Assembly: GCA_963716815.1 (NCBI GenBank)
Contig: CAVQUM010000004.1
Location: 70,333-134,332 of the forward strand
Length of the DNA: 64,000 nucleotides
Source of the DNA: an uncultured Chloroflexia bacterium
GTDB lineage: Bacteria > Chloroflexota > Limnocylindria > Limnocylindrales > CSP1-4
Reading direction: 5' to 3'
Positions 1 to 64,000 of this stretch are shown piece after piece (position 1 is the stretch's first letter; every line of letters begins with the position of its first letter). The translations under genes and the position numbers were made by a program. The notes beneath the pieces were generated by a model. The model searched no databases. It was not told the origin of the DNA and worked only from the letters and a program-made list of their open reading frames with translations.

Positions 1-1
1 C

Positions 2-397
2 CGAAGCGTCGTCCTCGATGCCGGCGCCCTGATCGCGCTCTCGCGCAGGCGACTGCGGCGCGCGCGCCGTCACGCGTGCGCGGAAGCGACGCTATGAAGT
101 CGATCGTCCCCACGCCCGTCGTCGCGCAGGTGCACCGAGGAGGCCGGGACCGTGCGTCGATGGATCGCACGCTCAAGGCGGTCGATCCGTTCGTGCCGAC
201 GACGATCGCTCGATACCGCGATGCGTGCTGGGAGTCCTGCTCGGCCGGACCGGGCTGTCCGACGCGGTCGATGCGATCGTCGTGGCGGAGGCCTCGAGGA
301 GCTCGCTCGCGACCATCCTGACGAGTGACCCCGATGACATCGCCGGCTGGTCGATGCTGACGAAGCCGGCCGTGATGTCTACGTGGAGGCCGTGTAG
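2..397 (+). pseudogene. PIN-domain (VapC-like) toxin remnant, 5' partial, multiply frameshifted
   Basis: Reading successive frames gives VVLDAGALIALSR / IVPTPVVAQVHRGG / LDTAMRAG / VLLGRTGLSDAVDAIVVAEASRSSLATILTSDPDDIA / VDADEAGRDVYVEAV*. This is the usual order of PIN motifs. It needs about six 1-nt frame changes, so no single ORF encodes it. Confidence 0.45.
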
Positions 398-407
398 GCC
401 CGGACCT

Positions 408-1575
408 CAGTCCACGAGGTACTCGTAGCTGATGACCATCTCGTCGCCGGGCTCGACGCTGATCGGCCAGCGCATGAGGTTGCCCGGCTCGAGCTGCGGC
501 TTGATCGAGGCCTCCATCTCCTCGGCGTGCGGTGCGCAGGAAGTCGACCACGTCCATGTGCACCGTGGTCGGGGTGAAGTTCTCGATCGTGAGCGTGACC
601 TCGTACTGGTAGTCGAAGCGACCCATGTCGACGGCCGTCTGCGTCTGCTCGCGCTTCACGCGCACGTCCTGCAGGTGGCCGATGGTGACGCTGCCCTCGC
701 CGCCGACCGGGGTCAGCTCGATGAAGTCGCTGCCGATGAAGAGGCCGTCCTGGTAGTTGCGCACGACGCCCTCGCTGAAGGGCTGGTCGCTCTCGTTCTT
801 GACCTTGTAGATGACCGTGACCTGCTCGTCGGTGGGCGCGTTCCAGATGTGCAGCCGGCGGGCCGGCAGTTCCTGGCCCACGAGCTGGGAGTAGATGGTG
901 TCGCCCGGCTCCGCGGTCAGCTTCCCGATGTCGTAGGTGTGCTGGATGTCGACCTGGCCCACGGGTGCGGAGACGGCCAGCGAGTCGGCCATCTCGAAGC
1001 CGGCGAGCTTCTGGTTCATCGAGAGCTCGGCCGCCGGGGCGATGGGCCGGTTGAGGTCGACCATGCCCGCGACCAGCTGTGTGTCGACATCGTCGAGTTC
1101 GAGCGCGCTATCGCTGATCTCGGCGAAGTAGTCGAGCTCCACGGTCTCGTCGGTGTCGGCCCCGACCCACATGTCGTAGGTCGGCCGCCAGCTCACGCCA
1201 CCGAGCAGGTACTCCATGGAGATGTCGCGCAGCTCGGAGTCGGTGGCGGACTGCCACTTGATGGTCGGCTGGCCGGTGCCGAAGTTCGAGCCGGTAGTTG
1301 GAGACGCGCTGCCCGTTCTCGCGCAGCACCAGCGTGTCGGTGTAGACCGTCGCTGGCAGCACGATGCGCACGTCGACGCCGCCGGGCAGGGCCACTTCGT
1401 CGCGGGCGTAGGCCACGTTGTTGAGGAAGACCGCCACCCGGTCGGGGGCGCTGGTGTAGCTGATCGAGTCGTCGATGGCTGCGCTCGTCGCGCCGGCGGT
1501 GGCACCGACGACGAGGCTGGCGGTGATAGCGGCGACCGTGGTGGTTCGAGTGGCACGCATCTGTAGCTCCTTCAC
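408..1575 (-). pseudogene. secreted DUF4140/DUF4139-like protein, one frameshift near 1285
   Basis: ORF 1108..1575 has a signal peptide and the segment DRVAVFLNNVAYARDEVALPGGVDVRIVLP, then turns Arg-rich after SNYRLE. Skipping one base continues FGTGQPTIKWQSATDSELRDISMEYLLGGVSW... through to LMRWPISVEPGDEMVISYEYLVD* (stop 408-410). Confidence 0.5.
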
Positions 1576-1679
1576 TCAGGCGCGCCGGACCGTCTGGGCA
1601 CGCATCACTGCCAAGACGCTACTCGCTCGCGCCTGGTTCCCGCTACGGTGCCAAACGTCACCGCCACGCTGGAGGGAGC

Positions 1680-2683
1680 ATGGGGACCACCGATCGCAAG
1701 CTGAAGGTCGCCGTCGTCGGTACGGGTGAGTGGTGGGGCTACCATCACGCCCGGGTCTATCACTCCCGGCCGGACACGGAGCTGGCCGGGATCCTGGGGC
1801 GGAGCCAGGCCAAGGTCGATGCCCGCGCGGCCGAGTTCGGGGTCACTGGCTACACGGATCTGGCCGCGCTGCTGGAGGCTGAGCAGCCCGACCTGATGTC
1901 GGTGTGCCTGCCCAACGAGGCCCACTACGAGACGACGCTGGCCATCATCAGCGCGGGCGTGCCGCTGCTGGTGGAGAAGCCGCTCGTGTTCGACCTTGCG
2001 CAGGCGGATGCGCTCATCGCCGAGGCGGCCGAGCGCGACCTCTGGTTCGGGCTCAACTTCAACCATCGCTATGCGGAGCCGGTGCAGATGGCCAAGGCTG
2101 CCGTCGACGCCGGTGAGCTGGGTCCGATCAGCTTCGCCACCTGGCGCTTCGGCGGGGAGATCGGGACCAGCGAGCGATCCACACGCGAACCTCATCGAGA
2201 CGCAGTGCCACGGGCTGGACATGCTCGAGCACCTGTGCGGGCCCATCGACAGCGTGATGGCGCAGATGACCGACCCGGCCGGCAAGGGCTACACCACGCT
2301 GGTGGTGGCGCTGCGGCTTCGCCTCGGGGGCGGTCGGGAGCCTGGTCGGCTCGTACGACTCCTCCTACGCCTATCCGGACACGCACATGGTCGAGGTCAA
2401 CGGTCGCGACGGACGGCTGCTCATCGAGGACACGGTGCGGCGCTACACCTTCAACAAGGCCGGCGACGAGACCGCACGGGTCTGGCAGGCGGGCTACTTC
2501 AACGACCGCGAGCGCGAGTTCCATCGCCTCTTCGACCGCCACGCCGACGCCTACCTGGCCGCCTTCCGTGCCGGCGAGGAGCCACCCGTGCACGCTCGAG
2601 CGGGCCGTCGAGCCCTGGCCCTGGCGCACGCGATCATCGAGTCGTTCGAGACGGGCCGGCGCGTCACTACGGAGCAGATCTAG
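1680..2683 (+). pseudogene. Gfo/Idh/MocA family oxidoreductase, two frameshifts (~2175, ~2317)
   Basis: Rossmann N-terminus KVAVVGTGEWWGYHHARVY and LLVEKPL. The protein continues one frame over as DPHANLIETQCHGLDMLEHLCGP, then again as FASGAVGSLVGSYDSSYAYPDTHMVEVNGRDGRLLIED...ESFETGRRVTTEQI*. Confidence 0.75.
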
Positions 2684-3252
2684 CGCCGGTCTCCGCGAGC
2701 AGGCGAGAGACGTCCACGCAGGCGGCACGCACGCGCGTTGGTGATCACCTGGCTGGGGTGGGCGGCGCCGTAGCGGCGCAGGGACCGCTGGCGGGCGCCT
2801 CGGCCGGGGAGCTTCGCTCGTGAGTCCCGACGGATCGCCGGAACCCGAGAGCGACACGAGCGACTCCGGCGCATCAGCAGCAGGGATGTGAGGGCCCGCG
2901 GCATCGTTCGGGGGCTTCCCACCCGGACTCACTGCCGGCGCCTGGCATAGCAGCGACCCCTTCCGCGTTCAGGATGCGACGGACTGGCTCGCCGACGGAG
3001 ACGCCCGCTTCCGGCTGACCCGGCACATCATCGATGCGGGCGCTGCGATCACGCTGCCTGGTGCTCCTGCGATGCCGATCTACCTCGTGGAGTCGGGGGC
3101 GGTGCCGCATGCGGTCGGTGGAGCCGACGGCAAGACCGAGACCACCTATCTGCGGGATCCGGAAGCGAGTTCTCGACGTGGGCCTTCGAGGGCGTGGAGC
3201 AGACGCTGGCGGTCGCGGACACCGAGTAGCTACTGAACGACTGCGCACGACA

Positions 3253-3288
3253 GAAGACACGGCACCCTCCTGAGGGTGCCGTGTCTTC
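3253..3288. terminator. perfect 17-bp stem hairpin between convergent coding regions
   Basis: GAAGACACGGCACCCTC-CT-GAGGGTGCCGTGTCTTC sits 24 nt beyond the stop of the gene ending at 3312. There is no U-tract, which is common in high-GC actinobacteria. Confidence 0.5.
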
Positions 3289-3311
3289 GATGTGCGTGGT
3301 TGGCGCCGAGA

Positions 3312-4289
3312 TCAGCCCATGGTCAGGGCCATCACCGCCTTCTGGGCGTGGAGCCGGTTCTCGGCCTCGTCGAAGGCCGCCGACTTGGGCCCGTCGATGA
3401 CCGCGTCGGCCACCTCAACGCCACGGTCGGCCGGCAACGGATGCATCCAGATGGCGTCGTCCGCCGTCATGGCCATGCGCCGCTCGTCGGAGATCCAGTC
3501 GGTGTACTGCCCCGCGATCTTGGCGCCTTCCTCGTCAGAGACACCCAGGGTGTGGGCACCCCACGACTTGGCATAGACGATGTCCGCGCCGTCGAAGCCG
3601 GCATCGAAGTCGGTCAGCTGCTCGAAGGCGCCTCCGGCCGCAGCCACGTTGGCCGCCGCCTCTTCCATGATCTGCGGCATCAGCTTGAACTCGGGCGGGT
3701 GGACCAGCTTGACGTCCATGCCGAAGCGGGTCGCGGCGAGCAGCAGTGACTGCGGCACCGAGATGGGCTTCTGATAGGACGACGCATAGGCCCAGCTGAT
3801 GGTGATCGACTGGCCCCGCAGGCGGCCCTTCTTCTCGATGATGGTCATCAGGTCCGCGAGGATCTGGAAGGGGTGGTACGTCTCGCACTGCATGTTGAGC
3901 ACGGGCACGCGCGAGGCCTCGGCCACGGCACGGATGTACTCGTTGCCCTCACCCGGGGTGACGTGACGGATGGCGATGCCATCGTTGTAGCGGCCCAGGA
4001 TCTCGCCGATCTCGGTGGCCGTGTCGCCGTGGGCGATCTGCGTGGTGCGGCTCTCCATGAACATGCCGTGCCCGCCGAGCTGGGCCATGCCCGCCTCGAA
4101 CGAAGCACGTGTGCGGGTGCTGCTGAAGAAGAAGAGCATGGCCAGCGTCTTGTCCAGCAGGTAGGCGTGGCGCTCACCGAGCGCGCGCTTGCGCTTGAGC
4201 TCGAAGGCCACGTCGAGCGCGGTCTCGATCTCCTCGTTGGTCCAGTCCGAGAGCGCGATGAGGTCGCGCCCCCGAAGTCCGGTCTGCAT
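3312..4289 (-). CDS. transcarbamylase of the N-acetyl/N-succinyl-ornithine (AOTCase/SOTCase)/YgeW-like subgroup, specificity unknown
   Basis: Intact 325-aa ORF. Carbamoyl-phosphate motifs are FFFSSTRTRASFE and YHPFQILAD. It has DIVYAKSWGA in place of the OTCase DxxxSMG motif, HPLPADRGVEV in place of HCLP, and the C-terminal DEAENRLHAQKAVMAL. Confidence 0.85.
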   Translation of the reverse strand: MQTGLRGRDLIALSDWTNEEIETALDVAFELKRKRALGERHAYLLDKTLAMLFFFSSTRTRASFEAGMAQLGGHGMFMESRTTQIAHGDTATEIGEILGRYNDGIAIRHVTPGEGNEYIRAVAEASRVPVLNMQCETYHPFQILADLMTIIEKKGRLRGQSITISWAYASSYQKPISVPQSLLLAATRFGMDVKLVHPPEFKLMPQIMEEAAANVAAAGGAFEQLTDFDAGFDGADIVYAKSWGAHTLGVSDEEGAKIAGQYTDWISDERRMAMTADDAIWMHPLPADRGVEVADAVIDGPKSAAFDEAENRLHAQKAVMALTMG

Positions 4290-4299
4290 CGATCGCCCC

Positions 4300-5256
4300 C
4301 TACTCGGCCTTGCCGAGGATGAGCGTCAGCAGCGCCATGCGCATGACCACGCCGTTGAAGGCCTCCACCCAGTAGCGGCCGAAGCGGGTCTCATCGACGT
4401 CCGCGGTGAGCTCGTCCATGCGCGGCAGGCTGTGCAGCACGAACGCGTCGCGCTTGGCCTTCTCGTGCAGCAGCTTGAGGTTGACGACGTACTCGGGCGG
4501 TGTGAGGCCCTTCTCGACGTCCTTCTCATCCACGCGGCCCTGGGTGTAGTCGGCCTGGACGACCGGCTCCATGTAGATGACATCGGCCTCGCCGATGACG
4601 TCACGGATGTCGCCGACCTCGCGGTAGTAGGTGGAGCGCTCGTCGAGCTCAGCCTTGAACTCGGGCAGCAGGCTCATCTCATCGGGGCCGATGATGATGG
4701 CCTCCATGTCGAAGCGTGACATCGCGTACAGGATCGAGTGCATCGTGCGCATGCGCATGTCGCCGACGAGGATGAGCTTGAGCCCGTCGAGGGTGCCCTT
4801 CTCCTTCCAGATGGTGTAGAGGTCCGTCAGCACCTGGGTGGGATGCTCGCCCCAGCCGTCGCCGCAGTTGATGACCGGGACGCTGGCCCACTTGGCGGCC
4901 TCGTGCGGCGCGCCCTGCTGGTAGTGCCGGATGGCGATGACATCGCCGTAGTACTCCAGCATGTGGAAGGTGTCCTTCAGTGACTCCATGTAGAAGTCGC
5001 CAGCGCGGGTCATCTTGGCGTCGCTGAAGCCGAGCACGTGACCGCCGAGGCGATGCATCGCAGCCTCGGTCGAGAGGCGCGTGCGGGTGGACGGCTGGTA
5101 GAACGCGGTCAGCAGCGTCTTGTCGGCGAGGAGGTCGGTGTTGCGGCGGTCACGCGCGATCGGCGCCAGGTCGTCGCAGACCTGGAAGATGCGCAGGTAC
5201 TCGTCGCGGGTCATGTCCTTGAGGGACAGGATGTCGCGGCCCTTGAAGCTTCTCAT
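4300..5256 (-). CDS. aspartate-carbamoyltransferase-fold (PyrB-like) paralog with altered second-substrate site
   Basis: Motifs YQPSTRTRLSTE, VIAIRH, GEHPTQ, VGDMRMRTMHS and HSLPR. I chose the MRSFKGRDILSL start (ATG 5256, AGGAGGAAGG upstream, 22 nt after the upstream stop) over the ORF-track start at 5319, which would overlap the upstream gene. Confidence 0.85.
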   Translation of the reverse strand: MRSFKGRDILSLKDMTRDEYLRIFQVCDDLAPIARDRRNTDLLADKTLLTAFYQPSTRTRLSTEAAMHRLGGHVLGFSDAKMTRAGDFYMESLKDTFHMLEYYGDVIAIRHYQQGAPHEAAKWASVPVINCGDGWGEHPTQVLTDLYTIWKEKGTLDGLKLILVGDMRMRTMHSILYAMSRFDMEAIIIGPDEMSLLPEFKAELDERSTYYREVGDIRDVIGEADVIYMEPVVQADYTQGRVDEKDVEKGLTPPEYVVNLKLLHEKAKRDAFVLHSLPRMDELTADVDETRFGRYWVEAFNGVVMRMALLTLILGKAE

Positions 5257-5278
5257 TTCGGGGGTGTCCTTCCTCCTG

Positions 5279-6643
5279 CTACTGGGGACTGGGTGTGTCG
5301 GCGTCTCTGCGGGCGCCACTGAAGATCACTGCCACGGTCTCGTCTGGGCGGACGACGCCGTCGCGGGTGAGCTCGATGAGGCCGGCGAGGCCGGCGGTTC
5401 CGGTGTGGTCGGCATCGATCCCGACCACGGGTCGTGCCAGGGCGTTGGCAGCTTCGAGCGTGGCCTCGTCGACCACGACCGAGCGACCGCCGGTGATGAG
5501 CATGGCACGCACGACGGCGAGCCAATCATAGGTCTCGTCATCGAGGATGCCATGAGCGACCGAGACGGGCTCGGTCTCCCAGGCCCACATGAAGTCCGAG
5601 CGATGCCGGGCCACGACCTCGAGGGCATGGTCCACGGCCTCGACCGGCACGGGCTCGCCGATGATGACGCCGAGCTGGCCGGCCACGCGCTCATGGGCGC
5701 GGGCCAGGGGATAGGCACCTTCGGTCTGCACGGTGTCGATGACCGGCATGCGGGCGATCTGGCCGAAGGCGAGGGCTTCCTCGAGGGCCTGGGCCGCTGA
5801 CGAGGCGAAGGCCCCGCCGCCGACGTGGATGACGAGGCGGTCGAGCGCGACGTCGTCGGGCAACTGGTCGATGAGCTCCCAGGCCAGCGTCTGGCCGCCC
5901 TCGATGGCCAGGCCGTTGAGGTTGCCCTGCACGGTGAAGGGCACCGCGCCATCGGCGATGGCGGCCGTCAGCCGATGCACCGTGGGGTCGCCGGCCTGGC
6001 CCGGCTTGCGCTCGCAGACCTCGATCTCTGCCCCCAGCGTTCGCAGCCGCTCGATCACGGCCGGCTCGGCCGACGGCGGCACGAACACCAGCAGGCGCCG
6101 GCGTGCAGCCCGAGCCACGACCGCGGCCGCGAGGGCAGCGTTGCCGCAGGAGGCGATGGCCAGCGGCGTCTTGGGGTCGATCGCGCCGGTCGACTCGGCC
6201 ACGCGCAGCGCCAGCATCACGCCCATGAGGTGGCGGGCCTTGTGCGAGCCCGAGACGTTGCCGGTCTCGTCCTTGACCCAGACCCCGCCCTCGGTCAGGC
6301 CGAGCTCGTCGTCGAGGGCCGGTACGCGCACCAGCGGCGTCGTGCGAAAGCCGCTGCCGTCGACCTCCGCGACCGCGTCGTCGAGCTCGCGCACGAGATC
6401 CACGTAGCGCGCGTCGGTCCAGCCGACCGCGCGCGCCGCATGGTAGCTGTGGAAGCGGCGCCGGTAGCGCACGAATGGGTCGTCGTCCGCGTCGATCTCG
6501 GCAGCCACAGCGGGGTCGAGCACGCGCCGCAGCACGTGGTCGATGTCGTCGCCGGGCTGCTGGGCGGGACAGGCCCAGGCGATGGCTGTCTCGGCCGGGA
6601 TCTCGGTCCCGCAGCCGGCGCAGATGAGGCGCGACACCGCCAT
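5279..6643 (-). CDS. fold-type-II PLP enzyme, threonine-synthase-like, with N-terminal CxxC element
   Basis: MAVSRLICAGCGTE...WACP followed by VWVKDETGNVSGSHKARH, a PALP K-x-E-x-x-N-x-x-GS-x-K-x-R pattern that includes the Schiff-base lysine. ATG at 6643 lies 2 nt after the upstream stop; the 516-aa track ORF is an upstream overextension. Confidence 0.8.
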   Translation of the reverse strand: MAVSRLICAGCGTEIPAETAIAWACPAQQPGDDIDHVLRRVLDPAVAAEIDADDDPFVRYRRRFHSYHAARAVGWTDARYVDLVRELDDAVAEVDGSGFRTTPLVRVPALDDELGLTEGGVWVKDETGNVSGSHKARHLMGVMLALRVAESTGAIDPKTPLAIASCGNAALAAAVVARAARRRLLVFVPPSAEPAVIERLRTLGAEIEVCERKPGQAGDPTVHRLTAAIADGAVPFTVQGNLNGLAIEGGQTLAWELIDQLPDDVALDRLVIHVGGGAFASSAAQALEEALAFGQIARMPVIDTVQTEGAYPLARAHERVAGQLGVIIGEPVPVEAVDHALEVVARHRSDFMWAWETEPVSVAHGILDDETYDWLAVVRAMLITGGRSVVVDEATLEAANALARPVVGIDADHTGTAGLAGLIELTRDGVVRPDETVAVIFSGARRDADTPSPQ

Positions 6644-6645
6644 GG

Positions 6646-8133
6646 TCAGGCGGTCACCGCGGCGTTGAACTCGTCGATCATGTCGTCCCACTCGGTCACG
6701 ATCGAGCGGGTCTCGACCCAGAAGTCCTGACTCTCGCGCGCGGTGAACTCCTCGAAGGTGACGCCCTGCTGCTCGACCCAGGTGTAGTAGCCCAGGTTGA
6801 ACATGCGCAGGCGGTCCGCGTGCGTGCATTCGAGCATGTGGGCGGTGTCCACGCCATCGAGATAGGCCGCGCGGACCTCTCCGGCAGCGGCTGCGTCGAA
6901 GGTGCCGCGGTGGTCACGAGCCACGATGCCGTCGATCTCGGAGGCGTACATACCCGCGCCATCGGTGGCCACGGTGGCGATGACGTCCTTGGGGCCGAGC
7001 CCCTGCTGCACCGCCACCTTGATCGCGGCCAGGACGTTGCAGATCGACGAGTAGCCGAAGGAGCAGAGCTGGTCGACCACCGCCTGCGGCACGCCCATGC
7101 GCTCGCGCAGGTGCTCATGGCCGACCTCGGTGTTGAAGAGCACCATCAGGTTGTCCGTGGCGCGGTCGCTGATGTCGACGATGAAGTCGGTGTTCATGGC
7201 GTTGTGGATGAGCGGCACGTGCTTGTCGCCGATGCCCTGGATGTTGTGTTCGCCGAAGCCGTTGTAGAGCAGCGTGGGGCACTCGAGCGCTTCGACCGCG
7301 GCGATGCGCGTGCCGTACTCCTCCTTGAGGTAGTCGCCCGCGGCGATGGCTCCAGCCGAACCGGTGGCCGAGGTGAAGACCGACAGGCGCAGCTCGTCGT
7401 CTTCCTCGACGAGGCGATCGAAGACGCGCGCGATCGCGGCACCGGTCAGGTAGAAGTGGCCGATGTGGTTCCCGAACTCGCTGAACTGGTTGAAGATGAC
7501 GGTGTCCGGATCCCGGTCAAGCTCGGCGCACTTGTCGTAGATCTCCTTCACGTTCGACTCGGTGCCGGGCGTGCGGATGATGTCGTCGGGCGAAGTCACC
7601 CACGAGGCCAGCCAGTCGAAGCGCTCCTGGCTCATGCCCTCGGGCAGCACCGCCACACCGTGGCTCTGCATGATGCGGCTGACAGCCACGCCGCCGCGGC
7701 AGTAGTTGCCGGTGGAGGGCCAGATAGCGCGCTGTGACTCCGGTTCGAACTGACCGGTCACGATGCGCGGCGCGAGGCAGCCGTAGGCGGCGATGAGCTT
7801 GTGCGAGTGGATCATGGGGAAGCGGTCGCCCAACAGCACCACGATGGGCGAGGGCACACCGGTCAGCTCCGGCGGCAGGACCACGTGGGCCGGGGTCGAC
7901 ACCGGCATCGGCTCGTCGAACTCGTTGTGCCAGTGGGCACGGAAGAGGTTGCGTGGATCGGCTGCGTCGGGGTCGGCCTCGGCCACGTTGCTCAGCAGGT
8001 CGAGCGGCATGGCGCAGGGGTCGGCCAGTTGGGCGAACGTGGGCATGACGATGCCGGCCTCGCGAAAACGCCGGACGGAGCTGGCGTAGACATCCTGGTC
8101 CACCACTTCACGTTCGAGTCCCAGGCGTCGCAT
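6646..8133 (-). CDS. fold-type-II PLP enzyme, long (495 aa) cysteine-synthase/TrpB-like family (OrtB-thiolase-like size class)
   Basis: Intact ORF with FPMIHSHKLIAAYG (candidate PLP lysine), a glycine-rich SATGSAGAIAAG loop and a ~100-aa N-terminal extension. It is the first gene of the 4-gene minus-strand operon. Confidence 0.75.
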   Translation of the reverse strand: MRRLGLEREVVDQDVYASSVRRFREAGIVMPTFAQLADPCAMPLDLLSNVAEADPDAADPRNLFRAHWHNEFDEPMPVSTPAHVVLPPELTGVPSPIVVLLGDRFPMIHSHKLIAAYGCLAPRIVTGQFEPESQRAIWPSTGNYCRGGVAVSRIMQSHGVAVLPEGMSQERFDWLASWVTSPDDIIRTPGTESNVKEIYDKCAELDRDPDTVIFNQFSEFGNHIGHFYLTGAAIARVFDRLVEEDDELRLSVFTSATGSAGAIAAGDYLKEEYGTRIAAVEALECPTLLYNGFGEHNIQGIGDKHVPLIHNAMNTDFIVDISDRATDNLMVLFNTEVGHEHLRERMGVPQAVVDQLCSFGYSSICNVLAAIKVAVQQGLGPKDVIATVATDGAGMYASEIDGIVARDHRGTFDAAAAGEVRAAYLDGVDTAHMLECTHADRLRMFNLGYYTWVEQQGVTFEEFTARESQDFWVETRSIVTEWDDMIDEFNAAVTA

Positions 8134-8257
8134 CGCATCCTCCGTCTGTCATCTTCGTCGGCCGTCGCCGAAGCAGGGCCAGTGCTGCTCATCGAGCGGC
8201 GGTCCGGCCGGCCGTGCCTGCGAGTGGGGCGGCATCGTTGCCGGCAGGTTCGCCTAG

Positions 8258-8277
8258 CCTAACGGTGTTCGTTAAGG
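8258..8277. promoter_or_regulatory. near-palindromic AT-rich site in divergent intergenic region
   Basis: CCTAACG-GTGTT-CGTTAAGG (core TAACG N5 CGTTA). It is the only AT-rich patch in the 199-bp gap between the operon start (8133) and the Mo-enzyme start (8333). Confidence 0.3.
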
Positions 8278-8332
8278 GTAGGGTGTCGCTAGGGCCACAT
8301 GGCCCCGCATCACGCACGAACGGCAGGGACTC

Positions 8333-10945
8333 GTGGACATCATCCTCAACGGCCAGCCTCGCTCGGTCGACTTCGCCCCCGGCACTTCGCTCCTCCAACT
8401 GCTGCGCAATGAGCTGGGGTTGCGCTCGATGAAGGACGGCTGTGCGCCCGAAGGCTCGTGTGGCGCCTGCACCGTCATCGTCGACAGCCGGCCCGTGGTC
8501 TCCTGCGCCCAGCCCGCGGAGCGTTTCGGGGGCAAGGAGGTCGAGACGCTCGAAGGGCTGCCCGAGGATTCGCGTGAGCTGTGGGCCGACGCCTTCAGTG
8601 CCACCGGCGCCTCGCAGTGTGGCTACTGCACGCCGGGCATCGTGATGAAGTCGGAGGCACTGCTGCGGCGCGAGGACGATCCCGGTCGCGAGGTCATCAC
8701 CAAGGCTCTTGCCGGCAATCTCTGCCGCTGCACCGGCTACCTGTCCATCATCGATGCGGTCGGACAGGTGGCCGCGGCACGGGCCGGTGGTCCCCGACCG
8801 ACCCCGCATCCCGGCGCCGCGGTCGGCGACCCTGCGCCCAAGTACCGCTCGCGTGAGCAGGTCCTGGGTATGCAGGAGTACGTGGCCGACCACGTCTTCC
8901 CCGGCATGCTCCATGGCGCGCTGCGTTTCAGCGATCACCCGCGGGCGGTGGTGTCCTCGATCGACACGTCCGCGGCGGAGGCGGCACCAGGCGTGGTCGC
9001 GGTCGTCACCGCCGCCGACGTGCCCGGGAAGCGCAACCAGGGGCTCATCAAGGACGACTGGAACCAGTTCATCGGCGTGGGCGAGACGACCCACTACATC
9101 GGTGACGTGCTCGCGGCGGTGGCGGCCGAGACGCGCGCCCAGGCCCGTGCCGCGGCCGAGCTCATCGAGGTCGAGTACGAGGTGCTGGAACCTGTGACCG
9201 ACCCCTTCGAGGCGCTGGCCGCGGGCGCACCCGCGGTGGGGCGCGACGGGAACCTGCTCTCCACCTCGGCCTACCGCATCGGCGATGTCGAAGCGGCCAT
9301 CGCAGCCTCCGCGCACGTGGTCTCCGATTCGTTCACCACCGCCGGCATCGAGCACGCCTATCTCGAGCCCGAGTCGTCGCTGGCAGTGCCCCAGACCGGC
9401 GATGGTCCGCGCCTGCACGTGCTCTCGCAGGGACAGGGTGCCTGGGAGGACCGACGCCAGATCGCCTCGCTGCTGGGTTGGCCCGAACAGGACGTGCTGG
9501 TCACGCAGGTGGCCACCGGCGGCGCCTTCGGCGGCAAGGAGGACCTCAACGTCCAGGGCCACGCGTCCCTGCTGGCGATCGCCACCGAGCGGCCGGTGCT
9601 GCTGGCGCTGTCACGCGCCAATTCGCTGCGCTTCTCCATCAAGCGCCATCGCTTCTGGATGGACTACACCGTGGCCTGTGACGCCGACGGGATGCTGACG
9701 GCGGTGAAGGCCCGCTTCGTGGGCGACAACGGCGGTTACGCCAGCGTCGGGGCCAAGGTCCTCGAGCGCGCGGCCGGCCACGCCTGCAGTGCCTACGAGG
9801 TGCCGGCCGTGGACGTCGAGGCGCGGGCGGTGTACACCAACAACCCGCCCTGCGGGGCCATGCGTGGCTTCGGTGCCAACCAGGCCAACTTCGGCATGGA
9901 GACGCTGCTCGACCGGTTGGCCGAGGCGGTCGGCATCGACGGCTGGGAGATCCGCTGGCGCAACGCGCTCGAGACCGGGAAGCGCTTCGGTACCGGTCAG
10001 AAACTGGGTCCGGGCGTGGGCCTGAAGAAGACGCTGCTGGCGGTCAAGGACCAGTACAAGGGCGCCAGGTACGCGGGCATCGCCTGCGGCGCCAAGAACA
10101 CCGGCATCGGCAATGGCATGAAGGAGTACGGCCGCGCCGTGGTGCGGCCCGAGGGCGACGGCCGCCTGACCGTCTTCCACTCGTGGACCGAGATGGGGCA
10201 GGGCACCCACACGGTCATGCGCCAGATCGCCAGCGACGAGCTGGACCTGCCGCCCGCATCGATCGAGGTCCGGGTCGACACCTCGTACGAGCTCGACACC
10301 GGCATCACCACCGCCTCGCGCGCGACGATGCTCGGCGGCCGCGCGGTGCTCAAGGCCTGCGAGGCCCTGCGCGCCGAGATGGTGGCACGGCGCTGCCGCC
10401 TCGACGACCTCGCGGGCGAGGAGTTCCCCGCGGAGATCGTCGTCGACTGGACCACCAAGCTGGGCGACGACGTGGCCGAGCCCATCACCCATTTCGCCTT
10501 CGGCTGGGCCACGCAGGTGTGCATCCTCGATGACGAGGGGCGCATCGAGAAGATCATCGCCGCGCACGACGTGGGCAAGGCGCTCGACCCGCTCATGCTC
10601 GAGGGCCAGGTCGTGGGCGGGGTCCACATGGGTCTGGGCCACACGCTCAGCGAGACGTTCGAGACCGAGGGTGGCCACCTCGTCACCGACACCCTGAAGT
10701 CGCTCAACATCATCCCCGCTTCGGGCATGCCGGAGGTGGAGACGATCCTTGTGGAGGAGCATCAACCCGAGGGACCCTACGGCGCCAAGGGCATGGGCGA
10801 GGCGGTGCTGGTACCCACGGCCGCGGCCGTGGCCGGCGCGCTCTATGCCTTCGACGGCGTGCGCCGGACGGAGTTGCCCATGCGCGACTCGCCTGCGGCC
10901 ATCGCCGCCGTGCCCAAGCTCAAGCGCCTGCTTGCCCCGCGTTGA
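8333..10945 (+). CDS. fused [2Fe-2S] + molybdopterin-binding oxidoreductase (aldehyde oxidoreductase / XdhD-like), no FAD domain
   Basis: The N-terminus carries GCAPEGSCGACTV, CGYCTPG and CRCTGY cluster motifs. These are followed by a/b-hammerhead and Moco domains (GGAFGGKED, AMRGFGANQ, PEGPYGAKGMGE). No CoxM/XdhB-type FAD subunit gene is nearby. Confidence 0.9.
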   Translation: MDIILNGQPRSVDFAPGTSLLQLLRNELGLRSMKDGCAPEGSCGACTVIVDSRPVVSCAQPAERFGGKEVETLEGLPEDSRELWADAFSATGASQCGYCTPGIVMKSEALLRREDDPGREVITKALAGNLCRCTGYLSIIDAVGQVAAARAGGPRPTPHPGAAVGDPAPKYRSREQVLGMQEYVADHVFPGMLHGALRFSDHPRAVVSSIDTSAAEAAPGVVAVVTAADVPGKRNQGLIKDDWNQFIGVGETTHYIGDVLAAVAAETRAQARAAAELIEVEYEVLEPVTDPFEALAAGAPAVGRDGNLLSTSAYRIGDVEAAIAASAHVVSDSFTTAGIEHAYLEPESSLAVPQTGDGPRLHVLSQGQGAWEDRRQIASLLGWPEQDVLVTQVATGGAFGGKEDLNVQGHASLLAIATERPVLLALSRANSLRFSIKRHRFWMDYTVACDADGMLTAVKARFVGDNGGYASVGAKVLERAAGHACSAYEVPAVDVEARAVYTNNPPCGAMRGFGANQANFGMETLLDRLAEAVGIDGWEIRWRNALETGKRFGTGQKLGPGVGLKKTLLAVKDQYKGARYAGIACGAKNTGIGNGMKEYGRAVVRPEGDGRLTVFHSWTEMGQGTHTVMRQIASDELDLPPASIEVRVDTSYELDTGITTASRATMLGGRAVLKACEALRAEMVARRCRLDDLAGEEFPAEIVVDWTTKLGDDVAEPITHFAFGWATQVCILDDEGRIEKIIAAHDVGKALDPLMLEGQVVGGVHMGLGHTLSETFETEGGHLVTDTLKSLNIIPASGMPEVETILVEEHQPEGPYGAKGMGEAVLVPTAAAVAGALYAFDGVRRTELPMRDSPAAIAAVPKLKRLLAPR

Positions 10946-10948
10946 GCC

Positions 10949-11200
10949 TCAGCCCGCTGCCCGCTTGACGAGCGCCTCGATCCGCGTCTGCTCGGCCTCG
11001 GTCAGCTCGGTCAGGGCGAAGGATGTGGGCCACATGCCGCCCTCGTCGAGGTGCGCTGCGTCGTTGAAGCCGAGCGTCGCGTACCTGGCCTCGAACTTGG
11101 CCGCACCCTGGAAGAAGCAGATCACCTTGCCGTCCCGGGCATGCGCGGGCATGCCGTTCCAGGTGCGCGGCCAAAGGTCGGGCGCACGCCATCGTGCCAC
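10949..11200 (-). CDS. DUF1801/YdhG-like small protein (N-terminus uncertain)
   Basis: The C-terminal 75 aa, [74 protein letters not shown], match my recollection of this family. The upstream part of the 147-aa ORF is Arg-rich junk, so I placed the start at GTG 11200. Confidence 0.45.
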
Positions 11201-11405
11201 CGATGCTGCTCGCTGCCTTCTCGCGGTACGGGCGCTACCGTGGACGGCGCTGTGATCGACGCAGAGGAGGCCTGACCTGGCGTTCACAAGAGGATCACCC
11301 TTCGGCCGGGCCGGGCGCCGAGATCGACGCCGACCGACCGACCCGAACCGCCCGTCCGGGACCGACTCGAGCGAGACCGACGGCGGGTTCACGCGCCTGA
11401 CCGGC

Positions 11406-13199
11406 GTGCCTTGGAGGCGGCTCCTCGCCTACCTGCGACCGCAGCTCAAGCTGTTCGCGGTCGCGGTGGTGGCCCTGCTCGTGTCGACCGGCTTCGGCCT
11501 GTTGCTGCCGCTCGTCATCGGCGGCCTCGTCAACGAGGTCGTCTCTGCTGGGGACGCGGCCGGGCTCGATCAGCTGCTGCTGGTGCTGGTGGGCATCACG
11601 CTGGTGCTGGCCGTGGCCGGCTTCGCCCAGACGTGGTCGCTGGGTGTCATCGGCGAGCGCATCGTGGCCCGCTTGCGGGCGCAGGTCTTCGACCGCCTCG
11701 TGACCCTGGAGCTCGACTTCTACGTGCGCCGGCGCGTGGGCGAGCTCATCAGCCGCCTCTCGAGCGACGTGACCCAGGTGCGCCAGATGCTGACGCAGAC
11801 GCTGACCTCGCTGCTCTCGTCGCTACTCAGCCTCATCGGCTCGATCGTGGTGCTCTTCCTGCTCAGTCCCAGCCTGCTCGTGGTCATCCTCGTGCTGGCC
11901 CCGGCCATGGTCATCATCGCGGTCATCTTCGCCCGGCCCCTGCGCCGACTGGCCACGCGCGTGCAGGACTCGATCGCCGCCTCCACGACGACGGCCGAGG
12001 AGGCCTTGAGTGGTATCCGCGTGGTCAAGTCGTTCGGCCGCGAGGAATGGGAGCGACACCGCTACGGCGAGGACCTGCGAGGCGTGGTCAGCATGGCCAC
12101 GCGCCTGGTCACCTACCGCGGGCTCTTCGGCTCGATGATGCTCATCCTCGGCTTCGGTACGCTCATCGTGCTGCTCTGGTTCACCGGCCACCAGGTCATC
12201 GAGGGCGCGATCTCGCTTGGCGCCCTCACCAGCTTCCTGCTCTACGGCATCACCATCGGCACCAGCCTCTCGAGCATCGCGGGCATCTACGGCCAGTTCC
12301 AGGAGGGCGCCGGCGCGGTGGTGCGGGTGTTCGAGATCATCGACGAGCGACCGACCATCCGCGATGCCGAGGGGGCCGTGGTGCTGTCCGACGCCGAGGG
12401 CCGCATCGGCTTCGAGGGCGTGACCTTCGCCTACGGCGACGAGCGGTCGGTGCTGCGCGACATCTCGCTCCAGATCGGGGCCGGGGAGGTGCTGGCCGTG
12501 GTGGGGCCGTCGGGTGCGGGCAAGACCACCTTCTGCAACCTCATCGCGCGTCTGTGGGACGCGACCGAAGGACGCGTCACCGTCGACGGCCGCGACGTGC
12601 GCGACCTGCGCCTGCGTTCACTGCGCGCGGCGGTCTCGCTGGTGCCCCAGGATGCGACCGTCTTCGGTGGCACGGTCGAGGACAACATCCGCTACGGCCG
12701 GCTCGACGCCACCGACGAGGAGCTGGAGGCGGCGGCGCAGGCGGCCAATGCGCACGACTTCATCAGCCAGCTGCCCGACGGCTACCAGACCGTCGTGGGC
12801 GATCGCGGGACACGCCTCTCGGGCGGCCAACGACAGCGCGTGGCCATCGCGCGCGCCATCCTCAAGGACGCGCCCATCCTCATCCTCGACGAGGCCACCA
12901 GCTCGCTCGACAACGAATTGGAGCGGTTGGTGCAGGAGGCGTTGGCTCGGCTGATGGCAGGCCGCACCACCATCGTCGTGGCCCATCGACTCTCCACCAT
13001 CCGGGCCGCGGACCGCATCGCCGTGCTCGACGACGGCTGGCTGCTGGAACTGGGCACGCACGCTGAACTCCTGTCCGCCGACGCGCTCTATGCCCACCTC
13101 TGGCGACTGCAGGCCTCCGAGCGGCCCGCCGGCGAGAGTGCCCGCCCCACGCCGCAGGAACCTCCTCTGGGCGTGTCCGGAACGGATCGACGACCGTGA
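11406..13199 (+). CDS. ABC exporter, fused permease/ATPase (MsbA/type-1 exporter family)
   Basis: Six-TM N-terminal domain, Walker [10 protein letters not shown], signature [14 protein letters not shown], Walker [14 protein letters not shown]-loop VVAHRLST. Confidence 0.9.
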
Positions 13200-13404
13200 T
13201 CACGGCCAGGTCCTGGCCTGCCTGCAGGTCTTCGGTCAGCAGGCAGCGGCAGCCCGCAGCTCTCGCGGCCGCCACGATCTGGGCGTCCCGGAAGTTGAGC
13301 CGGTCGCGTTGCTCGAGGCGCCACGCATCCTCGAGCGTCGGCGCCGACCGCCTCGCCGCACTACGATGAGGCGGTGACCTCCCCGAGGACGATGCCGCGT
13401 TCAT
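13195..13404 (-). pseudogene. C-terminal fragment of a PIN-domain toxin
   Basis: [52 protein letters not shown] resembles the last ~55 aa of VapC proteins. No N-terminal half exists, because that space is occupied by the DMT gene. The ORF runs on antisense into the ABC gene. Confidence 0.3.
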
Positions 13405-14294
13405 CCCTGCCTGCCACTGCGGGCGGGACGAACGTCCACGCCTACACCCTGACGGACTGGGGACTGCTCGCGGCCATCGCGCTCATCTGGGGCTCGTCGT
13501 TCCTGTTCATGGAGATCGGCCTGCGTTCGTTCGAGCCCGGCGTGATCACGCTTGCCCGTGTCGGGCTGGGTGCGGCCACGCTGGCGTTGCTGCCCAAGGC
13601 GCGGGCCGCGGTCGAGCGCGAGGATTGGCCTCGCATCGCCTTGCTCGGCGCCATCTGGATCGCCATCCCTCTGCTCATCTTCCCGGTGGCCCAGCAGTGG
13701 ATCACCTCGAGCGTGACCGGGATGATCAACGGCGCCATGCCGGTCTTCACCGTGCTGTGGGCGATCTACCTCATGCGGGCGCTGCCCGGCTGGCGGCAGG
13801 CGCTGGGCATCGGCCTCGGCTTCGTGGGCATGCTGCTCGTCTTCGTGCCCGAGCTGGAGGTCGGCGGCGATCAGCTCATCGGTGCCCTGCTGGTGGTCCT
13901 GGCGGTGGCCTTCTACGGCCTGGCCGCCAACCTCTCGGTGCCGCTCTCGCAGAAGTACGGCTCGCTGCCGGTGGTCTTCCGCGCCGAGCTGGTGGCGCTG
14001 GTGATCGTGGCACCGGTCGGATTGCTGCAGATTCCGGGGTCGAACTGGTCGTGGGAGTCCGCGCTGGCGATGCTCCCGCTGGGCATCCTTGGCACTGGCG
14101 CCGCCTTCGCCCTGATGGCCACGCTCACCGGCCGCGTGGGCGGGCCGCGGGCCTCGGTCGCGATCTACTTCCTGCCCATCGTGGCCATCGTGCTGGGCGT
14201 GCTCATTCTGGGTGAGTCGGTCGAAGCCGTCGCGTTCGGGGGCGTCCTGCTGGTGATGGTGGGCGCCTGGATCGCCTCGCGACGGGAGTCCTAG
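13374..14294 (+). CDS. EamA/DMT family transporter
   Basis: Ten predicted TM helices with a duplicated EamA pattern (IWGSSFLFMEIGL...; ...AFALMATLTGRVGGPRASVAIYFLPIVAIVLG). The start may be a few codons downstream. Confidence 0.85.
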   Translation: MTSPRTMPRSSLPATAGGTNVHAYTLTDWGLLAAIALIWGSSFLFMEIGLRSFEPGVITLARVGLGAATLALLPKARAAVEREDWPRIALLGAIWIAIPLLIFPVAQQWITSSVTGMINGAMPVFTVLWAIYLMRALPGWRQALGIGLGFVGMLLVFVPELEVGGDQLIGALLVVLAVAFYGLAANLSVPLSQKYGSLPVVFRAELVALVIVAPVGLLQIPGSNWSWESALAMLPLGILGTGAAFALMATLTGRVGGPRASVAIYFLPIVAIVLGVLILGESVEAVAFGGVLLVMVGAWIASRRES

Positions 14295-14424
14295 CCGGCG
14301 GCCGAGTCTTCCAGCGGATATCCCACGGCGGGCCGCTCGACCCTCCCGCCCCGATCGATGCGGGATATCGGCCCTGGTGGCGTGCCAGATGGTCCTGTAA
14401 GCGCTTCCACCCGCGTGTATCTTG

Positions 14425-14456
14425 TTGACAGCACCGCACGCTGCGTGCGGTAATGA
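14425..14456 (+). promoter_or_regulatory. promoter-like TTGACA-N18-GGTAAT with embedded 8-bp-arm palindrome
   Basis: TTGACA at 14425-14430. The palindrome ACCGCACG-CTG-CGTGCGGT (14433-14451) overlaps the -10 region, ~50 nt upstream of the sugar-binding protein gene. Confidence 0.35.
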
Positions 14457-14503
14457 GCGACTGCGGACGGGTCAAGCCTGTCCGATCGTAGGAGGAGGAA
14501 CCT

Positions 14504-15640
14504 ATGGGTTCAACTAAGCGAGCCCTCGCATTGGCGTCGGCTGTAGCCGTCGTCGGCGCGGGCCTGGCCTCGACGGGCGCCGTCGTCGTAGCGCAGGACG
14601 ACGTCTGCAACGTCGGCGTGTCCTGGAACAACTTCGAGCAGCCCCGCTGGGCCGCCACTGACAAGCCCAACATGCAGGCCACCATCGAAGAGGGCGGCGG
14701 CACGTTCAGCGACTTCGACGCCCGACTCGATAGCGCACAGCAGCAGACCGACGTCGAGACGCTCATCAACGGCGGCGCAGACGTCCTCGTCCTGCTGGCG
14801 CAGAACCAGGACGCGGCGCTGGCGGCGATCGAGATCGCCCAGTTGAACGACGTGCCGATCATCGCCTACGACCGCCTCATCGAGGACCCGAGCGTGCTCT
14901 ACATCACGTTCGACAACGTCGGTGTCGGCCGGGCTGAGGCTGAAGCCGTCCTCGGTGCCGTCCCTAGCGGCAACTACGTGCTCATCAAGGGCGACCCCGG
15001 TGATTCCAACGCCTCCACCTTCCTGCCCATGGGCTGGGACGAGGCGGGCCTCGCCGAGAAGGTCGAAGCCGGTGAGATCACCATCCTCGCCGACCAGTTC
15101 ACCGATGGCTGGCGGACCGAGACCGCCCAGAACAACATGGAGGCCATCATCGACGCGGCCAACGCGGACGGTGTGACCATCGACGCCATCCTCGCCGAGA
15201 ACGACAGCACCGCGCTCGGCGTGGTGGCCGCGCTCCAGGCCAAGGGCCTGGACCCGGTGCCGCTCAGCGGCCAGGACGGCGACCAGGGCAACCTGCAGAA
15301 CGTCGCTGCCGGCTGGCAGTACGTCGACGTCTGGAAGGACAGCAACCAGCTGGGCAAGGTCGCCGGCGCCGCTGCCCTCCAGCTGTGCGAGGGTGTGGCC
15401 ATGGCAGACCTGGTCATCCCCGAGGGCCTGATCCCCGAGTCGGTCGTGCCGACCGCGGGCGCCCAGGCCGCGCCCTTCGAGACTCCCGGTGGCAACACCG
15501 TGACCTCGTTCATCCTCCAGCCCACGCCGATCACCCAGGACAACATGGACCTGGTCGTCGACGCCGGCTGGATCGACAAGGACGTGCTCTGCGAGCAGGT
15601 GGACGACCCGGCGCGTGCCGCGCCCATCTGCAGCGAGTGA
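14504..15640 (+). CDS. sugar ABC transporter substrate-binding protein, XylF (D-xylose-binding)-like
   Basis: Signal peptide, then a periplasmic-binding-protein type I fold with IIAYDRLI, YITFDNVGVG, ENDSTALGVVAAL and SGQDGD motifs. Confidence 0.88.
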   Translation: MGSTKRALALASAVAVVGAGLASTGAVVVAQDDVCNVGVSWNNFEQPRWAATDKPNMQATIEEGGGTFSDFDARLDSAQQQTDVETLINGGADVLVLLAQNQDAALAAIEIAQLNDVPIIAYDRLIEDPSVLYITFDNVGVGRAEAEAVLGAVPSGNYVLIKGDPGDSNASTFLPMGWDEAGLAEKVEAGEITILADQFTDGWRTETAQNNMEAIIDAANADGVTIDAILAENDSTALGVVAALQAKGLDPVPLSGQDGDQGNLQNVAAGWQYVDVWKDSNQLGKVAGAAALQLCEGVAMADLVIPEGLIPESVVPTAGAQAAPFETPGGNTVTSFILQPTPITQDNMDLVVDAGWIDKDVLCEQVDDPARAAPICSE

Positions 15641-15734
15641 GCTGATCCGCTCGGATAGCGTAAGGACATGCGCCCTGCACCACGGCTACGTGGTGCAGGG
15701 CGCCGTCTCCTTCGGATAGAGTGAAGAGAGCACG

Positions 15735-17087
15735 ATGAGCGGCATCGCCGAGACTTCGCCGCAGCCCCCCGGCGCCCCAGCTTCCACCCGAACCTCGCTG
15801 CGCGACTTGTTCGCGGCCACCGAGGTCGACGCGCGCCTGTTCGGCATGCTTCTGGCCCTGGTCGTGATCCTCGTTGGATTCCACTTCTTCTCGGGTGGCC
15901 GGCTCCTCAGCCCACCCAACATGATCACGCTCGCCGTGCAGACGAGCGGCACGGCCATCATGGCCACGGGCATGGTGCTCATCATCGTGTCCCGCAACAT
16001 CGACCTCTCGGTCGGCTCCCAGGTCGGCGTCATCGCCATGGTCTACGCGGTGCTGATGACCGACTTCCTGCCCGATGTCCTCGGCTTCCCCGGGGTCGGC
16101 AGCCCGATCATGTGGCTCGTCGCGCTCGCGCTCGGGATCGGAACGGGCGTGCTCATCGGCGGTGTGCAGGGCTTCATCATCGCCTACCTCGGCGTACCCG
16201 CATTCGTGGTCACGCTCGGCGGTCTGCTCTCGCTGCGTGGCGTCGTGTGGGTGCTCTCGGAGGGCGCCGCGGTGACGGGCGTCGACAGCACGTTCCGCCA
16301 GGTCGGCGGCGGGGCGCTCGGATTCCTCGGCGGTGAGGTCACCTGGATCCTGGAGGTCATCGCTTGCCTCGGCATCGTGGGGCTGCTCTTGTACAACCGC
16401 TGGCAGCGCCGCAAGTTCGGCTTCCCGCTGCGGCCGGCGTGGGCTGAGGTCCTCATCGGTGCCGCCAGCTGTGGCATCGTGCTGGGCCTCACGTGGATGG
16501 CCAACCAGGTGTACTACCCCAGGGGTATCGCACGCACGCGCGCCGAGGATCTCGGTCTGGTCATCCCGGATGAGCAGTTGGGCAGCTACTTCCCGATGGG
16601 CGTGTCCTGGCCGATCCTCCTGCTCATCGGCGTGACCATCGTGATGACCTTCATCGCGACGCGCCGCCGCTTCGGCCGCTACGTCTACGCATACGGCGGC
16701 AACCCAGACGCAGCGGACCTCGCCGGCATCAACACGCGCTGGACGATCATGAAGACGTTCATGCTGATGGGCGTCCTCTGCGCCATCTCCGCCGCCATCC
16801 TGGTCGGCCGCCTCAACGGCGCGGCCCAGGATCTGGGCAATATCGAGGAGCTGTATGTCATCGCCGCGGCCGTCGTCGGTGGGACCTCCTTCAAGGGCGG
16901 CATCGGCACCATCCCGGGCGCGATCCTCGGCGCCTTCGTCATGCAAGCTCTGGCCTACGGCCTCGCCTTCATGAACGTGCCCTCGCCGGTGCAGGCCATC
17001 GTGGCAGGCTTCGTGCTCGTGGCGGCCGTGGCCGTGGACCAGTGGAACCGCCGTCGCGGAGGCGGTCGCAGGAGGGCGGGCACATGA
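15735..17087 (+). CDS. sugar ABC transporter permease (XylH/GguB-like)
   Basis: Multi-TM protein with [12 protein letters not shown] and [19 protein letters not shown] motifs typical of CUT2 permeases. Confidence 0.9.
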
Positions 17088-17869
17088 CCGACGAGAAGCG
17101 CACCCCGCTCGTGGAGATGCGCAACATCAGCGTGGCCTTCGGCGGCGTGCACGCGGTCCAGAACGTGAGCATCGACCTCTACGCCGGCGAGGTCGTGGGG
17201 CTGGTGGGCGGCAACGGCGCGGGCAAGACTACGCTCATGCGTGCGCTGTCGGGCGCACACCCGGCCGACTCGGGCAAGATCCGCATCGACGGCAGGCCGG
17301 TCTCGATCAAGAACACGCGTGACGCCAAGGGCCTCAACATCGAGACCATCTACCAGACGCTGGCGCTGGCGGACAACATCGGCGCGCCCGGCAACGTCTT
17401 TCTGGGGCGCGAGCTGACCACCGTCTGGGGCACGCTCGACGACGGCGCCATGGAGAACGCCACGCGCGAGGTCATGGGCCGGCTGAACCCGAACTTCACC
17501 AACTTCAGCACGCCGGTGATGTCGCTCTCCGGCGGCCAGCGGCAGGCGGTGGCCATCGCCCGCGCCGTCCACTTCAACGCCCGCATCCTCATCATGGACG
17601 AGCCCACCGCCGCCCTCGGCCCGGCGGAGACAGCGCAGGTGCGCGACCTCATCCGTCAGCTCAAGGCAGAGGGCCTGGGCATTTTCCTCATCAGCCACGA
17701 CATCCACGACGTCTTCGACCTGTCCGACCGCATCAGCGTCATGTACCACGGCGAGATCGTGGGCACGGTCAACCACGACGATGTCACCACCGACGACGTG
17801 CTGGGCATGATCATCCTGGGCAAGCCGCCGACCGACGTGACCGTCGAGGAGCGCGCCGCACTCCACTAG
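17084..17869 (+). CDS. sugar ABC transporter ATP-binding protein (single NBD)
   Basis: The ATG overlaps the permease stop (ATGA). Walker [10 protein letters not shown], signature [14 protein letters not shown], Walker [12 protein letters not shown]. Confidence 0.9.
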
Positions 17870-17950
17870 CGCGACCGAGCCTTCAGCCCTGCGGCACCGT
17901 CAGCGCGCGGGGATCGTGCGCCAACTCGACATGTGCCAGGTGCGCCAGGC

Positions 17951-19564
17951 TCATGCCGGCTGCTCGCGTCTGAGCGTGGCTACCTGATCGGCCCCGAGCG
18001 TCTGCCACTCGCCGACCGCGCCGTCGGGCCAGGTCACGCGAACCTCGGCCTTGTCGTGCTGGCCGAGCCCGAAGTGGATCGGCCCGAGCGAACCACCGGC
18101 GTGACCGCCGCCGACGGTGACCTCGCGGATCGTGCGCCCGTCCCCGGCCTCGACCTCGATCCAGGCACCGATGGCATCGGCGTTGGGGCCATCCTGCGCG
18201 AGCTTCACGTCCAGCCAGTGGCCCATGGCCTTAGGCTTCCGCGCGGTCCCACGTCCGACGTTGCGTCGGACGTCGACGTTCTCGTAGCGGTTGACCTCGA
18301 CGAGGTCGAGCAGACCGTCTCGGTTCAGGTCCACCAGCGCTGCGCCGCGGGTGCGGACCGAGCTGAGGATGCCGGCCTTCTTCGCCGCTCGCTCGAACGT
18401 GCCGTCGGTGCGCCGCAGGAGCAGCTCGTTGGGATCCTCGAGTGCACTGCCCGCCGCTTCATCGACGTTGCCCTTGGAGACGTAGAGGTCGAGCCGGCCG
18501 TCGTTGTTGACGTCGTCGAACTCCGGGTGCCATGAGGTCGAGGGGTCGATGGGCCGACCGATCGAGGGCGTCGTCACCGAGATCCCATGGTGGGGGGCGA
18601 CGTCCACGAAGACCGGCGCGGAAGGATCCGACTCGAGCGTCTCCAGGCGGTTCGCCCCGATGCTCGTGAGGTAGTACTCGAGGAACCCGTCGCCGGTCAC
18701 GTCCTCGGCCGCGATACCCATGCCGAAGATGCGCACCGGCTTCCAGCCGTCCTCGGACGCGTACAGGCGAGGCGGTTCGTCGGCCACGACCTGCCACAGT
18801 TGATCGCCGCCCTCGTTGTAGTAGTAGTGGCGGTCGTTGGCCACGCGCAGGTCACGACGACCCGAGCGGTCCCAGTCGCTGAAGAGCATGGACAGGGCAC
18901 ATCGTCCGGGCTCCAGCGTCGTTGCCGGCGCGAACCCGCGGCCTCCGCTTGCCGGGCGATAGACGTACCCGGGCGTACAGTGGGCGAGGTGCTGCTCGTC
19001 GAAGTGGTCGACGTAGTTGCCGAACGCCAGCGTCGGCCAGTCATGCCCCTCCTCCCATGTCGCGCTGAAGGCCGTGGTCCAGTCGTCGCGGCCGTCGAAC
19101 CCCCAAGCCTCGTTGGCTCGCTCGAAGGCGCAATCGCCGAGCCCCCGCAGGAGCACGTTCTCGCCGTAGCGCAGGACCGCCAGATCGGTGTTGCCATCCG
19201 AGTCGATGTCGAGCGGGTAGGCACCGGTGACCGAAGCCAGATCGGTCACCTCGCTCTCGACGCGTTCGAAGCGCAGGCGCTTGCCCGTCTGGCTCCGATT
19301 GCGGAAGAGCGCGGCGGCCCCCTCGCCGCCGGCGAAGTAGAGCTCCGGCCGCTCATCGCCGTTGCAGTCGAGGACCGCCACCCCGCCTCCGACGTAGAAG
19401 TCGAAGCCGCCATCGTAGGTGTGGTCGATCCCAGCTGCCGCAGCCTCCTCGACGAAGGTGGGCACCCTTGGCCCCTTCGTCGGCTCGGCGGCGTGGGTCA
19501 CGGCTGGAGCGGCGAGGACGAGACAGAGGGCGACCGCGAGGGTGGCCCGGAGCAGGAGTCGCAC
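17951..19564 (-). CDS. secreted CRTAC1-family protein (FG-GAP/VCBS repeats + ASPIC/UnbV domain)
   Basis: Signal peptide, repeats DIDSDGNTDLAV, DWDRSGRRDL, DVNNDGRLDLYV and DLNRDGLLDLV, and C-terminal GHWLDVKLAQDGPNADAIGAWIEVEAGDGRTIREVTVGGGHAG...VRVTWPDG. Confidence 0.85.
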   Translation of the reverse strand: MRLLLRATLAVALCLVLAAPAVTHAAEPTKGPRVPTFVEEAAAAGIDHTYDGGFDFYVGGGVAVLDCNGDERPELYFAGGEGAAALFRNRSQTGKRLRFERVESEVTDLASVTGAYPLDIDSDGNTDLAVLRYGENVLLRGLGDCAFERANEAWGFDGRDDWTTAFSATWEEGHDWPTLAFGNYVDHFDEQHLAHCTPGYVYRPASGGRGFAPATTLEPGRCALSMLFSDWDRSGRRDLRVANDRHYYYNEGGDQLWQVVADEPPRLYASEDGWKPVRIFGMGIAAEDVTGDGFLEYYLTSIGANRLETLESDPSAPVFVDVAPHHGISVTTPSIGRPIDPSTSWHPEFDDVNNDGRLDLYVSKGNVDEAAGSALEDPNELLLRRTDGTFERAAKKAGILSSVRTRGAALVDLNRDGLLDLVEVNRYENVDVRRNVGRGTARKPKAMGHWLDVKLAQDGPNADAIGAWIEVEAGDGRTIREVTVGGGHAGGSLGPIHFGLGQHDKAEVRVTWPDGAVGEWQTLGADQVATLRREQPA

Positions 19565-19635
19565 GATGGCGCCAGTCTAGGCGCTCCACCAGCCCTCGCG
19601 CCACGAGGTAGCATCGTCGGGAGGAGGATGACGTC

Positions 19636-21492
19636 ATGCGCACGCGCGTTTGGGTGATGCTGGGGCTGGTCCTGGCCTTGTCGCTGCCGCTCGCTGCGCC
19701 CGTGGCGGCCGCGAGTGACGCCGACCGGTGCGTCCGCAGCGTGGATCGGGCGAAGTCGGTCGCGCGCTACTGGGACGAGGCGCTGCTCGAGGCCATCCGG
19801 CGCGACTTCCCCGCACCGACGGTGCACGCGCGCAACCTCTACCACCTCTCAGTCGTCATGTGGGACGCATGGGCTGCGTTCGACCCCGATGCCGACGGTG
19901 TCTTGGTGACCGAGAAGTACGAGCACGACCATCCCGCCGCGGCCCGCGACCGCGCCATCAGCTACGGCGCCTATCGACTGCTCAGCCACCGTTATCGCGA
20001 CGCCGTGGGCGGAGCCGAAAGCCTCAAGGCCTTCGATGAGTTGATGGCTGCGCTGTGCCTGCCCACCGACCGCACCGGGACCAGGGGAGGCTCGGCCGCG
20101 GCGCTCGGCAACCGCATCGCGGCGCGCGTCATCAGCGCAGGGCTCCGGGATGGCTCCCGCGAGCGGCAAGGCTATGTCTCGGCCGACTACGTGCCGGTCA
20201 ACGAGCCGATGGTGGTCAAGGCGCCGGGCACGTTCCTGACCGACCCCAACCGCTGGCAGCCGCTGGCCCTCGAGGTGGCGATCTCGCAGAACGACATCCT
20301 GTTGCCCAGCGGGCCGCAGGAGTTCGTGGGACCGCACTGGGGTCACGTCGACTCGTTCGCCCTGCCCGACGCGGGTCCCGACGGGGTGCCCATCGATCCG
20401 GGGCCACCGCCTCGCCTGGGCGATCCCCTGACCGACGACACGTTCAAGGAGAAGGCGGTCGAGGTGGTGCGCTACAGCAGCCTGCTCGACCCGCGTGATG
20501 GGGTCACCACGGACATCTCGCCCCGGGCCCTGGGCAACAGCACGCTCGGGACCAACGATGGGCACGGCTACGACATCAACCCCGCGACCGGAGAGCCGTA
20601 CGCGCCCAACGTCGTACCGCGGGCGGACTTCGGTCGAGTCCTCGCCGAGTTCTGGGCCGACGGCCCGTCCTCGGAGACGCCGCCCGGCCACTGGAACTCG
20701 CTGGCCAACACCGTCGTCGACCACCCCGCCTTCGAGCGTCGCATCGGTGGCTCCGGCGAAGAGCTGGGGCCGCTCGAGTGGGACGTGAAGATGTACCTCG
20801 CGCTCAATGGTGCGGTCCACGACGCGGCGGTCGCAGCCTGGGGCGCCAAGAGCCACTACGACTACGTCCGGCCCATCTCCATGATCCGCTGGATGGGTGG
20901 CCTGGGCCAGTCGACCGATCCCTCACTGCCCGCGTATCACCCCGATGGGCTGCCGCTGGTCCCGGGTCAGGTCGAGCTCATCACGCCCGCTTCAGCGGCG
21001 CCCGGCGAACGGCACGAGCACCTTGCCGACCACGTCGATGAGATCGCCGTCTTCGCCTGGAGCGGCAACCCCAGCGACACCGCGAGCGAGTTCGGCGGCG
21101 TGGACTGGATCCGTGCGGTCGAGTGGGTGCCGTACCAGATGCCGACGTTCGTGACGCCGGCATTCGCGGGCTACGTGAGCGGCCACTCCACCTTCAGCCG
21201 CGCGGCCGCGGAGGTGCTCGCCGCCATCACCGGCACGCCCTACTTCCCCGGTGGCCTCGGCTCGTGGACGGTGCCCGCCGGCTCGCTCCAGTTCGAGTCG
21301 GGCCCGAGCCAGGACGTCGAACTGCAGTGGGCCACCTACTACGACGCGGCCGACCAGGCCGGCCTCAGCCGCCTCTATGGCGGCATCCACGTCGAGGCCG
21401 ACGACCTGCAGGGCCGGGTCATGGGTGCGCAGTGTGGCCGCGACGCCTGGACCACCGCCCAGCGCTACTGGCAGGGGACGGCCCGAGGCTGA
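19636..21492 (+). CDS. secreted vanadium-dependent haloperoxidase / PAP2-superfamily protein
   Basis: Signal peptide plus the three active-site motifs in order: KSHYDYVRP, YVSGHSTFS, SRLYGGIHVEADD. Confidence 0.8.
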   Translation: MRTRVWVMLGLVLALSLPLAAPVAAASDADRCVRSVDRAKSVARYWDEALLEAIRRDFPAPTVHARNLYHLSVVMWDAWAAFDPDADGVLVTEKYEHDHPAAARDRAISYGAYRLLSHRYRDAVGGAESLKAFDELMAALCLPTDRTGTRGGSAAALGNRIAARVISAGLRDGSRERQGYVSADYVPVNEPMVVKAPGTFLTDPNRWQPLALEVAISQNDILLPSGPQEFVGPHWGHVDSFALPDAGPDGVPIDPGPPPRLGDPLTDDTFKEKAVEVVRYSSLLDPRDGVTTDISPRALGNSTLGTNDGHGYDINPATGEPYAPNVVPRADFGRVLAEFWADGPSSETPPGHWNSLANTVVDHPAFERRIGGSGEELGPLEWDVKMYLALNGAVHDAAVAAWGAKSHYDYVRPISMIRWMGGLGQSTDPSLPAYHPDGLPLVPGQVELITPASAAPGERHEHLADHVDEIAVFAWSGNPSDTASEFGGVDWIRAVEWVPYQMPTFVTPAFAGYVSGHSTFSRAAAEVLAAITGTPYFPGGLGSWTVPAGSLQFESGPSQDVELQWATYYDAADQAGLSRLYGGIHVEADDLQGRVMGAQCGRDAWTTAQRYWQGTARG

Positions 21493-21516
21493 CCAGCGGG
21501 CTCGGTCGCGGATGCG

Positions 21517-23859
21517 CTACTGGCGAGCCAAGGCCATGCGGATCTCCGCCTCGTGGTCGACGACGCTCTCGCCGGAGACGTCGTAGACGGCGCGAAGGAC
21601 GGTGCCGCTGAAAGCGAACGGCGGCCGGTACTCGGGCGTGACCGGCGCTCCGGCGTCCAGGCCCACCGAGACTCCGCCGGCCAGTCCGACGGTGATGGGC
21701 ATCGTCACCGGCAACTCGCCCGAGCCCACCGGCTGGCCATCGACGAAGAGGGTGATGGTGCCGGGTGTGCCCTTGCCCTTGAGCGGCTCGGCCGGCCCGG
21801 TCGGCGCGAACTCGAAGCTGAGGATGTGCTTGCCGCCCGGGACGTCGGTGTCCGACACGATGTGGAAGTGCTGGTCGGCCACGTAGTTGTAGGTGTAGCG
21901 CAGCTTCCCGTCCTGCACGAACAGCGAGAACCCGCCGTCGACACCGCCCTGGCTGAGCAGCACACCTTCGGCGCCCTCGTCGGGGACGATCACGCCGACG
22001 TGTGCGCTGTGCGGCCGGTTGAGCAGTTTGGGTGCGGCGTTGGGCGGCACCTCCTGGGTTCCGGGGTAGTAGGTATAGCGCTCACGATCGGGTGCGAGCT
22101 GCGGCCGCTCGTCGGCGAAGCGCTGCTGCCCGCGGCCGTCCACCGGGAGCACGTTGTACTTGCCGGCCTCGGCATACCAGGTGGCGATCATCTCGAGCAG
22201 CCGCGCGGGGTTCTCGGCCGCCACGTCGTGGCCCTCGGTCCAGTCCTCGGCCACGTGGTAGAGCTCCCACCCGCTCGCGTCGAGTTCGGTCAGCTTCTCG
22301 GCCGGGATGGGCGTGCCGAAGGGCTGGCCCTCCGCGAAGGAAGCGCCCGGCCAGGGGCAGACCGCTTTCCAGCCGTCGTGGTAGATGGAGCGGTGGCCCA
22401 GCATCTCGAAGTACTGCGTGGTCCGATGTGACGGTGCTTCGGGGTCGGTGATCGAGCCGGCCAGGCTCAGGCCCTCGATGGGCGACTGCTGGACGCCGCG
22501 GATGAAGGTCGGCGGCTCGATGTCGAGCAGTTCCAGCACCGTCGGCACCATGTCGATGGCGTGGCCGTACTGGTCGCGGATCTCACCCCGGGCTTCCACG
22601 CCGGCCGGCCAGTGGATGATGAAGGGGTCGCTGATGCCGCCGCGATAGGTCTCTCGCTTCCAGCGACGGAAGGGCGTGTTGCCGGCCCAGGTCCAGCCCC
22701 ACGGGTAGTGGTTGAAGTACTTGGGCCCGCCGATGTCGTCGATGGCCGCGAGGTTCTGTTCCAGGTCGTCTTCGACGAAGTTGAAGAACTTGTTCTCGTT
22801 GATGGATCCGGTGGGCCCGCCTTCCGAGCTGGCGCCGTTGTCGCTGATGGCCATGATCAGCGTGTTGTCCAGCTCCCCGAGCTCCTCGAGGAAGTCAAGC
22901 AGCCGGCCGATGTGATGGTCGGTGTGCTCGAGGAAGCCGGCGAAGACCTCCATCATGCGCGCGTACAGGCGCCGCTCCTCGGCCGACAGGCTGTCCCAGT
23001 GGGGCACGTCCGGATCGTGCCTTGAGAGCTCGGCATCGGCCGGGATCACGCCCAGCTCCTTCTGGCGGGCGAAGACCTGCTCGCGGTAGGCCTCCCAGCC
23101 ATCGTCGAAGACGCCCTTGTACTTGTCCGTCCATTCCGCCGCCACGTGGTGCGGCGCGTGCATGGCACCGGTGGCGAAGTAGAGGAAGAAGGGCTTGTTG
23201 GGTGCGACCTGCTTGGAGTCCGCCAGGAAGCTGATGGCGCGGTCGACGAGGTCCTCGGTGAGGTGGTAGCCCTCCTCCGGGGTCTTCGGCGGCTCGACGC
23301 GGTGGTTGTCGTACGTCAGCTCGGGGTAGTACTGGTGCGTGTCACCGCCGAGGAAGCCGTAGTAGCGCTCGAAGCCTCGCCCCAGCGGCCAGCGGTCGTA
23401 GGGCCCGGCCGCCGAGATCTGATCGGCCGGCGTCAGGTGCCACTTCCCTACCGCGTAGGTGTTGTAGCCCTCGCGCTGCAGGATCTCACTGAGGAAACCG
23501 TTCTCGAAGGGGATGTAGCCGTCGTAGCCGGGGAAGCCGGTGCTGATCTCGGTGATGCCGGCCATGTGGTTGGAGTGGTGGTTGCGACCGGTGAGGATGC
23601 ACGTGCGGGTGGGCGAGCACAGCGCGGTCGTGTGCATGTTGCTGTAGCGCAGGCCGCCGGCCGCGAGGCGGTCGAGATTGGGCGTGGCGATGGGACTGCC
23701 GTAGCAGCCGAGCTGCCCGAAGCCGGTGTCGTCGAGCACGATGAACAACACGTTCGGCGCGCCGTCGCCTGGCTCGACGCGGTTCCGGCCAGGCCTGCTC
23801 GGAGGCGTCGAAGGTACGACCGATGACTCCCGGGAACGTCGTGCCGGGCTTGTACTCCT
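21517..23859 (-). pseudogene. arylsulfatase (formylglycine type), one frameshift near 23781
   Basis: APNVLFIVLDDTGFGQLGCYGS and CSPTRTCILTGR lie in the 788-aa ORF. The family-typical N-terminus MGLKEYKPGTTFPGVIGRTFDASEQAWPEP (ATG 23859, GGAGGAG RBS) is one frame off. Confidence 0.85.
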
Positions 23860-23994
23860 TGAGACCCATCGTTGCTCCTCCAAGGCTCAGCAGATGAAGA
23901 ACCGGGCTGGTTGCCCAGCTACGGCGTTCGGGCGCTTGCGGCACGGTAACAGCGTCGTCCGGCACCCGCACCGCAGGCACGCTAGCCTCGGGTC

Positions 23995-25168
23995 GTGAGC
24001 GCCGTCCGTTTCGTCCGTACCCACGCCGATGCGCTGCTGGCGGTCGCGCTGGCGGTGGCCTTCCTGCTGGAGGCCGCCACGACCGAGGCCGGGATCAGCG
24101 GTGGTTCGTTCCTGGCCGATCTGGAAGTCGACGAGGCGCTCGCGATCGGGGCCGGGGTCGCGTTCCTGCTCTCGCTGGCACTGCGCTCACGCGTGCCGGC
24201 CGTGCCACTGGCCCTGGCCTTCGTGGCCCTCGCGTTCCTGGGCCGGGGGTCGGTCGACGGGGTCACCTCGCTGCTTCTCGGTCTCGTGCTCATGGCCTAC
24301 TCGGTCGGCGCCTGGTCGGGTGGGCAGGAGGCGCTCATCGGCGCACTGGGCCTCGGTGCCCTTGCCGGCCTCGCGGTCTTGCGCGGCGCTGTGGAACCGG
24401 TCGAGGCTCAGGTCATCGCCGGGCCGGTCCTGGTCCTGTTCGGCCCATGGCTGCTGGGCGTCTTCATGCGTGGGCTCCGTGCCCGGCGCGGGGACCCGCG
24501 CGTGGCGCGCACACGCCGCTTCAGCTTCGGTCGCGGCGTGGCCGCGCCCGACTCCGCCGGCCGTGACGATCTGGTGCGCGAGCTGCGCGACATCATCGAG
24601 CGAGCCATGAGCACGGTCATCATGGGTGCCCGCGATGCGCGCGATGCCATGCGCGGCGACCCTGGCCGAACCGATCGCGCACTGCGGGCGATCGAGGCCG
24701 CAGGCACCGAGGCGCTCGAGGAGAGCCAGCGGCTCACGAGCCTGCTGCTTGCGCCCGATGGCGTGCCGGTGCCGGAGCTGGGGCCGGGTCTGGCCGACGT
24801 GGACTTCCTGGCCCAGGAAGTCGATCTCTGCCGGTCTGCCGGTGGACCTGCACGTGACCGGCCGCCCGCTGCCGCTGACGCCGGACCTCGATGCGGCTGC
24901 CTACCGCGTCGTGCACGAGGCCCTCATGAGCGCGCTCGAGAGCACGACCGGGGCCAAGGCCAACGTCTTGATCCGCTACGAGCCCGACGCCCTCGAGGTG
25001 GAGGTCGTCGACGACGGGGTGGCGGCGAGCGGGAAGGGAGAGACCGATGCCCTGGTGGCCGTGCGCAAGGAGGTCGCGAGTCTCGGCGGCACGCTCGACG
25101 CCGGCCCCGGCGACGACGGCGGCTACTGGGTGCTGGCCCGGTTCCCGTACGAGCCCGACTGGAGTTGA
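23995..25168 (+). pseudogene. membrane HisKA_3-type histidine-kinase-like protein, degenerate catalytic motifs, one frameshift near 24825
   Basis: N-terminal TM bundle and a dimerisation helix LVRELRDIIERAMS, where kinases have ELHDxxAH. The HATPase_c-like C-terminus (YRVVHEALMSALES...LGGTLDAGPGDDGGYWVLARFPYE) lies in the next frame. Confidence 0.65.
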
Positions 25169-25220
25169 GACCCTCCGCTCGCTAGACTGTGCCGCCCCCA
25201 CCCCTGCACGGAGAAGTGAG

Positions 25221-25631
25221 ATGGCAGCCAACGGCACCGGCACCAAGGACGATCCCTGGGTCCTGACCACGCCACCGGGTTCGTCCGAGTACACCATGTT
25301 CCGAGATGAGACGGCCGATCCACCTGCGCTCGTCTGCCGGGTCGGCTCGACCACGCTTTCGTACCAGCTGCGCTGCATCGAGGACCTGCACGCCATGCTC
25401 GTGGCGCACGGCGACTGGATGGACCTGGGCGCGGCTGACGAGAGCAAGGAGCCCAAGCCCGCTACCGTCGAGGCCTGGGGCCGTGCTGCCGACAACCCGG
25501 TCGGCGGCTTCTACGGACTGCGCAAGGGCTACCGCGGCCGTTTCGGCATGTACCTGCCGCCGCTACTCGAGGCGCTCGGACTGGCCGAGCTGACACACGA
25601 GAAGCGCAACAACCGCATGCGCGCGATCTAG
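25221..25631 (+). CDS. conserved hypothetical protein (136 aa)
   Basis: Clean ORF MAANGTGTKDDPWVLTTPPGSSEYTMFRDE...GLRKGYRGRFGMYLPPLLEALGLAELTHEKRNNRMRAI with GC3-rich codons. I cannot assign a family with confidence. Confidence 0.55.
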   Translation: MAANGTGTKDDPWVLTTPPGSSEYTMFRDETADPPALVCRVGSTTLSYQLRCIEDLHAMLVAHGDWMDLGAADESKEPKPATVEAWGRAADNPVGGFYGLRKGYRGRFGMYLPPLLEALGLAELTHEKRNNRMRAI

Positions 25632-25650
25632 AAGGGCGACCCGGGAATCA

Positions 25651-25680
25651 CGAAGGCCGTCCGGTCGACCGGACGGCCTT
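25651..25680. terminator. 30-nt perfect palindrome between convergent genes
   Basis: GAAGGCCGTCCGGTC|GACCGGACGGCCTTC sits 20 nt after the stop at 25631 and 18 nt after the stop at 25698. Confidence 0.55.
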
Positions 25681-25697
25681 CGTCGTAGGTGGCGAGA

Positions 25698-25976
25698 CTA
25701 GGCCTCGGGGGATTCCTCGGCGACCTCTTCCTCGACGTCGGCGGCCATGGTCTCTTCGGCGTCCTCGACCTCGGCGGCCATGGACTCTGCCGCGTCGGCA
25801 GCCATCGACTCGACGGCCTCCATGGTCTCCTCGGCGGCCTCGACCTCCTCGGCAGCCATCGACTCGACGGCCTCGGCCGGAGTGGTGGGCTCAGGCGTGG
25901 CCTTGTCGTCGTCACAGGCGATGGCCACGACGCTCAGGCTGGCAACAAGCGCAGCCGTAATCAGGGTCTTCTTCAC
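25698..25976 (-). CDS. small acidic repeat lipoprotein
   Basis: GTG 25976 is preceded by GAGAGGAA. Lipobox LSVVAIAC, then E/A/M-rich repeats (AVESMAAEEVEAAEETMEAVESMAADAAESMAAEVEDAEETMAADVEEE). Confidence 0.6.
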   Translation of the reverse strand: MKKTLITAALVASLSVVAIACDDDKATPEPTTPAEAVESMAAEEVEAAEETMEAVESMAADAAESMAAEVEDAEETMAADVEEEVAEESPEA

Positions 25977-26143
25977 GGGCAGTGTTCCTCTCGTCGTTCC
26001 TAGCAGTTGCAGAACGTGACGTATCGTAGGCCACATCGTGCTTGGGCGTCGTGTGATGGAGGTGCGCGCGTCGTACCATCGCTCGGCGCGAGGCTGACGA
26101 GGGGCGTCGGGGTCGCCACCATCGAGGAAGGAGCAGGCCGGGC

Positions 26144-28372
26144 ATGCCCATCGAATGGCGCGGGGACGGGCGCCAGTTGCATCTCTACAACGACCACGTC
26201 AGCTATGTCATGCGTGTGCTGGAATCGGGCACGTTGGCTCACATCTACTTCGGAGCGCGGCTGGCCACCGAACGGGACTACGGGCACTTCCTGCGCGACT
26301 CGCGCATCGCCAGGTTCAACCACGTCCTGGACCCCATCCCGCTGGAGTTGCCCACGGCCGGCAGTGGCGACTTCCGGGCGCCGATGCTCACGGTTCGCCA
26401 CGCCGACGGCAGTACCGTGCTCGACCTGCTCTACCGCGAGCACCAGATCGCCCCGGGTAAGCCCTACCTCGATGGCCTGCCCAGCACCTACGTAGAGGGA
26501 CCGTCCGAGGCCGAGACCGTCGAGATCTGTCTGGTCGACGGCAATTCCAGCCTGCGCGTACGCCTGATCACGACCATCTACGCCGATCGGCCGGTGGTGA
26601 CCCGCAGCATGCGCGTGATCAACGAAGGACCGAAGGACGTCAAGCTGACCACGGCCATGAGCGCGGCCCTGGACCTGCCCGATCCCGACTGGCACCTGCT
26701 GCAGCTGACCGGGGCCTGGGCCCGCGAGACGCACATCGTGGATGCACCGCTGGTGGCCGGCACGCGGGCCGTGCGCAGCCAGCGCGGTTCGAGCGGCCAT
26801 CAGCAGAACCCCTTCATCCTGCTGCGCCGGCCCTGGACGACCGAGGCCGCCGGCGAGGCCATCGGCATGTCGCTGGTCTACTCGGGCAACTTCCTCGCCG
26901 AGGTCGAGCGCGACTCGACCGACACCGTGCGTGCGCGCATCGGCATGGACCCCGAGACCATCCGCTGGCAGATCACCGCCGGCATGGACCTGCAGATCCC
27001 CGAGGCCGTTCTGACCTGGTCCGACGAGGGCCTTGGGGGCGTCTCGGACGCGTACCACCGGCTCTACCGCGAGCGCCTGGCCGCAGGTATCTGGCGCGAC
27101 AAGCCACGACCGGTCCTGCTCAACAGCTGGGAAGGCGCCTACTTCGACTTCGACGAGGACACGCTCTTCGAGATGGCGGCCGCCGCCGCGGACCTGGGCG
27201 CGGAGCTGTTCGTGCTCGATGACGGCTGGTTCGGCCAGCGCGATGCCGATGACTCCAGCCTCGGCGACTGGACCGTAGACCTGCGCAAGCTGCCGTCGGG
27301 CCTGCCCGACCTGGTCGAGCGGATCAACGGGCTGGGCCTGCGCTTCGGCATCTGGATCGAGCCGGAGATGGTCAACCCGCGCAGCCGGCTCTTCGATACG
27401 CATCCCGAATGGGCCGTGGGCTTCCCGGGGCGGCCGCGCTCGGAGATCCGCAACCAGTTCGTGTTGGACATGTCCAACCCGGAGGTCGTCGACTACCTCG
27501 AGCGGGTCATCGGCAACGTCCTCTCGAGTGCGCCCATCGAGTACGTCAAGTGGGACTACAACCGGGTCATCACCGAGCCCTACGGGGCCTCGCTCCCGGC
27601 CGAGCGGCAGAACGAGTTCTTCCACCGCTACATGCTCGGCGTGTACGACCTCTACTCCCGTCTGACCGAGCGCTTCCCGCACATCCTCTTCGAGTCCTGC
27701 GCCGGCGGCGGCGGGCGCAACGACCCGGGGGTGCTGGCCTTCGCGCCGCAGGCCTGGATCAGCGACGACACCGACGCGGTCGAACGTCAGCGCATCCAGT
27801 ACGGGACGTCGATGGTCTACCCGCTGGTGGCCATGGGCGCCCACGTCAGCGCCGTGCCCAACCACCAGATCGGACGCGTGACGCCGCTCGACACGCGGGC
27901 CGCGGTGGCCTTCTTCGGCAACCTCGGCTATGAGCTCGACCCGCGGTCGCTGGACGAGGCCGAGGCCAAGCAGGTGCGGGCGCAGATCGCCTGGTACAAG
28001 GAGCGCCGGGAACTCATCCATCGGGGGCGTTTCCACCGCCTGCGCAGCCCCTTCGAGGGCGACGGCAACGAGACGGCCTGGATGGTCGTGGCCGACGACC
28101 GGACGCACGCGCTGGTGGGCTGGTACCGCACGCTCTCGGTGCCCTTGCCAGGTCCGTCGCTGCTGCGCCTCCGCGGGCTCGACCCGGGTGCGCGCTACCG
28201 GGTTACGGTCTGGCCGGAGGCGGACGATGCGCTCACGCGCGCGAACGAGCTGGAGCGCGGCGGTGATGAGCTCATGCGCCAGGGCCTGTTCCTCGACGAC
28301 CACGCGTGGGAGGCCCAGCTACGCGGTGACTTCCAGGCGCGGATCTTCGAGCTGGTGAAGGTGGGCACGTGA
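26144..28372 (+). CDS. alpha-galactosidase, GH36
   Basis: LLNSWEGAYFDFDE, FVLDDGWFGQRDADDSSLGDW, IEYVKWDYNR, FESCAGGGGRND; 742 aa, intact. Confidence 0.92.
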   Translation: MPIEWRGDGRQLHLYNDHVSYVMRVLESGTLAHIYFGARLATERDYGHFLRDSRIARFNHVLDPIPLELPTAGSGDFRAPMLTVRHADGSTVLDLLYREHQIAPGKPYLDGLPSTYVEGPSEAETVEICLVDGNSSLRVRLITTIYADRPVVTRSMRVINEGPKDVKLTTAMSAALDLPDPDWHLLQLTGAWARETHIVDAPLVAGTRAVRSQRGSSGHQQNPFILLRRPWTTEAAGEAIGMSLVYSGNFLAEVERDSTDTVRARIGMDPETIRWQITAGMDLQIPEAVLTWSDEGLGGVSDAYHRLYRERLAAGIWRDKPRPVLLNSWEGAYFDFDEDTLFEMAAAAADLGAELFVLDDGWFGQRDADDSSLGDWTVDLRKLPSGLPDLVERINGLGLRFGIWIEPEMVNPRSRLFDTHPEWAVGFPGRPRSEIRNQFVLDMSNPEVVDYLERVIGNVLSSAPIEYVKWDYNRVITEPYGASLPAERQNEFFHRYMLGVYDLYSRLTERFPHILFESCAGGGGRNDPGVLAFAPQAWISDDTDAVERQRIQYGTSMVYPLVAMGAHVSAVPNHQIGRVTPLDTRAAVAFFGNLGYELDPRSLDEAEAKQVRAQIAWYKERRELIHRGRFHRLRSPFEGDGNETAWMVVADDRTHALVGWYRTLSVPLPGPSLLRLRGLDPGARYRVTVWPEADDALTRANELERGGDELMRQGLFLDDHAWEAQLRGDFQARIFELVKVGT

Positions 28373-29604
28373 GCCGCGACGACCTCGCTGTGGGGCAGCC
28401 GTTCCCGCTGGGGGTCAACTACTGGCCGCGGCGCAAGGCCATGTACTGGTGGGGTGACTTCGACCGCGACGAAGTGGCCGCGGAGTTCGACGTCATCGCC
28501 GGCCTGGGCCTGCGGCTCGTGCGCATCTTCCTGCTGTGGGAGGACTTCCAACCGGCGCCGGACGTCGTCTCGACCGAGGCGCTGGCGAACCTGGAGACGG
28601 TCTGTGACGTGGCCGCCGAGCGAGGCCTGGGTCTCGACGTGACCTTCTTCACCGGCCACATGAGCGGGCCCAACTGGGCGCCGTCATGGTTGCTCGGTGG
28701 CTCGGAGCCAGTGGCTGGCGGTCGGCAGGTGGTCAGTGGTGCGGACCGCGACGCCGGCTCCTACCGCAACCCCTACGTCGACCCGGTCGCGCTCGATGCC
28801 GCGGAGTTGCAGCTCCGCTCGGTCGTCGGCCGCCTCGCCGGACACCCCGGCGTGTGGGCCTGGAACCTGGGCAACGAACCGGACAACTTCGCCCTGCCGC
28901 CGTCGGACGAGGCCGGGGCCGCCTGGGCCCGACGCATGTTCGCGGCCGTCGCCGAACTGGACCCCGAGCGGCACCGCACGGTGGGCCTGCACTCGCCCTC
29001 GCTGACCACGCGCAACCACCTGCGCGCCGACCAGGTCTTCGCCGAGGCCGACTTCGCGGTCATGCACGCCTACCCCATCTACGCCAACTTCGACGGCGAC
29101 CCCCTCGATCCGGACGTCGTCCCCTTCGCCACCGCGCTCACCGCGGCCCTCTCGGGACGGCCGACGATGATGGAGGAGTTCGGTGCCTGCACCGCGCCGC
29201 CCGGCTCCGAGACCGTGAGCTGGCAGTGGACCACGAAGCTCAAGAGCTGGGACCAGGTCATGCTCAGCGAGGAGGTGCTCGCGGAGCACCTCGCTGCGGT
29301 ACTGCCGCGGCTGGTGGAGGTCGGCGCCACCGGCGCCATGGTCTGGTGTTATGCCGACTACCACGAGAGCCTTTGGGACCGGCCGCCGTGTGACGATCAG
29401 TGGCACGAGCGGCACTTCGGTCTGGTGCGACCGGATGGCTCGCTCAAGCCGCACGCAGAGGTCTTGCACGACTTCGCCGCCTCCGCTCCGGTCATCTCCG
29501 AGCCTTCGGCGCGTGCCCGCATCACCGTCGACGGCGCGGCCTACTACGCTGACCCGAGCGCGGCGTTGCCGGGCCTGTACGCCGCCTTCAAGGAGGGACG
29601 ATGA
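28369..29604 (+). CDS. clan GH-A glycoside hydrolase (GH5-like, possible mannan-active)
   Basis: The GTG overlaps the aga stop. GVNYWP, VRIFLLWEDFQP and acid/base WNLGNEPDN motifs. Confidence 0.7.
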   Translation: MSRDDLAVGQPFPLGVNYWPRRKAMYWWGDFDRDEVAAEFDVIAGLGLRLVRIFLLWEDFQPAPDVVSTEALANLETVCDVAAERGLGLDVTFFTGHMSGPNWAPSWLLGGSEPVAGGRQVVSGADRDAGSYRNPYVDPVALDAAELQLRSVVGRLAGHPGVWAWNLGNEPDNFALPPSDEAGAAWARRMFAAVAELDPERHRTVGLHSPSLTTRNHLRADQVFAEADFAVMHAYPIYANFDGDPLDPDVVPFATALTAALSGRPTMMEEFGACTAPPGSETVSWQWTTKLKSWDQVMLSEEVLAEHLAAVLPRLVEVGATGAMVWCYADYHESLWDRPPCDDQWHERHFGLVRPDGSLKPHAEVLHDFAASAPVISEPSARARITVDGAAYYADPSAALPGLYAAFKEGR

Positions 29605-29960
29605 TCGAGCCGCAGCCGATGCCGACCGATCGACCCGAGCTCCACGTGCGTGATGTGCCCGGCGAATTGCGCTATGAGGCTCGCCTCGGAGATGACGCCA
29701 CCCTGGCCGCGCTCATCGACTACCGCCTCAGCGACAGCTGGATCGCACTGGTGCATACCGAGGTGCGCGACGGCTTCGAGGGCCAGGGCCTCGGCAGCCG
29801 CCTCGTGCGGGCGGTGCTCGAGGACCTGCGTGAACGCGAGATCCCGGTCCTGCCCAAGTGCCCCTTCGTCATCGGCTGGCTGCAGCGCCATCCCGAGCAG
29901 CACGACGTGCTCTTCCGACCCCTCGAGGCGCCGGAGCCAGACACGCCCGGCACGGCCTGA
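29601..29960 (+). CDS. GNAT-fold protein, YjdJ-type
   Basis: ATGA overlap with the upstream gene. LVHTEVRDGFEGQGLGSRLVRAVLEDLREREIPVLPKCPFV. Confidence 0.7.
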   Translation: MIEPQPMPTDRPELHVRDVPGELRYEARLGDDATLAALIDYRLSDSWIALVHTEVRDGFEGQGLGSRLVRAVLEDLREREIPVLPKCPFVIGWLQRHPEQHDVLFRPLEAPEPDTPGTA

Positions 29961-30298
29961 CGCTTCGGTCGGTGGGGTCTGCTGCCGCCCGCCCGGTGGT
30001 ACGCGCTCGCGCCCGTCGACCCCTGGACGGAACGCTTCCACGCGACTGCTGAACGCCTCGCACCCGGCATGCTCGCCGGCAGGACGTCGAGCCGCGCGGA
30101 TGTCCGAACCGATGCCCGGGGAGTGCATCGTCGAGCCAGCAACGGCATGCGCGGCCAGGCAGCTGGGCCGTTTCCGCAGCCGGGAGCGCGCCGAGTGGCT
30201 CACCCTGTTCAGCAGCCGTGTGGAGTCGCCGGCGTCGCACTCGCGTCGCCGCGGACGAGTCGCCGCCGCGGACGACCACGATATGCCGCGCCCTCGGT

Positions 30299-30971
30299 CT
30301 AGCGCTCGGTGTCGGCCAGGTCGCGCACGTGCTGGGGGATGTCGACCCCGGGTCGAAGGCGTGGATCCGCCTGCTGGTTGCCCGATGTGGGTCGTGACCG
30401 GCAGCACACCCGCCCACACCGGCCAGTCGTAGTCTTCCTCCTCGTCACCCGGAGGTCCACTCCGGACCTTGGTCGAGGCCCGCTCCAGCGAGACCCGCAT
30501 GACCGCGGTCTGCTTGATCTCGGCCTGCGTGGTGGGGCGAAGTTGTCCCGCGCGGCCCGGCACCACTCGTTCCATGAAGACGTCCAGGGCACGTGCTCGT
30601 TCGGTCTCGTCGCTGATGACCTCGGCCTCACCGAGGACCACCACCGAGCGGTAGTTGAGCGAGTGGTGGAAGGCGGAGCGAGCCAGCACCACACCGTCGA
30701 GCAGCGTCATCTCCACGCACACCTGCTGGCCGCGGCCTCGTCGCATCGTGCCGCTGGCTGGAGCGCCGTGGAGTAGCAGCCAGTCGCCGTCGCGCACGGC
30801 CAGCATGGGGATGACCACCGGCCTCCCGTGGCGGATCGTGCCCACGTGGGCGATGAGTGCGGCGTCGACGATGCGGTGGACGGTCTCGCGGTCGTAGTCC
30901 GCGCGCCCGGCCACGCGCCGGATGCGCAGGTCGTCGTCCGGCGGCAGGCGGTCGATGGTCTGGTCGCTCAT
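30299..30971 (-). pseudogene. pyridoxamine-5'-phosphate-oxidase-family (FMN-binding split-barrel) protein, one frameshift near 30380
   Basis: MSDQTIDRLPP...HVGTIRHGRPVVIPMLAVRDGDWLLLHGA...VTTHIGQPA then continues one frame over as ADPRLRPGVDIPQHVRDLADTER*. The 487-aa track ORF is a read-on artefact. Confidence 0.75.
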
Positions 30972-31021
30972 GCGGCCTAGCCTACGCGAGCGCTCGCCCG
31001 CCGACATGCGACCATGCCCCC

Positions 31022-31792
31022 ATGACCGCCGCTACCGTCCGGGCCAACGGGCTCGATGTCAGCTACGTGTCCGAGGGGCATGGCCCACCGCTGGTGTTGC
31101 TGCACGGTGCGACGTCGATGGGCATCCACGACTGGGGTGCCCAGCGACCACTGCTGCGAGCCGAGTTCACGCTCTACATGCCCGATGCCCGCGGGCATCA
31201 CCGCACGCGCTACGACGTGCGTGAGGGCTGGAGCCGCGAGGCCCTCGTCGAGGACGCGCTTGCGTTCGCCGACGCGCTGGGTCTGGACCACTTCCACCTC
31301 ATGGGCCTCTCGATGGGCGCCGGTACCGCCGTACGCCTGGCGGGCCGCCGACCCGAGCGGGTGCTCTCGCTGATCGCCGTCAGCCCAGTGCTCGAGCGCG
31401 AGCCTGCAGCCGCGGTCGCACGCCGCCGCATGGACCCCGAGTCGATCATGCGCGACGATCCGGTCTGGGCCGCGGAGCTGGCGCTCCGCCACGACACGCA
31501 CCAGGGCCCCGGTGCGTGGCAGCGGCTGGTCGAGGCCATCCGCGACGATACGCAGGCGCTGGCCGCGCCGACGCCGGAGAAGCTGCATCGCATCCGCTGC
31601 CCGGTGCTGCTGGCCTACGGCGACAACGACCCATGGGTGCCGACCGAACAGGCCGTGCGCGTGAAGCGCCAGCTGTCCGACGCGAGCCTGCTCATCGCGC
31701 CCGGCTGTGGCCACGTGGTGGAGGCGGAACGACCAGCGGTCTTCAACCCCGCGATGATGCAGTTCCTCCGGCGCGTGCGGTCCGCGGAGTAG
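31022..31792 (+). CDS. alpha/beta hydrolase
   Basis: [10 protein letters not shown], nucleophile elbow GLSMGAG, C-terminal [11 protein letters not shown]. Confidence 0.85.
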
Positions 31793-31802
31793 CATCACCA
31801 CC

Positions 31803-33077
31803 ATGACCCGCGACACGCGGCGCGAGCTTTGCGAAGCCTGGATCGTGGAGGCCGTGCGTACGCCCATCGGCCGACGTGACGGCGCGCTCCGAGGCGTGCG
31901 ACCGGACGACCTCGCCGCGCTCGTGGTCAGGGCCGCGGTCGAGCGGAGTGGGATCGACCCGGCGGCGGTCGATGACGTCGTGCTGGGGGCTGCCAACGGC
32001 GCGGGCGAGGACAATCGCAATGTCGCACGCATGGCCGCGCTGCTCGCAGGTTTGTCGGTCGAAGTCGCCGGCCAGACCGTGAACCGGCTCTGTGGGTCCG
32101 GCCTGCAAGCGGTCAACTCGGCGGCGCACGCGATCATGGCCGGCGACGCTGAGGTCGTCATCGCCGGTGGCGTGGAGTCGATGTCGCGGGCGCCGTTCGT
32201 GGAACTTCGTCCCGAGCCGGACGACCCCGACGGTGAGCTGCGACGAGCCGACACCACCATCGGCTGGCGCTTCGTCAACCCGCGCCTGGACGCGGCCTAC
32301 CCGGTGGTCTCGCTGGGTGAGACGGCCGAGATCGTGGCCGACCGGTTCGGCGTGACGCGCGAGGAGCAGGACGCCTTCGCGGCCGAGAGCCAGGCGCGTG
32401 CCGCGGCGGCGGTCGAGGCCGGTCGCTTCGAGGGCCAGATCGTGCCCGTACCGCTGACGAGCTCGGATGGGACCGAGGCCCTGGTCGAGCGTGACGAGCA
32501 CCTCCGGCCCCGCACGACCCCCGAGATCCTCGCCGGCCTCAAGCCCGCCTTCCGTGAAGGCGGCACCGTCACCGCCGGCAATGCCTCGGGCATCAACGAT
32601 GGCGCCGCCGCGCTGGTGCTGGTCGAGGCCCGGCGAGCGCACGCCCTGGGCCTGCGGCCGCTGGCGCGAGTGTTGAGCACGGCCGTGGCCGGGGTGGACC
32701 CCTCGGTCATGGGCATGGGGCCGGTGCCGGCCACGCACAAGGCGCTCGCTCGCGCGGGCCTGACAGTGGCCGACCTCGACCTGGTCGAGCTCAACGAGGC
32801 CTTCGCCAGTCAGTCGATCGCGTGTATGCGCGAGCTCGGCCTGGACCCGGCCCGGGTCAACGTCAACGGCGGTGCCATCGCCCTGGGGCATCCGCTGGGC
32901 ATGAGTGGCGCGCGATTGATGACGATGCTGGTGCACGAACTGGTCGCTCGTGGTGCGCGCTATGGGCTGGCCACGATGTGCATCGGCGTGGGTCAGGGTA
33001 TCGCCACCATCGTGGAGCGCACTGTTGGGCACGAGGGAACGTCGCGTGAAGAGGTGCCGGCGACGGCGACCAGCTAG
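31803..33077 (+). CDS. acetyl-CoA C-acyltransferase (thiolase)
   Basis: [11 protein letters not shown] (active Cys), [34 protein letters not shown]. Confidence 0.92.
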
Positions 33078-33101
33078 CGACGACGGGCCGCCGTCGGCGA
33101 G

Positions 33102-33686
33102 CTACCGATAGAGCTTGCCGTAGAAGTCGTAGACGATCATCGTGCGACTCTGGCCCGTGGCCACGCCGATGCCCACGCTCTTGTAGAGCGGGTTCTTCAT
33201 GTTCTTCCAGTGGCCGCCCTTACTGGCCTTCTCGGCCTGCATCGCGCGATGGCTTGCCAGCACCAGGTCCTTGGCTTGGCTATAGCCCCAACCGCAGCCG
33301 ACGTTCTCGCCGTAGGTGTGATAGCGGAAACCCGCCGATCGCAGGCGAACGGAGAGGACGGGCTTGCTCGGCATGGCGTGGTCGCAGACGTCGTACTGCA
33401 CCATCGTCCGCGCCCAGGGCCAGGCCACCTTGGTGCTGATGTTCTTGTGCAGGCGCAGTGGCTTGCGGAAGGCCGAGAAGTGGCCCGTGCCGCGGCCGAC
33501 ACAGGCGCCGCTCTTGGTGACCCAGCCACCCGTGCGCGTGCAGTTGAGCAGACTCAACGCGTACTTCTCGGCCGCGATGACGCGCGTGACGGTGGGGCCG
33601 GCGGCAGCTGGGGCGATGGCCACGAGCGTGAGCGTCAGCGCCAGGGCGGTGGCGAGCGAGACGGCGCGGGCGAGTCCAGTAGTCAT
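33102..33686 (-). CDS. secreted CAP/SCP (PR-1-like) domain protein
   Basis: Signal peptide MTTGLARAVSLATALALTLTLVAIAPAAA and a C-terminal CAP core (YGENVGCGWGY...HRAMQAEKASKGGHWKNMKNPLYKSVGIGV). The 402-aa track ORF overextends upstream. Confidence 0.8.
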   Translation of the reverse strand: MTTGLARAVSLATALALTLTLVAIAPAAAGPTVTRVIAAEKYALSLLNCTRTGGWVTKSGACVGRGTGHFSAFRKPLRLHKNISTKVAWPWARTMVQYDVCDHAMPSKPVLSVRLRSAGFRYHTYGENVGCGWGYSQAKDLVLASHRAMQAEKASKGGHWKNMKNPLYKSVGIGVATGQSRTMIVYDFYGKLYR

Positions 33687-33896
33687 GCTTGCAGCCTGCT
33701 CCCCCGGGCGTGGTCGACCCATCCCACGGGGGTACGGCCCCGCTCCCCATCGAACCGCACCGTGCGGCACCGCAGGCTCAGTTCCGAACCCGGCAACGTG
33801 GGGTCTTGCCCAATCCTTACTGGGTGGGTAGGATTTAGACCTATCGCCCGAGGCACGGGCCACACCGTCGACCCACTCCCCGGAGGTCCCTACTCG

Positions 33897-34313
33897 ATGC
33901 TCGAGACGCAGCCCCAGAACCCAGAGACCGTCCCGGCCACCGAGGCCACGCCACTGGTCAGCCTTTCCGACGCCGCGGTGGCCAAGCTCTCGGAGCTGAC
34001 CAAGGAAGAGCCAGACCCCAACGTGGGCCTGCGCGTCTACGTCTATAGCGGCGGCTGCAGCGGCTATCGCTACGGCATGATGCTCGAGGACAAGCCGGCC
34101 GACGAGGACATCAAGGTCGTCTCCAACGGCATCAACGTGTACGTCGACCCACAGTCGACGCCGCTGCTCAAGGGCGCGGAGATCGACTACGTGGACACGC
34201 TCATGGGTGCCGGCTTCACCGTCAACAACCCCAACGCCGTCTCCGGCTGCGGTTGCGGCAGCAGCTTCCGCACCGAGGAATCCGCGGGCGCGCCTGGGGC
34301 CTGCGGGCACTAG
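33897..34313 (+). CDS. erpA: iron-sulfur cluster insertion protein (ErpA/IscA/HesB family)
   Basis: GLRVYVYSGGCSGYRYGMML and C-terminal GCGCGSSF. GGAGG lies 9 nt upstream of the ATG. Confidence 0.88.
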   Translation: MLETQPQNPETVPATEATPLVSLSDAAVAKLSELTKEEPDPNVGLRVYVYSGGCSGYRYGMMLEDKPADEDIKVVSNGINVYVDPQSTPLLKGAEIDYVDTLMGAGFTVNNPNAVSGCGCGSSFRTEESAGAPGACGH

Positions 34314-34366
34314 CCGAGGCCGGCCTTCTACGGCACGAACAGGCGGGTCCGACAGGACTCGCCTTC

Positions 34367-35320
34367 GTGATTCCTGAGACCATCCGACCTGTGATCGAGA
34401 TCCCGCTCTTCCCGCTCCGCTCAGTGCTGTGTCCGGGTGTGGCGCTGCCTTTGCACATCTTCGAGCAGCGCTACCGGCTGATGGTCGATCGCTGCATCGA
34501 ACGCGGCGAACCGTTCGGCGTGGTCTTGTTGCGCGAGGGCCGGGAGGCAGGTCCGTTCCGTGGGCAGGTCGCGGCCGTGGGCACGACCGCGATCATCCGT
34601 CGGGCCGGTGCCTATCCGGATGGCAGGCTCGACATCCTGACCGTGGGTCAGCAGCGTTTCCGCCTGGAGGGCGTGGACAACGTCAGCGAGCCATATCTGG
34701 TGGGGCGGATCAGCCTGCTCGACGAGCCGACCGGTCCGATGCCCGCGGTGGACGAGCAGGCCCAGCGCGTCGGTCAGCGCTTCCTCGAGTACCTCGAGCT
34801 GCTGCAGCCCACGGGCGAGGAGGATGGCCCTGAGATCGAGAAAGTCGAGCTCGAGATCGAGCTTGACGAAGTGGACGACCACGACTCCCGGATCGAGCTG
34901 GACGACGAGCCCGAGCCCGAGCCCGAGCGCACCGTGCCCACGACGCTCGACGACCTGCTCGCGAACGGGAGCCCGCTCGAGGCGAGCGGCTTGCACGATG
35001 CGGCCGACGCGATCGCGTACGAGCCCGACCCCTCCGCCCGGCCCGACGCCTCCGAGCTGTCGGCCGCACAACGGCGGGAGCTGCTCATGGCCGCTGCCCG
35101 ACGCCTCATCGGCACCGATGACCCGACTGCGCTCTCGTACGTGCTGACCGCGCTCATCCAGGTCGACCTCGCCGCTCGTCAGGAGCTGCTGGAGGCGCCC
35201 GACACGATCCGCCGTCTGTCCGGGCTCGAGCGGCTGCTGACGCGCGAGACCTGGTTCCTGCGGCAGGGGCTACGGCCGATCATCGTCGACGCGCGCCAGG
35301 GCTCCGGCCACGCCGGCTGA
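34367..35320 (+). CDS. LON N-terminal (substrate-binding) domain protein with acidic insert
   Basis: IPLFPLRSVLCPGVALPLHIFEQRYRLMV...GVVLL...VGTTAII...DILTVGQQRFRL. There is a ~70-aa D/E-rich insertion before the C-terminal helical part. GTG start chosen. Confidence 0.78.
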   Translation: MIPETIRPVIEIPLFPLRSVLCPGVALPLHIFEQRYRLMVDRCIERGEPFGVVLLREGREAGPFRGQVAAVGTTAIIRRAGAYPDGRLDILTVGQQRFRLEGVDNVSEPYLVGRISLLDEPTGPMPAVDEQAQRVGQRFLEYLELLQPTGEEDGPEIEKVELEIELDEVDDHDSRIELDDEPEPEPERTVPTTLDDLLANGSPLEASGLHDAADAIAYEPDPSARPDASELSAAQRRELLMAAARRLIGTDDPTALSYVLTALIQVDLAARQELLEAPDTIRRLSGLERLLTRETWFLRQGLRPIIVDARQGSGHAG

Positions 35321-35343
35321 ACCGCGACCGACTGCCACGAAGA

Positions 35344-35380
35344 AGCCCCGCCCCCGACTCGATGGTCGGGTGACGGGGCT
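35344..35380. terminator. compound hairpin between convergent genes
   Basis: AGCCCCG-CC-CCGAC-TCGATG-GTCGG-GTGA-CGGGGCT (7-bp outer stem, 5-6-bp inner stem). Confidence 0.5.
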
Positions 35381-35395
35381 CGTCACTTGGAGGTG

Positions 35396-36472
35396 CTAGC
35401 CCTGCGGCCAGCTCGCGGGCGGTTGACCACCCTGAGGCGGCCAGCCTCCCTGCGGCGCCTGCGGCCCCGGGGGTGGAGCGTAGGGCGGAGGAGCGTAGGG
35501 CGGGGGCGCGACCTGCATCGGCTGCCCGTACGGCTGGCCATAGCCCGGGGGCACCGGGGGCATGCCGCCTCCGCGGAGCACACGCCAGCCGGCGAGGGTC
35601 ACCGCGCCGGAGCCGAAGATGCCGGCCAGGAGCGGCACCACGCCGGTCCATGAGAGCAGCAGCAGGATGAGCATGCCCAGGAAGGCGGCGCCGTAGGGGC
35701 GCGCGGCGCTGCGGGCCCGCGGCAGGATGCGCTCGCCGATCCAGACGGCCACCACGACCTGGCCCAGGAAGAGCACGATGCCCCAGAGGACGGCCAGGCC
35801 CAGCGCCAGCGGGATGCCCACGATGGTGGCGAACAGGATGCTGATGAGGATGCTGGGCACGACCAGCATCAACAGGCCGGCGACGATGGTCTTGAGCACG
35901 TCGTGGCTGATGGTCGCCGCGGCGCGGCGCGTCTGCGCCGTGCCCCAGGCCACGACCAGCAGGGTCACCGCCAGCGAGGCGATGAAGGCGCCGATGATGA
36001 GGAAGAAGATGACCAGGATGAGCAGCGCCACGATGGCGCCGAGGGCGGCGACCAGCTCGTCCTGGGCGTTGACCACCTCGCCGGTCGCGCTGGCCTCGAC
36101 CGCCGCCTCGTCCAGCTCGGTGCCGGTGAAGGTGACGTCACCGAGGCTGGCGCCGTCATCGACGGTCAGGCTGCCGCCGATGGTGAAGATGCGCTCCACC
36201 TCCGCCGTGGCGCCCGAGACGGCGATATCGGCATCGACGGCGAAGACGCTCTCGACGACGCCCTCTACGACGGCCGTGCCGTCGAGGATGACCAGGCTTT
36301 CCATGGCCTCGCCCGGTCCTACGACGACGTCCTGTTGGGCCACCACGAGGACGCTCTCGTCCTCGTTGGAGAAGCGCCAGCCGTCGTCCGCGTCGGCGGC
36401 CGCGACCGGGAAGGCCGCGAGCAGTAGCACCGAGATCGCCAGCAGCAATGCTCGTATCGGCTTGTGTTGCAT
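35396..36472 (-). CDS. membrane protein: signal peptide, bactofilin-like beta-helical region, 4-5 TM helices, Pro/Tyr/Gln-rich tail
   Basis: MQHKPIRALLLAISVLLLAAFPVAA, then V/D/G-rich repeats (VILDGTAVVEGVVESVFAVDADIAVSG...IFTIGGSLTVDDGASLGDVTFTG), a hydrophobic core, and a tail ending PPGYGQPYGQPMQVAPPPYAPPPYAPPPGPQAPQGGWPPQGGQPP. The 663-aa track ORF runs on antisense to PFOR. Confidence 0.7.
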   Translation of the reverse strand: MQHKPIRALLLAISVLLLAAFPVAAADADDGWRFSNEDESVLVVAQQDVVVGPGEAMESLVILDGTAVVEGVVESVFAVDADIAVSGATAEVERIFTIGGSLTVDDGASLGDVTFTGTELDEAAVEASATGEVVNAQDELVAALGAIVALLILVIFFLIIGAFIASLAVTLLVVAWGTAQTRRAAATISHDVLKTIVAGLLMLVVPSILISILFATIVGIPLALGLAVLWGIVLFLGQVVVAVWIGERILPRARSAARPYGAAFLGMLILLLLSWTGVVPLLAGIFGSGAVTLAGWRVLRGGGMPPVPPGYGQPYGQPMQVAPPPYAPPPYAPPPGPQAPQGGWPPQGGQPPASWPQG

Positions 36473-36820
36473 GTGAGTAACCTCTTCCTCTCGATTGGTA
36501 GGCGAAGCGTACCTGCCTGCCTCGGCCCGTGCTAGCCGGACACCACCCGTCCCCACGGTAGGGGCAGCCCCAGTAGACAGGTAGTGGAGGCCCCCGCGCA
36601 CCACGGGGACCCGTACGGGAGGGGCAGAGGGGGCCGGTCGACCGGTCAGGACGTGACTGCTCACCCGTCCAGCGGGGGGCCGGGTGGCCCTGCACTGGCG
36701 CCCGTTTGCGTCGCACACTTGGCCTCGACCCGCGGTCTCCCCCTTGGCCGCGGGTATGCCGCTGACCCGAGTGCACCCAAGACCCGGGTGATCCAAGCCC
36801 ATGTAACGTAGGAGGCCTGA

Positions 36821-41495
<4,675 letters not shown>

Positions 41496-41515
41496 CCCAC
41501 TCCTTCGCACACACG

Positions 41516-41550
41516 ACGGGCGTTCGGCCTCGAGCCGGGCGCCCGTTTCG
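41516..41550. terminator. hairpin followed by TTTCGATT
   Basis: ACGGGCG...CGCCCGT stem (41516-41546) with inner GGC/GCC pairs, then TTT. It sits 20 nt after the DHOD-like stop. Confidence 0.35.
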
Positions 41551-41630
41551 ATTCCGACGCGCGAGTGCGCGGTACGTCGCCGCCAGCGACAACCGACGAC
41601 AACGTGGGTCGCAGTCGACCGGGGGCCCGG

Positions 41631-42071
41631 TCAGTCGGCCGGTGCCACGCCCTCGACCGAGCGCAGGACGAAGCGCGTCTCCGACTCGGCCACGAGGCCG
41701 TCCCGCTTGAGCGCGCCCAGCAGCACGTCCACCGCCTGCAGGTCGCCGAAGTGGCCGGCCAGGAGATAGTCGTAGCGGCCGGTCACGTGGTGGGCCTCGG
41801 TGATCTGCTCGTGCAGCGCCAGCTCGGCCTCGAAGGCCCCATGGTCCGCACCTGGCACCAACTTGATGTCGATGTAGGCGTGGATGGGCTGGCCCAGCGT
41901 GGCCCAGTCGCGGCGGACCGAGAAGCCGGCGATGACGCCATCGCGCTGCAGCCGGCGCACACGCTCGGCCACGGCGTTGGGGGAGAGGTGGACCGTGGCT
42001 GCCAGCTCGCCCCAGCGCATACGGCCATCGCGCTCGAGCGCGCGGAGGATATCGCGGTCGATACTATCCAT
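41631..42071 (-). CDS. Lrp/AsnC family transcriptional regulator
   Basis: MDSIDRDILRALERDGRMRWGELAATVHLSPNAVAERVRRLQRDGVI plus an AsnC-type ligand domain. ATG at 42071. Confidence 0.88.
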   Translation of the reverse strand: MDSIDRDILRALERDGRMRWGELAATVHLSPNAVAERVRRLQRDGVIAGFSVRRDWATLGQPIHAYIDIKLVPGADHGAFEAELALHEQITEAHHVTGRYDYLLAGHFGDLQAVDVLLGALKRDGLVAESETRFVLRSVEGVAPAD

Positions 42072-42153
42072 GGCAACGATTATCTCAGCGCATTGTCCAA
42101 GTCGAGCACCGTTCTGTGGACTATCACTGCCAACACACCGACAGAATGCGAGC

Positions 42154-42771
42154 ATGACGCAGTCAGGGGTGCTCGGGTTCGCGGCCATCTCGCTCGCGGT
42201 CATCATCGTGCCCGGCCCGAGCGTCCTCTTCGCGGTCAGCCGGGCGGTCGTGGCCGGCCGCCGCGACGCTCTGCTGACGGTGCTGGGGAACGCCTCCGGC
42301 GTGTTCGTCCAGATCATCTTCATCGCCTTCGGGCTGGGCGTCATCGTCACCGGTTCGGAGACGGCCTACACGCTGCTCAAGACGGCCGGCGCAGCCTATC
42401 TCGTGTGGCTCGGGATCGACGCCGTCCGTCATCGTCATGCAGCAGCTCGCTCGATCGGGACCGTGGCCACGTCGACGGCGACTCCCTGGCGCGACGGCTT
42501 CGTGGTCGGCGTCACGAACCCCAAGACGGTCGTCTTCCTGGCTGCGCTGTTGCCGCAGTACATCGACCCGGGTGCGGGCCTGGTGCCCGCTCAGATGATG
42601 GTGCTGGGCGCGCTCTTCTGCGTCATCGCCATCGTCAGTGACGGCGCCTGGGCCGTGCTCGCCGCTCGTGCCCGCTCGTGGCTCGCGTCCGACACGCGCC
42701 GGCTGACCTTGGCCTCGGCCGCCGGTGGGCTGCTGATGGTGGCGCTGGGCCTGTTGCTGGTGACGAGCTAG
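42154..42771 (+). CDS. LysE/RhtB family amino-acid exporter
   Basis: Divergent from the Lrp gene. IIVPGPSVLFAVSRAV, GFVVGVTNPKTVVFLAALLPQYI. Confidence 0.85.
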   Translation: MTQSGVLGFAAISLAVIIVPGPSVLFAVSRAVVAGRRDALLTVLGNASGVFVQIIFIAFGLGVIVTGSETAYTLLKTAGAAYLVWLGIDAVRHRHAAARSIGTVATSTATPWRDGFVVGVTNPKTVVFLAALLPQYIDPGAGLVPAQMMVLGALFCVIAIVSDGAWAVLAARARSWLASDTRRLTLASAAGGLLMVALGLLLVTS

Positions 42772-42774
42772 CCG

Positions 42775-43362
42775 TCAGCCCTCGTCGCTGTGCTGGGCCT
42801 GCCACTCCGACGCGAGGATGCCCATGGTCAGCTCGTCCCAGCGTCCACCGTCGCGCACGATGGCCTCGCGGTGGCGACCCTCGACCGTGAAGCCGGCCTT
42901 CTCGTAGCTGCGGATGGCCCGCGTGTTGAAGTCGAAGACCGAGAGGGCCACGCGATGGAGCCCCATGCGCTCGAAGGCCAGCCAGAGCATGAGCTCGGTG
43001 GCCTCGGTGCCATAGCCGTAGCCCCACGCATCGGGCTCGCCGATGCTGATGTGGAAGAGGGTCGAACCGTTGTCGGGATCGAGGTTGCTGAAGGTGGTGG
43101 AGCCGATCAGCCGGCCCTCCTCCCGGGTGGTGATGGCGTAGCTCACCTGCTCGGGCGACATCAGCCGGCCGTGGAAGAAGCGGTCGATCTCCTCCTCGTT
43201 CATGGGTCGCAGCGAGTAGCGCGTGAGGCGCGCCAGCTCGGGATCGCCGTACCAGCGCCGGACCGTGGCGAGGTCGTCGTAGTGGTGGTGGCGCAAGGCG
43301 ACCCGCTTCCCCGCGATGGTCGCGGGGTGCCACGTGCGGCGCTGCTGGTCGATGGTCACCAT
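42775..43362 (-). CDS. GNAT N-acetyltransferase (RimJ/RimL-like)
   Basis: WGYGYGTEATELMLWLAFERMGLHRVALSVFDFNTRAIRSYEKAGFTVEG. Confidence 0.85.
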   Translation of the reverse strand: MVTIDQQRRTWHPATIAGKRVALRHHHYDDLATVRRWYGDPELARLTRYSLRPMNEEEIDRFFHGRLMSPEQVSYAITTREEGRLIGSTTFSNLDPDNGSTLFHISIGEPDAWGYGYGTEATELMLWLAFERMGLHRVALSVFDFNTRAIRSYEKAGFTVEGRHREAIVRDGGRWDELTMGILASEWQAQHSDEG

Positions 43363-43402
43363 GGTCGCCGATGCTAGCGCACAGCCGCTCTACGATGGGC
43401 GC

Positions 43403-45167
43403 ATGACGAAGCAGGACGCCGGCTCGATGCGTCGCTGGTCGGAGACGGCCGAGGCGGTGCGCGCGACACGCGCGACATCGCAGAAGGTCGCTCTCGTGGC
43501 CGACTACCTGCGCTCGCTCGACGTGGTCGACCTGCCCGTGGCCGCGGTGTTCCTCAGCGGCCGCGCCTTCCCCGAGCGCGATCAGCGCGTGACCGGGCTC
43601 GGCTGGCGCGCTGTCTCGACGGTGGTTCAGCAGGTGACCGGCGCTGACGAGGGCGCCCTGCTGCAGGCCTACGACCGCTCGTCCGACGTCGGCACCGCCG
43701 TCGGCCGAACTGCTCGGGGACGCCGGTCACGAGCCCGCCGGGGAGTTGCCGCTGTCCCTCGCGGAGGTGGCCGCCGCGTACGACCGCCTCGCCGCCACGC
43801 GGGGACGCGAGGCCAAGGCCGCGGTCTTCGCCGAGCTGCTGCGACGCTCCGACCCGCTCAGCGCCCGCTACCTGACGGCCATCCTCGGCGGGGAGCTGCG
43901 CATCGGCCTGCGCGAAGGCCATCTCGAAAAGGGCATCGCTGCGGCCTTCGATGCCGACCTGGCCGCAGGTGCAGTGGGCGGGCATGCTCACCGGCGACAT
44001 CGCGCCGGACCGCGCAACTGGCCCGCGAGGGCACCCTCGACACGCGCCCGCCTGACGCTCTTCCATCCGCTCAAGTCCATGCTGGCCTCGCCCGTCGCCG
44101 ACGAGGCCGCGGCACTGACGCGCCTGTCCCCGCCGGTGTGGGTGGAGGACAAGTACGACGGCATCCGCGCGCAGCTGCACGTGGAGGGTGGCGAGGTCCG
44201 TCTCTTCAGCCGCGATCTCAACGATGTCTCGCCGGCCTTTCCCGAGGTGGTCTCGGCGGCGATGGCCGTGGGCTGGGAGGGCATCCTCGACGGCGAGATC
44301 CTGGCCTGGCGGGACGGGGCCGTGCTGCCCTTCCTGCGGCTGCAGTCACGCCTCGGGCGCAAGCAGCCCTCGGCCGAGGTGCTGGCGGAGACGCCGGTCA
44401 TCTACGTGGCCTTCGACGCACTCGCGCTGGGTGACGGTGCCGTCCCGCCCGAGCCGCTGCTGCGGGAGCCGCTGCGTGAACGTCGCCGGCGGCTGGAAGC
44501 GCTGGACCTGCCCGGGACCCCAGGGTTCGGCTTGGCCGCCCTCGTCGACGTGGCCGATGCAGCCGAGCTGGAGCGGGTCTTCGCCGAGGCCCAGGCGCGC
44601 GGCAACGAGGGCCTCATGCTCAAGGACCCCGAGTCGATCTACGCGCCCGGCCGGCGCGGCTACGCCTGGCTCAAGTTGAAGAAGGCGCTGGCCACGCTCG
44701 ACTGCGTGGTGGTCGGCGTGGAGGTCGGTCACGGCCGGCGCCACGGAGTGCTGTCGGACTACACCTTCGCGGTGCTCGACGACCGTCCCGGCGCGGACGA
44801 GGGCGCGCTGGTCACGGTGGGCAAGGCCTACACCGGCCTGACCGACGCCGAGATCGCCGAGATGACGCGCTGGTTCGAGGCCCACACGCTGGAGCGATAC
44901 GGTCGCTACCGCCGGGTGGAGCCGACGGTCGTGGTCGAGATCGCCTTCGACGTCGTCCACGCCTCGGCACGTCACAAGTCGGGCTATGCCCTGCGCTTCC
45001 CGCGCATCGTGCGCGTCCGCGACGACAAGGACCCAGCCGAGATCGACCGGCTCAGCACCGTGGCCACACTGCACGAGCGCCTGCAGGCGGCCGGTCGCTA
45101 TGGCGTGCTCACCGCCGGTGCGTCGGCCGAGCTGCGGTCCGACGAAGCAGGGGAGGCTGGGTCATGA
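43403..45167 (+). pseudogene. ATP-dependent DNA ligase (DBD + adenylation + OB), four 1-nt frame shifts
   Basis: Motif I EDKYDGIRAQL, III ILDGEILAW, IV YVAFDAL, V NEGLMLKD, VI LRFPRIVRVRDDK. The N-terminal DNA-binding domain is split at ~43706, ~43965, ~44002 and ~44045 (DVGTAVG|ELLGDAG..., FDADLA|QVQWAGMLTGDI|RTAQLAREGTLDT|ARLTLFHPLKSML). Confidence 0.85.
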
Positions 45168-45174
45168 TGCGCGC

Positions 45175-46335
45175 ATGACCGAACCTCCCAGCCGCTTCGA
45201 CCGGGTCCGCGGCCTGCGTGAGGCGCTGATCGCGACCGGCGCCGGCATCTACCTGGCCACCCACCAGGCGGGGCCGCTGCCGGCCGAGACGCTCGCGGCT
45301 GTGCATGAGTCCGACGACATGGAGCTGCGCGTGGGCCGCGCCGGGCCCGACCGGGCCGATGACCTCGGGCAGCGAGAGCGCGAGGCACGGGCGGTGGTGG
45401 CGGCCGCGACCGGTTCCTCACCCGAGCGCATCCTGCTCACGCACGGCGCCGCCGAGGCCGCCCGCCTGGTGGCGCTGGAGGTGCTCGACTCGAGCGTGAA
45501 GCCAGCGCAGAAGGTGGTGCTGCTGGCGGGAGTCGATCGCGTCGTGGCGGCCGCGGTGCGTGATGTCGCCGATGTCGCCGGGGCGGAGGTGCAGGTGCTG
45601 GAGGGTGCGCCCTCGGTCCTCTCCGACGACGTGGCGCTGGTGGTGCTGTCTCATGTCGATCGGGACGGTCGGCTCACCCACACCCGGGCGCTGGCGCAGG
45701 CCGCACGCGATGCCGGCGCGCGGCTCCTGGTCGATGCCAGCCTGAGCGTGGGGGCGCTGCCCATCGATGTGGACGAGCTTGATGCCGACTTCGTGCTGGC
45801 CGATACGCATCGCTGGCTGCTCGGTCCCGACGCGCTGGCATTCCTCTGGATCGCCCCTCGCCTGGATTTCGAGGTGCCCGAGTGGCTGCGCCAGGCGTCG
45901 GCCCCATTCGCGCGCGGTTCGCTGCTGGCCCTGGCGCGCTCGGTGGGGTGGCTGCTGATGTACGTGGAGCTGCCGTGGGCGCTCGCTCGCACGGTACAGC
46001 TGGCCGACCAGCTGTACGAGGAGCTCGCAGCCATCGACGGCGTGGAGCTGCTGGCGCCGCCAGACGCACATGGCGCCGTAGCTTCCTTCCGGATCGAGGG
46101 CTGGGATGCGGGGTCGGCCGCCCACGAGCTCGGTCGCAGTATCTTCGCTATCGTCGAGGTCGACACCGAGGCTGATCTGATCCGCGCCAGCGTCGGTGCC
46201 TGGAACCGCGAAAGCGAGCTGACCCGCTTCGCCGAGCGGGTAGCCGAGCTGGCGGCGCACACGCCCGAGACCCTGCCCCGACGAGTATCACTGACGGTCA
46301 TCAGCGGGTCGGTCGACCCCGAGGAGAGCGAGTGA
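45175..46335 (+). CDS. class-V aminotransferase/cysteine-desulfurase-fold protein with Arg at the PLP-lysine position
   Basis: LLVDASLSVGALPIDVDELDADFVLADTHRWLLGP aligns to the DxxxSxHK motif. It starts 8 nt after the ligase stop. Confidence 0.72.
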   Translation: MTEPPSRFDRVRGLREALIATGAGIYLATHQAGPLPAETLAAVHESDDMELRVGRAGPDRADDLGQREREARAVVAAATGSSPERILLTHGAAEAARLVALEVLDSSVKPAQKVVLLAGVDRVVAAAVRDVADVAGAEVQVLEGAPSVLSDDVALVVLSHVDRDGRLTHTRALAQAARDAGARLLVDASLSVGALPIDVDELDADFVLADTHRWLLGPDALAFLWIAPRLDFEVPEWLRQASAPFARGSLLALARSVGWLLMYVELPWALARTVQLADQLYEELAAIDGVELLAPPDAHGAVASFRIEGWDAGSAAHELGRSIFAIVEVDTEADLIRASVGAWNRESELTRFAERVAELAAHTPETLPRRVSLTVISGSVDPEESE

Positions 46336-46796
46336 CCGAACCCGAGCCCGAGGGGAAGCGCGCTTCGACGGCCGCTGCGGCGGCTGCTCGGAAGGCCGTT
46401 CGGAAGGCTGCTCGGGAGCGCGAGGTCCGGCACCGTTCGGAGTGGGAGATCCGCTGGCGGCAGGCACGTAACGCACCGCCCCCGGTGGTGCGGGCGGTGC
46501 TGGCCAACGTGGCCGTGGCCGCGGTCGGCGGTGTCATCCTGCTGCTCACCGACTGGCTCGCCAGCCACGGCGTACTGCCGAGCTTCATGCTGGACCTGGG
46601 ACCGTTCGTCTACGTGGCCGTGGTCATCGTCAGTGGCACGCTCTTTACCTATCTCTGGGTGGAGTTGCCCACCGGCGTGCCCGGAGAGACGCGCAGCTCA
46701 CCGTGGGCGGGCGTGCTGGGCTTCTTCGCCAGCATCCCCATCGTCTACCTCGCCCTCGTCATCATCTTCGAGGTCCTGCGCCCGCTGCTGCCATAG
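46332..46796 (+). CDS. hypothetical membrane protein (3-4 TM)
   Basis: GTGA overlap with the upstream gene, a basic N-terminus, then hydrophobic helices (VLANVAVAAVGGVILLL, FVYVAVVIVSGTLFTYLWV, VLGFFASIPIVYLALVIIF). Confidence 0.55.
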   Translation: MTEPEPEGKRASTAAAAAARKAVRKAAREREVRHRSEWEIRWRQARNAPPPVVRAVLANVAVAAVGGVILLLTDWLASHGVLPSFMLDLGPFVYVAVVIVSGTLFTYLWVELPTGVPGETRSSPWAGVLGFFASIPIVYLALVIIFEVLRPLLP

Positions 46797-46806
46797 CCGC
46801 TCTCAA

Positions 46807-46845
46807 AGGCGCTGCCTGCCGCTCTCCTAGGCGCTGCCTGCCGCT
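46807..46845. repeat. two direct copies of AGGCGCTGCCTGCCGCT, 22 bp apart (start to start)
   Basis: Exact 17-mers at 46807-46823 and 46829-46845. Confidence 0.7.
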
Positions 46846-46880
46846 GGCGCCTGTTCCCGCGTCCATCGATGCGGACCCGT

Positions 46881-47135
46881 GGTCGACAAGCCGACCGTAT
46901 CGGCGTCGAAGGTCTCCTCGGTCCAAGACGGAGCGCTCCAGCCGCGGTTCCCGGTCGACCTATCGACCACTCCGGGCGTGACGAGGCCCTCTGCGTCGAA
47001 TCCCAGGCCCCAACTGCCCCCGCTGGTCAAAACACCGACCGCTTCGGGCGTGACGAGGCCCCTCTCGACGAGTACCCGGCCGCATCTGCTCCCGACGGTC
47101 GGCATGTCGACCACTCCGGGCGTAGAGCCCCCGCA
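46881..47135. repeat. degenerate tandem repeat, ~72-73 bp x ~3.5
   Basis: Units start GGTCGACAAGCCGACCGTATCGGCGTCGAAGG, GGTCGACCTATCGACCACTCCGGGCGTGACGAGG, GGTCAAAACACCGACCGCTTCGGGCGTGACGAGG and GGTCGGCATGTCGACCACTCCGGGCGTAGAG, at 46881, 46953, 47026 and 47098. Homology extends along the whole unit. Confidence 0.7.
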
Positions 47136-47176
47136 CGATCGTGGCCGCGCCTTGGCCACGCTTTGGCCGCGCGCTG

Positions 47177-47261
47177 GCCGCGCCCCGCCGCGTGCCACGC
47201 CCCGCCGCGGCCACGCCCCGCCACGCACCACGCCCCGCCGCGCACCACGCCCCGCCGCGCG
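47177..47261. repeat. tandem 17-bp repeat x5 (CCACGCCCCGCCGCGNN), preceded by TGGCCGCGC-type 10-11-mers
   Basis: Copies begin at 47177, 47194, 47211, 47228 and 47245. The unit length is not a multiple of 3. The array ends 45 nt before the tRNA. Confidence 0.75.
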
Positions 47262-47305
47262 CCCATCGCGCCCTGCTAGCATCGGTGGCGACGCGCCGTC
47301 TCGGC

Positions 47306-47381
47306 GGGGGAGTAGCTCAACGGTTAGAGCAGTCGGCTTATATCCGACCGGTTCCAGGTTCGAGTCCTGGCTCCCCTACCA
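47306..47381 (+). tRNA. tRNA-Ile(UAU): tRNA-Ile, anticodon UAU, genomically encoded CCA
   Basis: Hand-folded cloverleaf: acceptor GGGGGAG/CTCCCCT (G1-U72), D arm GCTC-AACGGTTA-GAGC, anticodon arm GTCGG-CTTATAT-CCGAC (U33, T34 A35 T36, A37), variable loop CGGTT, T arm CCAGG-TTCGAGT-CCTGG, A73, CCA. U12-A23, C29-G41 and A73 match E. coli tRNA-Ile identity elements. Confidence 0.85.
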
Positions 47382-47508
47382 CTCCCGAACGCGCTCGGCA
47401 CAACGGACCCTGACACTCGAAAGCCGCGCGGCCGACCCTCGATGGATCGGCACGCGCGGCCCGGCAGGAGGAGCCGGCCGGCTACCCGAGACAGCAGTCG
47501 GCCGAGGC

Positions 47509-48498
47509 TCACATGAGTACTGCTACTGGCAGTTCGGTGCTCGTGCCGGGCTCGACCGGTGCGAACTGGTAGTAGTCGCACGCGTTCTCGGGGGTGATCA
47601 GCACCATGTCGATCTCCTGCCTCTCGGGGAGATCGGTGCTGCCGTTCGTGATCCACGCGTCCGCCTGCTCGGCCGCCGAGATCGCCATGGCGGCGACCGG
47701 CTGCAGCGAGGTGGCCTTCAGCTCGCCGGCGTTGATGGACATGATGGCGTCATCGCTGCCGTCGAAGCCGGCCACGATGATGTCATCCATGCCGGCAGCC
47801 ATGACCGCGGCCTGGGCGCCGAGTGCCATGGTGTCGTTGCCGGCGATGATGCCCTTGACGTCGGGGTACTGCTGGAGCAGCTGCTCCGTCACCTGGAAGC
47901 CCTCGTCCTGGCTCCAGTTGGCGGTCTGCTGGGCGACCATGTCGAGGCCATCGATCTCGTCGAGGACGTCGTGGTAGCCCTGGCTGCGGACGCGCGCGTT
48001 GGTGTCCGTGTCGCGACCGGTCAGCTCGATGTAGGTGCCCTCTTCGCCCATCAGCTCGGCCCAGTACTCGGCGAGGATGGTGGCACCCTGGTAGTTGTTG
48101 GAGACGATCTGGGCCACGGCCACGCCGTCCGCGGTGATCTCGCGGTCGACGAGGAAGCTGCCCACGCCCGCGTCGGCGGCCGACTGGACCGCAGCCACGC
48201 TGGCTTCAGCGCCGGCGTTGTCGAGGATGATGGCGAGGGCGCCCTGCGAGACGCAGGTCTCGAAGAACTCGGCCTCCGCGACGGCATCGTCGTTGTGGAC
48301 GAGGCGGCTGGTGCTGTAGCCCAGTTCCTCGGCCTTGTCCGCAGCGATCTGCTGCATGGCGCCGAAGAAGGGGTTCTCCACGCCCGGCACGATGACGCAG
48401 ATCAGGCCCTTGTCCTGTGCCGAGGCGATGGCCCCGGTCGAGGCCGTGATGGCGAGGGCAGCGCCCATGGCCATCGCGACATGCTTCTTGTTGAACAT
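47509..48498 (-). CDS. sugar ABC substrate-binding protein (RbsB-like, CUT2)
   Basis: ATG 48498 with GGAGGA 5 nt upstream, a signal peptide, and VIVPGVENPFFGAM, LVDREI, IAGNDTMALGA, AGFDGSDDA. Confidence 0.9.
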   Translation of the reverse strand: MFNKKHVAMAMGAALAITASTGAIASAQDKGLICVIVPGVENPFFGAMQQIAADKAEELGYSTSRLVHNDDAVAEAEFFETCVSQGALAIILDNAGAEASVAAVQSAADAGVGSFLVDREITADGVAVAQIVSNNYQGATILAEYWAELMGEEGTYIELTGRDTDTNARVRSQGYHDVLDEIDGLDMVAQQTANWSQDEGFQVTEQLLQQYPDVKGIIAGNDTMALGAQAAVMAAGMDDIIVAGFDGSDDAIMSINAGELKATSLQPVAAMAISAAEQADAWITNGSTDLPERQEIDMVLITPENACDYYQFAPVEPGTSTELPVAVLM

Positions 48499-48596
48499 CC
48501 GTTCCTCCACTTTTGCTCACTCGGCGGCCGGATCGTCCGTTCCGCGCGATTGACTCCTCAGGTGTGTTCGAGAACGTCCTCCTCGCACTCCTCCTT

Positions 48597-49703
48597 TCAG
48601 TTGGTGCTCGCACTTGGTGTGTTGGAGTCGTCTGCATGGATGACCTGGGCGGCCTGCTGCTGCAGGGCCAGCCGCCGCTCGGCTCGCTGCTGGAGCTGGT
48701 CGACGATCAGGGCCAGCACGATGACGCTGCCGGTGATGATCAGCTTCGCGAACGACGAGATGCCCATCAGCGTCAGGCCGTTGTTGAGCGTGCCGATGAC
48801 GAGGGCGCCGATGATGGTGCCGAGGATGGTTCCGCGGCCGCCGGCCAGCGAGGTGCCGCCGAGCACGACCGCGGCGATGGCGTAGAGCTCGTAGTAGAGG
48901 CCGGTGGCGGGGTGCGCCGCGACCAGCTGGCTGGCGATGATGAGGCCGACCGTGGCAGCGCAGAAGCCACTGATCATGTACACGATCATCTTGGTGCGGT
49001 TGACGCGCACGCCCGAGAGCTCCGCCGAGCGCTCGTTGCCACCTACCGCGTAGACGGCCCGCCCGAAGGGCGTCCGCGTGGTCACGAACCAGGCCACCAC
49101 CGCGAAGAGCACGAGGATGACGATGGCCCAGGGGACGACCCCGAAGGCCTCGCCGGTGCCCAGCTCGCGGAAACCGGTGTTGCCCAGCTCCTCCTTGCCA
49201 ACGAGGTTGGGATAGGTCCCACCATTGTTGATGATTCCGGCCAGGCCACGGGCGACCATGAGCATGCCCAGCGTGGCGATGAACGGGGCCACGTTGAAGC
49301 GGGTGATGATGAAGCCGCTGATGGCGCCCATGAAGGTGCCCGCCGCCAACGAGATGACCAGCACCATCCAGGTGTGCGGGAAGATGACGTAGCCGCCGAC
49401 CGTCAGGCCTTCGTGGATGAGCAGGCCCGCGACGATGCCGGTGAAACCGACGAGCGAGCCGACCGAGAGGTCGATGCCGCCGGTCAGGATGACAAAGGTC
49501 ATACCGACGGCGAGGATGCCGTTGAGGGCCGTCTGCTTGATGAGGATCTCGATGTTGGCGCCCGTGAGGAAGGTGCTCTCCACCCAGGCGAAGAACAGCA
49601 CCAGCACGATGAGCGCGATGAAGGCTCGTCCGCGGAGCAGGAACTGGGCGACCTCGGTCCGGGTCATGCCGCGCTTCTGGTCGGCCTGCGCATTCGCCGT
49701 CAC
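48597..49703 (-). CDS. sugar ABC permease (RbsC-like)
   Basis: GTGA overlap with the ATPase stop. FVILTGGIDLSVGS, VLGGTSLAGGRGTILGTIIGALVIG. Confidence 0.9.
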   Translation of the reverse strand: MTANAQADQKRGMTRTEVAQFLLRGRAFIALIVLVLFFAWVESTFLTGANIEILIKQTALNGILAVGMTFVILTGGIDLSVGSLVGFTGIVAGLLIHEGLTVGGYVIFPHTWMVLVISLAAGTFMGAISGFIITRFNVAPFIATLGMLMVARGLAGIINNGGTYPNLVGKEELGNTGFRELGTGEAFGVVPWAIVILVLFAVVAWFVTTRTPFGRAVYAVGGNERSAELSGVRVNRTKMIVYMISGFCAATVGLIIASQLVAAHPATGLYYELYAIAAVVLGGTSLAGGRGTILGTIIGALVIGTLNNGLTLMGISSFAKLIITGSVIVLALIVDQLQQRAERRLALQQQAAQVIHADDSNTPSASTN

Positions 49704-51298
49704 TGGATCACCTCGACTGCTCCTCTTTCGTTGCCCATGAGCTCCACCGCCGGTCCGTGGCCGATGGCCGACGCGTCCACCAGCTCCTTCTCGGTCGCCC
49801 GGTCGCCTTCGAACTCGGCCACGACCTCGCCCTTGCTGAGCACGAGGATGCGGTCGGACATGGCCATGACCTCCTTGAGCTCCGAGGAGACGAAGACGAT
49901 GCCAAAGCCCTCGCTGGCGAGGCGGCTCATGATCTGGAAGATCTCCGACTTGGCTCCGACGTCGATACCGCGCGTGGGCTCATCGAGCAGCAGCACCCTG
50001 GGCTCGGTCATCAGGCCCTTGGCCACGACGACCTTCTGCTGGTTGCCACCACTGAGCGAGTCGATGCTGTTGTGGGGGTCGGCCACGCGGATCGACAGGT
50101 CCTCGATCATCCCCTCGACCGCCTCGCGCTCCTTGCCCTTCGAGAGGTAGAAGCGATTGAGGTAACGCTTGAGGGAGGCCAGGACCATGTTGTGCGCCAC
50201 CGACAGCGTCGGCACCAGGCCCACCGTCTTGCGGTCCTCGGGCACGAGCACGACGCCAGCGTCGATGCGGTCGGCCACGGTGGCGTGGGCGATGTCCCTG
50301 CCTTCGAGCAGCACCTCGCCGCTGGCCTCGGGGCGGACGCCCGCGAGTACCTCCATGAGCTCGGTGCGACCGGCGCCCATGAGCCCGTACAGGCCCAGGA
50401 TCTCTCCGGCATGCACCTCGAGCGAGACGTGATCGAGCAGGTAGCCGCCGCCGACCCGCGGCAGCGTCACGTCCTTGACCTCGAGCAGCGTCTCGCCCAC
50501 GTCGTGCTCGGTGCGGCTGAACAGCGAGGCTGCGGAGCGACCGACCATCTGCTCGATGATCCAGGCCACGTCCACGTCAGCGGCCTCGGCGTGGGCGACG
50601 ACGCGGCCGTCGCGCAGGACCGTGATGAGGTCGCCGATCTGCAGCAGCTCCTCGAGCTTGTGGCTGATGTAGACGATGGCCACACCACGCGCCTTGAGGT
50701 CGGCGATGATGCGGAAGAGGCCCTCGACCTCGGCCTGGCTCAAGGCGGACGTGGGCTCGTCCATGATCAGCACGCGAACGTCGTGTGTCAGGGCCTTGGC
50801 GATCTCGACGATCTGCTGCTGCCCGACGCGCAGGTCGCTGACCAGCTCATCAGGGTCGATGTCCTGGCCCAGCCGTTCCATCAGCTCGACCGCCAGCTTC
50901 CGCTGGGCTTTGCGGTCGATGGCCGGGCCGCGGGTGATCTCCTGGGCCAGGAAGAGGTTGTCCAGCACCGTCAGGTTGGTGCACAGGTTGAGCTCCTGGA
51001 AGATGATGCCGACGCCGCTGCTGCTGAGCCGCCGGTCACGCTGGGCAGCATGACCGGCTCGCCCGTCGACGACGATGCGGCCGTCGGTAGGCTGCTCGAC
51101 CCCCGCGAGGACCTTCATCAGCGTCGACTTGCCGGCGCCGTTCTCGCCGACGAGCACGTTGACCCGGCCCTCGTAGATGTCGAAGGTGACGTCGTCGAGC
51201 GCGGTCGTGCCCGGGAAGACCTTGGTGATGTGCTCGGCGCGCATGGGTACGCGCAGGGACATGGGAGTCGAGCCGGTGGTGGGCATCGCCACCGTCAT
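49700..51298 (-). CDS. sugar ABC ATPase, tandem NBDs (RbsA-like); contains a frame-restoring triple indel
   Basis: Walker A GENGAGKST and GLMGAGRTE; signatures LRVGQQQIVEIAKA and LSGGNQQKVVVAKG. It is the C-terminal part of the 1008-aa track ORF; the start is MTVAMP at 51298, overlapping the DUF2291 stop. Confidence 0.88.
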   Translation of the reverse strand: MTVAMPTTGSTPMSLRVPMRAEHITKVFPGTTALDDVTFDIYEGRVNVLVGENGAGKSTLMKVLAGVEQPTDGRIVVDGRAGHAAQRDRRLSSSGVGIIFQELNLCTNLTVLDNLFLAQEITRGPAIDRKAQRKLAVELMERLGQDIDPDELVSDLRVGQQQIVEIAKALTHDVRVLIMDEPTSALSQAEVEGLFRIIADLKARGVAIVYISHKLEELLQIGDLITVLRDGRVVAHAEAADVDVAWIIEQMVGRSAASLFSRTEHDVGETLLEVKDVTLPRVGGGYLLDHVSLEVHAGEILGLYGLMGAGRTELMEVLAGVRPEASGEVLLEGRDIAHATVADRIDAGVVLVPEDRKTVGLVPTLSVAHNMVLASLKRYLNRFYLSKGKEREAVEGMIEDLSIRVADPHNSIDSLSGGNQQKVVVAKGLMTEPRVLLLDEPTRGIDVGAKSEIFQIMSRLASEGFGIVFVSSELKEVMAMSDRILVLSKGEVVAEFEGDRATEKELVDASAIGHGPAVELMGNERGAVEVIQ

Positions 51299-51988
51299 CA
51301 CTCGTTCACCTCGATGGGCACGAGCTCGATCTGGCTCACATCGACGATGGGCGTGTTGAAGGTGCGCAGGGTGAAGGCCCCGGTGAAGCCGATGGTCTTG
51401 CCCAGGAGGTCTCTCCTTGTCGAGGTCCTCGAGCGCCGCCACGACCTTCTTGTTGATCTCCTTGGCGACCTTGCCGTACTGGGTCTGATCACTGAAGTCG
51501 TCGAACTCGATGAAGCCGGTGGCATCGCGGACCGAGGTAACGTCACTGGGGATACGCGTGCCGATCCAGGCGCGGACCTTGATAGGTCCGTCGTAGCCGT
51601 CGAGGTCGATGCCGATGCTGCCCTTGCTGCTGTCGATGTCGACATCGGTGACCGTGCCGCTGCCGGTGACGCTGTAGACGTGTGCTTCCCCGGTGGTGAT
51701 GCGGCCCAGCTCCTCGGCGATGGGCGTCAGCTCCCCGACGGCGATGCTGCCATCGGGCCCCGGCTCGATCTCGTTGAGCACGTCGGCCAGCGGGACCGCG
51801 TCCTCTTCGATGGCGGTCTTGACGATCTCCCAGTTGTCCTCGACGTAGACGACCGGGTCGAACTCGATGGTCAGCGCCGCCTCCTCCTCCTCGGAGACGA
51901 CGGTGAAGCCGAACAGCAGCGCCACGACGACGAAGACCGCTACGGCCACGATGCCGACGGCCATGCCCGGACTGACTCTCTCCCTCAT
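51298..51988 (-). pseudogene. DUF2291 lipoprotein-like accessory protein of sugar ABC operons, one frameshift near 51422
   Basis: N-terminal TM anchor, IEFDDFSDQTQYGKVAKEINKKVVAALEDLDKE, then one frame over DLLGKTIGFTGAFTLRTFNTPIVDVSQIELVPIEVNE*. Confidence 0.65.
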
Positions 51989-52998
51989 GCCACCTCTGCT
52001 CCCATGGGTTCGTTGCTCGTGCTGCCGTCGATCCGCCGCAGAGTCCGTCGCCAGCAGGCGCTCCGCGGTGTAGGTGTCGGTGATGAGGCAGTTGATCCAG
52101 CCGCCGACGAGGGCGGCACGGATGGCCTCGGTCTTGCCCGGCCCGCCAGCCACGGCGATGGAGCGGGGCGCGCGCTTGAGCTGTTCGAGCTCGATGCCGA
52201 TGACGCGGTCGTTGAGTGGCGTGTCCACGGGCCGGCCGTCGGCGCACAGGTAGCGCAGGCCGATGTCGCCGACGCCGCCGGCCTCGCGCACCGTGCGCGA
52301 GCTCCTCGGGCGAGAAGACGTTGCCGCTGCTCGCGAGCAGGCCGGATGGCTCCTGGCCGCCGATGCCGACGTAGGCCACGTCGAGCTCATCCGAAGAGCG
52401 CCATGGCGCGGGCCACGAACGGGTCCTGCACCAGCACCGCCCGGGCGCTCGGCCGAGCCGACGCTGCTGGGCGCCGGCAGGAAGGTGCCCTCGCCGTGGA
52501 GCAGGTCGGTCAGGCGCCGGACGAGGTGGGTGGCGTGGCCCTCCGCGGCCGGGTCGCCGCCACCGCCGAGGATCTGCACCACGCGCACGTCCTTGACGCC
52601 ACTGACCGGGTGCATGGCGTCGACCATGGCCAGCAGCGTGGCGCTCCAGGAGCTGACGCCGATGACGTCGCCCGAGCGCACGGTGGTCTCCACGTGGAAG
52701 GCCGCCGCAGCGCCGAGCTCGCGCACGGCAGCGCGTCGTCGTCGCGGGAGATGTCGACGATCTCGGCCTCGGCCAGGCCGAAGCGGTCCTCGAGCGCTTC
52801 CTCGAGCTCGGGGTTGGTGCCGCTGGGCGCGCGCACGCTGATGCGCACGATGCCCTCGTCCTGGGCGCCCTTGAGCAGGCGCAGACCTTGGGCTGCGACA
52901 GGCGCAGGCGGACGGCGATCTCGGGCTGCTTCAGGCCCACGCTCGTAGTAGAGCCGCGCGACGCGGGTCATCAGGCGCAGTTCGTCGGCTCGTCCCAT
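51985..52998 (-). pseudogene. SorC/DeoR-type sugar-binding transcriptional regulator, several frameshifts
   Basis: Reassembled from three frames: MGRADELRLMTRVARLYYERG|LKQPEIAVRLRLSQPKV|RLLKGAQDEGIVRISVRAPSG...VIGVSSWSATLLAMVDAMHP...VVQILGGGGDP...DVAYVGIGG...GVGDIGLRYLCADGRPV...SIAVAGGPGKTEAIRAALVGGWINCLITD. It is a paralog of the intact gene at 63128. Confidence 0.72.
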
Positions 52999-52999
52999 G

Positions 53000-53956
53000 T
53001 CAGCTCCCGATGACCTCCCGTGCGGCGGCGGCGATGCCCTCGGCGCTCATGCCGTAGCGGTCCAGGAGGAACGTCGGCGAGCCCGTCGGGCAGAAGCCGG
53101 GGAAGCCCAGGCAGGCGCATGGGCACGGGTGCTTCGCTCGACCACCACCTCGGCCACGGCCCCGCCGAGCCCGCCGTGCACGATGGCCTCCTCGACGGTG
53201 ACGATGCCCTTCGTCTCGGTCGCGGCCTCGACGATGGCCTCGCGGTCGAGCGGGGCGACCGTGGCCATGTTGATGACACGTGCCTCGATGCCCTCGGCCG
53301 CGAGAGCCTCGGCCGCAGCCAGGGCGCGGGTGACCACGACGCCGTTGGCGATGATGGTCACGTCGTCGCCGTCGCGAAGCCGCACGGCCTCGCCGATCTC
53401 GAACGCGTAGCCGTCGGGATGGACGACCGGCACGCCGATGCGGCTGGTGCGGATGAAGACCGGGCCCTCGTACTCGTAGGCGGCACGGACGGCCTGCGCG
53501 GTCTCGACCGAGTCGGCCGGCACGACCACCACGAGGCGGTCGATGGCGCGGGTCCAGGCGATGTCCTCGATGGAGTGGTGGGTCGGACCCAGCTCGCCGT
53601 AGGCCACGCCACTCGACACGCCGACGAGCTTGACGTTGGCGCCGGTGTAGGCCGCGTCCACCTTGATCTGCTCGAGCGCGCGCGCGGTCAGGAATGGGCG
53701 TGGCGCCGCTGACGAAGGGGATCTTGCCGCCGTTGGCCAGGCCAGCGCCGATGCCGACCATGTTCTGCTCGGCGATGCCGACGTTGACGACCTGGTCCGG
53801 CAGGACCGCCTCCAGCTTGGAGACCTTGGTCGAGCCGAGCGAGTCGTTGACCACGGCCACGACGCGCGCGTCGGCGTGGGCGAGCTCGATGAGCGTGTCG
53901 GCGAAGGCGTCGCGGCAGTCGAACAGCTTGACCTGGGCGGCAGTCTGCGCGGTCAT
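53000..53956 (-). pseudogene. transketolase, C-terminal (pyrimidine-binding) subunit, three frameshifts
   Basis: MTAQTAAQVKLFDCRDAFADTL...NVGIAEQNMVGIGAGLANGGKIPFVSGA | ...VDAAYTGANVKLVGVSSGVAYGELGPTHHSIEDIAW... | ...PVPMRL | LGFPGFCPTGSPTFLLDRYGMSAEGIAAAAREVIGS*. Confidence 0.8.
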
Positions 53957-54800
53957 GCCCGGCTCCCTTCCAGCTCGGCCACAGCCTGCTCGTACTCCTC
54001 GTCGGTGGGGATCCGGTGGTGCCACTCCTCGCGGTCCTCGATGAACGAGACGCCCTTGCCCTTGATGGTGTTGGCGATGACGCAGTTGGGCCGGCCCGCC
54101 TCGAAGGGGAGGGCGGCGAAGACCTCGAGCAGGGCTGCCGGATCGTTGCCGTCGACCTCGCGCACGGCCCAGCCGAAGGCCTCGAACTTGTCGGGCAGCG
54201 GGATCGAGGCCCATGGTCAGCTCGGTGCGGTCACCCTGCTGCAGGCGGTTGCGGTCGACGATGCAGACGAGCTTGTCGAGCCCGAAGTGGCCGGCCGACA
54301 TGGCCGCCTCCCACATCGAGCCTTCCTGCAGCTCGCCGTCGCCGGTGAGCACGAACGTGCGCCGCGTCGGCGCCGTCCATCTGTCCCGAGAGCGCGATGC
54401 CGACGGCCACCGGGAAGCCGTGGCCCAGCGGGCCGGTGTTGGTCTCGACGCCCGGGACCTTGTTGCGGTCCGGGTGGCCGTTGAGGCGGGAGAGCGGCTG
54501 CGAGGAAGGTGTCCAGCTCGGCCTCGTCGAAGTAGCCGGCCATGGCCAGCGTGGTGTACAGCGCCGCGGCCGAGTGGCCCTTGCTGAGGACGAAGCGATC
54601 GCGCTCGGGGTCGTTCGGGTCGGCGGGGTCGTAGCGGAGCACGCCGCCGAAGAAGAGCGTGACCAGGATGTCGATGGCGCTGAGAACTCGCCGCCGATGT
54701 GTCCGAGCTCCGCGCGATGGACCATCTCGAGGTCGCGCAGGCGCACGTCGATGGCACGCTGGCGGAGTGCGTTCGTGATGTCAGCCGTGTCGGTTGCCAC
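53953..54800 (-). pseudogene. transketolase, N-terminal (TPP-binding) subunit, about five frameshifts
   Basis: GTG 54800 preceded by AAGGA. ELGHIGGEFSA | VLRYDPADPNDPERDRFVLSKGHSAAALY | NGHPDRNKVPGVETNTGPLGHGFPVAVG | FVLTGDGELQEGSMWEAAM...IVDRN | FEAFGWAVREVDGNDP...NTIKGKGVSFIEDREEWHH. ATGA overlap with the C-terminal subunit gene. Confidence 0.8.
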
Positions 54801-54850
54801 TGATGGTTCCTTGCTGCGGTCTAGGTCCCTGGGGCGACGGGTCGTATCTG

Positions 54851-54878
54851 CGCCTGAGGTGGCTGCTTACCTCAGGCG
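54851..54878. terminator. hairpin in the leader/terminator zone between rhamnosidase and transketolase genes
   Basis: CGCCTGAGGT-GGCTGCTT-ACCTCAGGCG. It could terminate the rhamnosidase transcript or attenuate the tkt leader. Confidence 0.4.
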
Positions 54879-54893
54879 AGACCCCGTCTCCTC

Positions 54894-54907
54894 TGAATGG
54901 CCATTCA
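54894..54907. promoter_or_regulatory. perfect 14-bp palindrome TGAATGGCCATTCA (candidate operator)
   Basis: It lies ~20 nt downstream of the predicted -10 on the minus strand, inside an unusually AT-rich 80-bp patch. Confidence 0.4.
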
Positions 54908-54927
54908 TAAGCGTATGGACATTGCAC

Positions 54928-54957
54928 AGCATAGGGATGCACCCCCGCATATGTCAA
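54928..54957 (-). promoter_or_regulatory. sigma-70/SigA-like promoter TTGACA-N18-TATGCT for the tkt-sorC-rbs operon
   Basis: The minus strand reads TTGACA (54957-54952), an 18-nt spacer, then TATGCT (54933-54928), ~130 nt upstream of GTG 54800. Confidence 0.45.
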
Positions 54958-54968
54958 GGTGCAACCGC

Positions 54969-57755
54969 TTACAGTGGAGCCGCTGTAGCGTGAGGTCGGG
55001 CGTCCGGCTCAGGCAGGCTCCGTCCCGACCGTGCCGTGCCGGCGATCATCGGAGCGCCGACCGTAATGCGGTGCCTCCCGGGAGCGAGCGCGGCCATGGC
55101 GCCTGCCGTGGCACCGTCGATGGTGACCGAGGATCCGGGCGTCGTCGGTGCCGTGAACGTGCCGGACGCTCCGAACGGCAGATCCACCTCGGCGATGAGC
55201 GAATCCTCCACGATGCGCCATGAGCTCGACACGGTTCCGTATGGCGTCTCGACCGAGGCGCTCGCCCACTCGATACCGTGCGCAGGCTTCGGTGCCAGCA
55301 GCACGTGCCGGTAGCCAGGGACGTCGACATCCGGGGCCAGGCCCGCGACGTGCCGGTAGACCCAGTCGATCACCGCGCCGTAGGCATAGTGGTTGAACGA
55401 GAGCATGTGGCTCTCGTTGCCGTCCGAACCCTCGATCTCTGGCACCGACTCCATCGTGCCCGGATGGATGGAGCCATCGGGTCGGATGGCATCCCAGCGC
55501 TCCCAGACCGTGGTGGCACCCTGGCCGACCTGGTACAGCCAGGACGGCACCTCGGTGCGCAGCAGCATGCGGTAGGCCTCGTCCCAGTGGCCGGCACTCG
55601 CGAGCGCGGGCAGCACCAGCGGCGTCCCCAGGAAGCCGGTCGCGACACGCCCGTCCGCCTCGCGCACGAGTCGGGCCAGGGTGGCCGCGAGTGCCGCCCG
55701 CTCCCCCTCGGGCACCAAGTCGAAACACAGGGCGACGGCACTGCCGGTCTGCGTCGTGGCCGCGTGCTCGCCCCACTCGGCCCACGTGCGCGCTGCCACC
55801 TGCTCGGCGACGGCGCGGTAGTGGCTGGCGTCGTCCGTCCGCCCAAGCAGCGTTGCCGCCCGGGCCAGGAGCCGTCGCGCTGTGAGCGAAGAAGGCGTTG
55901 GCCAGGAAGCGCGAGTCGGCCTTGGACTCCCACGGTCGTTCGGCCGGCGCGTCCGGATCGAGCCAGTCCCCGAACTGCATCGACTCGGGGAGCAGGCCGT
56001 CCGGTGCCCTGGCGCGTCACACAGCGACTCGACGTGGCGCTTCATGCTGTCGTACTGCCGCCGGAGGACCTCGATGTCGCCGAAGGACTCGTAGACGGCC
56101 CACGGCACCATCGTCGCGGCGTCCGCCCAGCCTGCTCGCCCGAAGCGTGACTCGCCGTCGAGCACCACGTCCGGCACGACCGTCGGCAGACGCCGAGCTT
56201 CGGCGTCCTGGTCGAGCGCGAGGTCGATCAGCCAACTGGACCAGAACGCCTGTGCGTCGAAGAGCGTGCAGGCGGTCGGCCCGAAGGCCTGGGCGTCGCC
56301 GGTCCAGCCGAGGCGCTCGTCACGTTGCGGGCAGTCGGTGGGCACGGACACGAAGTTGTCGCGCTGGGACCAGACCACGTTCTCGTGGAAGCGGCTGAGC
56401 GCCGTATCGGAGCACTCGAACCATCCTCGACGCGGCGTGTCGCTGCTGATGGCCACGAACTCGGCGCTCAGCACCTTCGCCTTCGTCCTGACCTCCGCGT
56501 AGCGGAACCCATGGAAGGTGAACGCCGGCTCCAGCTCCGCGATGCGCGAGTCGGCCAGCGTGTAGCGTGTCGGTCGCCTTGGCCGAGCGCAGTGAGCGCG
56601 TGTGCAGCGACCCGTCCGGCTCGAGCACCTCGGCGTGCCGCACGGTGACCTCGTCGCCGCGCGAGCCCTGCACCCGCAAGCCGGACGTAGCCGGCGATGT
56701 TCTGTCCGGCATCGAGTCGCAGCGACGCCGTCGGTCATCGGCGGCAGCGCTCGGACCGGGATCGTCTCGACGACACGGACCGGCTCTGCCATGCGCGGCT
56801 CGATGCCGGCTCGCGTTCGAAGGGACGACCACGGCGACCGCCACCCGGTGCGTGTCGCAGCCCGGGCAGCTCGCAGCCGTCTCGACGCTCGCGCAGGTCG
56901 ATGACCGAGCCGTCGTAGAGGTCGGCCGAGCGGACCTCGGCGGTGGTCGCCAGCCAGCTCTCGTCGGTGACGATGCGCTGTGTCGACCGTCCTCGAGCTC
57001 GACCTCGAGCTGGGCGATCAGGCCCACGTCCTCGCCGTAGTGACAGCGGTCCTCGCCCGGGTTCCAGCCCAGCCGACCGCGATACCAGCCGTCACCGAGC
57101 GTGGCCAGCGAGCACGTTGTCGCCGCTACGCAGCATCGACGGTGACGTCGTACGTGTCGGCCACCAGCCGGTGCCGGTAGGCGGTCCAGCCGGGGGCGAG
57201 CGGGGAGTCGCCGACGCTCGTGCCGTTGATTCGCAGCGAGTACAGGCCCAGGGCCGTCACGTACAGGCGCGCGCAGGCGGACCGCGCCCGGAGCTCGAAC
57301 TCGCGACGCAGCACCGGGCTCGGGGCCTGTTCCGTCGCGACCGGGGTCGTCGGGCAGCGTGATGGCCTCGGCATCCAGTCATCTGCGTCCAGCAGCCCGG
57401 CCTCCACGCCGCAGGGTCGGACTCCAGGCCGTCCAGCCCTGACCGGTGCGGATGCGCACGCGGTAGTAGCGGACCTCTCGGCTCGCGAGCACCGGCCCCG
57501 GTCCCGGCACAGCCACCTGGTCCGCACTCTCGACGACGCCCGGTCGAAGCCGACTGCGTCTCGAAGTCCGGCGCCGGCGGAGGCCTCGATCTCGTAGGCC
57601 TCCTGGCTGAGATCGGGAACGGCCGGGGCGACCTTCCAGGTCAGCCGCATCGGCTCCGCGCCGGCCGCGAGGACGCCCGCAGGCACCTGGCAGCGAAGGT
57701 CGGTGATGGTGACAGGCCGCGACCGCCTCGGGTCTGTGATTCGGTCGATGTCATG
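54969..57755 (-). pseudogene. alpha-L-rhamnosidase (GH78), many frameshifts
   Basis: Pieces in all three frames: VTITDLRCQ...MRLTWKVAP...QEAYEIEAS; LRREFEL...ARLYVTALGLYSLRINGTSVGDSPLAPGWTAYRHRLVADTYDVT; FHGFRYAEV; VPTDCPQRDERLGWTGDAQAF; GATTVWERWD. An ATG at 57755 is preceded by GGAG. Confidence 0.8.
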
Positions 57756-57763
57756 GTCGGCTC

Positions 57764-58584
57764 CTAGCCCTTGATGGCGCCGGTCGTCATGCCCGAGACG
57801 ATCTGGCGCTGGAAGAACATGAACATGATCAGCGGGGGGATGGTGATGAGCAGCACGTCGGTGAAGAGCAGGTGCCAGCGGGTGCTGAACTGTCCCTGGA
57901 AGTTGAACAGCGTCAGCTGCACGGTGGCGTTCTCGGCACCCGGCAGGAAGTAGAGCGGGTTGACGAAGTCGTTGTAGATCGTGACCGAGGCGACCACGAT
58001 GACGGTGATGATGGCCGGCCGCAGCAGCGGGAAGATGACGCGGAAGAAGAGGCGCAGCGGGGACGCGCCGTCCATGACCGCGGCCTCGTCGAGCTCGCGC
58101 GGGATGTCCGCGACGAAGGCCCGGAAGACGATGACCGAGAAGGGCATCAGCTGGGTGACCTCGACCAGGATCAGGCCCGAACAGCGTCTTGAAGAGGTCG
58201 AGCCACTGCAGCACGTAGATCGTGGGCACGACGGCCGGCGGGATGATCAGGCCGGCGATCATCAGGGCGGTGACGGCGGTCGAGACCCGGCTCGCGCCGA
58301 CGCTGCAGGACGAACGCCACCATCGCGGAGAGGACGACCGTGATGGTCACCGAGGCCACGGTCAGGATGAGGCTGTTGACCATGGCCGTGTACATGATCC
58401 CGTTCTGCTGCCGCGAGGACCTCCTGGATGTTCTCGACCAGGTGCCACTCGGTGGGCAGCGAGAACTCGAGCTGGCCGACTCCCTGCGGTCCTTGGCCGC
58501 GGTCAGGACCATGAAGATGAAGGGGATGACGAAGACGACGAAGACCGCCGCCAGCGAGACGACCTCGAGCCAGTACTTGCGCAC
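57764..58584 (-). pseudogene. carbohydrate ABC permease (CUT1, MalG-like), several frameshifts
   Basis: MRKYWLEVVSLAAVFVVFVIPFIFMVLTAAKD | GQLEFSLPTEWHLVENIQEVL | NGIMYTAMVNSLILTVASVTITVVLSAMVAFVLQRRR | MIAGLIIPPAVVPTIYVLQWLDLFKTLFG | MPFSVIVFRAFVADIPRELDEAAVMDGASPLRLFFRVIFPLLRP... Confidence 0.8.
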
Positions 58585-58599
58585 CAGCGCGAGCGGCCC

Positions 58600-59483
58600 T
58601 CACAGCTCGATCTCCTTGCGCGCGAAGAACCGCATCATCGGGTAGACGATGAGCATGACCGCGATGAAGAGGAGCACGTTGCCGGCCGTCGCCAGGCCGT
58701 AGAAGCCGGCCTGGTACTGCTTGTAGATGCTCGACGTGATGACGTCGGTGGTGAAGCCGGGCCCGCCGCCGGTCATGGTCCAGATGAGGTCGAAGGTGCG
58801 CAGGCCGCCGATGAACGAGAGCAGGATGACCGTGAAGGTGGCGTTGCGGCTGAGTGGCACGGTCACGTGCCAGAAGCGCGTCCAGGCTCCGCCCTCGAGA
58901 CGGATGGCGTCGTTGTAGTCCTCGGGGATCGAGAGGATGCCGGCGATGAAGATGACGAGCGCGATGCCGACACCCTTCCACACGTCGACCACCGCCACCG
59001 AGAGCAGGGCGATGGCGGGGTCGGTGAGCCAGCGCGGGCCGTCGATGCCGATGACCTCGAGGGCCGTGTTGATCAGCCCCGAGAGGGATGCATCAGCACC
59101 GCGAAGGTGATGCCCACTGCCACCGTGCTGACGAGGACCGGGAAGAAGATGACCGAGCGAAGCAGGTTGCGGACGCGCAGGCTCGAGGTCAGCAGCACCG
59201 CCAGCCCCAGGCCGAGGACGACCTTCAGGCCGCTGGTCACCGCCGCGTAGATGAACGTGTTGCGCATGCCGTTGACGAGCGCCGGCTCGCGCAGGAACAT
59301 CTCGAAGTTCTCGAGTCCGATGAACTCCGCGTCGAACAGCGTCCAGCGGGTCAGGCTGAAGTAGAACGAAAGCGCCGTCGGCACCACGAAGATGACGCCG
59401 AAGACGATGACCGCAGGCAGGAAGAAGCAGTACGGGTACGACCGCTTGAGCGCCGGTGCCAGCCCGGAGTCCCTCTTGGCCAC
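58600..59483 (-). pseudogene. carbohydrate ABC permease (CUT1, MalF-like), frame break near 59080
   Basis: GTG 59483 preceded by GAGGAAG. YCFFLPAVIVFGVIFVVPTALSFYFSLTRW...AVLMHPS | GLINTALEVIGIDGPRWLTDPAIALLSVAVVDVWKGVG...EDYNDAIRLEGGAWTRFWHVTVPL (EAA-like loop). Confidence 0.8.
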
Positions 59484-59590
59484 GCTTCCTCGTTCCTGTT
59501 CGTGCTTTCCGGGATAGTGAAGGAGGCCGGCCGCTGGGACCGGCCCCCTTCGGGTGCTCGGCTGGCTCAGGAGATGGCTCTGGCCCGGGG

Positions 59591-60891
59591 TCAGTCCCAG
59601 CCTTCGAGACCGAGCTGCTGCGCCTGCTTGACGACGTCCTGGTCGTACAGGGCGGCGCCGTCCTCGGCGCTGCGCAGACCGGAGCCGACCTCGACGAGGA
59701 TGTGCTCGAGCTGCGGGCCCTTGATGGGCGAGAGGAACTCGAGGGCCGGCGCCGCGTTGCCGGCGTCGATGTACGCCTGCAGGTCGAAGAGCGCGGGCAT
59801 CGCGTCCTCGGGCAGCGAGGCGCCCTCGATGAGGTACGGGCCGGCCGGTGACTGGGCCTCGGTCATGACCTCGGTGGCCTCGACCGAGGCGATGAAGGCC
59901 AGGAAGTCCTTGGCCGCGTCGATGTTCTCGGACGTCTTGGGGATGTAGGTGCCGTCCGTCATCCAGATGGTGGCGCCGTTGGCATCGGCCGTGCCTGGCT
60001 GGGCGAAGAAGCCGATGTCGTCGACAGCCTCCGGGTAGACGTTGCTCGATCTCACCCAGCGCGAAGGTCAGCATCGGGTAGTGGGCGACCTTGCCCTCGG
60101 CCAGCAGGCCCAGGGCCTCGCCGTAGGTGGCCACGTCGAAGTCTTCCTGCCACCAGCCATCATCGAAGCCTTCCTGGGTGTACTGGAAGCCCTTCAGCGC
60201 CGCCGGGATCGGTCGCATACTTGGCCTGGTTGTTGGTGTACTTGTCGGCCCACTCGGGGTCCGCGGCCTGGACGTTGAAGAAGTCGCTGAGCACGAAGAG
60301 CTGGGACGTCCAGGTGTCCGCGAACGAGGCCGCTACCGGAGCGATGCCGGCTTCCTTGATGGCCTCGTTGTTGGCTGCGAACTCGTCCCAGGTGGTGGGC
60401 ACCTCGAGGCCGAGTTCCTCGTAGATGGCCTTGTTGTAGAGGATGCCGCCGCCCATGGCCGTGCCCAGCGGAACGCCATAGACGCCGTCGCCGGCGGTGA
60501 CGCTCGGCAGGAACGCGTCGGACACGTTCTCCATGAAGGCCTCACCCGAGAGGTCCACCAGCGTCTCGGTCGGCTTGAGGGCCTGGAACAGCGAGCCCGA
60601 GTTGTAGCGGAAGACGTCGGCCATCTCGCCGGTCGCGAGGCGGGTCTTGACGATGTTGTCGCCATCGCCTCCGCCGGGGCGCCACTCGACCGAGATGGAG
60701 ACGTTGGGGTTCAGCTCCTGGTAGGCCGCGACGAGCGCCTCGGTCCAGGCCATGGTGCCTTCGGTGTTGTCGGCGAGCATGGTCAGCTCGACCTTCTCGT
60801 CTTGCGCCACGGCCGTGGCGGCGAGCGACGTGACCAGCGCCGTGGACAGCGCCGCCACGGTCAGGCCACGCCTGGTAAGCGTGGAACTCAT
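59591..60891 (-). pseudogene. carbohydrate ABC substrate-binding protein (CUT1), two frameshifts (~60215, ~60050)
   Basis: Signal peptide MSSTLTRRGLTVAALSTALVTSLAATAVA. The three consecutive frame pieces join as ...NNQAKYATDP | AALKGFQYTQEGFDDGWWQEDFD...LTFALGEIEQ | ...SNVYPEAVDDIGFFAQPG...KQAQQLGLEGWD*. Confidence 0.8.
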
Positions 60892-61097
60892 GTGTTTCCT
60901 CCGTCTTGGTCCGGCCTCTTGGTGACGGCCGTCCTGCCCGTGTGTCGTGCTCGAGACCCATCCTCCGCGGGACTCGATCGCGGGCAGGGATCGACTCGTA
61001 TCTTCGATGGGTCACCCTCAGCGGACTTGACCAAGATTGCCCTCGTGTAGGACGACATTGCGGGCTTGGCCTGTTGTGGCTCGATGCCCTGCGGTAG

Positions 61098-62027
61098 CTA
61101 GGCCTCGGCGCGCAGACCGCTCCGGCGCTTCCGCCGAGCTGCGTAGTGCACCCGGCTCTGTCGGCGATAGGCGCTCGGGCTCGTGCCCATGTACTGCTTG
61201 AAGCGCCGTGAGAACTGGGAAGGGTCGGGCCACCCGACCTCGGCGCCGACCGAGGCGACCGGCTCCTCCGTCGTCGCCAGCAGCACGGCTGCCCGCTCGG
61301 CTCGTCGTCGATTGAGGTAGGCCATCGGCGGCAGGCCGACCCAGCGGTCGAACTGTCGCACCAGATGGAACGGGCCGACACAGAGCTGGCTCGAAAGCTC
61401 GCGCAGCGTCCACTTGCAGGAGAGGTCCTGGTCGAACAGGTCGATGGCCGAGACGACCAGCGCCGACGCCTGGGGAGCGATGGTCACCGGCTCCAGTCTG
61501 TCTGGCTCGGCGTGCCGCACGAGGACGTCCAGGGCCAGCAGCAGACGGCCGAGATCGAAGGCTTCGTTGCGCTCCTCGGCGGATCGGCCCCGGATGGCTT
61601 CGAGATGCGACTGGCACTCGCTCAGCTCGGCCTCATCGAGGAACCACAGGAGGGGCGGGCGTGGCTCGGCCTCGGTCGGACCGAACAGGCGCCCCAGGAG
61701 CTCGTCCCGACGAGCCCAGGGCAGGTCGAACTGCGTGGCCTCGACGCGGAGCATGCAGTTGAGCACGACCAGCCCTTCGCCAGCGCGGAACCCGTGGCCG
61801 ACGCCAGGGGTCACGAAGATGACCGCGCCGCGACCGATCCGCTGCTCGCCCTCCGCGGTCACGTGCAGCCCGGTCCCGTGGGTCACCAGCGCCAGCTCGT
61901 AGAAGTCGTGGAAGTGCATGAACACGTGGTTCTGCGTCGCCACGTGGAAGCCCACGAGTTGCGACTCGTCCATGAATGCGTCCGTCGAGATGGTGTAGCC
62001 CGGGGCGTGGGGCAGCAGTCTCACCAT
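61098..62027 (-). CDS. AraC family transcriptional regulator (cupin sensor + HTH)
   Basis: HFHDFYELALVTHGTG cupin motif. C-terminal HTH_18: WTLRELSSQLCVGPFHLVRQFDRWVGLPPMAYLNRRRAERAAVLL...VGWPDPSQFSRRFKQYMGTSPSAYR. Intact. Confidence 0.9.
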   Translation of the reverse strand: MVRLLPHAPGYTISTDAFMDESQLVGFHVATQNHVFMHFHDFYELALVTHGTGLHVTAEGEQRIGRGAVIFVTPGVGHGFRAGEGLVVLNCMLRVEATQFDLPWARRDELLGRLFGPTEAEPRPPLLWFLDEAELSECQSHLEAIRGRSAEERNEAFDLGRLLLALDVLVRHAEPDRLEPVTIAPQASALVVSAIDLFDQDLSCKWTLRELSSQLCVGPFHLVRQFDRWVGLPPMAYLNRRRAERAAVLLATTEEPVASVGAEVGWPDPSQFSRRFKQYMGTSPSAYRRQSRVHYAARRKRRSGLRAEA

Positions 62028-62258
62028 GGCATCACGCTAGCACCGGCTGCTACTTCCAGGGACAGGGGCTGGTGTCCATCTCGTCTCGGGTGTCTGCTCG
62101 CCACGTGGTCGAGTGGTGACGAACGAGGGGAGATCAGCGGCTGAACGCGAAGGCGTCCCTCATTGGTGGCGAGGCCGGGCGGGCCAGTTCGGTCGTGTGC
62201 CCGTCTTCGAGCTCGGCCGGTGTGGCGGCCGGCCACGAGTGCGCCCGAGTGAGTCCGA

Positions 62259-63053
62259 TCAGGACATGATCAGGCCGCCATCGACGTTGATGGTCTGGCC
62301 GGTGATGTAGGCGGCATCCTCGGAGGCGAGGAAGAGGACGAGGCCCGCGACGTCAGCGGGAGTGCCGGCGCGCTTCATGGGGATGTTGTTCTGCACCCAC
62401 TCGTCGATGAGCTCGCCTTCCTTGTAGTCACCCAGCAGCTCGCCCCAGGCCTTGTCGTTGTACTTCCACATGTCGGTCTCGATGATGCCGGGGCAGAAGG
62501 CGTTGACGGTGATACCGCTCGTGGCCAGCTCCTTGGCCAGGCTCTGGGTGATGCCGACTACGCCCATCTTGCTGGCCGCGTAGTGGGGCGTGTAGATGAA
62601 GCCGTCGCGTGACTGCCCCGAACCGGTGTTGATGAGCCGACCCGAGCCCTGCTTCAGCATGTGCGCCGCAGCAGCCTGGCAACACAGGAAGACGCCCTTG
62701 GTATTGACGTCCAGAACCAGATCCCACTCCTGCTCGCTCAGCTCGTCGAGCGGCTTGATGGTGATGACGCCAGCGTTCTGGACCGAGACGTCCACACGCC
62801 CGAACTCGCTCACGGTCTGCTGGTAGAGATCCGCGACCTGGCCCTTGTTGGTGACGTCCACGATGAACGAGAGCACGCGGGCATCCGTGGCCGAGCGGAT
62901 CCGCTCGGCAGCCTCGTGCACGGCCTCTTCGTTGGCGGCAAGCACGACCGACGCGCCTTCCTGCGCGAACCGCAGCGCGATACCTTCACCGATACCCCGG
63001 CTCGCGCCAGTGATGACGACGACCTGTCCTTCGAATCGGGCCTGCCCCACCAT
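62259..63053 (-). CDS. SDR-family polyol/sugar dehydrogenase
   Basis: ATG 63053 with GGGAGG upstream. TGASRGIG, NAG, catalytic YAASK, PGIIETDMW. The 321-aa track ORF overextends upstream. Confidence 0.9.
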   Translation of the reverse strand: MVGQARFEGQVVVITGASRGIGEGIALRFAQEGASVVLAANEEAVHEAAERIRSATDARVLSFIVDVTNKGQVADLYQQTVSEFGRVDVSVQNAGVITIKPLDELSEQEWDLVLDVNTKGVFLCCQAAAAHMLKQGSGRLINTGSGQSRDGFIYTPHYAASKMGVVGITQSLAKELATSGITVNAFCPGIIETDMWKYNDKAWGELLGDYKEGELIDEWVQNNIPMKRAGTPADVAGLVLFLASEDAAYITGQTINVDGGLIMS

Positions 63054-63127
63054 GTCGTACCTCCCATCCGGGGTCGTTCGTGATCGCGCGCCACCCCGGA
63101 GGTCGCTGGTCGCGCGACGAGGCTTCA

Positions 63128-64000
63128 CTACGAGCTGTCGTCCAGTAACCGGCGAGCGACGAGGCTGTCGGTCACGAGCACGTGGATCCAGCCACCGCGG
63201 ATGGCACCACGGATGGCCTGCCACTTGCGTTCACCACCGGCGATGCCAACGCACCGCTGCACACGCCGCAGCTGGTCGAGTCCCATGCTGATCACGCGCT
63301 CGTCCAGCGAGGACTCGATCCGCTGTCCGACCGCATCGAAGAAGTGGAGGTTGATGTCACCGACCGCACCGGCCTCGGCCAGGAAACGCTGCTCGATCTC
63401 GCTGAAGGCGTTGCCGCTCCGGGCCAGGAACCGCGACGGATCGGGAGTGCCGATTCCGACCAGCGCCAGGGTCACATCCTCCCACTGACGGATGACCTCC
63501 CGGAAGTACGGGTCGGTGGCCAGGGCTCGCTTGGTCTCGATCGAGCCGACCACACCCGGTGCCTGCAGCATCACGGCCTCGGTCCCGCACAGCTCGGCCA
63601 GACGCTGGGTCATGTGTGATGCGTGGGCCTCGCTGCTGGGATCGCCGATGCCACCCTCGATCTGGATGACCTTGCGGCCTCGGGGCGTCCGCAGCGGGTG
63701 CATCGCGTTAGCGGTCGCGAGCAGGGTCTCGCTCCAGGAGGAGACCCCCACGACCTCTTCGGGCTTGATGGTGGTCTCCAGGTAGTAGGCCGCCCCCGAG
63801 CCGAGGTGACGAAGCAGCCGATCCTCGTCGCTGGTGTGATCGACGACGATCACATCCTTGAGGCCGTACTCGTCACGGAGGCCCCGCTCGAGCTCGGGGT
63901 AGTAGCCACTGGGCGTGTTGACAGTGATGCGCACGACATGCTGCTCGACGGCGCGTTTCAGTAGGCGCGAGACGGTGGCCTGGGACAGGTCGAGTCGCTC
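63128..64000 (-). CDS. SorC/DeoR-type sugar-binding transcriptional regulator, 5' end outside the window
   Basis: The open frame continues upstream of the first Met (ERLDLSQATVSRLLKRAVEQHVVRITVNTPSG = HTH). Sugar-binding domain VVGVSSWSETLLATANAMHP...IEGGIGDP...LALVGIGTP...GDINLHFFDAVG...CVGIAGGERKWQAIRGAIRGGWIHVLVTD. Confidence 0.85.
   Translation of the reverse strand, partial: ERLDLSQATVSRLLKRAVEQHVVRITVNTPSGYYPELERGLRDEYGLKDVIVVDHTSDEDRLLRHLGSGAAYYLETTIKPEEVVGVSSWSETLLATANAMHPLRTPRGRKVIQIEGGIGDPSSEAHASHMTQRLAELCGTEAVMLQAPGVVGSIETKRALATDPYFREVIRQWEDVTLALVGIGTPDPSRFLARSGNAFSEIEQRFLAEAGAVGDINLHFFDAVGQRIESSLDERVISMGLDQLRRVQRCVGIAGGERKWQAIRGAIRGGWIHVLVTDSLVARRLLDDSS

Follow-up and report, generated by a model that had tools for sequence, protein, structure and literature searches.

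What does an uncultured soil Chloroflexota bacterium do with two carbamoyltransferase paralogs and two fold-type-II PLP (vitamin-B6) enzymes encoded next to a molybdenum (Mo) enzyme? We analyzed this five-gene block within the window, that is, the whole 64-kb stretch of DNA under study. Our results point, with a probability of roughly 0.6, to an uncharacterized variant of reductive urate/2,8-dioxopurine degradation in soil bacteria (Chloroflexota, Limnocylindria-like), with the block as its conserved core; a pair of unusual carbamoyltransferases and a widespread PLP pair would most likely stand there in place of four enzymes of gut bacteria. Of the two options that the initial annotation had proposed, catabolism and synthesis, we favor catabolism.

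Organization of the block

The four minus-strand genes are intact, spaced 10, 22 and 2 nt apart, and divergent from the plus-strand Mo gene (Table 1), which reproduces the open reading frames and spacing given in the initial annotation. Its domain assignments are upheld by Pfam: both transcarbamylases carry OTCace_N and OTCace, both PLP proteins match PALP, and the Mo protein, which lacks an FAD domain, contains Fer2, Fer2_2, Ald_Xan_dh_C, MoCoBD_1 and MoCoBD_2. The ATG at 5256 as start of the ATC-like gene is backed by orthologs of 317–318 aa that align with 100% of the query, and the ThrC-like protein has an identical database entry of the same length (P0241).

Table 1. Features of the block, in window coordinates
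Feature	Position	Strand	Length
OTC-like carbamoyltransferase gene	3312-4289	-	325 aa
ATC-like gene (pseudo-ATCase)	4300-5256	-	318 aa
ThrC-like fold-type-II PLP gene	5279-6643	-	454 aa
CysK-like PLP gene	6646-8133	-	495 aa
Divergent spacer / control region	8134-8332		199 bp
Fused 2Fe-2S/Moco gene, without FAD domain	8333-10945	+	870 aa

The block had been described as free of indels. All five genes are indeed full length, while clear frameshifts (at least one) occur in neighboring genes, as in a PFOR broken into 36821–38407 and 37695–39824. This difference carries little weight; by a rough estimate rather than a calculation, an indel-free 7.6 kb would not be unusual at the indel density of the neighbors. 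The nearest relatives are MFD-labelled MAGs, which we take to be long-read assemblies from Microflora Danica, and a long-read MAG origin would explain the indels around the block.

Two atypical carbamoyltransferases

The ATC-like protein barely clears the ATCase model TIGR00670 (241.9 bits versus a cut-off of 236.95), and among solved structures it matches the P. abyssi ATCase best, at 240 bits. According to the published motif schemes for transcarbamylases (PMC4581275, Shi et al. 2015; PMC4016543, Barba et al. 2013), it carries FYQPSTRTR in place of FxExSTR, GDFYMESL in place of the KKGE 80s loop, EPVVQADY in place of RxQxER and HSLPR in place of HPLP. These substitutions are invariant across 23 orthologs. 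The aspartate beta-carboxylate ligands R229 and Q231 are lost, together with K84 and E50, and the carbamoyl-phosphate motifs and the R167 equivalent are retained in the same invariant pattern. Because RxQxER, FxExSTR, K84 and HPLP are missing, we refer to this protein as a pseudo-ATCase.

Among published pseudo-ATCases, Rxyl_2847 of Rubrobacter xylanophilus, a ureidoglycine carbamoyltransferase that phosphorolyses allantoate (diureidoacetate), is adjoined by a carbamate kinase, and the pseudo-ATCase of Nocardioides sp. JS614 adjoins a ygeW homolog, xdhABC and hyuA (PMC4016543). The protein of the window shares with this group its closest genuine relative (P. abyssi ATCase), the kept STRT and HPTQ, the lost RxQ, an altered HxLP (HSLP, as in subgroups 2 and 3; PMC4016543) and a purine-catabolic setting with carbamate kinase. 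Its EPVVQ 240s loop, in contrast, does not fit the pattern of any of the three subgroups described (AIA/AIS/SIA, GX[SC], VXP). Rxyl_2847, with its proven reaction, offers a precedent for the phosphorolysis of a diureido acid; the substrate that we propose, diureidopropionate, is one carbon longer than allantoate, and the two proteins are compared here through published motifs.

The OTC-like protein stays below every NCBIfam cut-off (OTC, 255.8 versus 306 bits; AOTCase, 254.6 versus 288; YgeW, 178.6 versus 453) and belongs to an uncurated OTCase/AOTCase/YgeW-like subfamily. Its motifs FFFSSTRTR, HP(F/H)Q, SWAYASSYQKPISVP, YAKSWGA and HPLP are invariant across 21 orthologs, in all of which the OTCase hallmarks DxxxSMG, K53 and HCLP are replaced. 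With E. coli YgeW (YTCase) the protein shares 35% identity, and in relatives its gene adjoins carbamate kinase, as YgeW does; at 325 aa versus 396 aa, it should lack the extra terminal helices and the extended 240s loop of YgeW because it is shorter. The YAKSWGA 240s segment is common to X. campestris AOTCase, one of the knotted AOTCase/SOTCase transcarbamylases, and a Pro-containing loop stands at the position of the proline-rich loop. However, the 80s and 120s loops are shorter than in AOTCase, and HPLP stands in place of HCLP or H[AVC]LP.

PLP pair, Mo enzyme and divergent control region

The ThrC-like protein matches PALP with 123.5 bits, and the nearest curated model, threonine synthase, gives 78.9 bits versus a cut-off of 303. 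Its conserved residues are K135 (in GSHKAR), C8, C11, C25 and H36; the N-terminus forms a zinc-ribbon-like Cys/His motif, in which the CxxC noticed in the initial annotation is conserved as C8 and C11. In a Foldseek search, its AF2 model (pLDDT 87.8) fitted threonine synthase, the racemases of serine and aspartate, and threonine deaminase equally well; the earlier label ThrC-like is non-specific.

The CysK-like protein, a member of the CysK superfamily, reaches 31.7 bits with PALP (below the cut-off of 35) and 58 with CysK models (cut-off 344). It carries unique helical extensions at the N-terminus (residues ~1–80) and C-terminus (~400–495), and its invariant residues are H111-K112, S140-T-G-N-Y144 and G258-S-A-G261. 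The top PDB matches of its AF2 model (pLDDT 89.1) are CysK and CBS cores at 20–26% identity. Judging from at least 8000 candidates at E ≤ 1e-5, the family is large and conserved across phyla; among the 120 matches listed, identity to the protein of the window is 63–91%, and a search for a characterized member found none.

The ThrC-like gene is always the one lying downstream of the CysK-like gene, and the two are adjacent in all 43 well-flanked loci; their close spacing or overlap is consistent with translational coupling. In 21 of these loci, mostly from Acidimicrobiia, the pair lies away from any Mo or SsnA gene and is surrounded by rph, rdgB, murI and clpP, a separation from purine genes that we counted against a role in urate degradation. 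We propose the pair as the counterpart of YgeX, the 2,3-diaminopropionate ammonia-lyase, with which it shares the fold-type-II PLP class and the position at the end of the pathway. A YgeX homolog was found in none of 83 loci, and the pair is present wherever YgeX is missing in the loci examined. However, BLAST detects no similarity between YgeX and either PLP protein, the YgeX model NF006058 scores 18.6 bits (cut-off 276), and YgeX is one protein versus two. Two PLP enzymes also exceed what the single YgeX step needs, another observation held against the same role.

The Mo enzyme clears NCBIfam TIGR03311 (891.7 bits, cut-off 830.45), which probably corresponds to the Clostridial XdhAC/2,8-dioxopurine dehydrogenase (DOPDH) type. 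The same FeS+Moco architecture without FAD is found in C. sporogenes XdhAC, an enzyme that converts urate to 2,8-dioxopurine by reduction. The initial annotation had described the protein as XdhD-like; by HMM it is of the TIGR03311 type, and it is only 25.6% identical to E. coli XdhD (28.9% to XdhA). Identities of 25–29%, and a regiospecificity that is not readable from sequence, were likewise counted against the urate assignment.

Upstream of the Mo gene, alignment of the window with seven close relatives (L001–L006 and L068) reveals a conserved block at ~8253–8312. It contains a perfect palindrome, GGGCCAcaTGGCCC, at 8292–8305, present once in the window versus 0.02 copies expected; the extended motif occurs only in those 7 loci. 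The spacer has no Rfam match. We regard the conserved stretch with its palindrome as a candidate operator or 5' leader ahead of the Mo gene.

Neighborhoods in relatives and the urate pathway

The ygeW/xdhD neighborhoods, called poorly understood in the initial annotation, were shown in 2025 to encode an oxygen-free, reductive pathway for urate (2,8-dioxopurine) breakdown (Li et al., PMC12507026; Liu et al., bioRxiv 10.1101/2025.04.24.650524). The E. coli cluster comprises xdhD-ygfM, ygfK, ssnA, hyuA, ygeW, ygeY, ygeX and yqeA, and that of C. sporogenes and C. difficile xdhAC, ygfK/uacX, ssnA, hyuA, ygeW/uacY, ygeY and ygeX; E. coli YgeW phosphorolyses diureidopropionate, ATP being formed with YqeA (PMC12507026; bioRxiv 10.1101/2025.04.24.650524). 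For Chloroflexota and Actinomycetota, Li et al. (PMC12507026) report SsnA gene clusters containing a luciferase-family reductase.

The suspected tie to ygeW/ygfK/ssnA/xdhD neighborhoods is borne out by Chloroflexota relatives of ~65% identity, where the same five genes form one cluster with SsnA, a UacX-, YgfK- or luciferase-like reductase and carbamate kinase. Of 16 well-flanked Chloroflexota loci (about 9 kb or more to either side of the seed gene), all have the Mo gene and the two transcarbamylases, 12 have SsnA, 12 a UacX-/YgfK-like reductase and 10 carbamate kinase; a HyuA-type hydantoinase occurs within 10 kb in 0/16, so that one published step is left without an assigned enzyme, which we counted against the urate assignment. 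The identification of these neighbors is good: the SsnA of relatives, whose gene adjoins the Mo gene, is 40% identical to E. coli SsnA (NF005540, 438 bits, cut-off 444), their YgfK-like protein is 35% identical to YgfK, and their carbamate kinase scores 364 bits on TIGR00746, which is above the cut-off, and is 48.6% identical to YqeA. At L082, the co-directional string PLP-PLP-Mo-SsnA-luciferase-like-ATC-like-OTC-like-carbamate kinase looks like one operon, divergent from a conventional FAD-containing XDH. Three loci (L031, L040 and L055) have the PLP pair without YgeX and carry hydrolases instead, jointly an M20 (YgeY-like) peptidase and an Amidohydro_3 protein, with a HyuA ortholog in L040 and L055.

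The block resembles the urate clusters in its FAD-less FeS+Moco hydroxylase, in the SsnA, YgfK-/UacX-type reductase and carbamate kinase that relatives add and, as proposed here, in removing carbamoyl groups by a carbamoyltransferase and ending on a fold-type-II PLP enzyme. As had been suspected, the second transcarbamylase and the two PLP enzymes fall outside the E. coli and Clostridium pattern: a pseudo-ATCase and a short OTC/YgeW-like enzyme stand where those clusters have YgeW alone or the hydrolase UacY, together with YgeY, an M20 hydrolase, and the CysK-like/ThrC-like pair stands where they have YgeX. The Chloroflexota loci also differ by the missing HyuA and by a soil host rather than gut anaerobes. 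In the 64-kb window itself, SsnA, a YgfK/UacX/luciferase-type reductase, carbamate kinase, HyuA, YqeB and YqeC are all absent, and the Mo gene is followed by genes for an ABC exporter and an EamA transporter, as in L001–L005 and L068; both observations were weighed against the urate assignment.

Whereas gene identities, lost motifs and conserved synteny are observed, we infer substrates and step order as follows, with SsnA, reductase and carbamate kinase possibly encoded elsewhere in the organism. The Mo enzyme would reversibly interconvert urate and 2,8-dioxopurine. In relatives, the adjacent UacX-, YgfK- or luciferase-like reductase would dearomatize the ring and SsnA would open it, as in the published pathway. 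Both ureido groups of 2,3-diureidopropionate would then leave by phosphorolysis, in place of one phosphorolysis or hydrolysis plus hydrolysis by YgeY. The pseudo-ATCase may act on the alpha (2-) ureido group, since this substrate is an analogue of N-carbamoyl-aspartate with a neutral ureido group in place of the beta-carboxylate, and the OTC/YgeW-like enzyme on albizziin, a short analogue of citrulline, at its 3-ureido group. The two carbamoyl phosphates would yield ATP through carbamate kinase, whose gene comes after the others in relatives. In the place of YgeX, the PLP pair would break down 2,3-diaminopropionate or a ureido-alanine, giving pyruvate and ammonia; the two proteins may work as racemase and eliminase or as a heteromer.

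Public annotations name an aspartate carbamoyltransferase, a cysteine synthase and a threonine synthase, and the ATC-like protein does pass one ATCase cut-off; both speak for divergent but genuine ArgF and PyrB acting with these synthases in ordinary amino-acid and pyrimidine biosynthesis, beside a Mo enzyme by chance. This is extremely improbable: the ATCase and OTCase motifs are all invariantly replaced, which contradicts an ArgF/PyrB identity, as the initial annotation had anticipated, and the PLP proteins fall far below the CysK and threonine synthase cut-offs. The conserved neighbors are carbamate kinase and SsnA, and no arg, pyr, cys or thr partners were found. Neither arg/pyr partners, whose absence had been noted before, nor a third transcarbamylase turned up in the examined parts of the window, where annotation was non-exhaustive. 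A biosynthetic cluster for a non-proteinogenic amino acid with a carbamoyl or ureido group (such as beta-ureidoalanine or a metabolite derived from diaminopropionate) is also improbable, if less so. Here, CysK/SbnA-like beta-replacement would precede carbamoylation, as with VioB/VioL or zwittermicin enzymes. CysK and SbnA-type enzymes yield 2,3-diaminopropionate precursors, the SbnA model weakly matches both PLP proteins, DPTCases carbamoylate diaminopropionate, and the two transporters adjoin the block in this lineage. However, the DPTCase signatures (T/S)RWQTTG and HDLP are missing, genes for NRPS, PKS or tailoring enzymes were not seen in the vicinity, and the abundance and cross-phylum conservation of the family are unlike a specialized-metabolite cluster. 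The conserved partners in relatives are moreover catabolic, including, besides carbamate kinase, SsnA and reductases, a conventional XDH, purine/nucleoside transporters and adenine deaminase.

Somewhat more plausible, though still unlikely, is a self-contained lower module for a ureido or diamino amino acid imported in free form from the environment (for example albizziin, diureidopropionate or some other carbamoyl amino acid), in which the transcarbamylases would release carbamoyl phosphate, the PLP pair would deaminate the product and the Mo enzyme of the window would have a separate substrate without any tie to urate. At L083, a LivK-type amino-acid ABC transporter precedes PLP-PLP-ATC-like-(gap)-carbamate kinase, and neither a Mo gene nor SsnA lies within 10 kb; SsnA and the reductase are missing from the window, and the PLP pair stands alone in many Actinomycetota. 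Against such a separation, the Mo gene lies beside the four genes in all 16 well-flanked Chloroflexota loci, 12 of them with SsnA and the reductase, and in the window the Mo gene and the operon have a common conserved divergent control region. The two readings are nevertheless compatible, since urate degradation could have such a module as its lower half.

Layout of the block and its relatives in other genomes

ORF calls and Pfam domains agreed with the order, the spacing and the divergent Mo gene described in the initial annotation. The four minus-strand genes are separated by gaps of 10, 22 and 2 nt, and a 199-bp spacer lies before the divergent Mo gene, in a window of ~69% G+C. Ortholog lengths support the internal start codons of the block, and an identical 454-aa database entry further supports the ThrC-like gene call. 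The closest relatives are uncultured Chloroflexia/Limnocylindria MAGs (85-91% protein identity). On the 3' side of the Mo gene, the window carries genes for an ABC exporter and an EamA transporter, and beyond them ABC transporter genes of the sugar type.

Coordinates of the block genes and of other features in the window and in comparison loci
Feature	Sequence	Position	Strand	Description
OTC-like gene	window	3312-4289	-	325 aa; OTCace_N and OTCace (Pfam)
ATC-like gene	window	4300-5256	-	318 aa; OTCace_N and OTCace (Pfam)
ThrC-like PLP gene	window	5279-6643	-	454 aa; PALP (Pfam)
CysK-like PLP gene	window	6646-8133	-	495 aa; PALP (Pfam)
Conserved spacer block	window	8253-8312		~60 nt
Palindrome	window	8292-8305		GGGCCAcaTGGCCC
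Mo gene	window	8333-10945	+	870 aa; Fer2, Fer2_2, Ald_Xan_dh_C, MoCoBD_1 and MoCoBD_2 (Pfam), no FAD domain
147-aa ORF	window	10949-11392	-	coding-like GC3; no Pfam match
Unrelated genes	window	17951-23886		FG-GAP/ASPIC repeat protein; vanadium-chloroperoxidase-like protein (VCPO_2nd + DUF6851); 789-aa sulfatase
GH36 alpha-galactosidase	window	26057-28372		unrelated
Split PFOR (pyruvate:ferredoxin oxidoreductase)	window	36821-39824	+	two overlapping frames: POR_N and PFOR_II in one, POR, EKR and Fer4 in the other
DHODH-like match	window	40854-41393		28%
tRNA	window	47306-47378		unrelated
Stop-to-stop ORF	window	49700-52930	-	1076 aa; SorC-type Sugar-bind domain, DUF2291, ABC ATPase
Second amidohydrolase	L011, L012	~8410-9978		between Mo and CysK-like genes
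Transporter and lower module	L083	7112-12704		LivK-type amino-acid ABC transporter, then PLP-PLP-ATC-like-(800-nt gap)-carbamate kinase

The Mo enzyme is a fused 2Fe-2S and Moco protein without FAD. By score (891.7 bits, cut-off 830.45) and architecture it belongs to the TIGR03311 type ('selenium-dependent xanthine dehydrogenase'), and it shares 25.6% identity with E. coli XdhD and 28.9% with XdhA. YqeB, YqeC and SelD are markers of the selenium cofactor; tblastn detected neither YqeB nor YqeC in the 64-kb window, and YqeB homologs (38% identical) occur only in the comparison loci L030 and L042. The FAD-less FeS and Moco architecture is shared with C. sporogenes XdhAC, an enzyme shown to be a 2,8-dioxopurine dehydrogenase, which catalyses urate reduction and makes no use of NAD(P)H (Liu et al., 2025, bioRxiv 10.1101/2025.04.24.650524). 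We infer that the TIGR03311 family is of the XdhAC/DOPDH type.

With the 495-aa PLP protein as seed we collected 80 genome loci, whose neighbours were annotated by tblastn, ORF clustering and HMMs. This comparative context is the decisive evidence for the reading of the block. Among the 16 Chloroflexota loci with about 9 kb or more on each side, the Mo gene and both transcarbamylases were present in every one, SsnA in 12 and a reductase in 12 (7 UacX-like, 5 YgfK-like), and in 10 a carbamate kinase gene immediately follows the OTC-like gene. The block genes recur in relatives, clustered with SsnA, a reductase and carbamate kinase. The SsnA of the relatives scores 438 bits with NF005540 (cut-off 444) and is 40% identical to E. 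coli SsnA, their YgfK-like protein is 35% identical to YgfK, and their carbamate kinase lies above the TIGR00746 cut-off and is 48.6% identical to YqeA. Partners such as these are the components of the reductive urate pathway.

SsnA and a dearomatising reductase are found in L081 and L082 as well. In L082, on a 2.5-Mb contig, a co-directional string (PLP-PLP-Mo-SsnA-luciferase-like-ATC-like-OTC-like-carbamate kinase) is divergent from a conventional FAD-containing XDH. Across related clusters, three non-homologous reductases occupy one position beside SsnA: a YgfK-like protein of ~1125 aa (L006, L011, L012, L015, L019, L022), a UacX-like protein of ~400 aa with DHO_dh and two [4Fe-4S] domains (L007-L010, L018, L023, L025, L028, L029), and a luciferase-like protein of ~335 aa, presumably F420-dependent (L045, L054, L065, L066, L081, L082). 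Clusters of SsnA with a luciferase-family reductase had already been noted in Chloroflexota and Actinomycetota, and for Chloroflexota this is the only reductase type given in that work (Li et al., 2025, PMC12507026).

Two Alphaproteobacteria and one Anaeromyxobacter (L031, L040, L055) keep the Mo gene, SsnA and the PLP pair and lack the transcarbamylases. Between them they carry an M20 (YgeY-like) peptidase and an Amidohydro_3 protein, and L040 and L055 a HyuA ortholog (40% identical). HyuA orthologs are confined to L035, L040 and L055 and M20 peptidases to non-Chloroflexota loci; HyuA, YgeY and YgeX are all absent from the window and from the 16 well-flanked loci of Chloroflexota, and no locus of the set contains a YgeX homolog. 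In L014, L024, L030 and L042, the PLP pair is immediately preceded by genes for an adenine deaminase, a class I/II aminotransferase and a 793-aa transketolase-like protein, and it is followed by those for a Bmp-type ABC transporter or a cytosine/purine permease. The second amidohydrolase of L011 and L012 shares ~30% identity with SsnA and ~28% with guanine deaminase of E. coli; it may serve in guanine deamination or in ring opening.

Family placement of the transcarbamylases and the PLP pair

The two transcarbamylases were compared with family-defining motifs (Shi et al., 2015, PMC4581275; Barba et al., 2013, PMC4016543). In the ATC-like protein the carbamoyl-phosphate motifs STRT and HPTQ are intact, as is the equivalent of R167. 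RxQxER of the 240s loop, reported in all known ATCases and contributing R229 and Q231 to binding of the aspartate beta-carboxylate (Shi et al., 2015), is absent: YMEPVVQADY occupies the position of Y(V/M)TR(I/V)QKER in ATCases. It also has FYQPSTRTR for FxExSTR (Q replacing E), GDFYMESL at the KKGE(S/T)L position of the 80s loop (K84), and HSLPR against HP[LG]P of ATCases. These substitutions are invariant in 23 orthologs. The HMM scores are marginal for TIGR00670 (241.9, cut-off 236.95) and below the cut-off for NF002032 (221.3, cut-off 263).

Its best solved-structure relative is P. abyssi ATCase, as it is for the pseudo-ATCases of Barba et al. (2013). Members of that class keep STRT and HPTQ, have lost RxQ, carry an altered HxLP (H[ST]LP or HPLA), are nearest to P. 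abyssi ATCase and lie in a non-pyrimidine context. All of these features are found for the ATC-like protein, the context (carbamate kinase, purine genes) through its relatives, which places it by sequence among the pseudo-ATCases. Its 240s residues match none of the three subgroups in Barba et al. (2013). Subgroup 1 (Rxyl_2847, ureidoglycine carbamoyltransferase) is defined by HPLA, by AIA, AIS or SIA at the RxQ position and by an allantoinase/uricase context; the ATC-like protein does not fit this subgroup, HSLP and EPVVQ being present instead, and neither allantoinase nor uricase was seen in the annotated loci. Wherever a source names members of the pseudo-ATCase family, the name given is aspartate carbamoyltransferase.

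In the OTC-like protein, FFFSSTRTR lacks K53 (FxKxSxRT), YAKSWGA replaces DxxxSMG, and HPLP stands where OTCases have HCLP; there is also a Pro-containing loop (SWAYASSYQKPISVP). These substitutions are invariant in 21 orthologs. Ornithine carbamoyltransferase HMMs gave 255.8 (cut-off 306) and 251.8 (cut-off 280.85), and every curated NCBIfam cut-off exceeds the score of the protein. Housekeeping ArgF/ArgI was rejected on these motifs and scores, and housekeeping PyrB was rejected for the ATC-like protein on its motifs. The view of the initial annotation that neither enzyme looks like housekeeping ArgF or PyrB is borne out.

Two further families were considered for the OTC-like protein. Knotted N-acetylornithine carbamoyltransferases are recognised by an HMM cut-off, extended 80s and 120s loops, a proline-rich loop and an arginine-cluster context. 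The YAKSWGA segment, as in X. campestris AOTCase, and the Pro-containing loop are shared with this family, but the NF003384 score is 254.6 (cut-off 288), the 9- and 6-residue insertions of AOTCase in the 80s and 120s loops distinguish the two, and no arg genes were found in the parts of the window that were examined. YgeW (YTCase) is recognised by an HMM cut-off, ~396 aa, extra terminal helices, an extended 240s loop and adjacent carbamate kinase. The OTC-like protein is 35% identical to E. coli YgeW, with 325 aa and an NF005538 score of 178.6 (cut-off 453), and carbamate kinase is adjacent only in the relatives; it is not YgeW proper. Biosynthetic carbamoylation of the DPTCase/VioL type was also rejected, as (T/S)RWQTTG (240s loop) and HDLP are missing from both transcarbamylases.

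The CysK-like protein conserves the PLP lysine, the Asn loop and the Gly loop. Cysteine synthase (CysK/CysM) was rejected on score and length: 58.5 bits against a cut-off of 344, and 495 aa with additional N- and C-terminal helices against ~300-320 aa. Threonine synthase was likewise rejected for the ThrC-like protein, which scores 78.9 bits (cut-off 303) and in Foldseek resembles threonine synthase, racemases and deaminases equally (16-22% identity). The AF2 models are confident (pLDDT 89 for CysK-like, 88 for ThrC-like) and match generic fold-type-II cores only, of CysK/CBS for the CysK-like protein; structure searches with both models found no closer characterised homolog. The two genes are adjacent in all 43 loci that are flanked on both sides by at least about 9 kb, often with a 4-nt overlap, across Chloroflexota, Actinomycetota, Proteobacteria, Myxococcota and Acidobacteriota. 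More than 7,800 database candidates fall within the E-value cut-off for the 495-aa 'cysteine synthase', and likewise for its 'threonine synthase' partner.

A reductive urate pathway as the proposed context

To our knowledge, the reductive urate pathway was not worked out until 2025, and then in gut bacteria only. As published, urate is reduced to 2,8-dioxopurine by XdhD or XdhAC, the ring is reduced by YgfK or UacX and opened by SsnA, and HyuA produces 2,3-diureidopropionate; one ureido group is removed by YgeW (phosphorolysis, with ATP from YqeA) or UacY and the other by YgeY, and YgeX forms pyruvate from 2,3-diaminopropionate (Li et al., 2025; Liu et al., 2025). We consider that the block is part of such a reductive purine/urate catabolic system, with a probability of about 0.7. 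The pseudo-ATCase would cleave the 2-ureido group of 2,3-diureidopropionate, an analogue of N-carbamoyl-aspartate in which a neutral ureido group takes the place of the beta-carboxylate; loss of R229, Q231 and K84 with retention of R167 fits this substrate. The OTC/YgeW-like enzyme would act on albizziin, a citrulline analogue of shorter length, and cleave its 3-ureido group; the carbamoyl phosphate from both reactions could go to carbamate kinase, and the PLP pair would substitute for YgeX. These substrate assignments, read from sequence, are tentative, at slightly less than even odds; the explanation as a whole, blending them with pathway membership, is somewhat probable.

Several observations do not fit the urate reading. 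Neither SsnA nor any reductase, carbamate kinase or HyuA is present in the window, and YqeB and YqeC are missing as well. A tblastn search of it with SsnA, carbamate kinase, YgfK-, UacX-, luciferase- and HyuA-like, M20 and Amidohydro_3 proteins returned only the DHODH-like match, and with the E. coli cluster proteins (YqeB, YqeC and MocA included) only the Mo and OTC-like genes of the block. In the subclade of the window (L001-L005, L068) the exporter and the EamA gene follow the Mo gene; in L006 (85% identity) YgfK-like and SsnA genes still do. A HyuA equivalent is missing from the 16 well-flanked Chloroflexota loci. A 318-aa protein without Pfam match, present in only three loci (L023, L025, L058), and the guanine-deaminase-like amidohydrolase of L011 and L012 were discarded as substitutes, neither being conserved across the set. 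Two PLP enzymes are more than a single elimination step needs, and 21 of the 43 loci, most of them from Acidimicrobiia, show no purine genes in the vicinity of the PLP pair. The lower module can stand alone, since in L083 neither a Mo gene nor SsnA occurs within 10 kb of the PLP, ATC-like and carbamate kinase genes. Taken with the 21 loci, this suggests that the PLP pair probably has a self-contained, amino-acid-level function that was recruited by the urate pathway. In L043 and other Ilumatobacteraceae/Acidimicrobiia, where purine-catabolic genes were not found near it, the pair lies in a conserved neighbourhood of housekeeping genes, among those for RNase PH, Ham1/RdgB, a glutamate racemase-like protein, ClpP, ComM, DprA and XerC.

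Reductive catabolism of orotate or pyrimidines, by a DHODH-like reductase, an amidohydrolase and a reversed ATCase, was set aside because the ligands of the aspartate beta-carboxylate are gone from the ATC-like protein and the amidohydrolase is of the SsnA type. Within purine catabolism, the conserved Chloroflexota/Actinomycetota string of PLP pair, Mo enzyme, SsnA, reductase, two transcarbamylases and carbamate kinase might form a complete and chemically distinct route, free of a hydantoinase, a long shot in our estimate. Here a transcarbamylase would strip the exocyclic ureido group from the cyclic product of SsnA (for example, 5-ureido-dihydrouracil to 5-amino-dihydrouracil) and a PLP enzyme would open the ring by alpha,beta-elimination, not hydrolysis; the CysK-like and ThrC-like proteins would be a new heteromeric, purine-linked PLP family, with both carbamoyl groups conserved as ATP.

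For the reductive urate reading there are precedents. A Nocardioides pseudo-ATCase adjoins a ygeW homolog, xdhABC and hyuA, and another, beside carbamate kinase, is proven to phosphorolyse allantoate (Barba et al., 2013). Literature searches gave no description of a variant with two transcarbamylases and a PLP pair; they yielded only the 2025 papers, the pseudo-ATCase study of 2013 and the transcarbamylase review of 2015. A pathway of this type is known, and single elements had been glimpsed earlier; what is new and uncharacterised is their combination, together with the PLP pair and the gap at the hydantoinase step. A commentary (PMC12990295) lists as open the ureido group attacked by the carbamoyltransferase, the stereochemistry of the intermediates and the electron donor of the FAD-less Mo enzyme. 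Separate ATCase-derived and OTCase/YgeW-derived transcarbamylases offer a natural experiment for assigning 2- versus 3-ureido cleavage, and the variant is predicted to yield more ATP, each urate giving two carbamoyl phosphates. It would also give a first functional context to two large families (the 495-aa PLP protein with its partner, and the pseudo-ATCases), widen the range of the pathway to Chloroflexota and Actinomycetota that are abundant in soil, and show three interchangeable reductase types.

Control region and other features of the window

The 147-aa ORF between the Mo stop codon and the ABC exporter lies where relatives have SsnA. The split PFOR is a clear frameshift outside the block; the enzyme would tie pyruvate, the pathway end product, to reduced ferredoxin, a possible electron donor for the FAD-less Mo enzyme. 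Sugar-bind, DUF2291 and ABC ATPase domains are normally encoded by separate genes, so indels probably merged frames in the 1076-aa ORF.

The divergent spacer gave no Rfam match to a riboswitch or known RNA, and scans for promoters and terminators gave nothing informative. Immediately before the start of the Mo gene it contains a ~60-nt block conserved in the eight closest loci (the window and seven others, and common only to these), which includes a perfect palindrome that occurs once in the window. This block may serve as an operator or as the 5' leader of the Mo gene.
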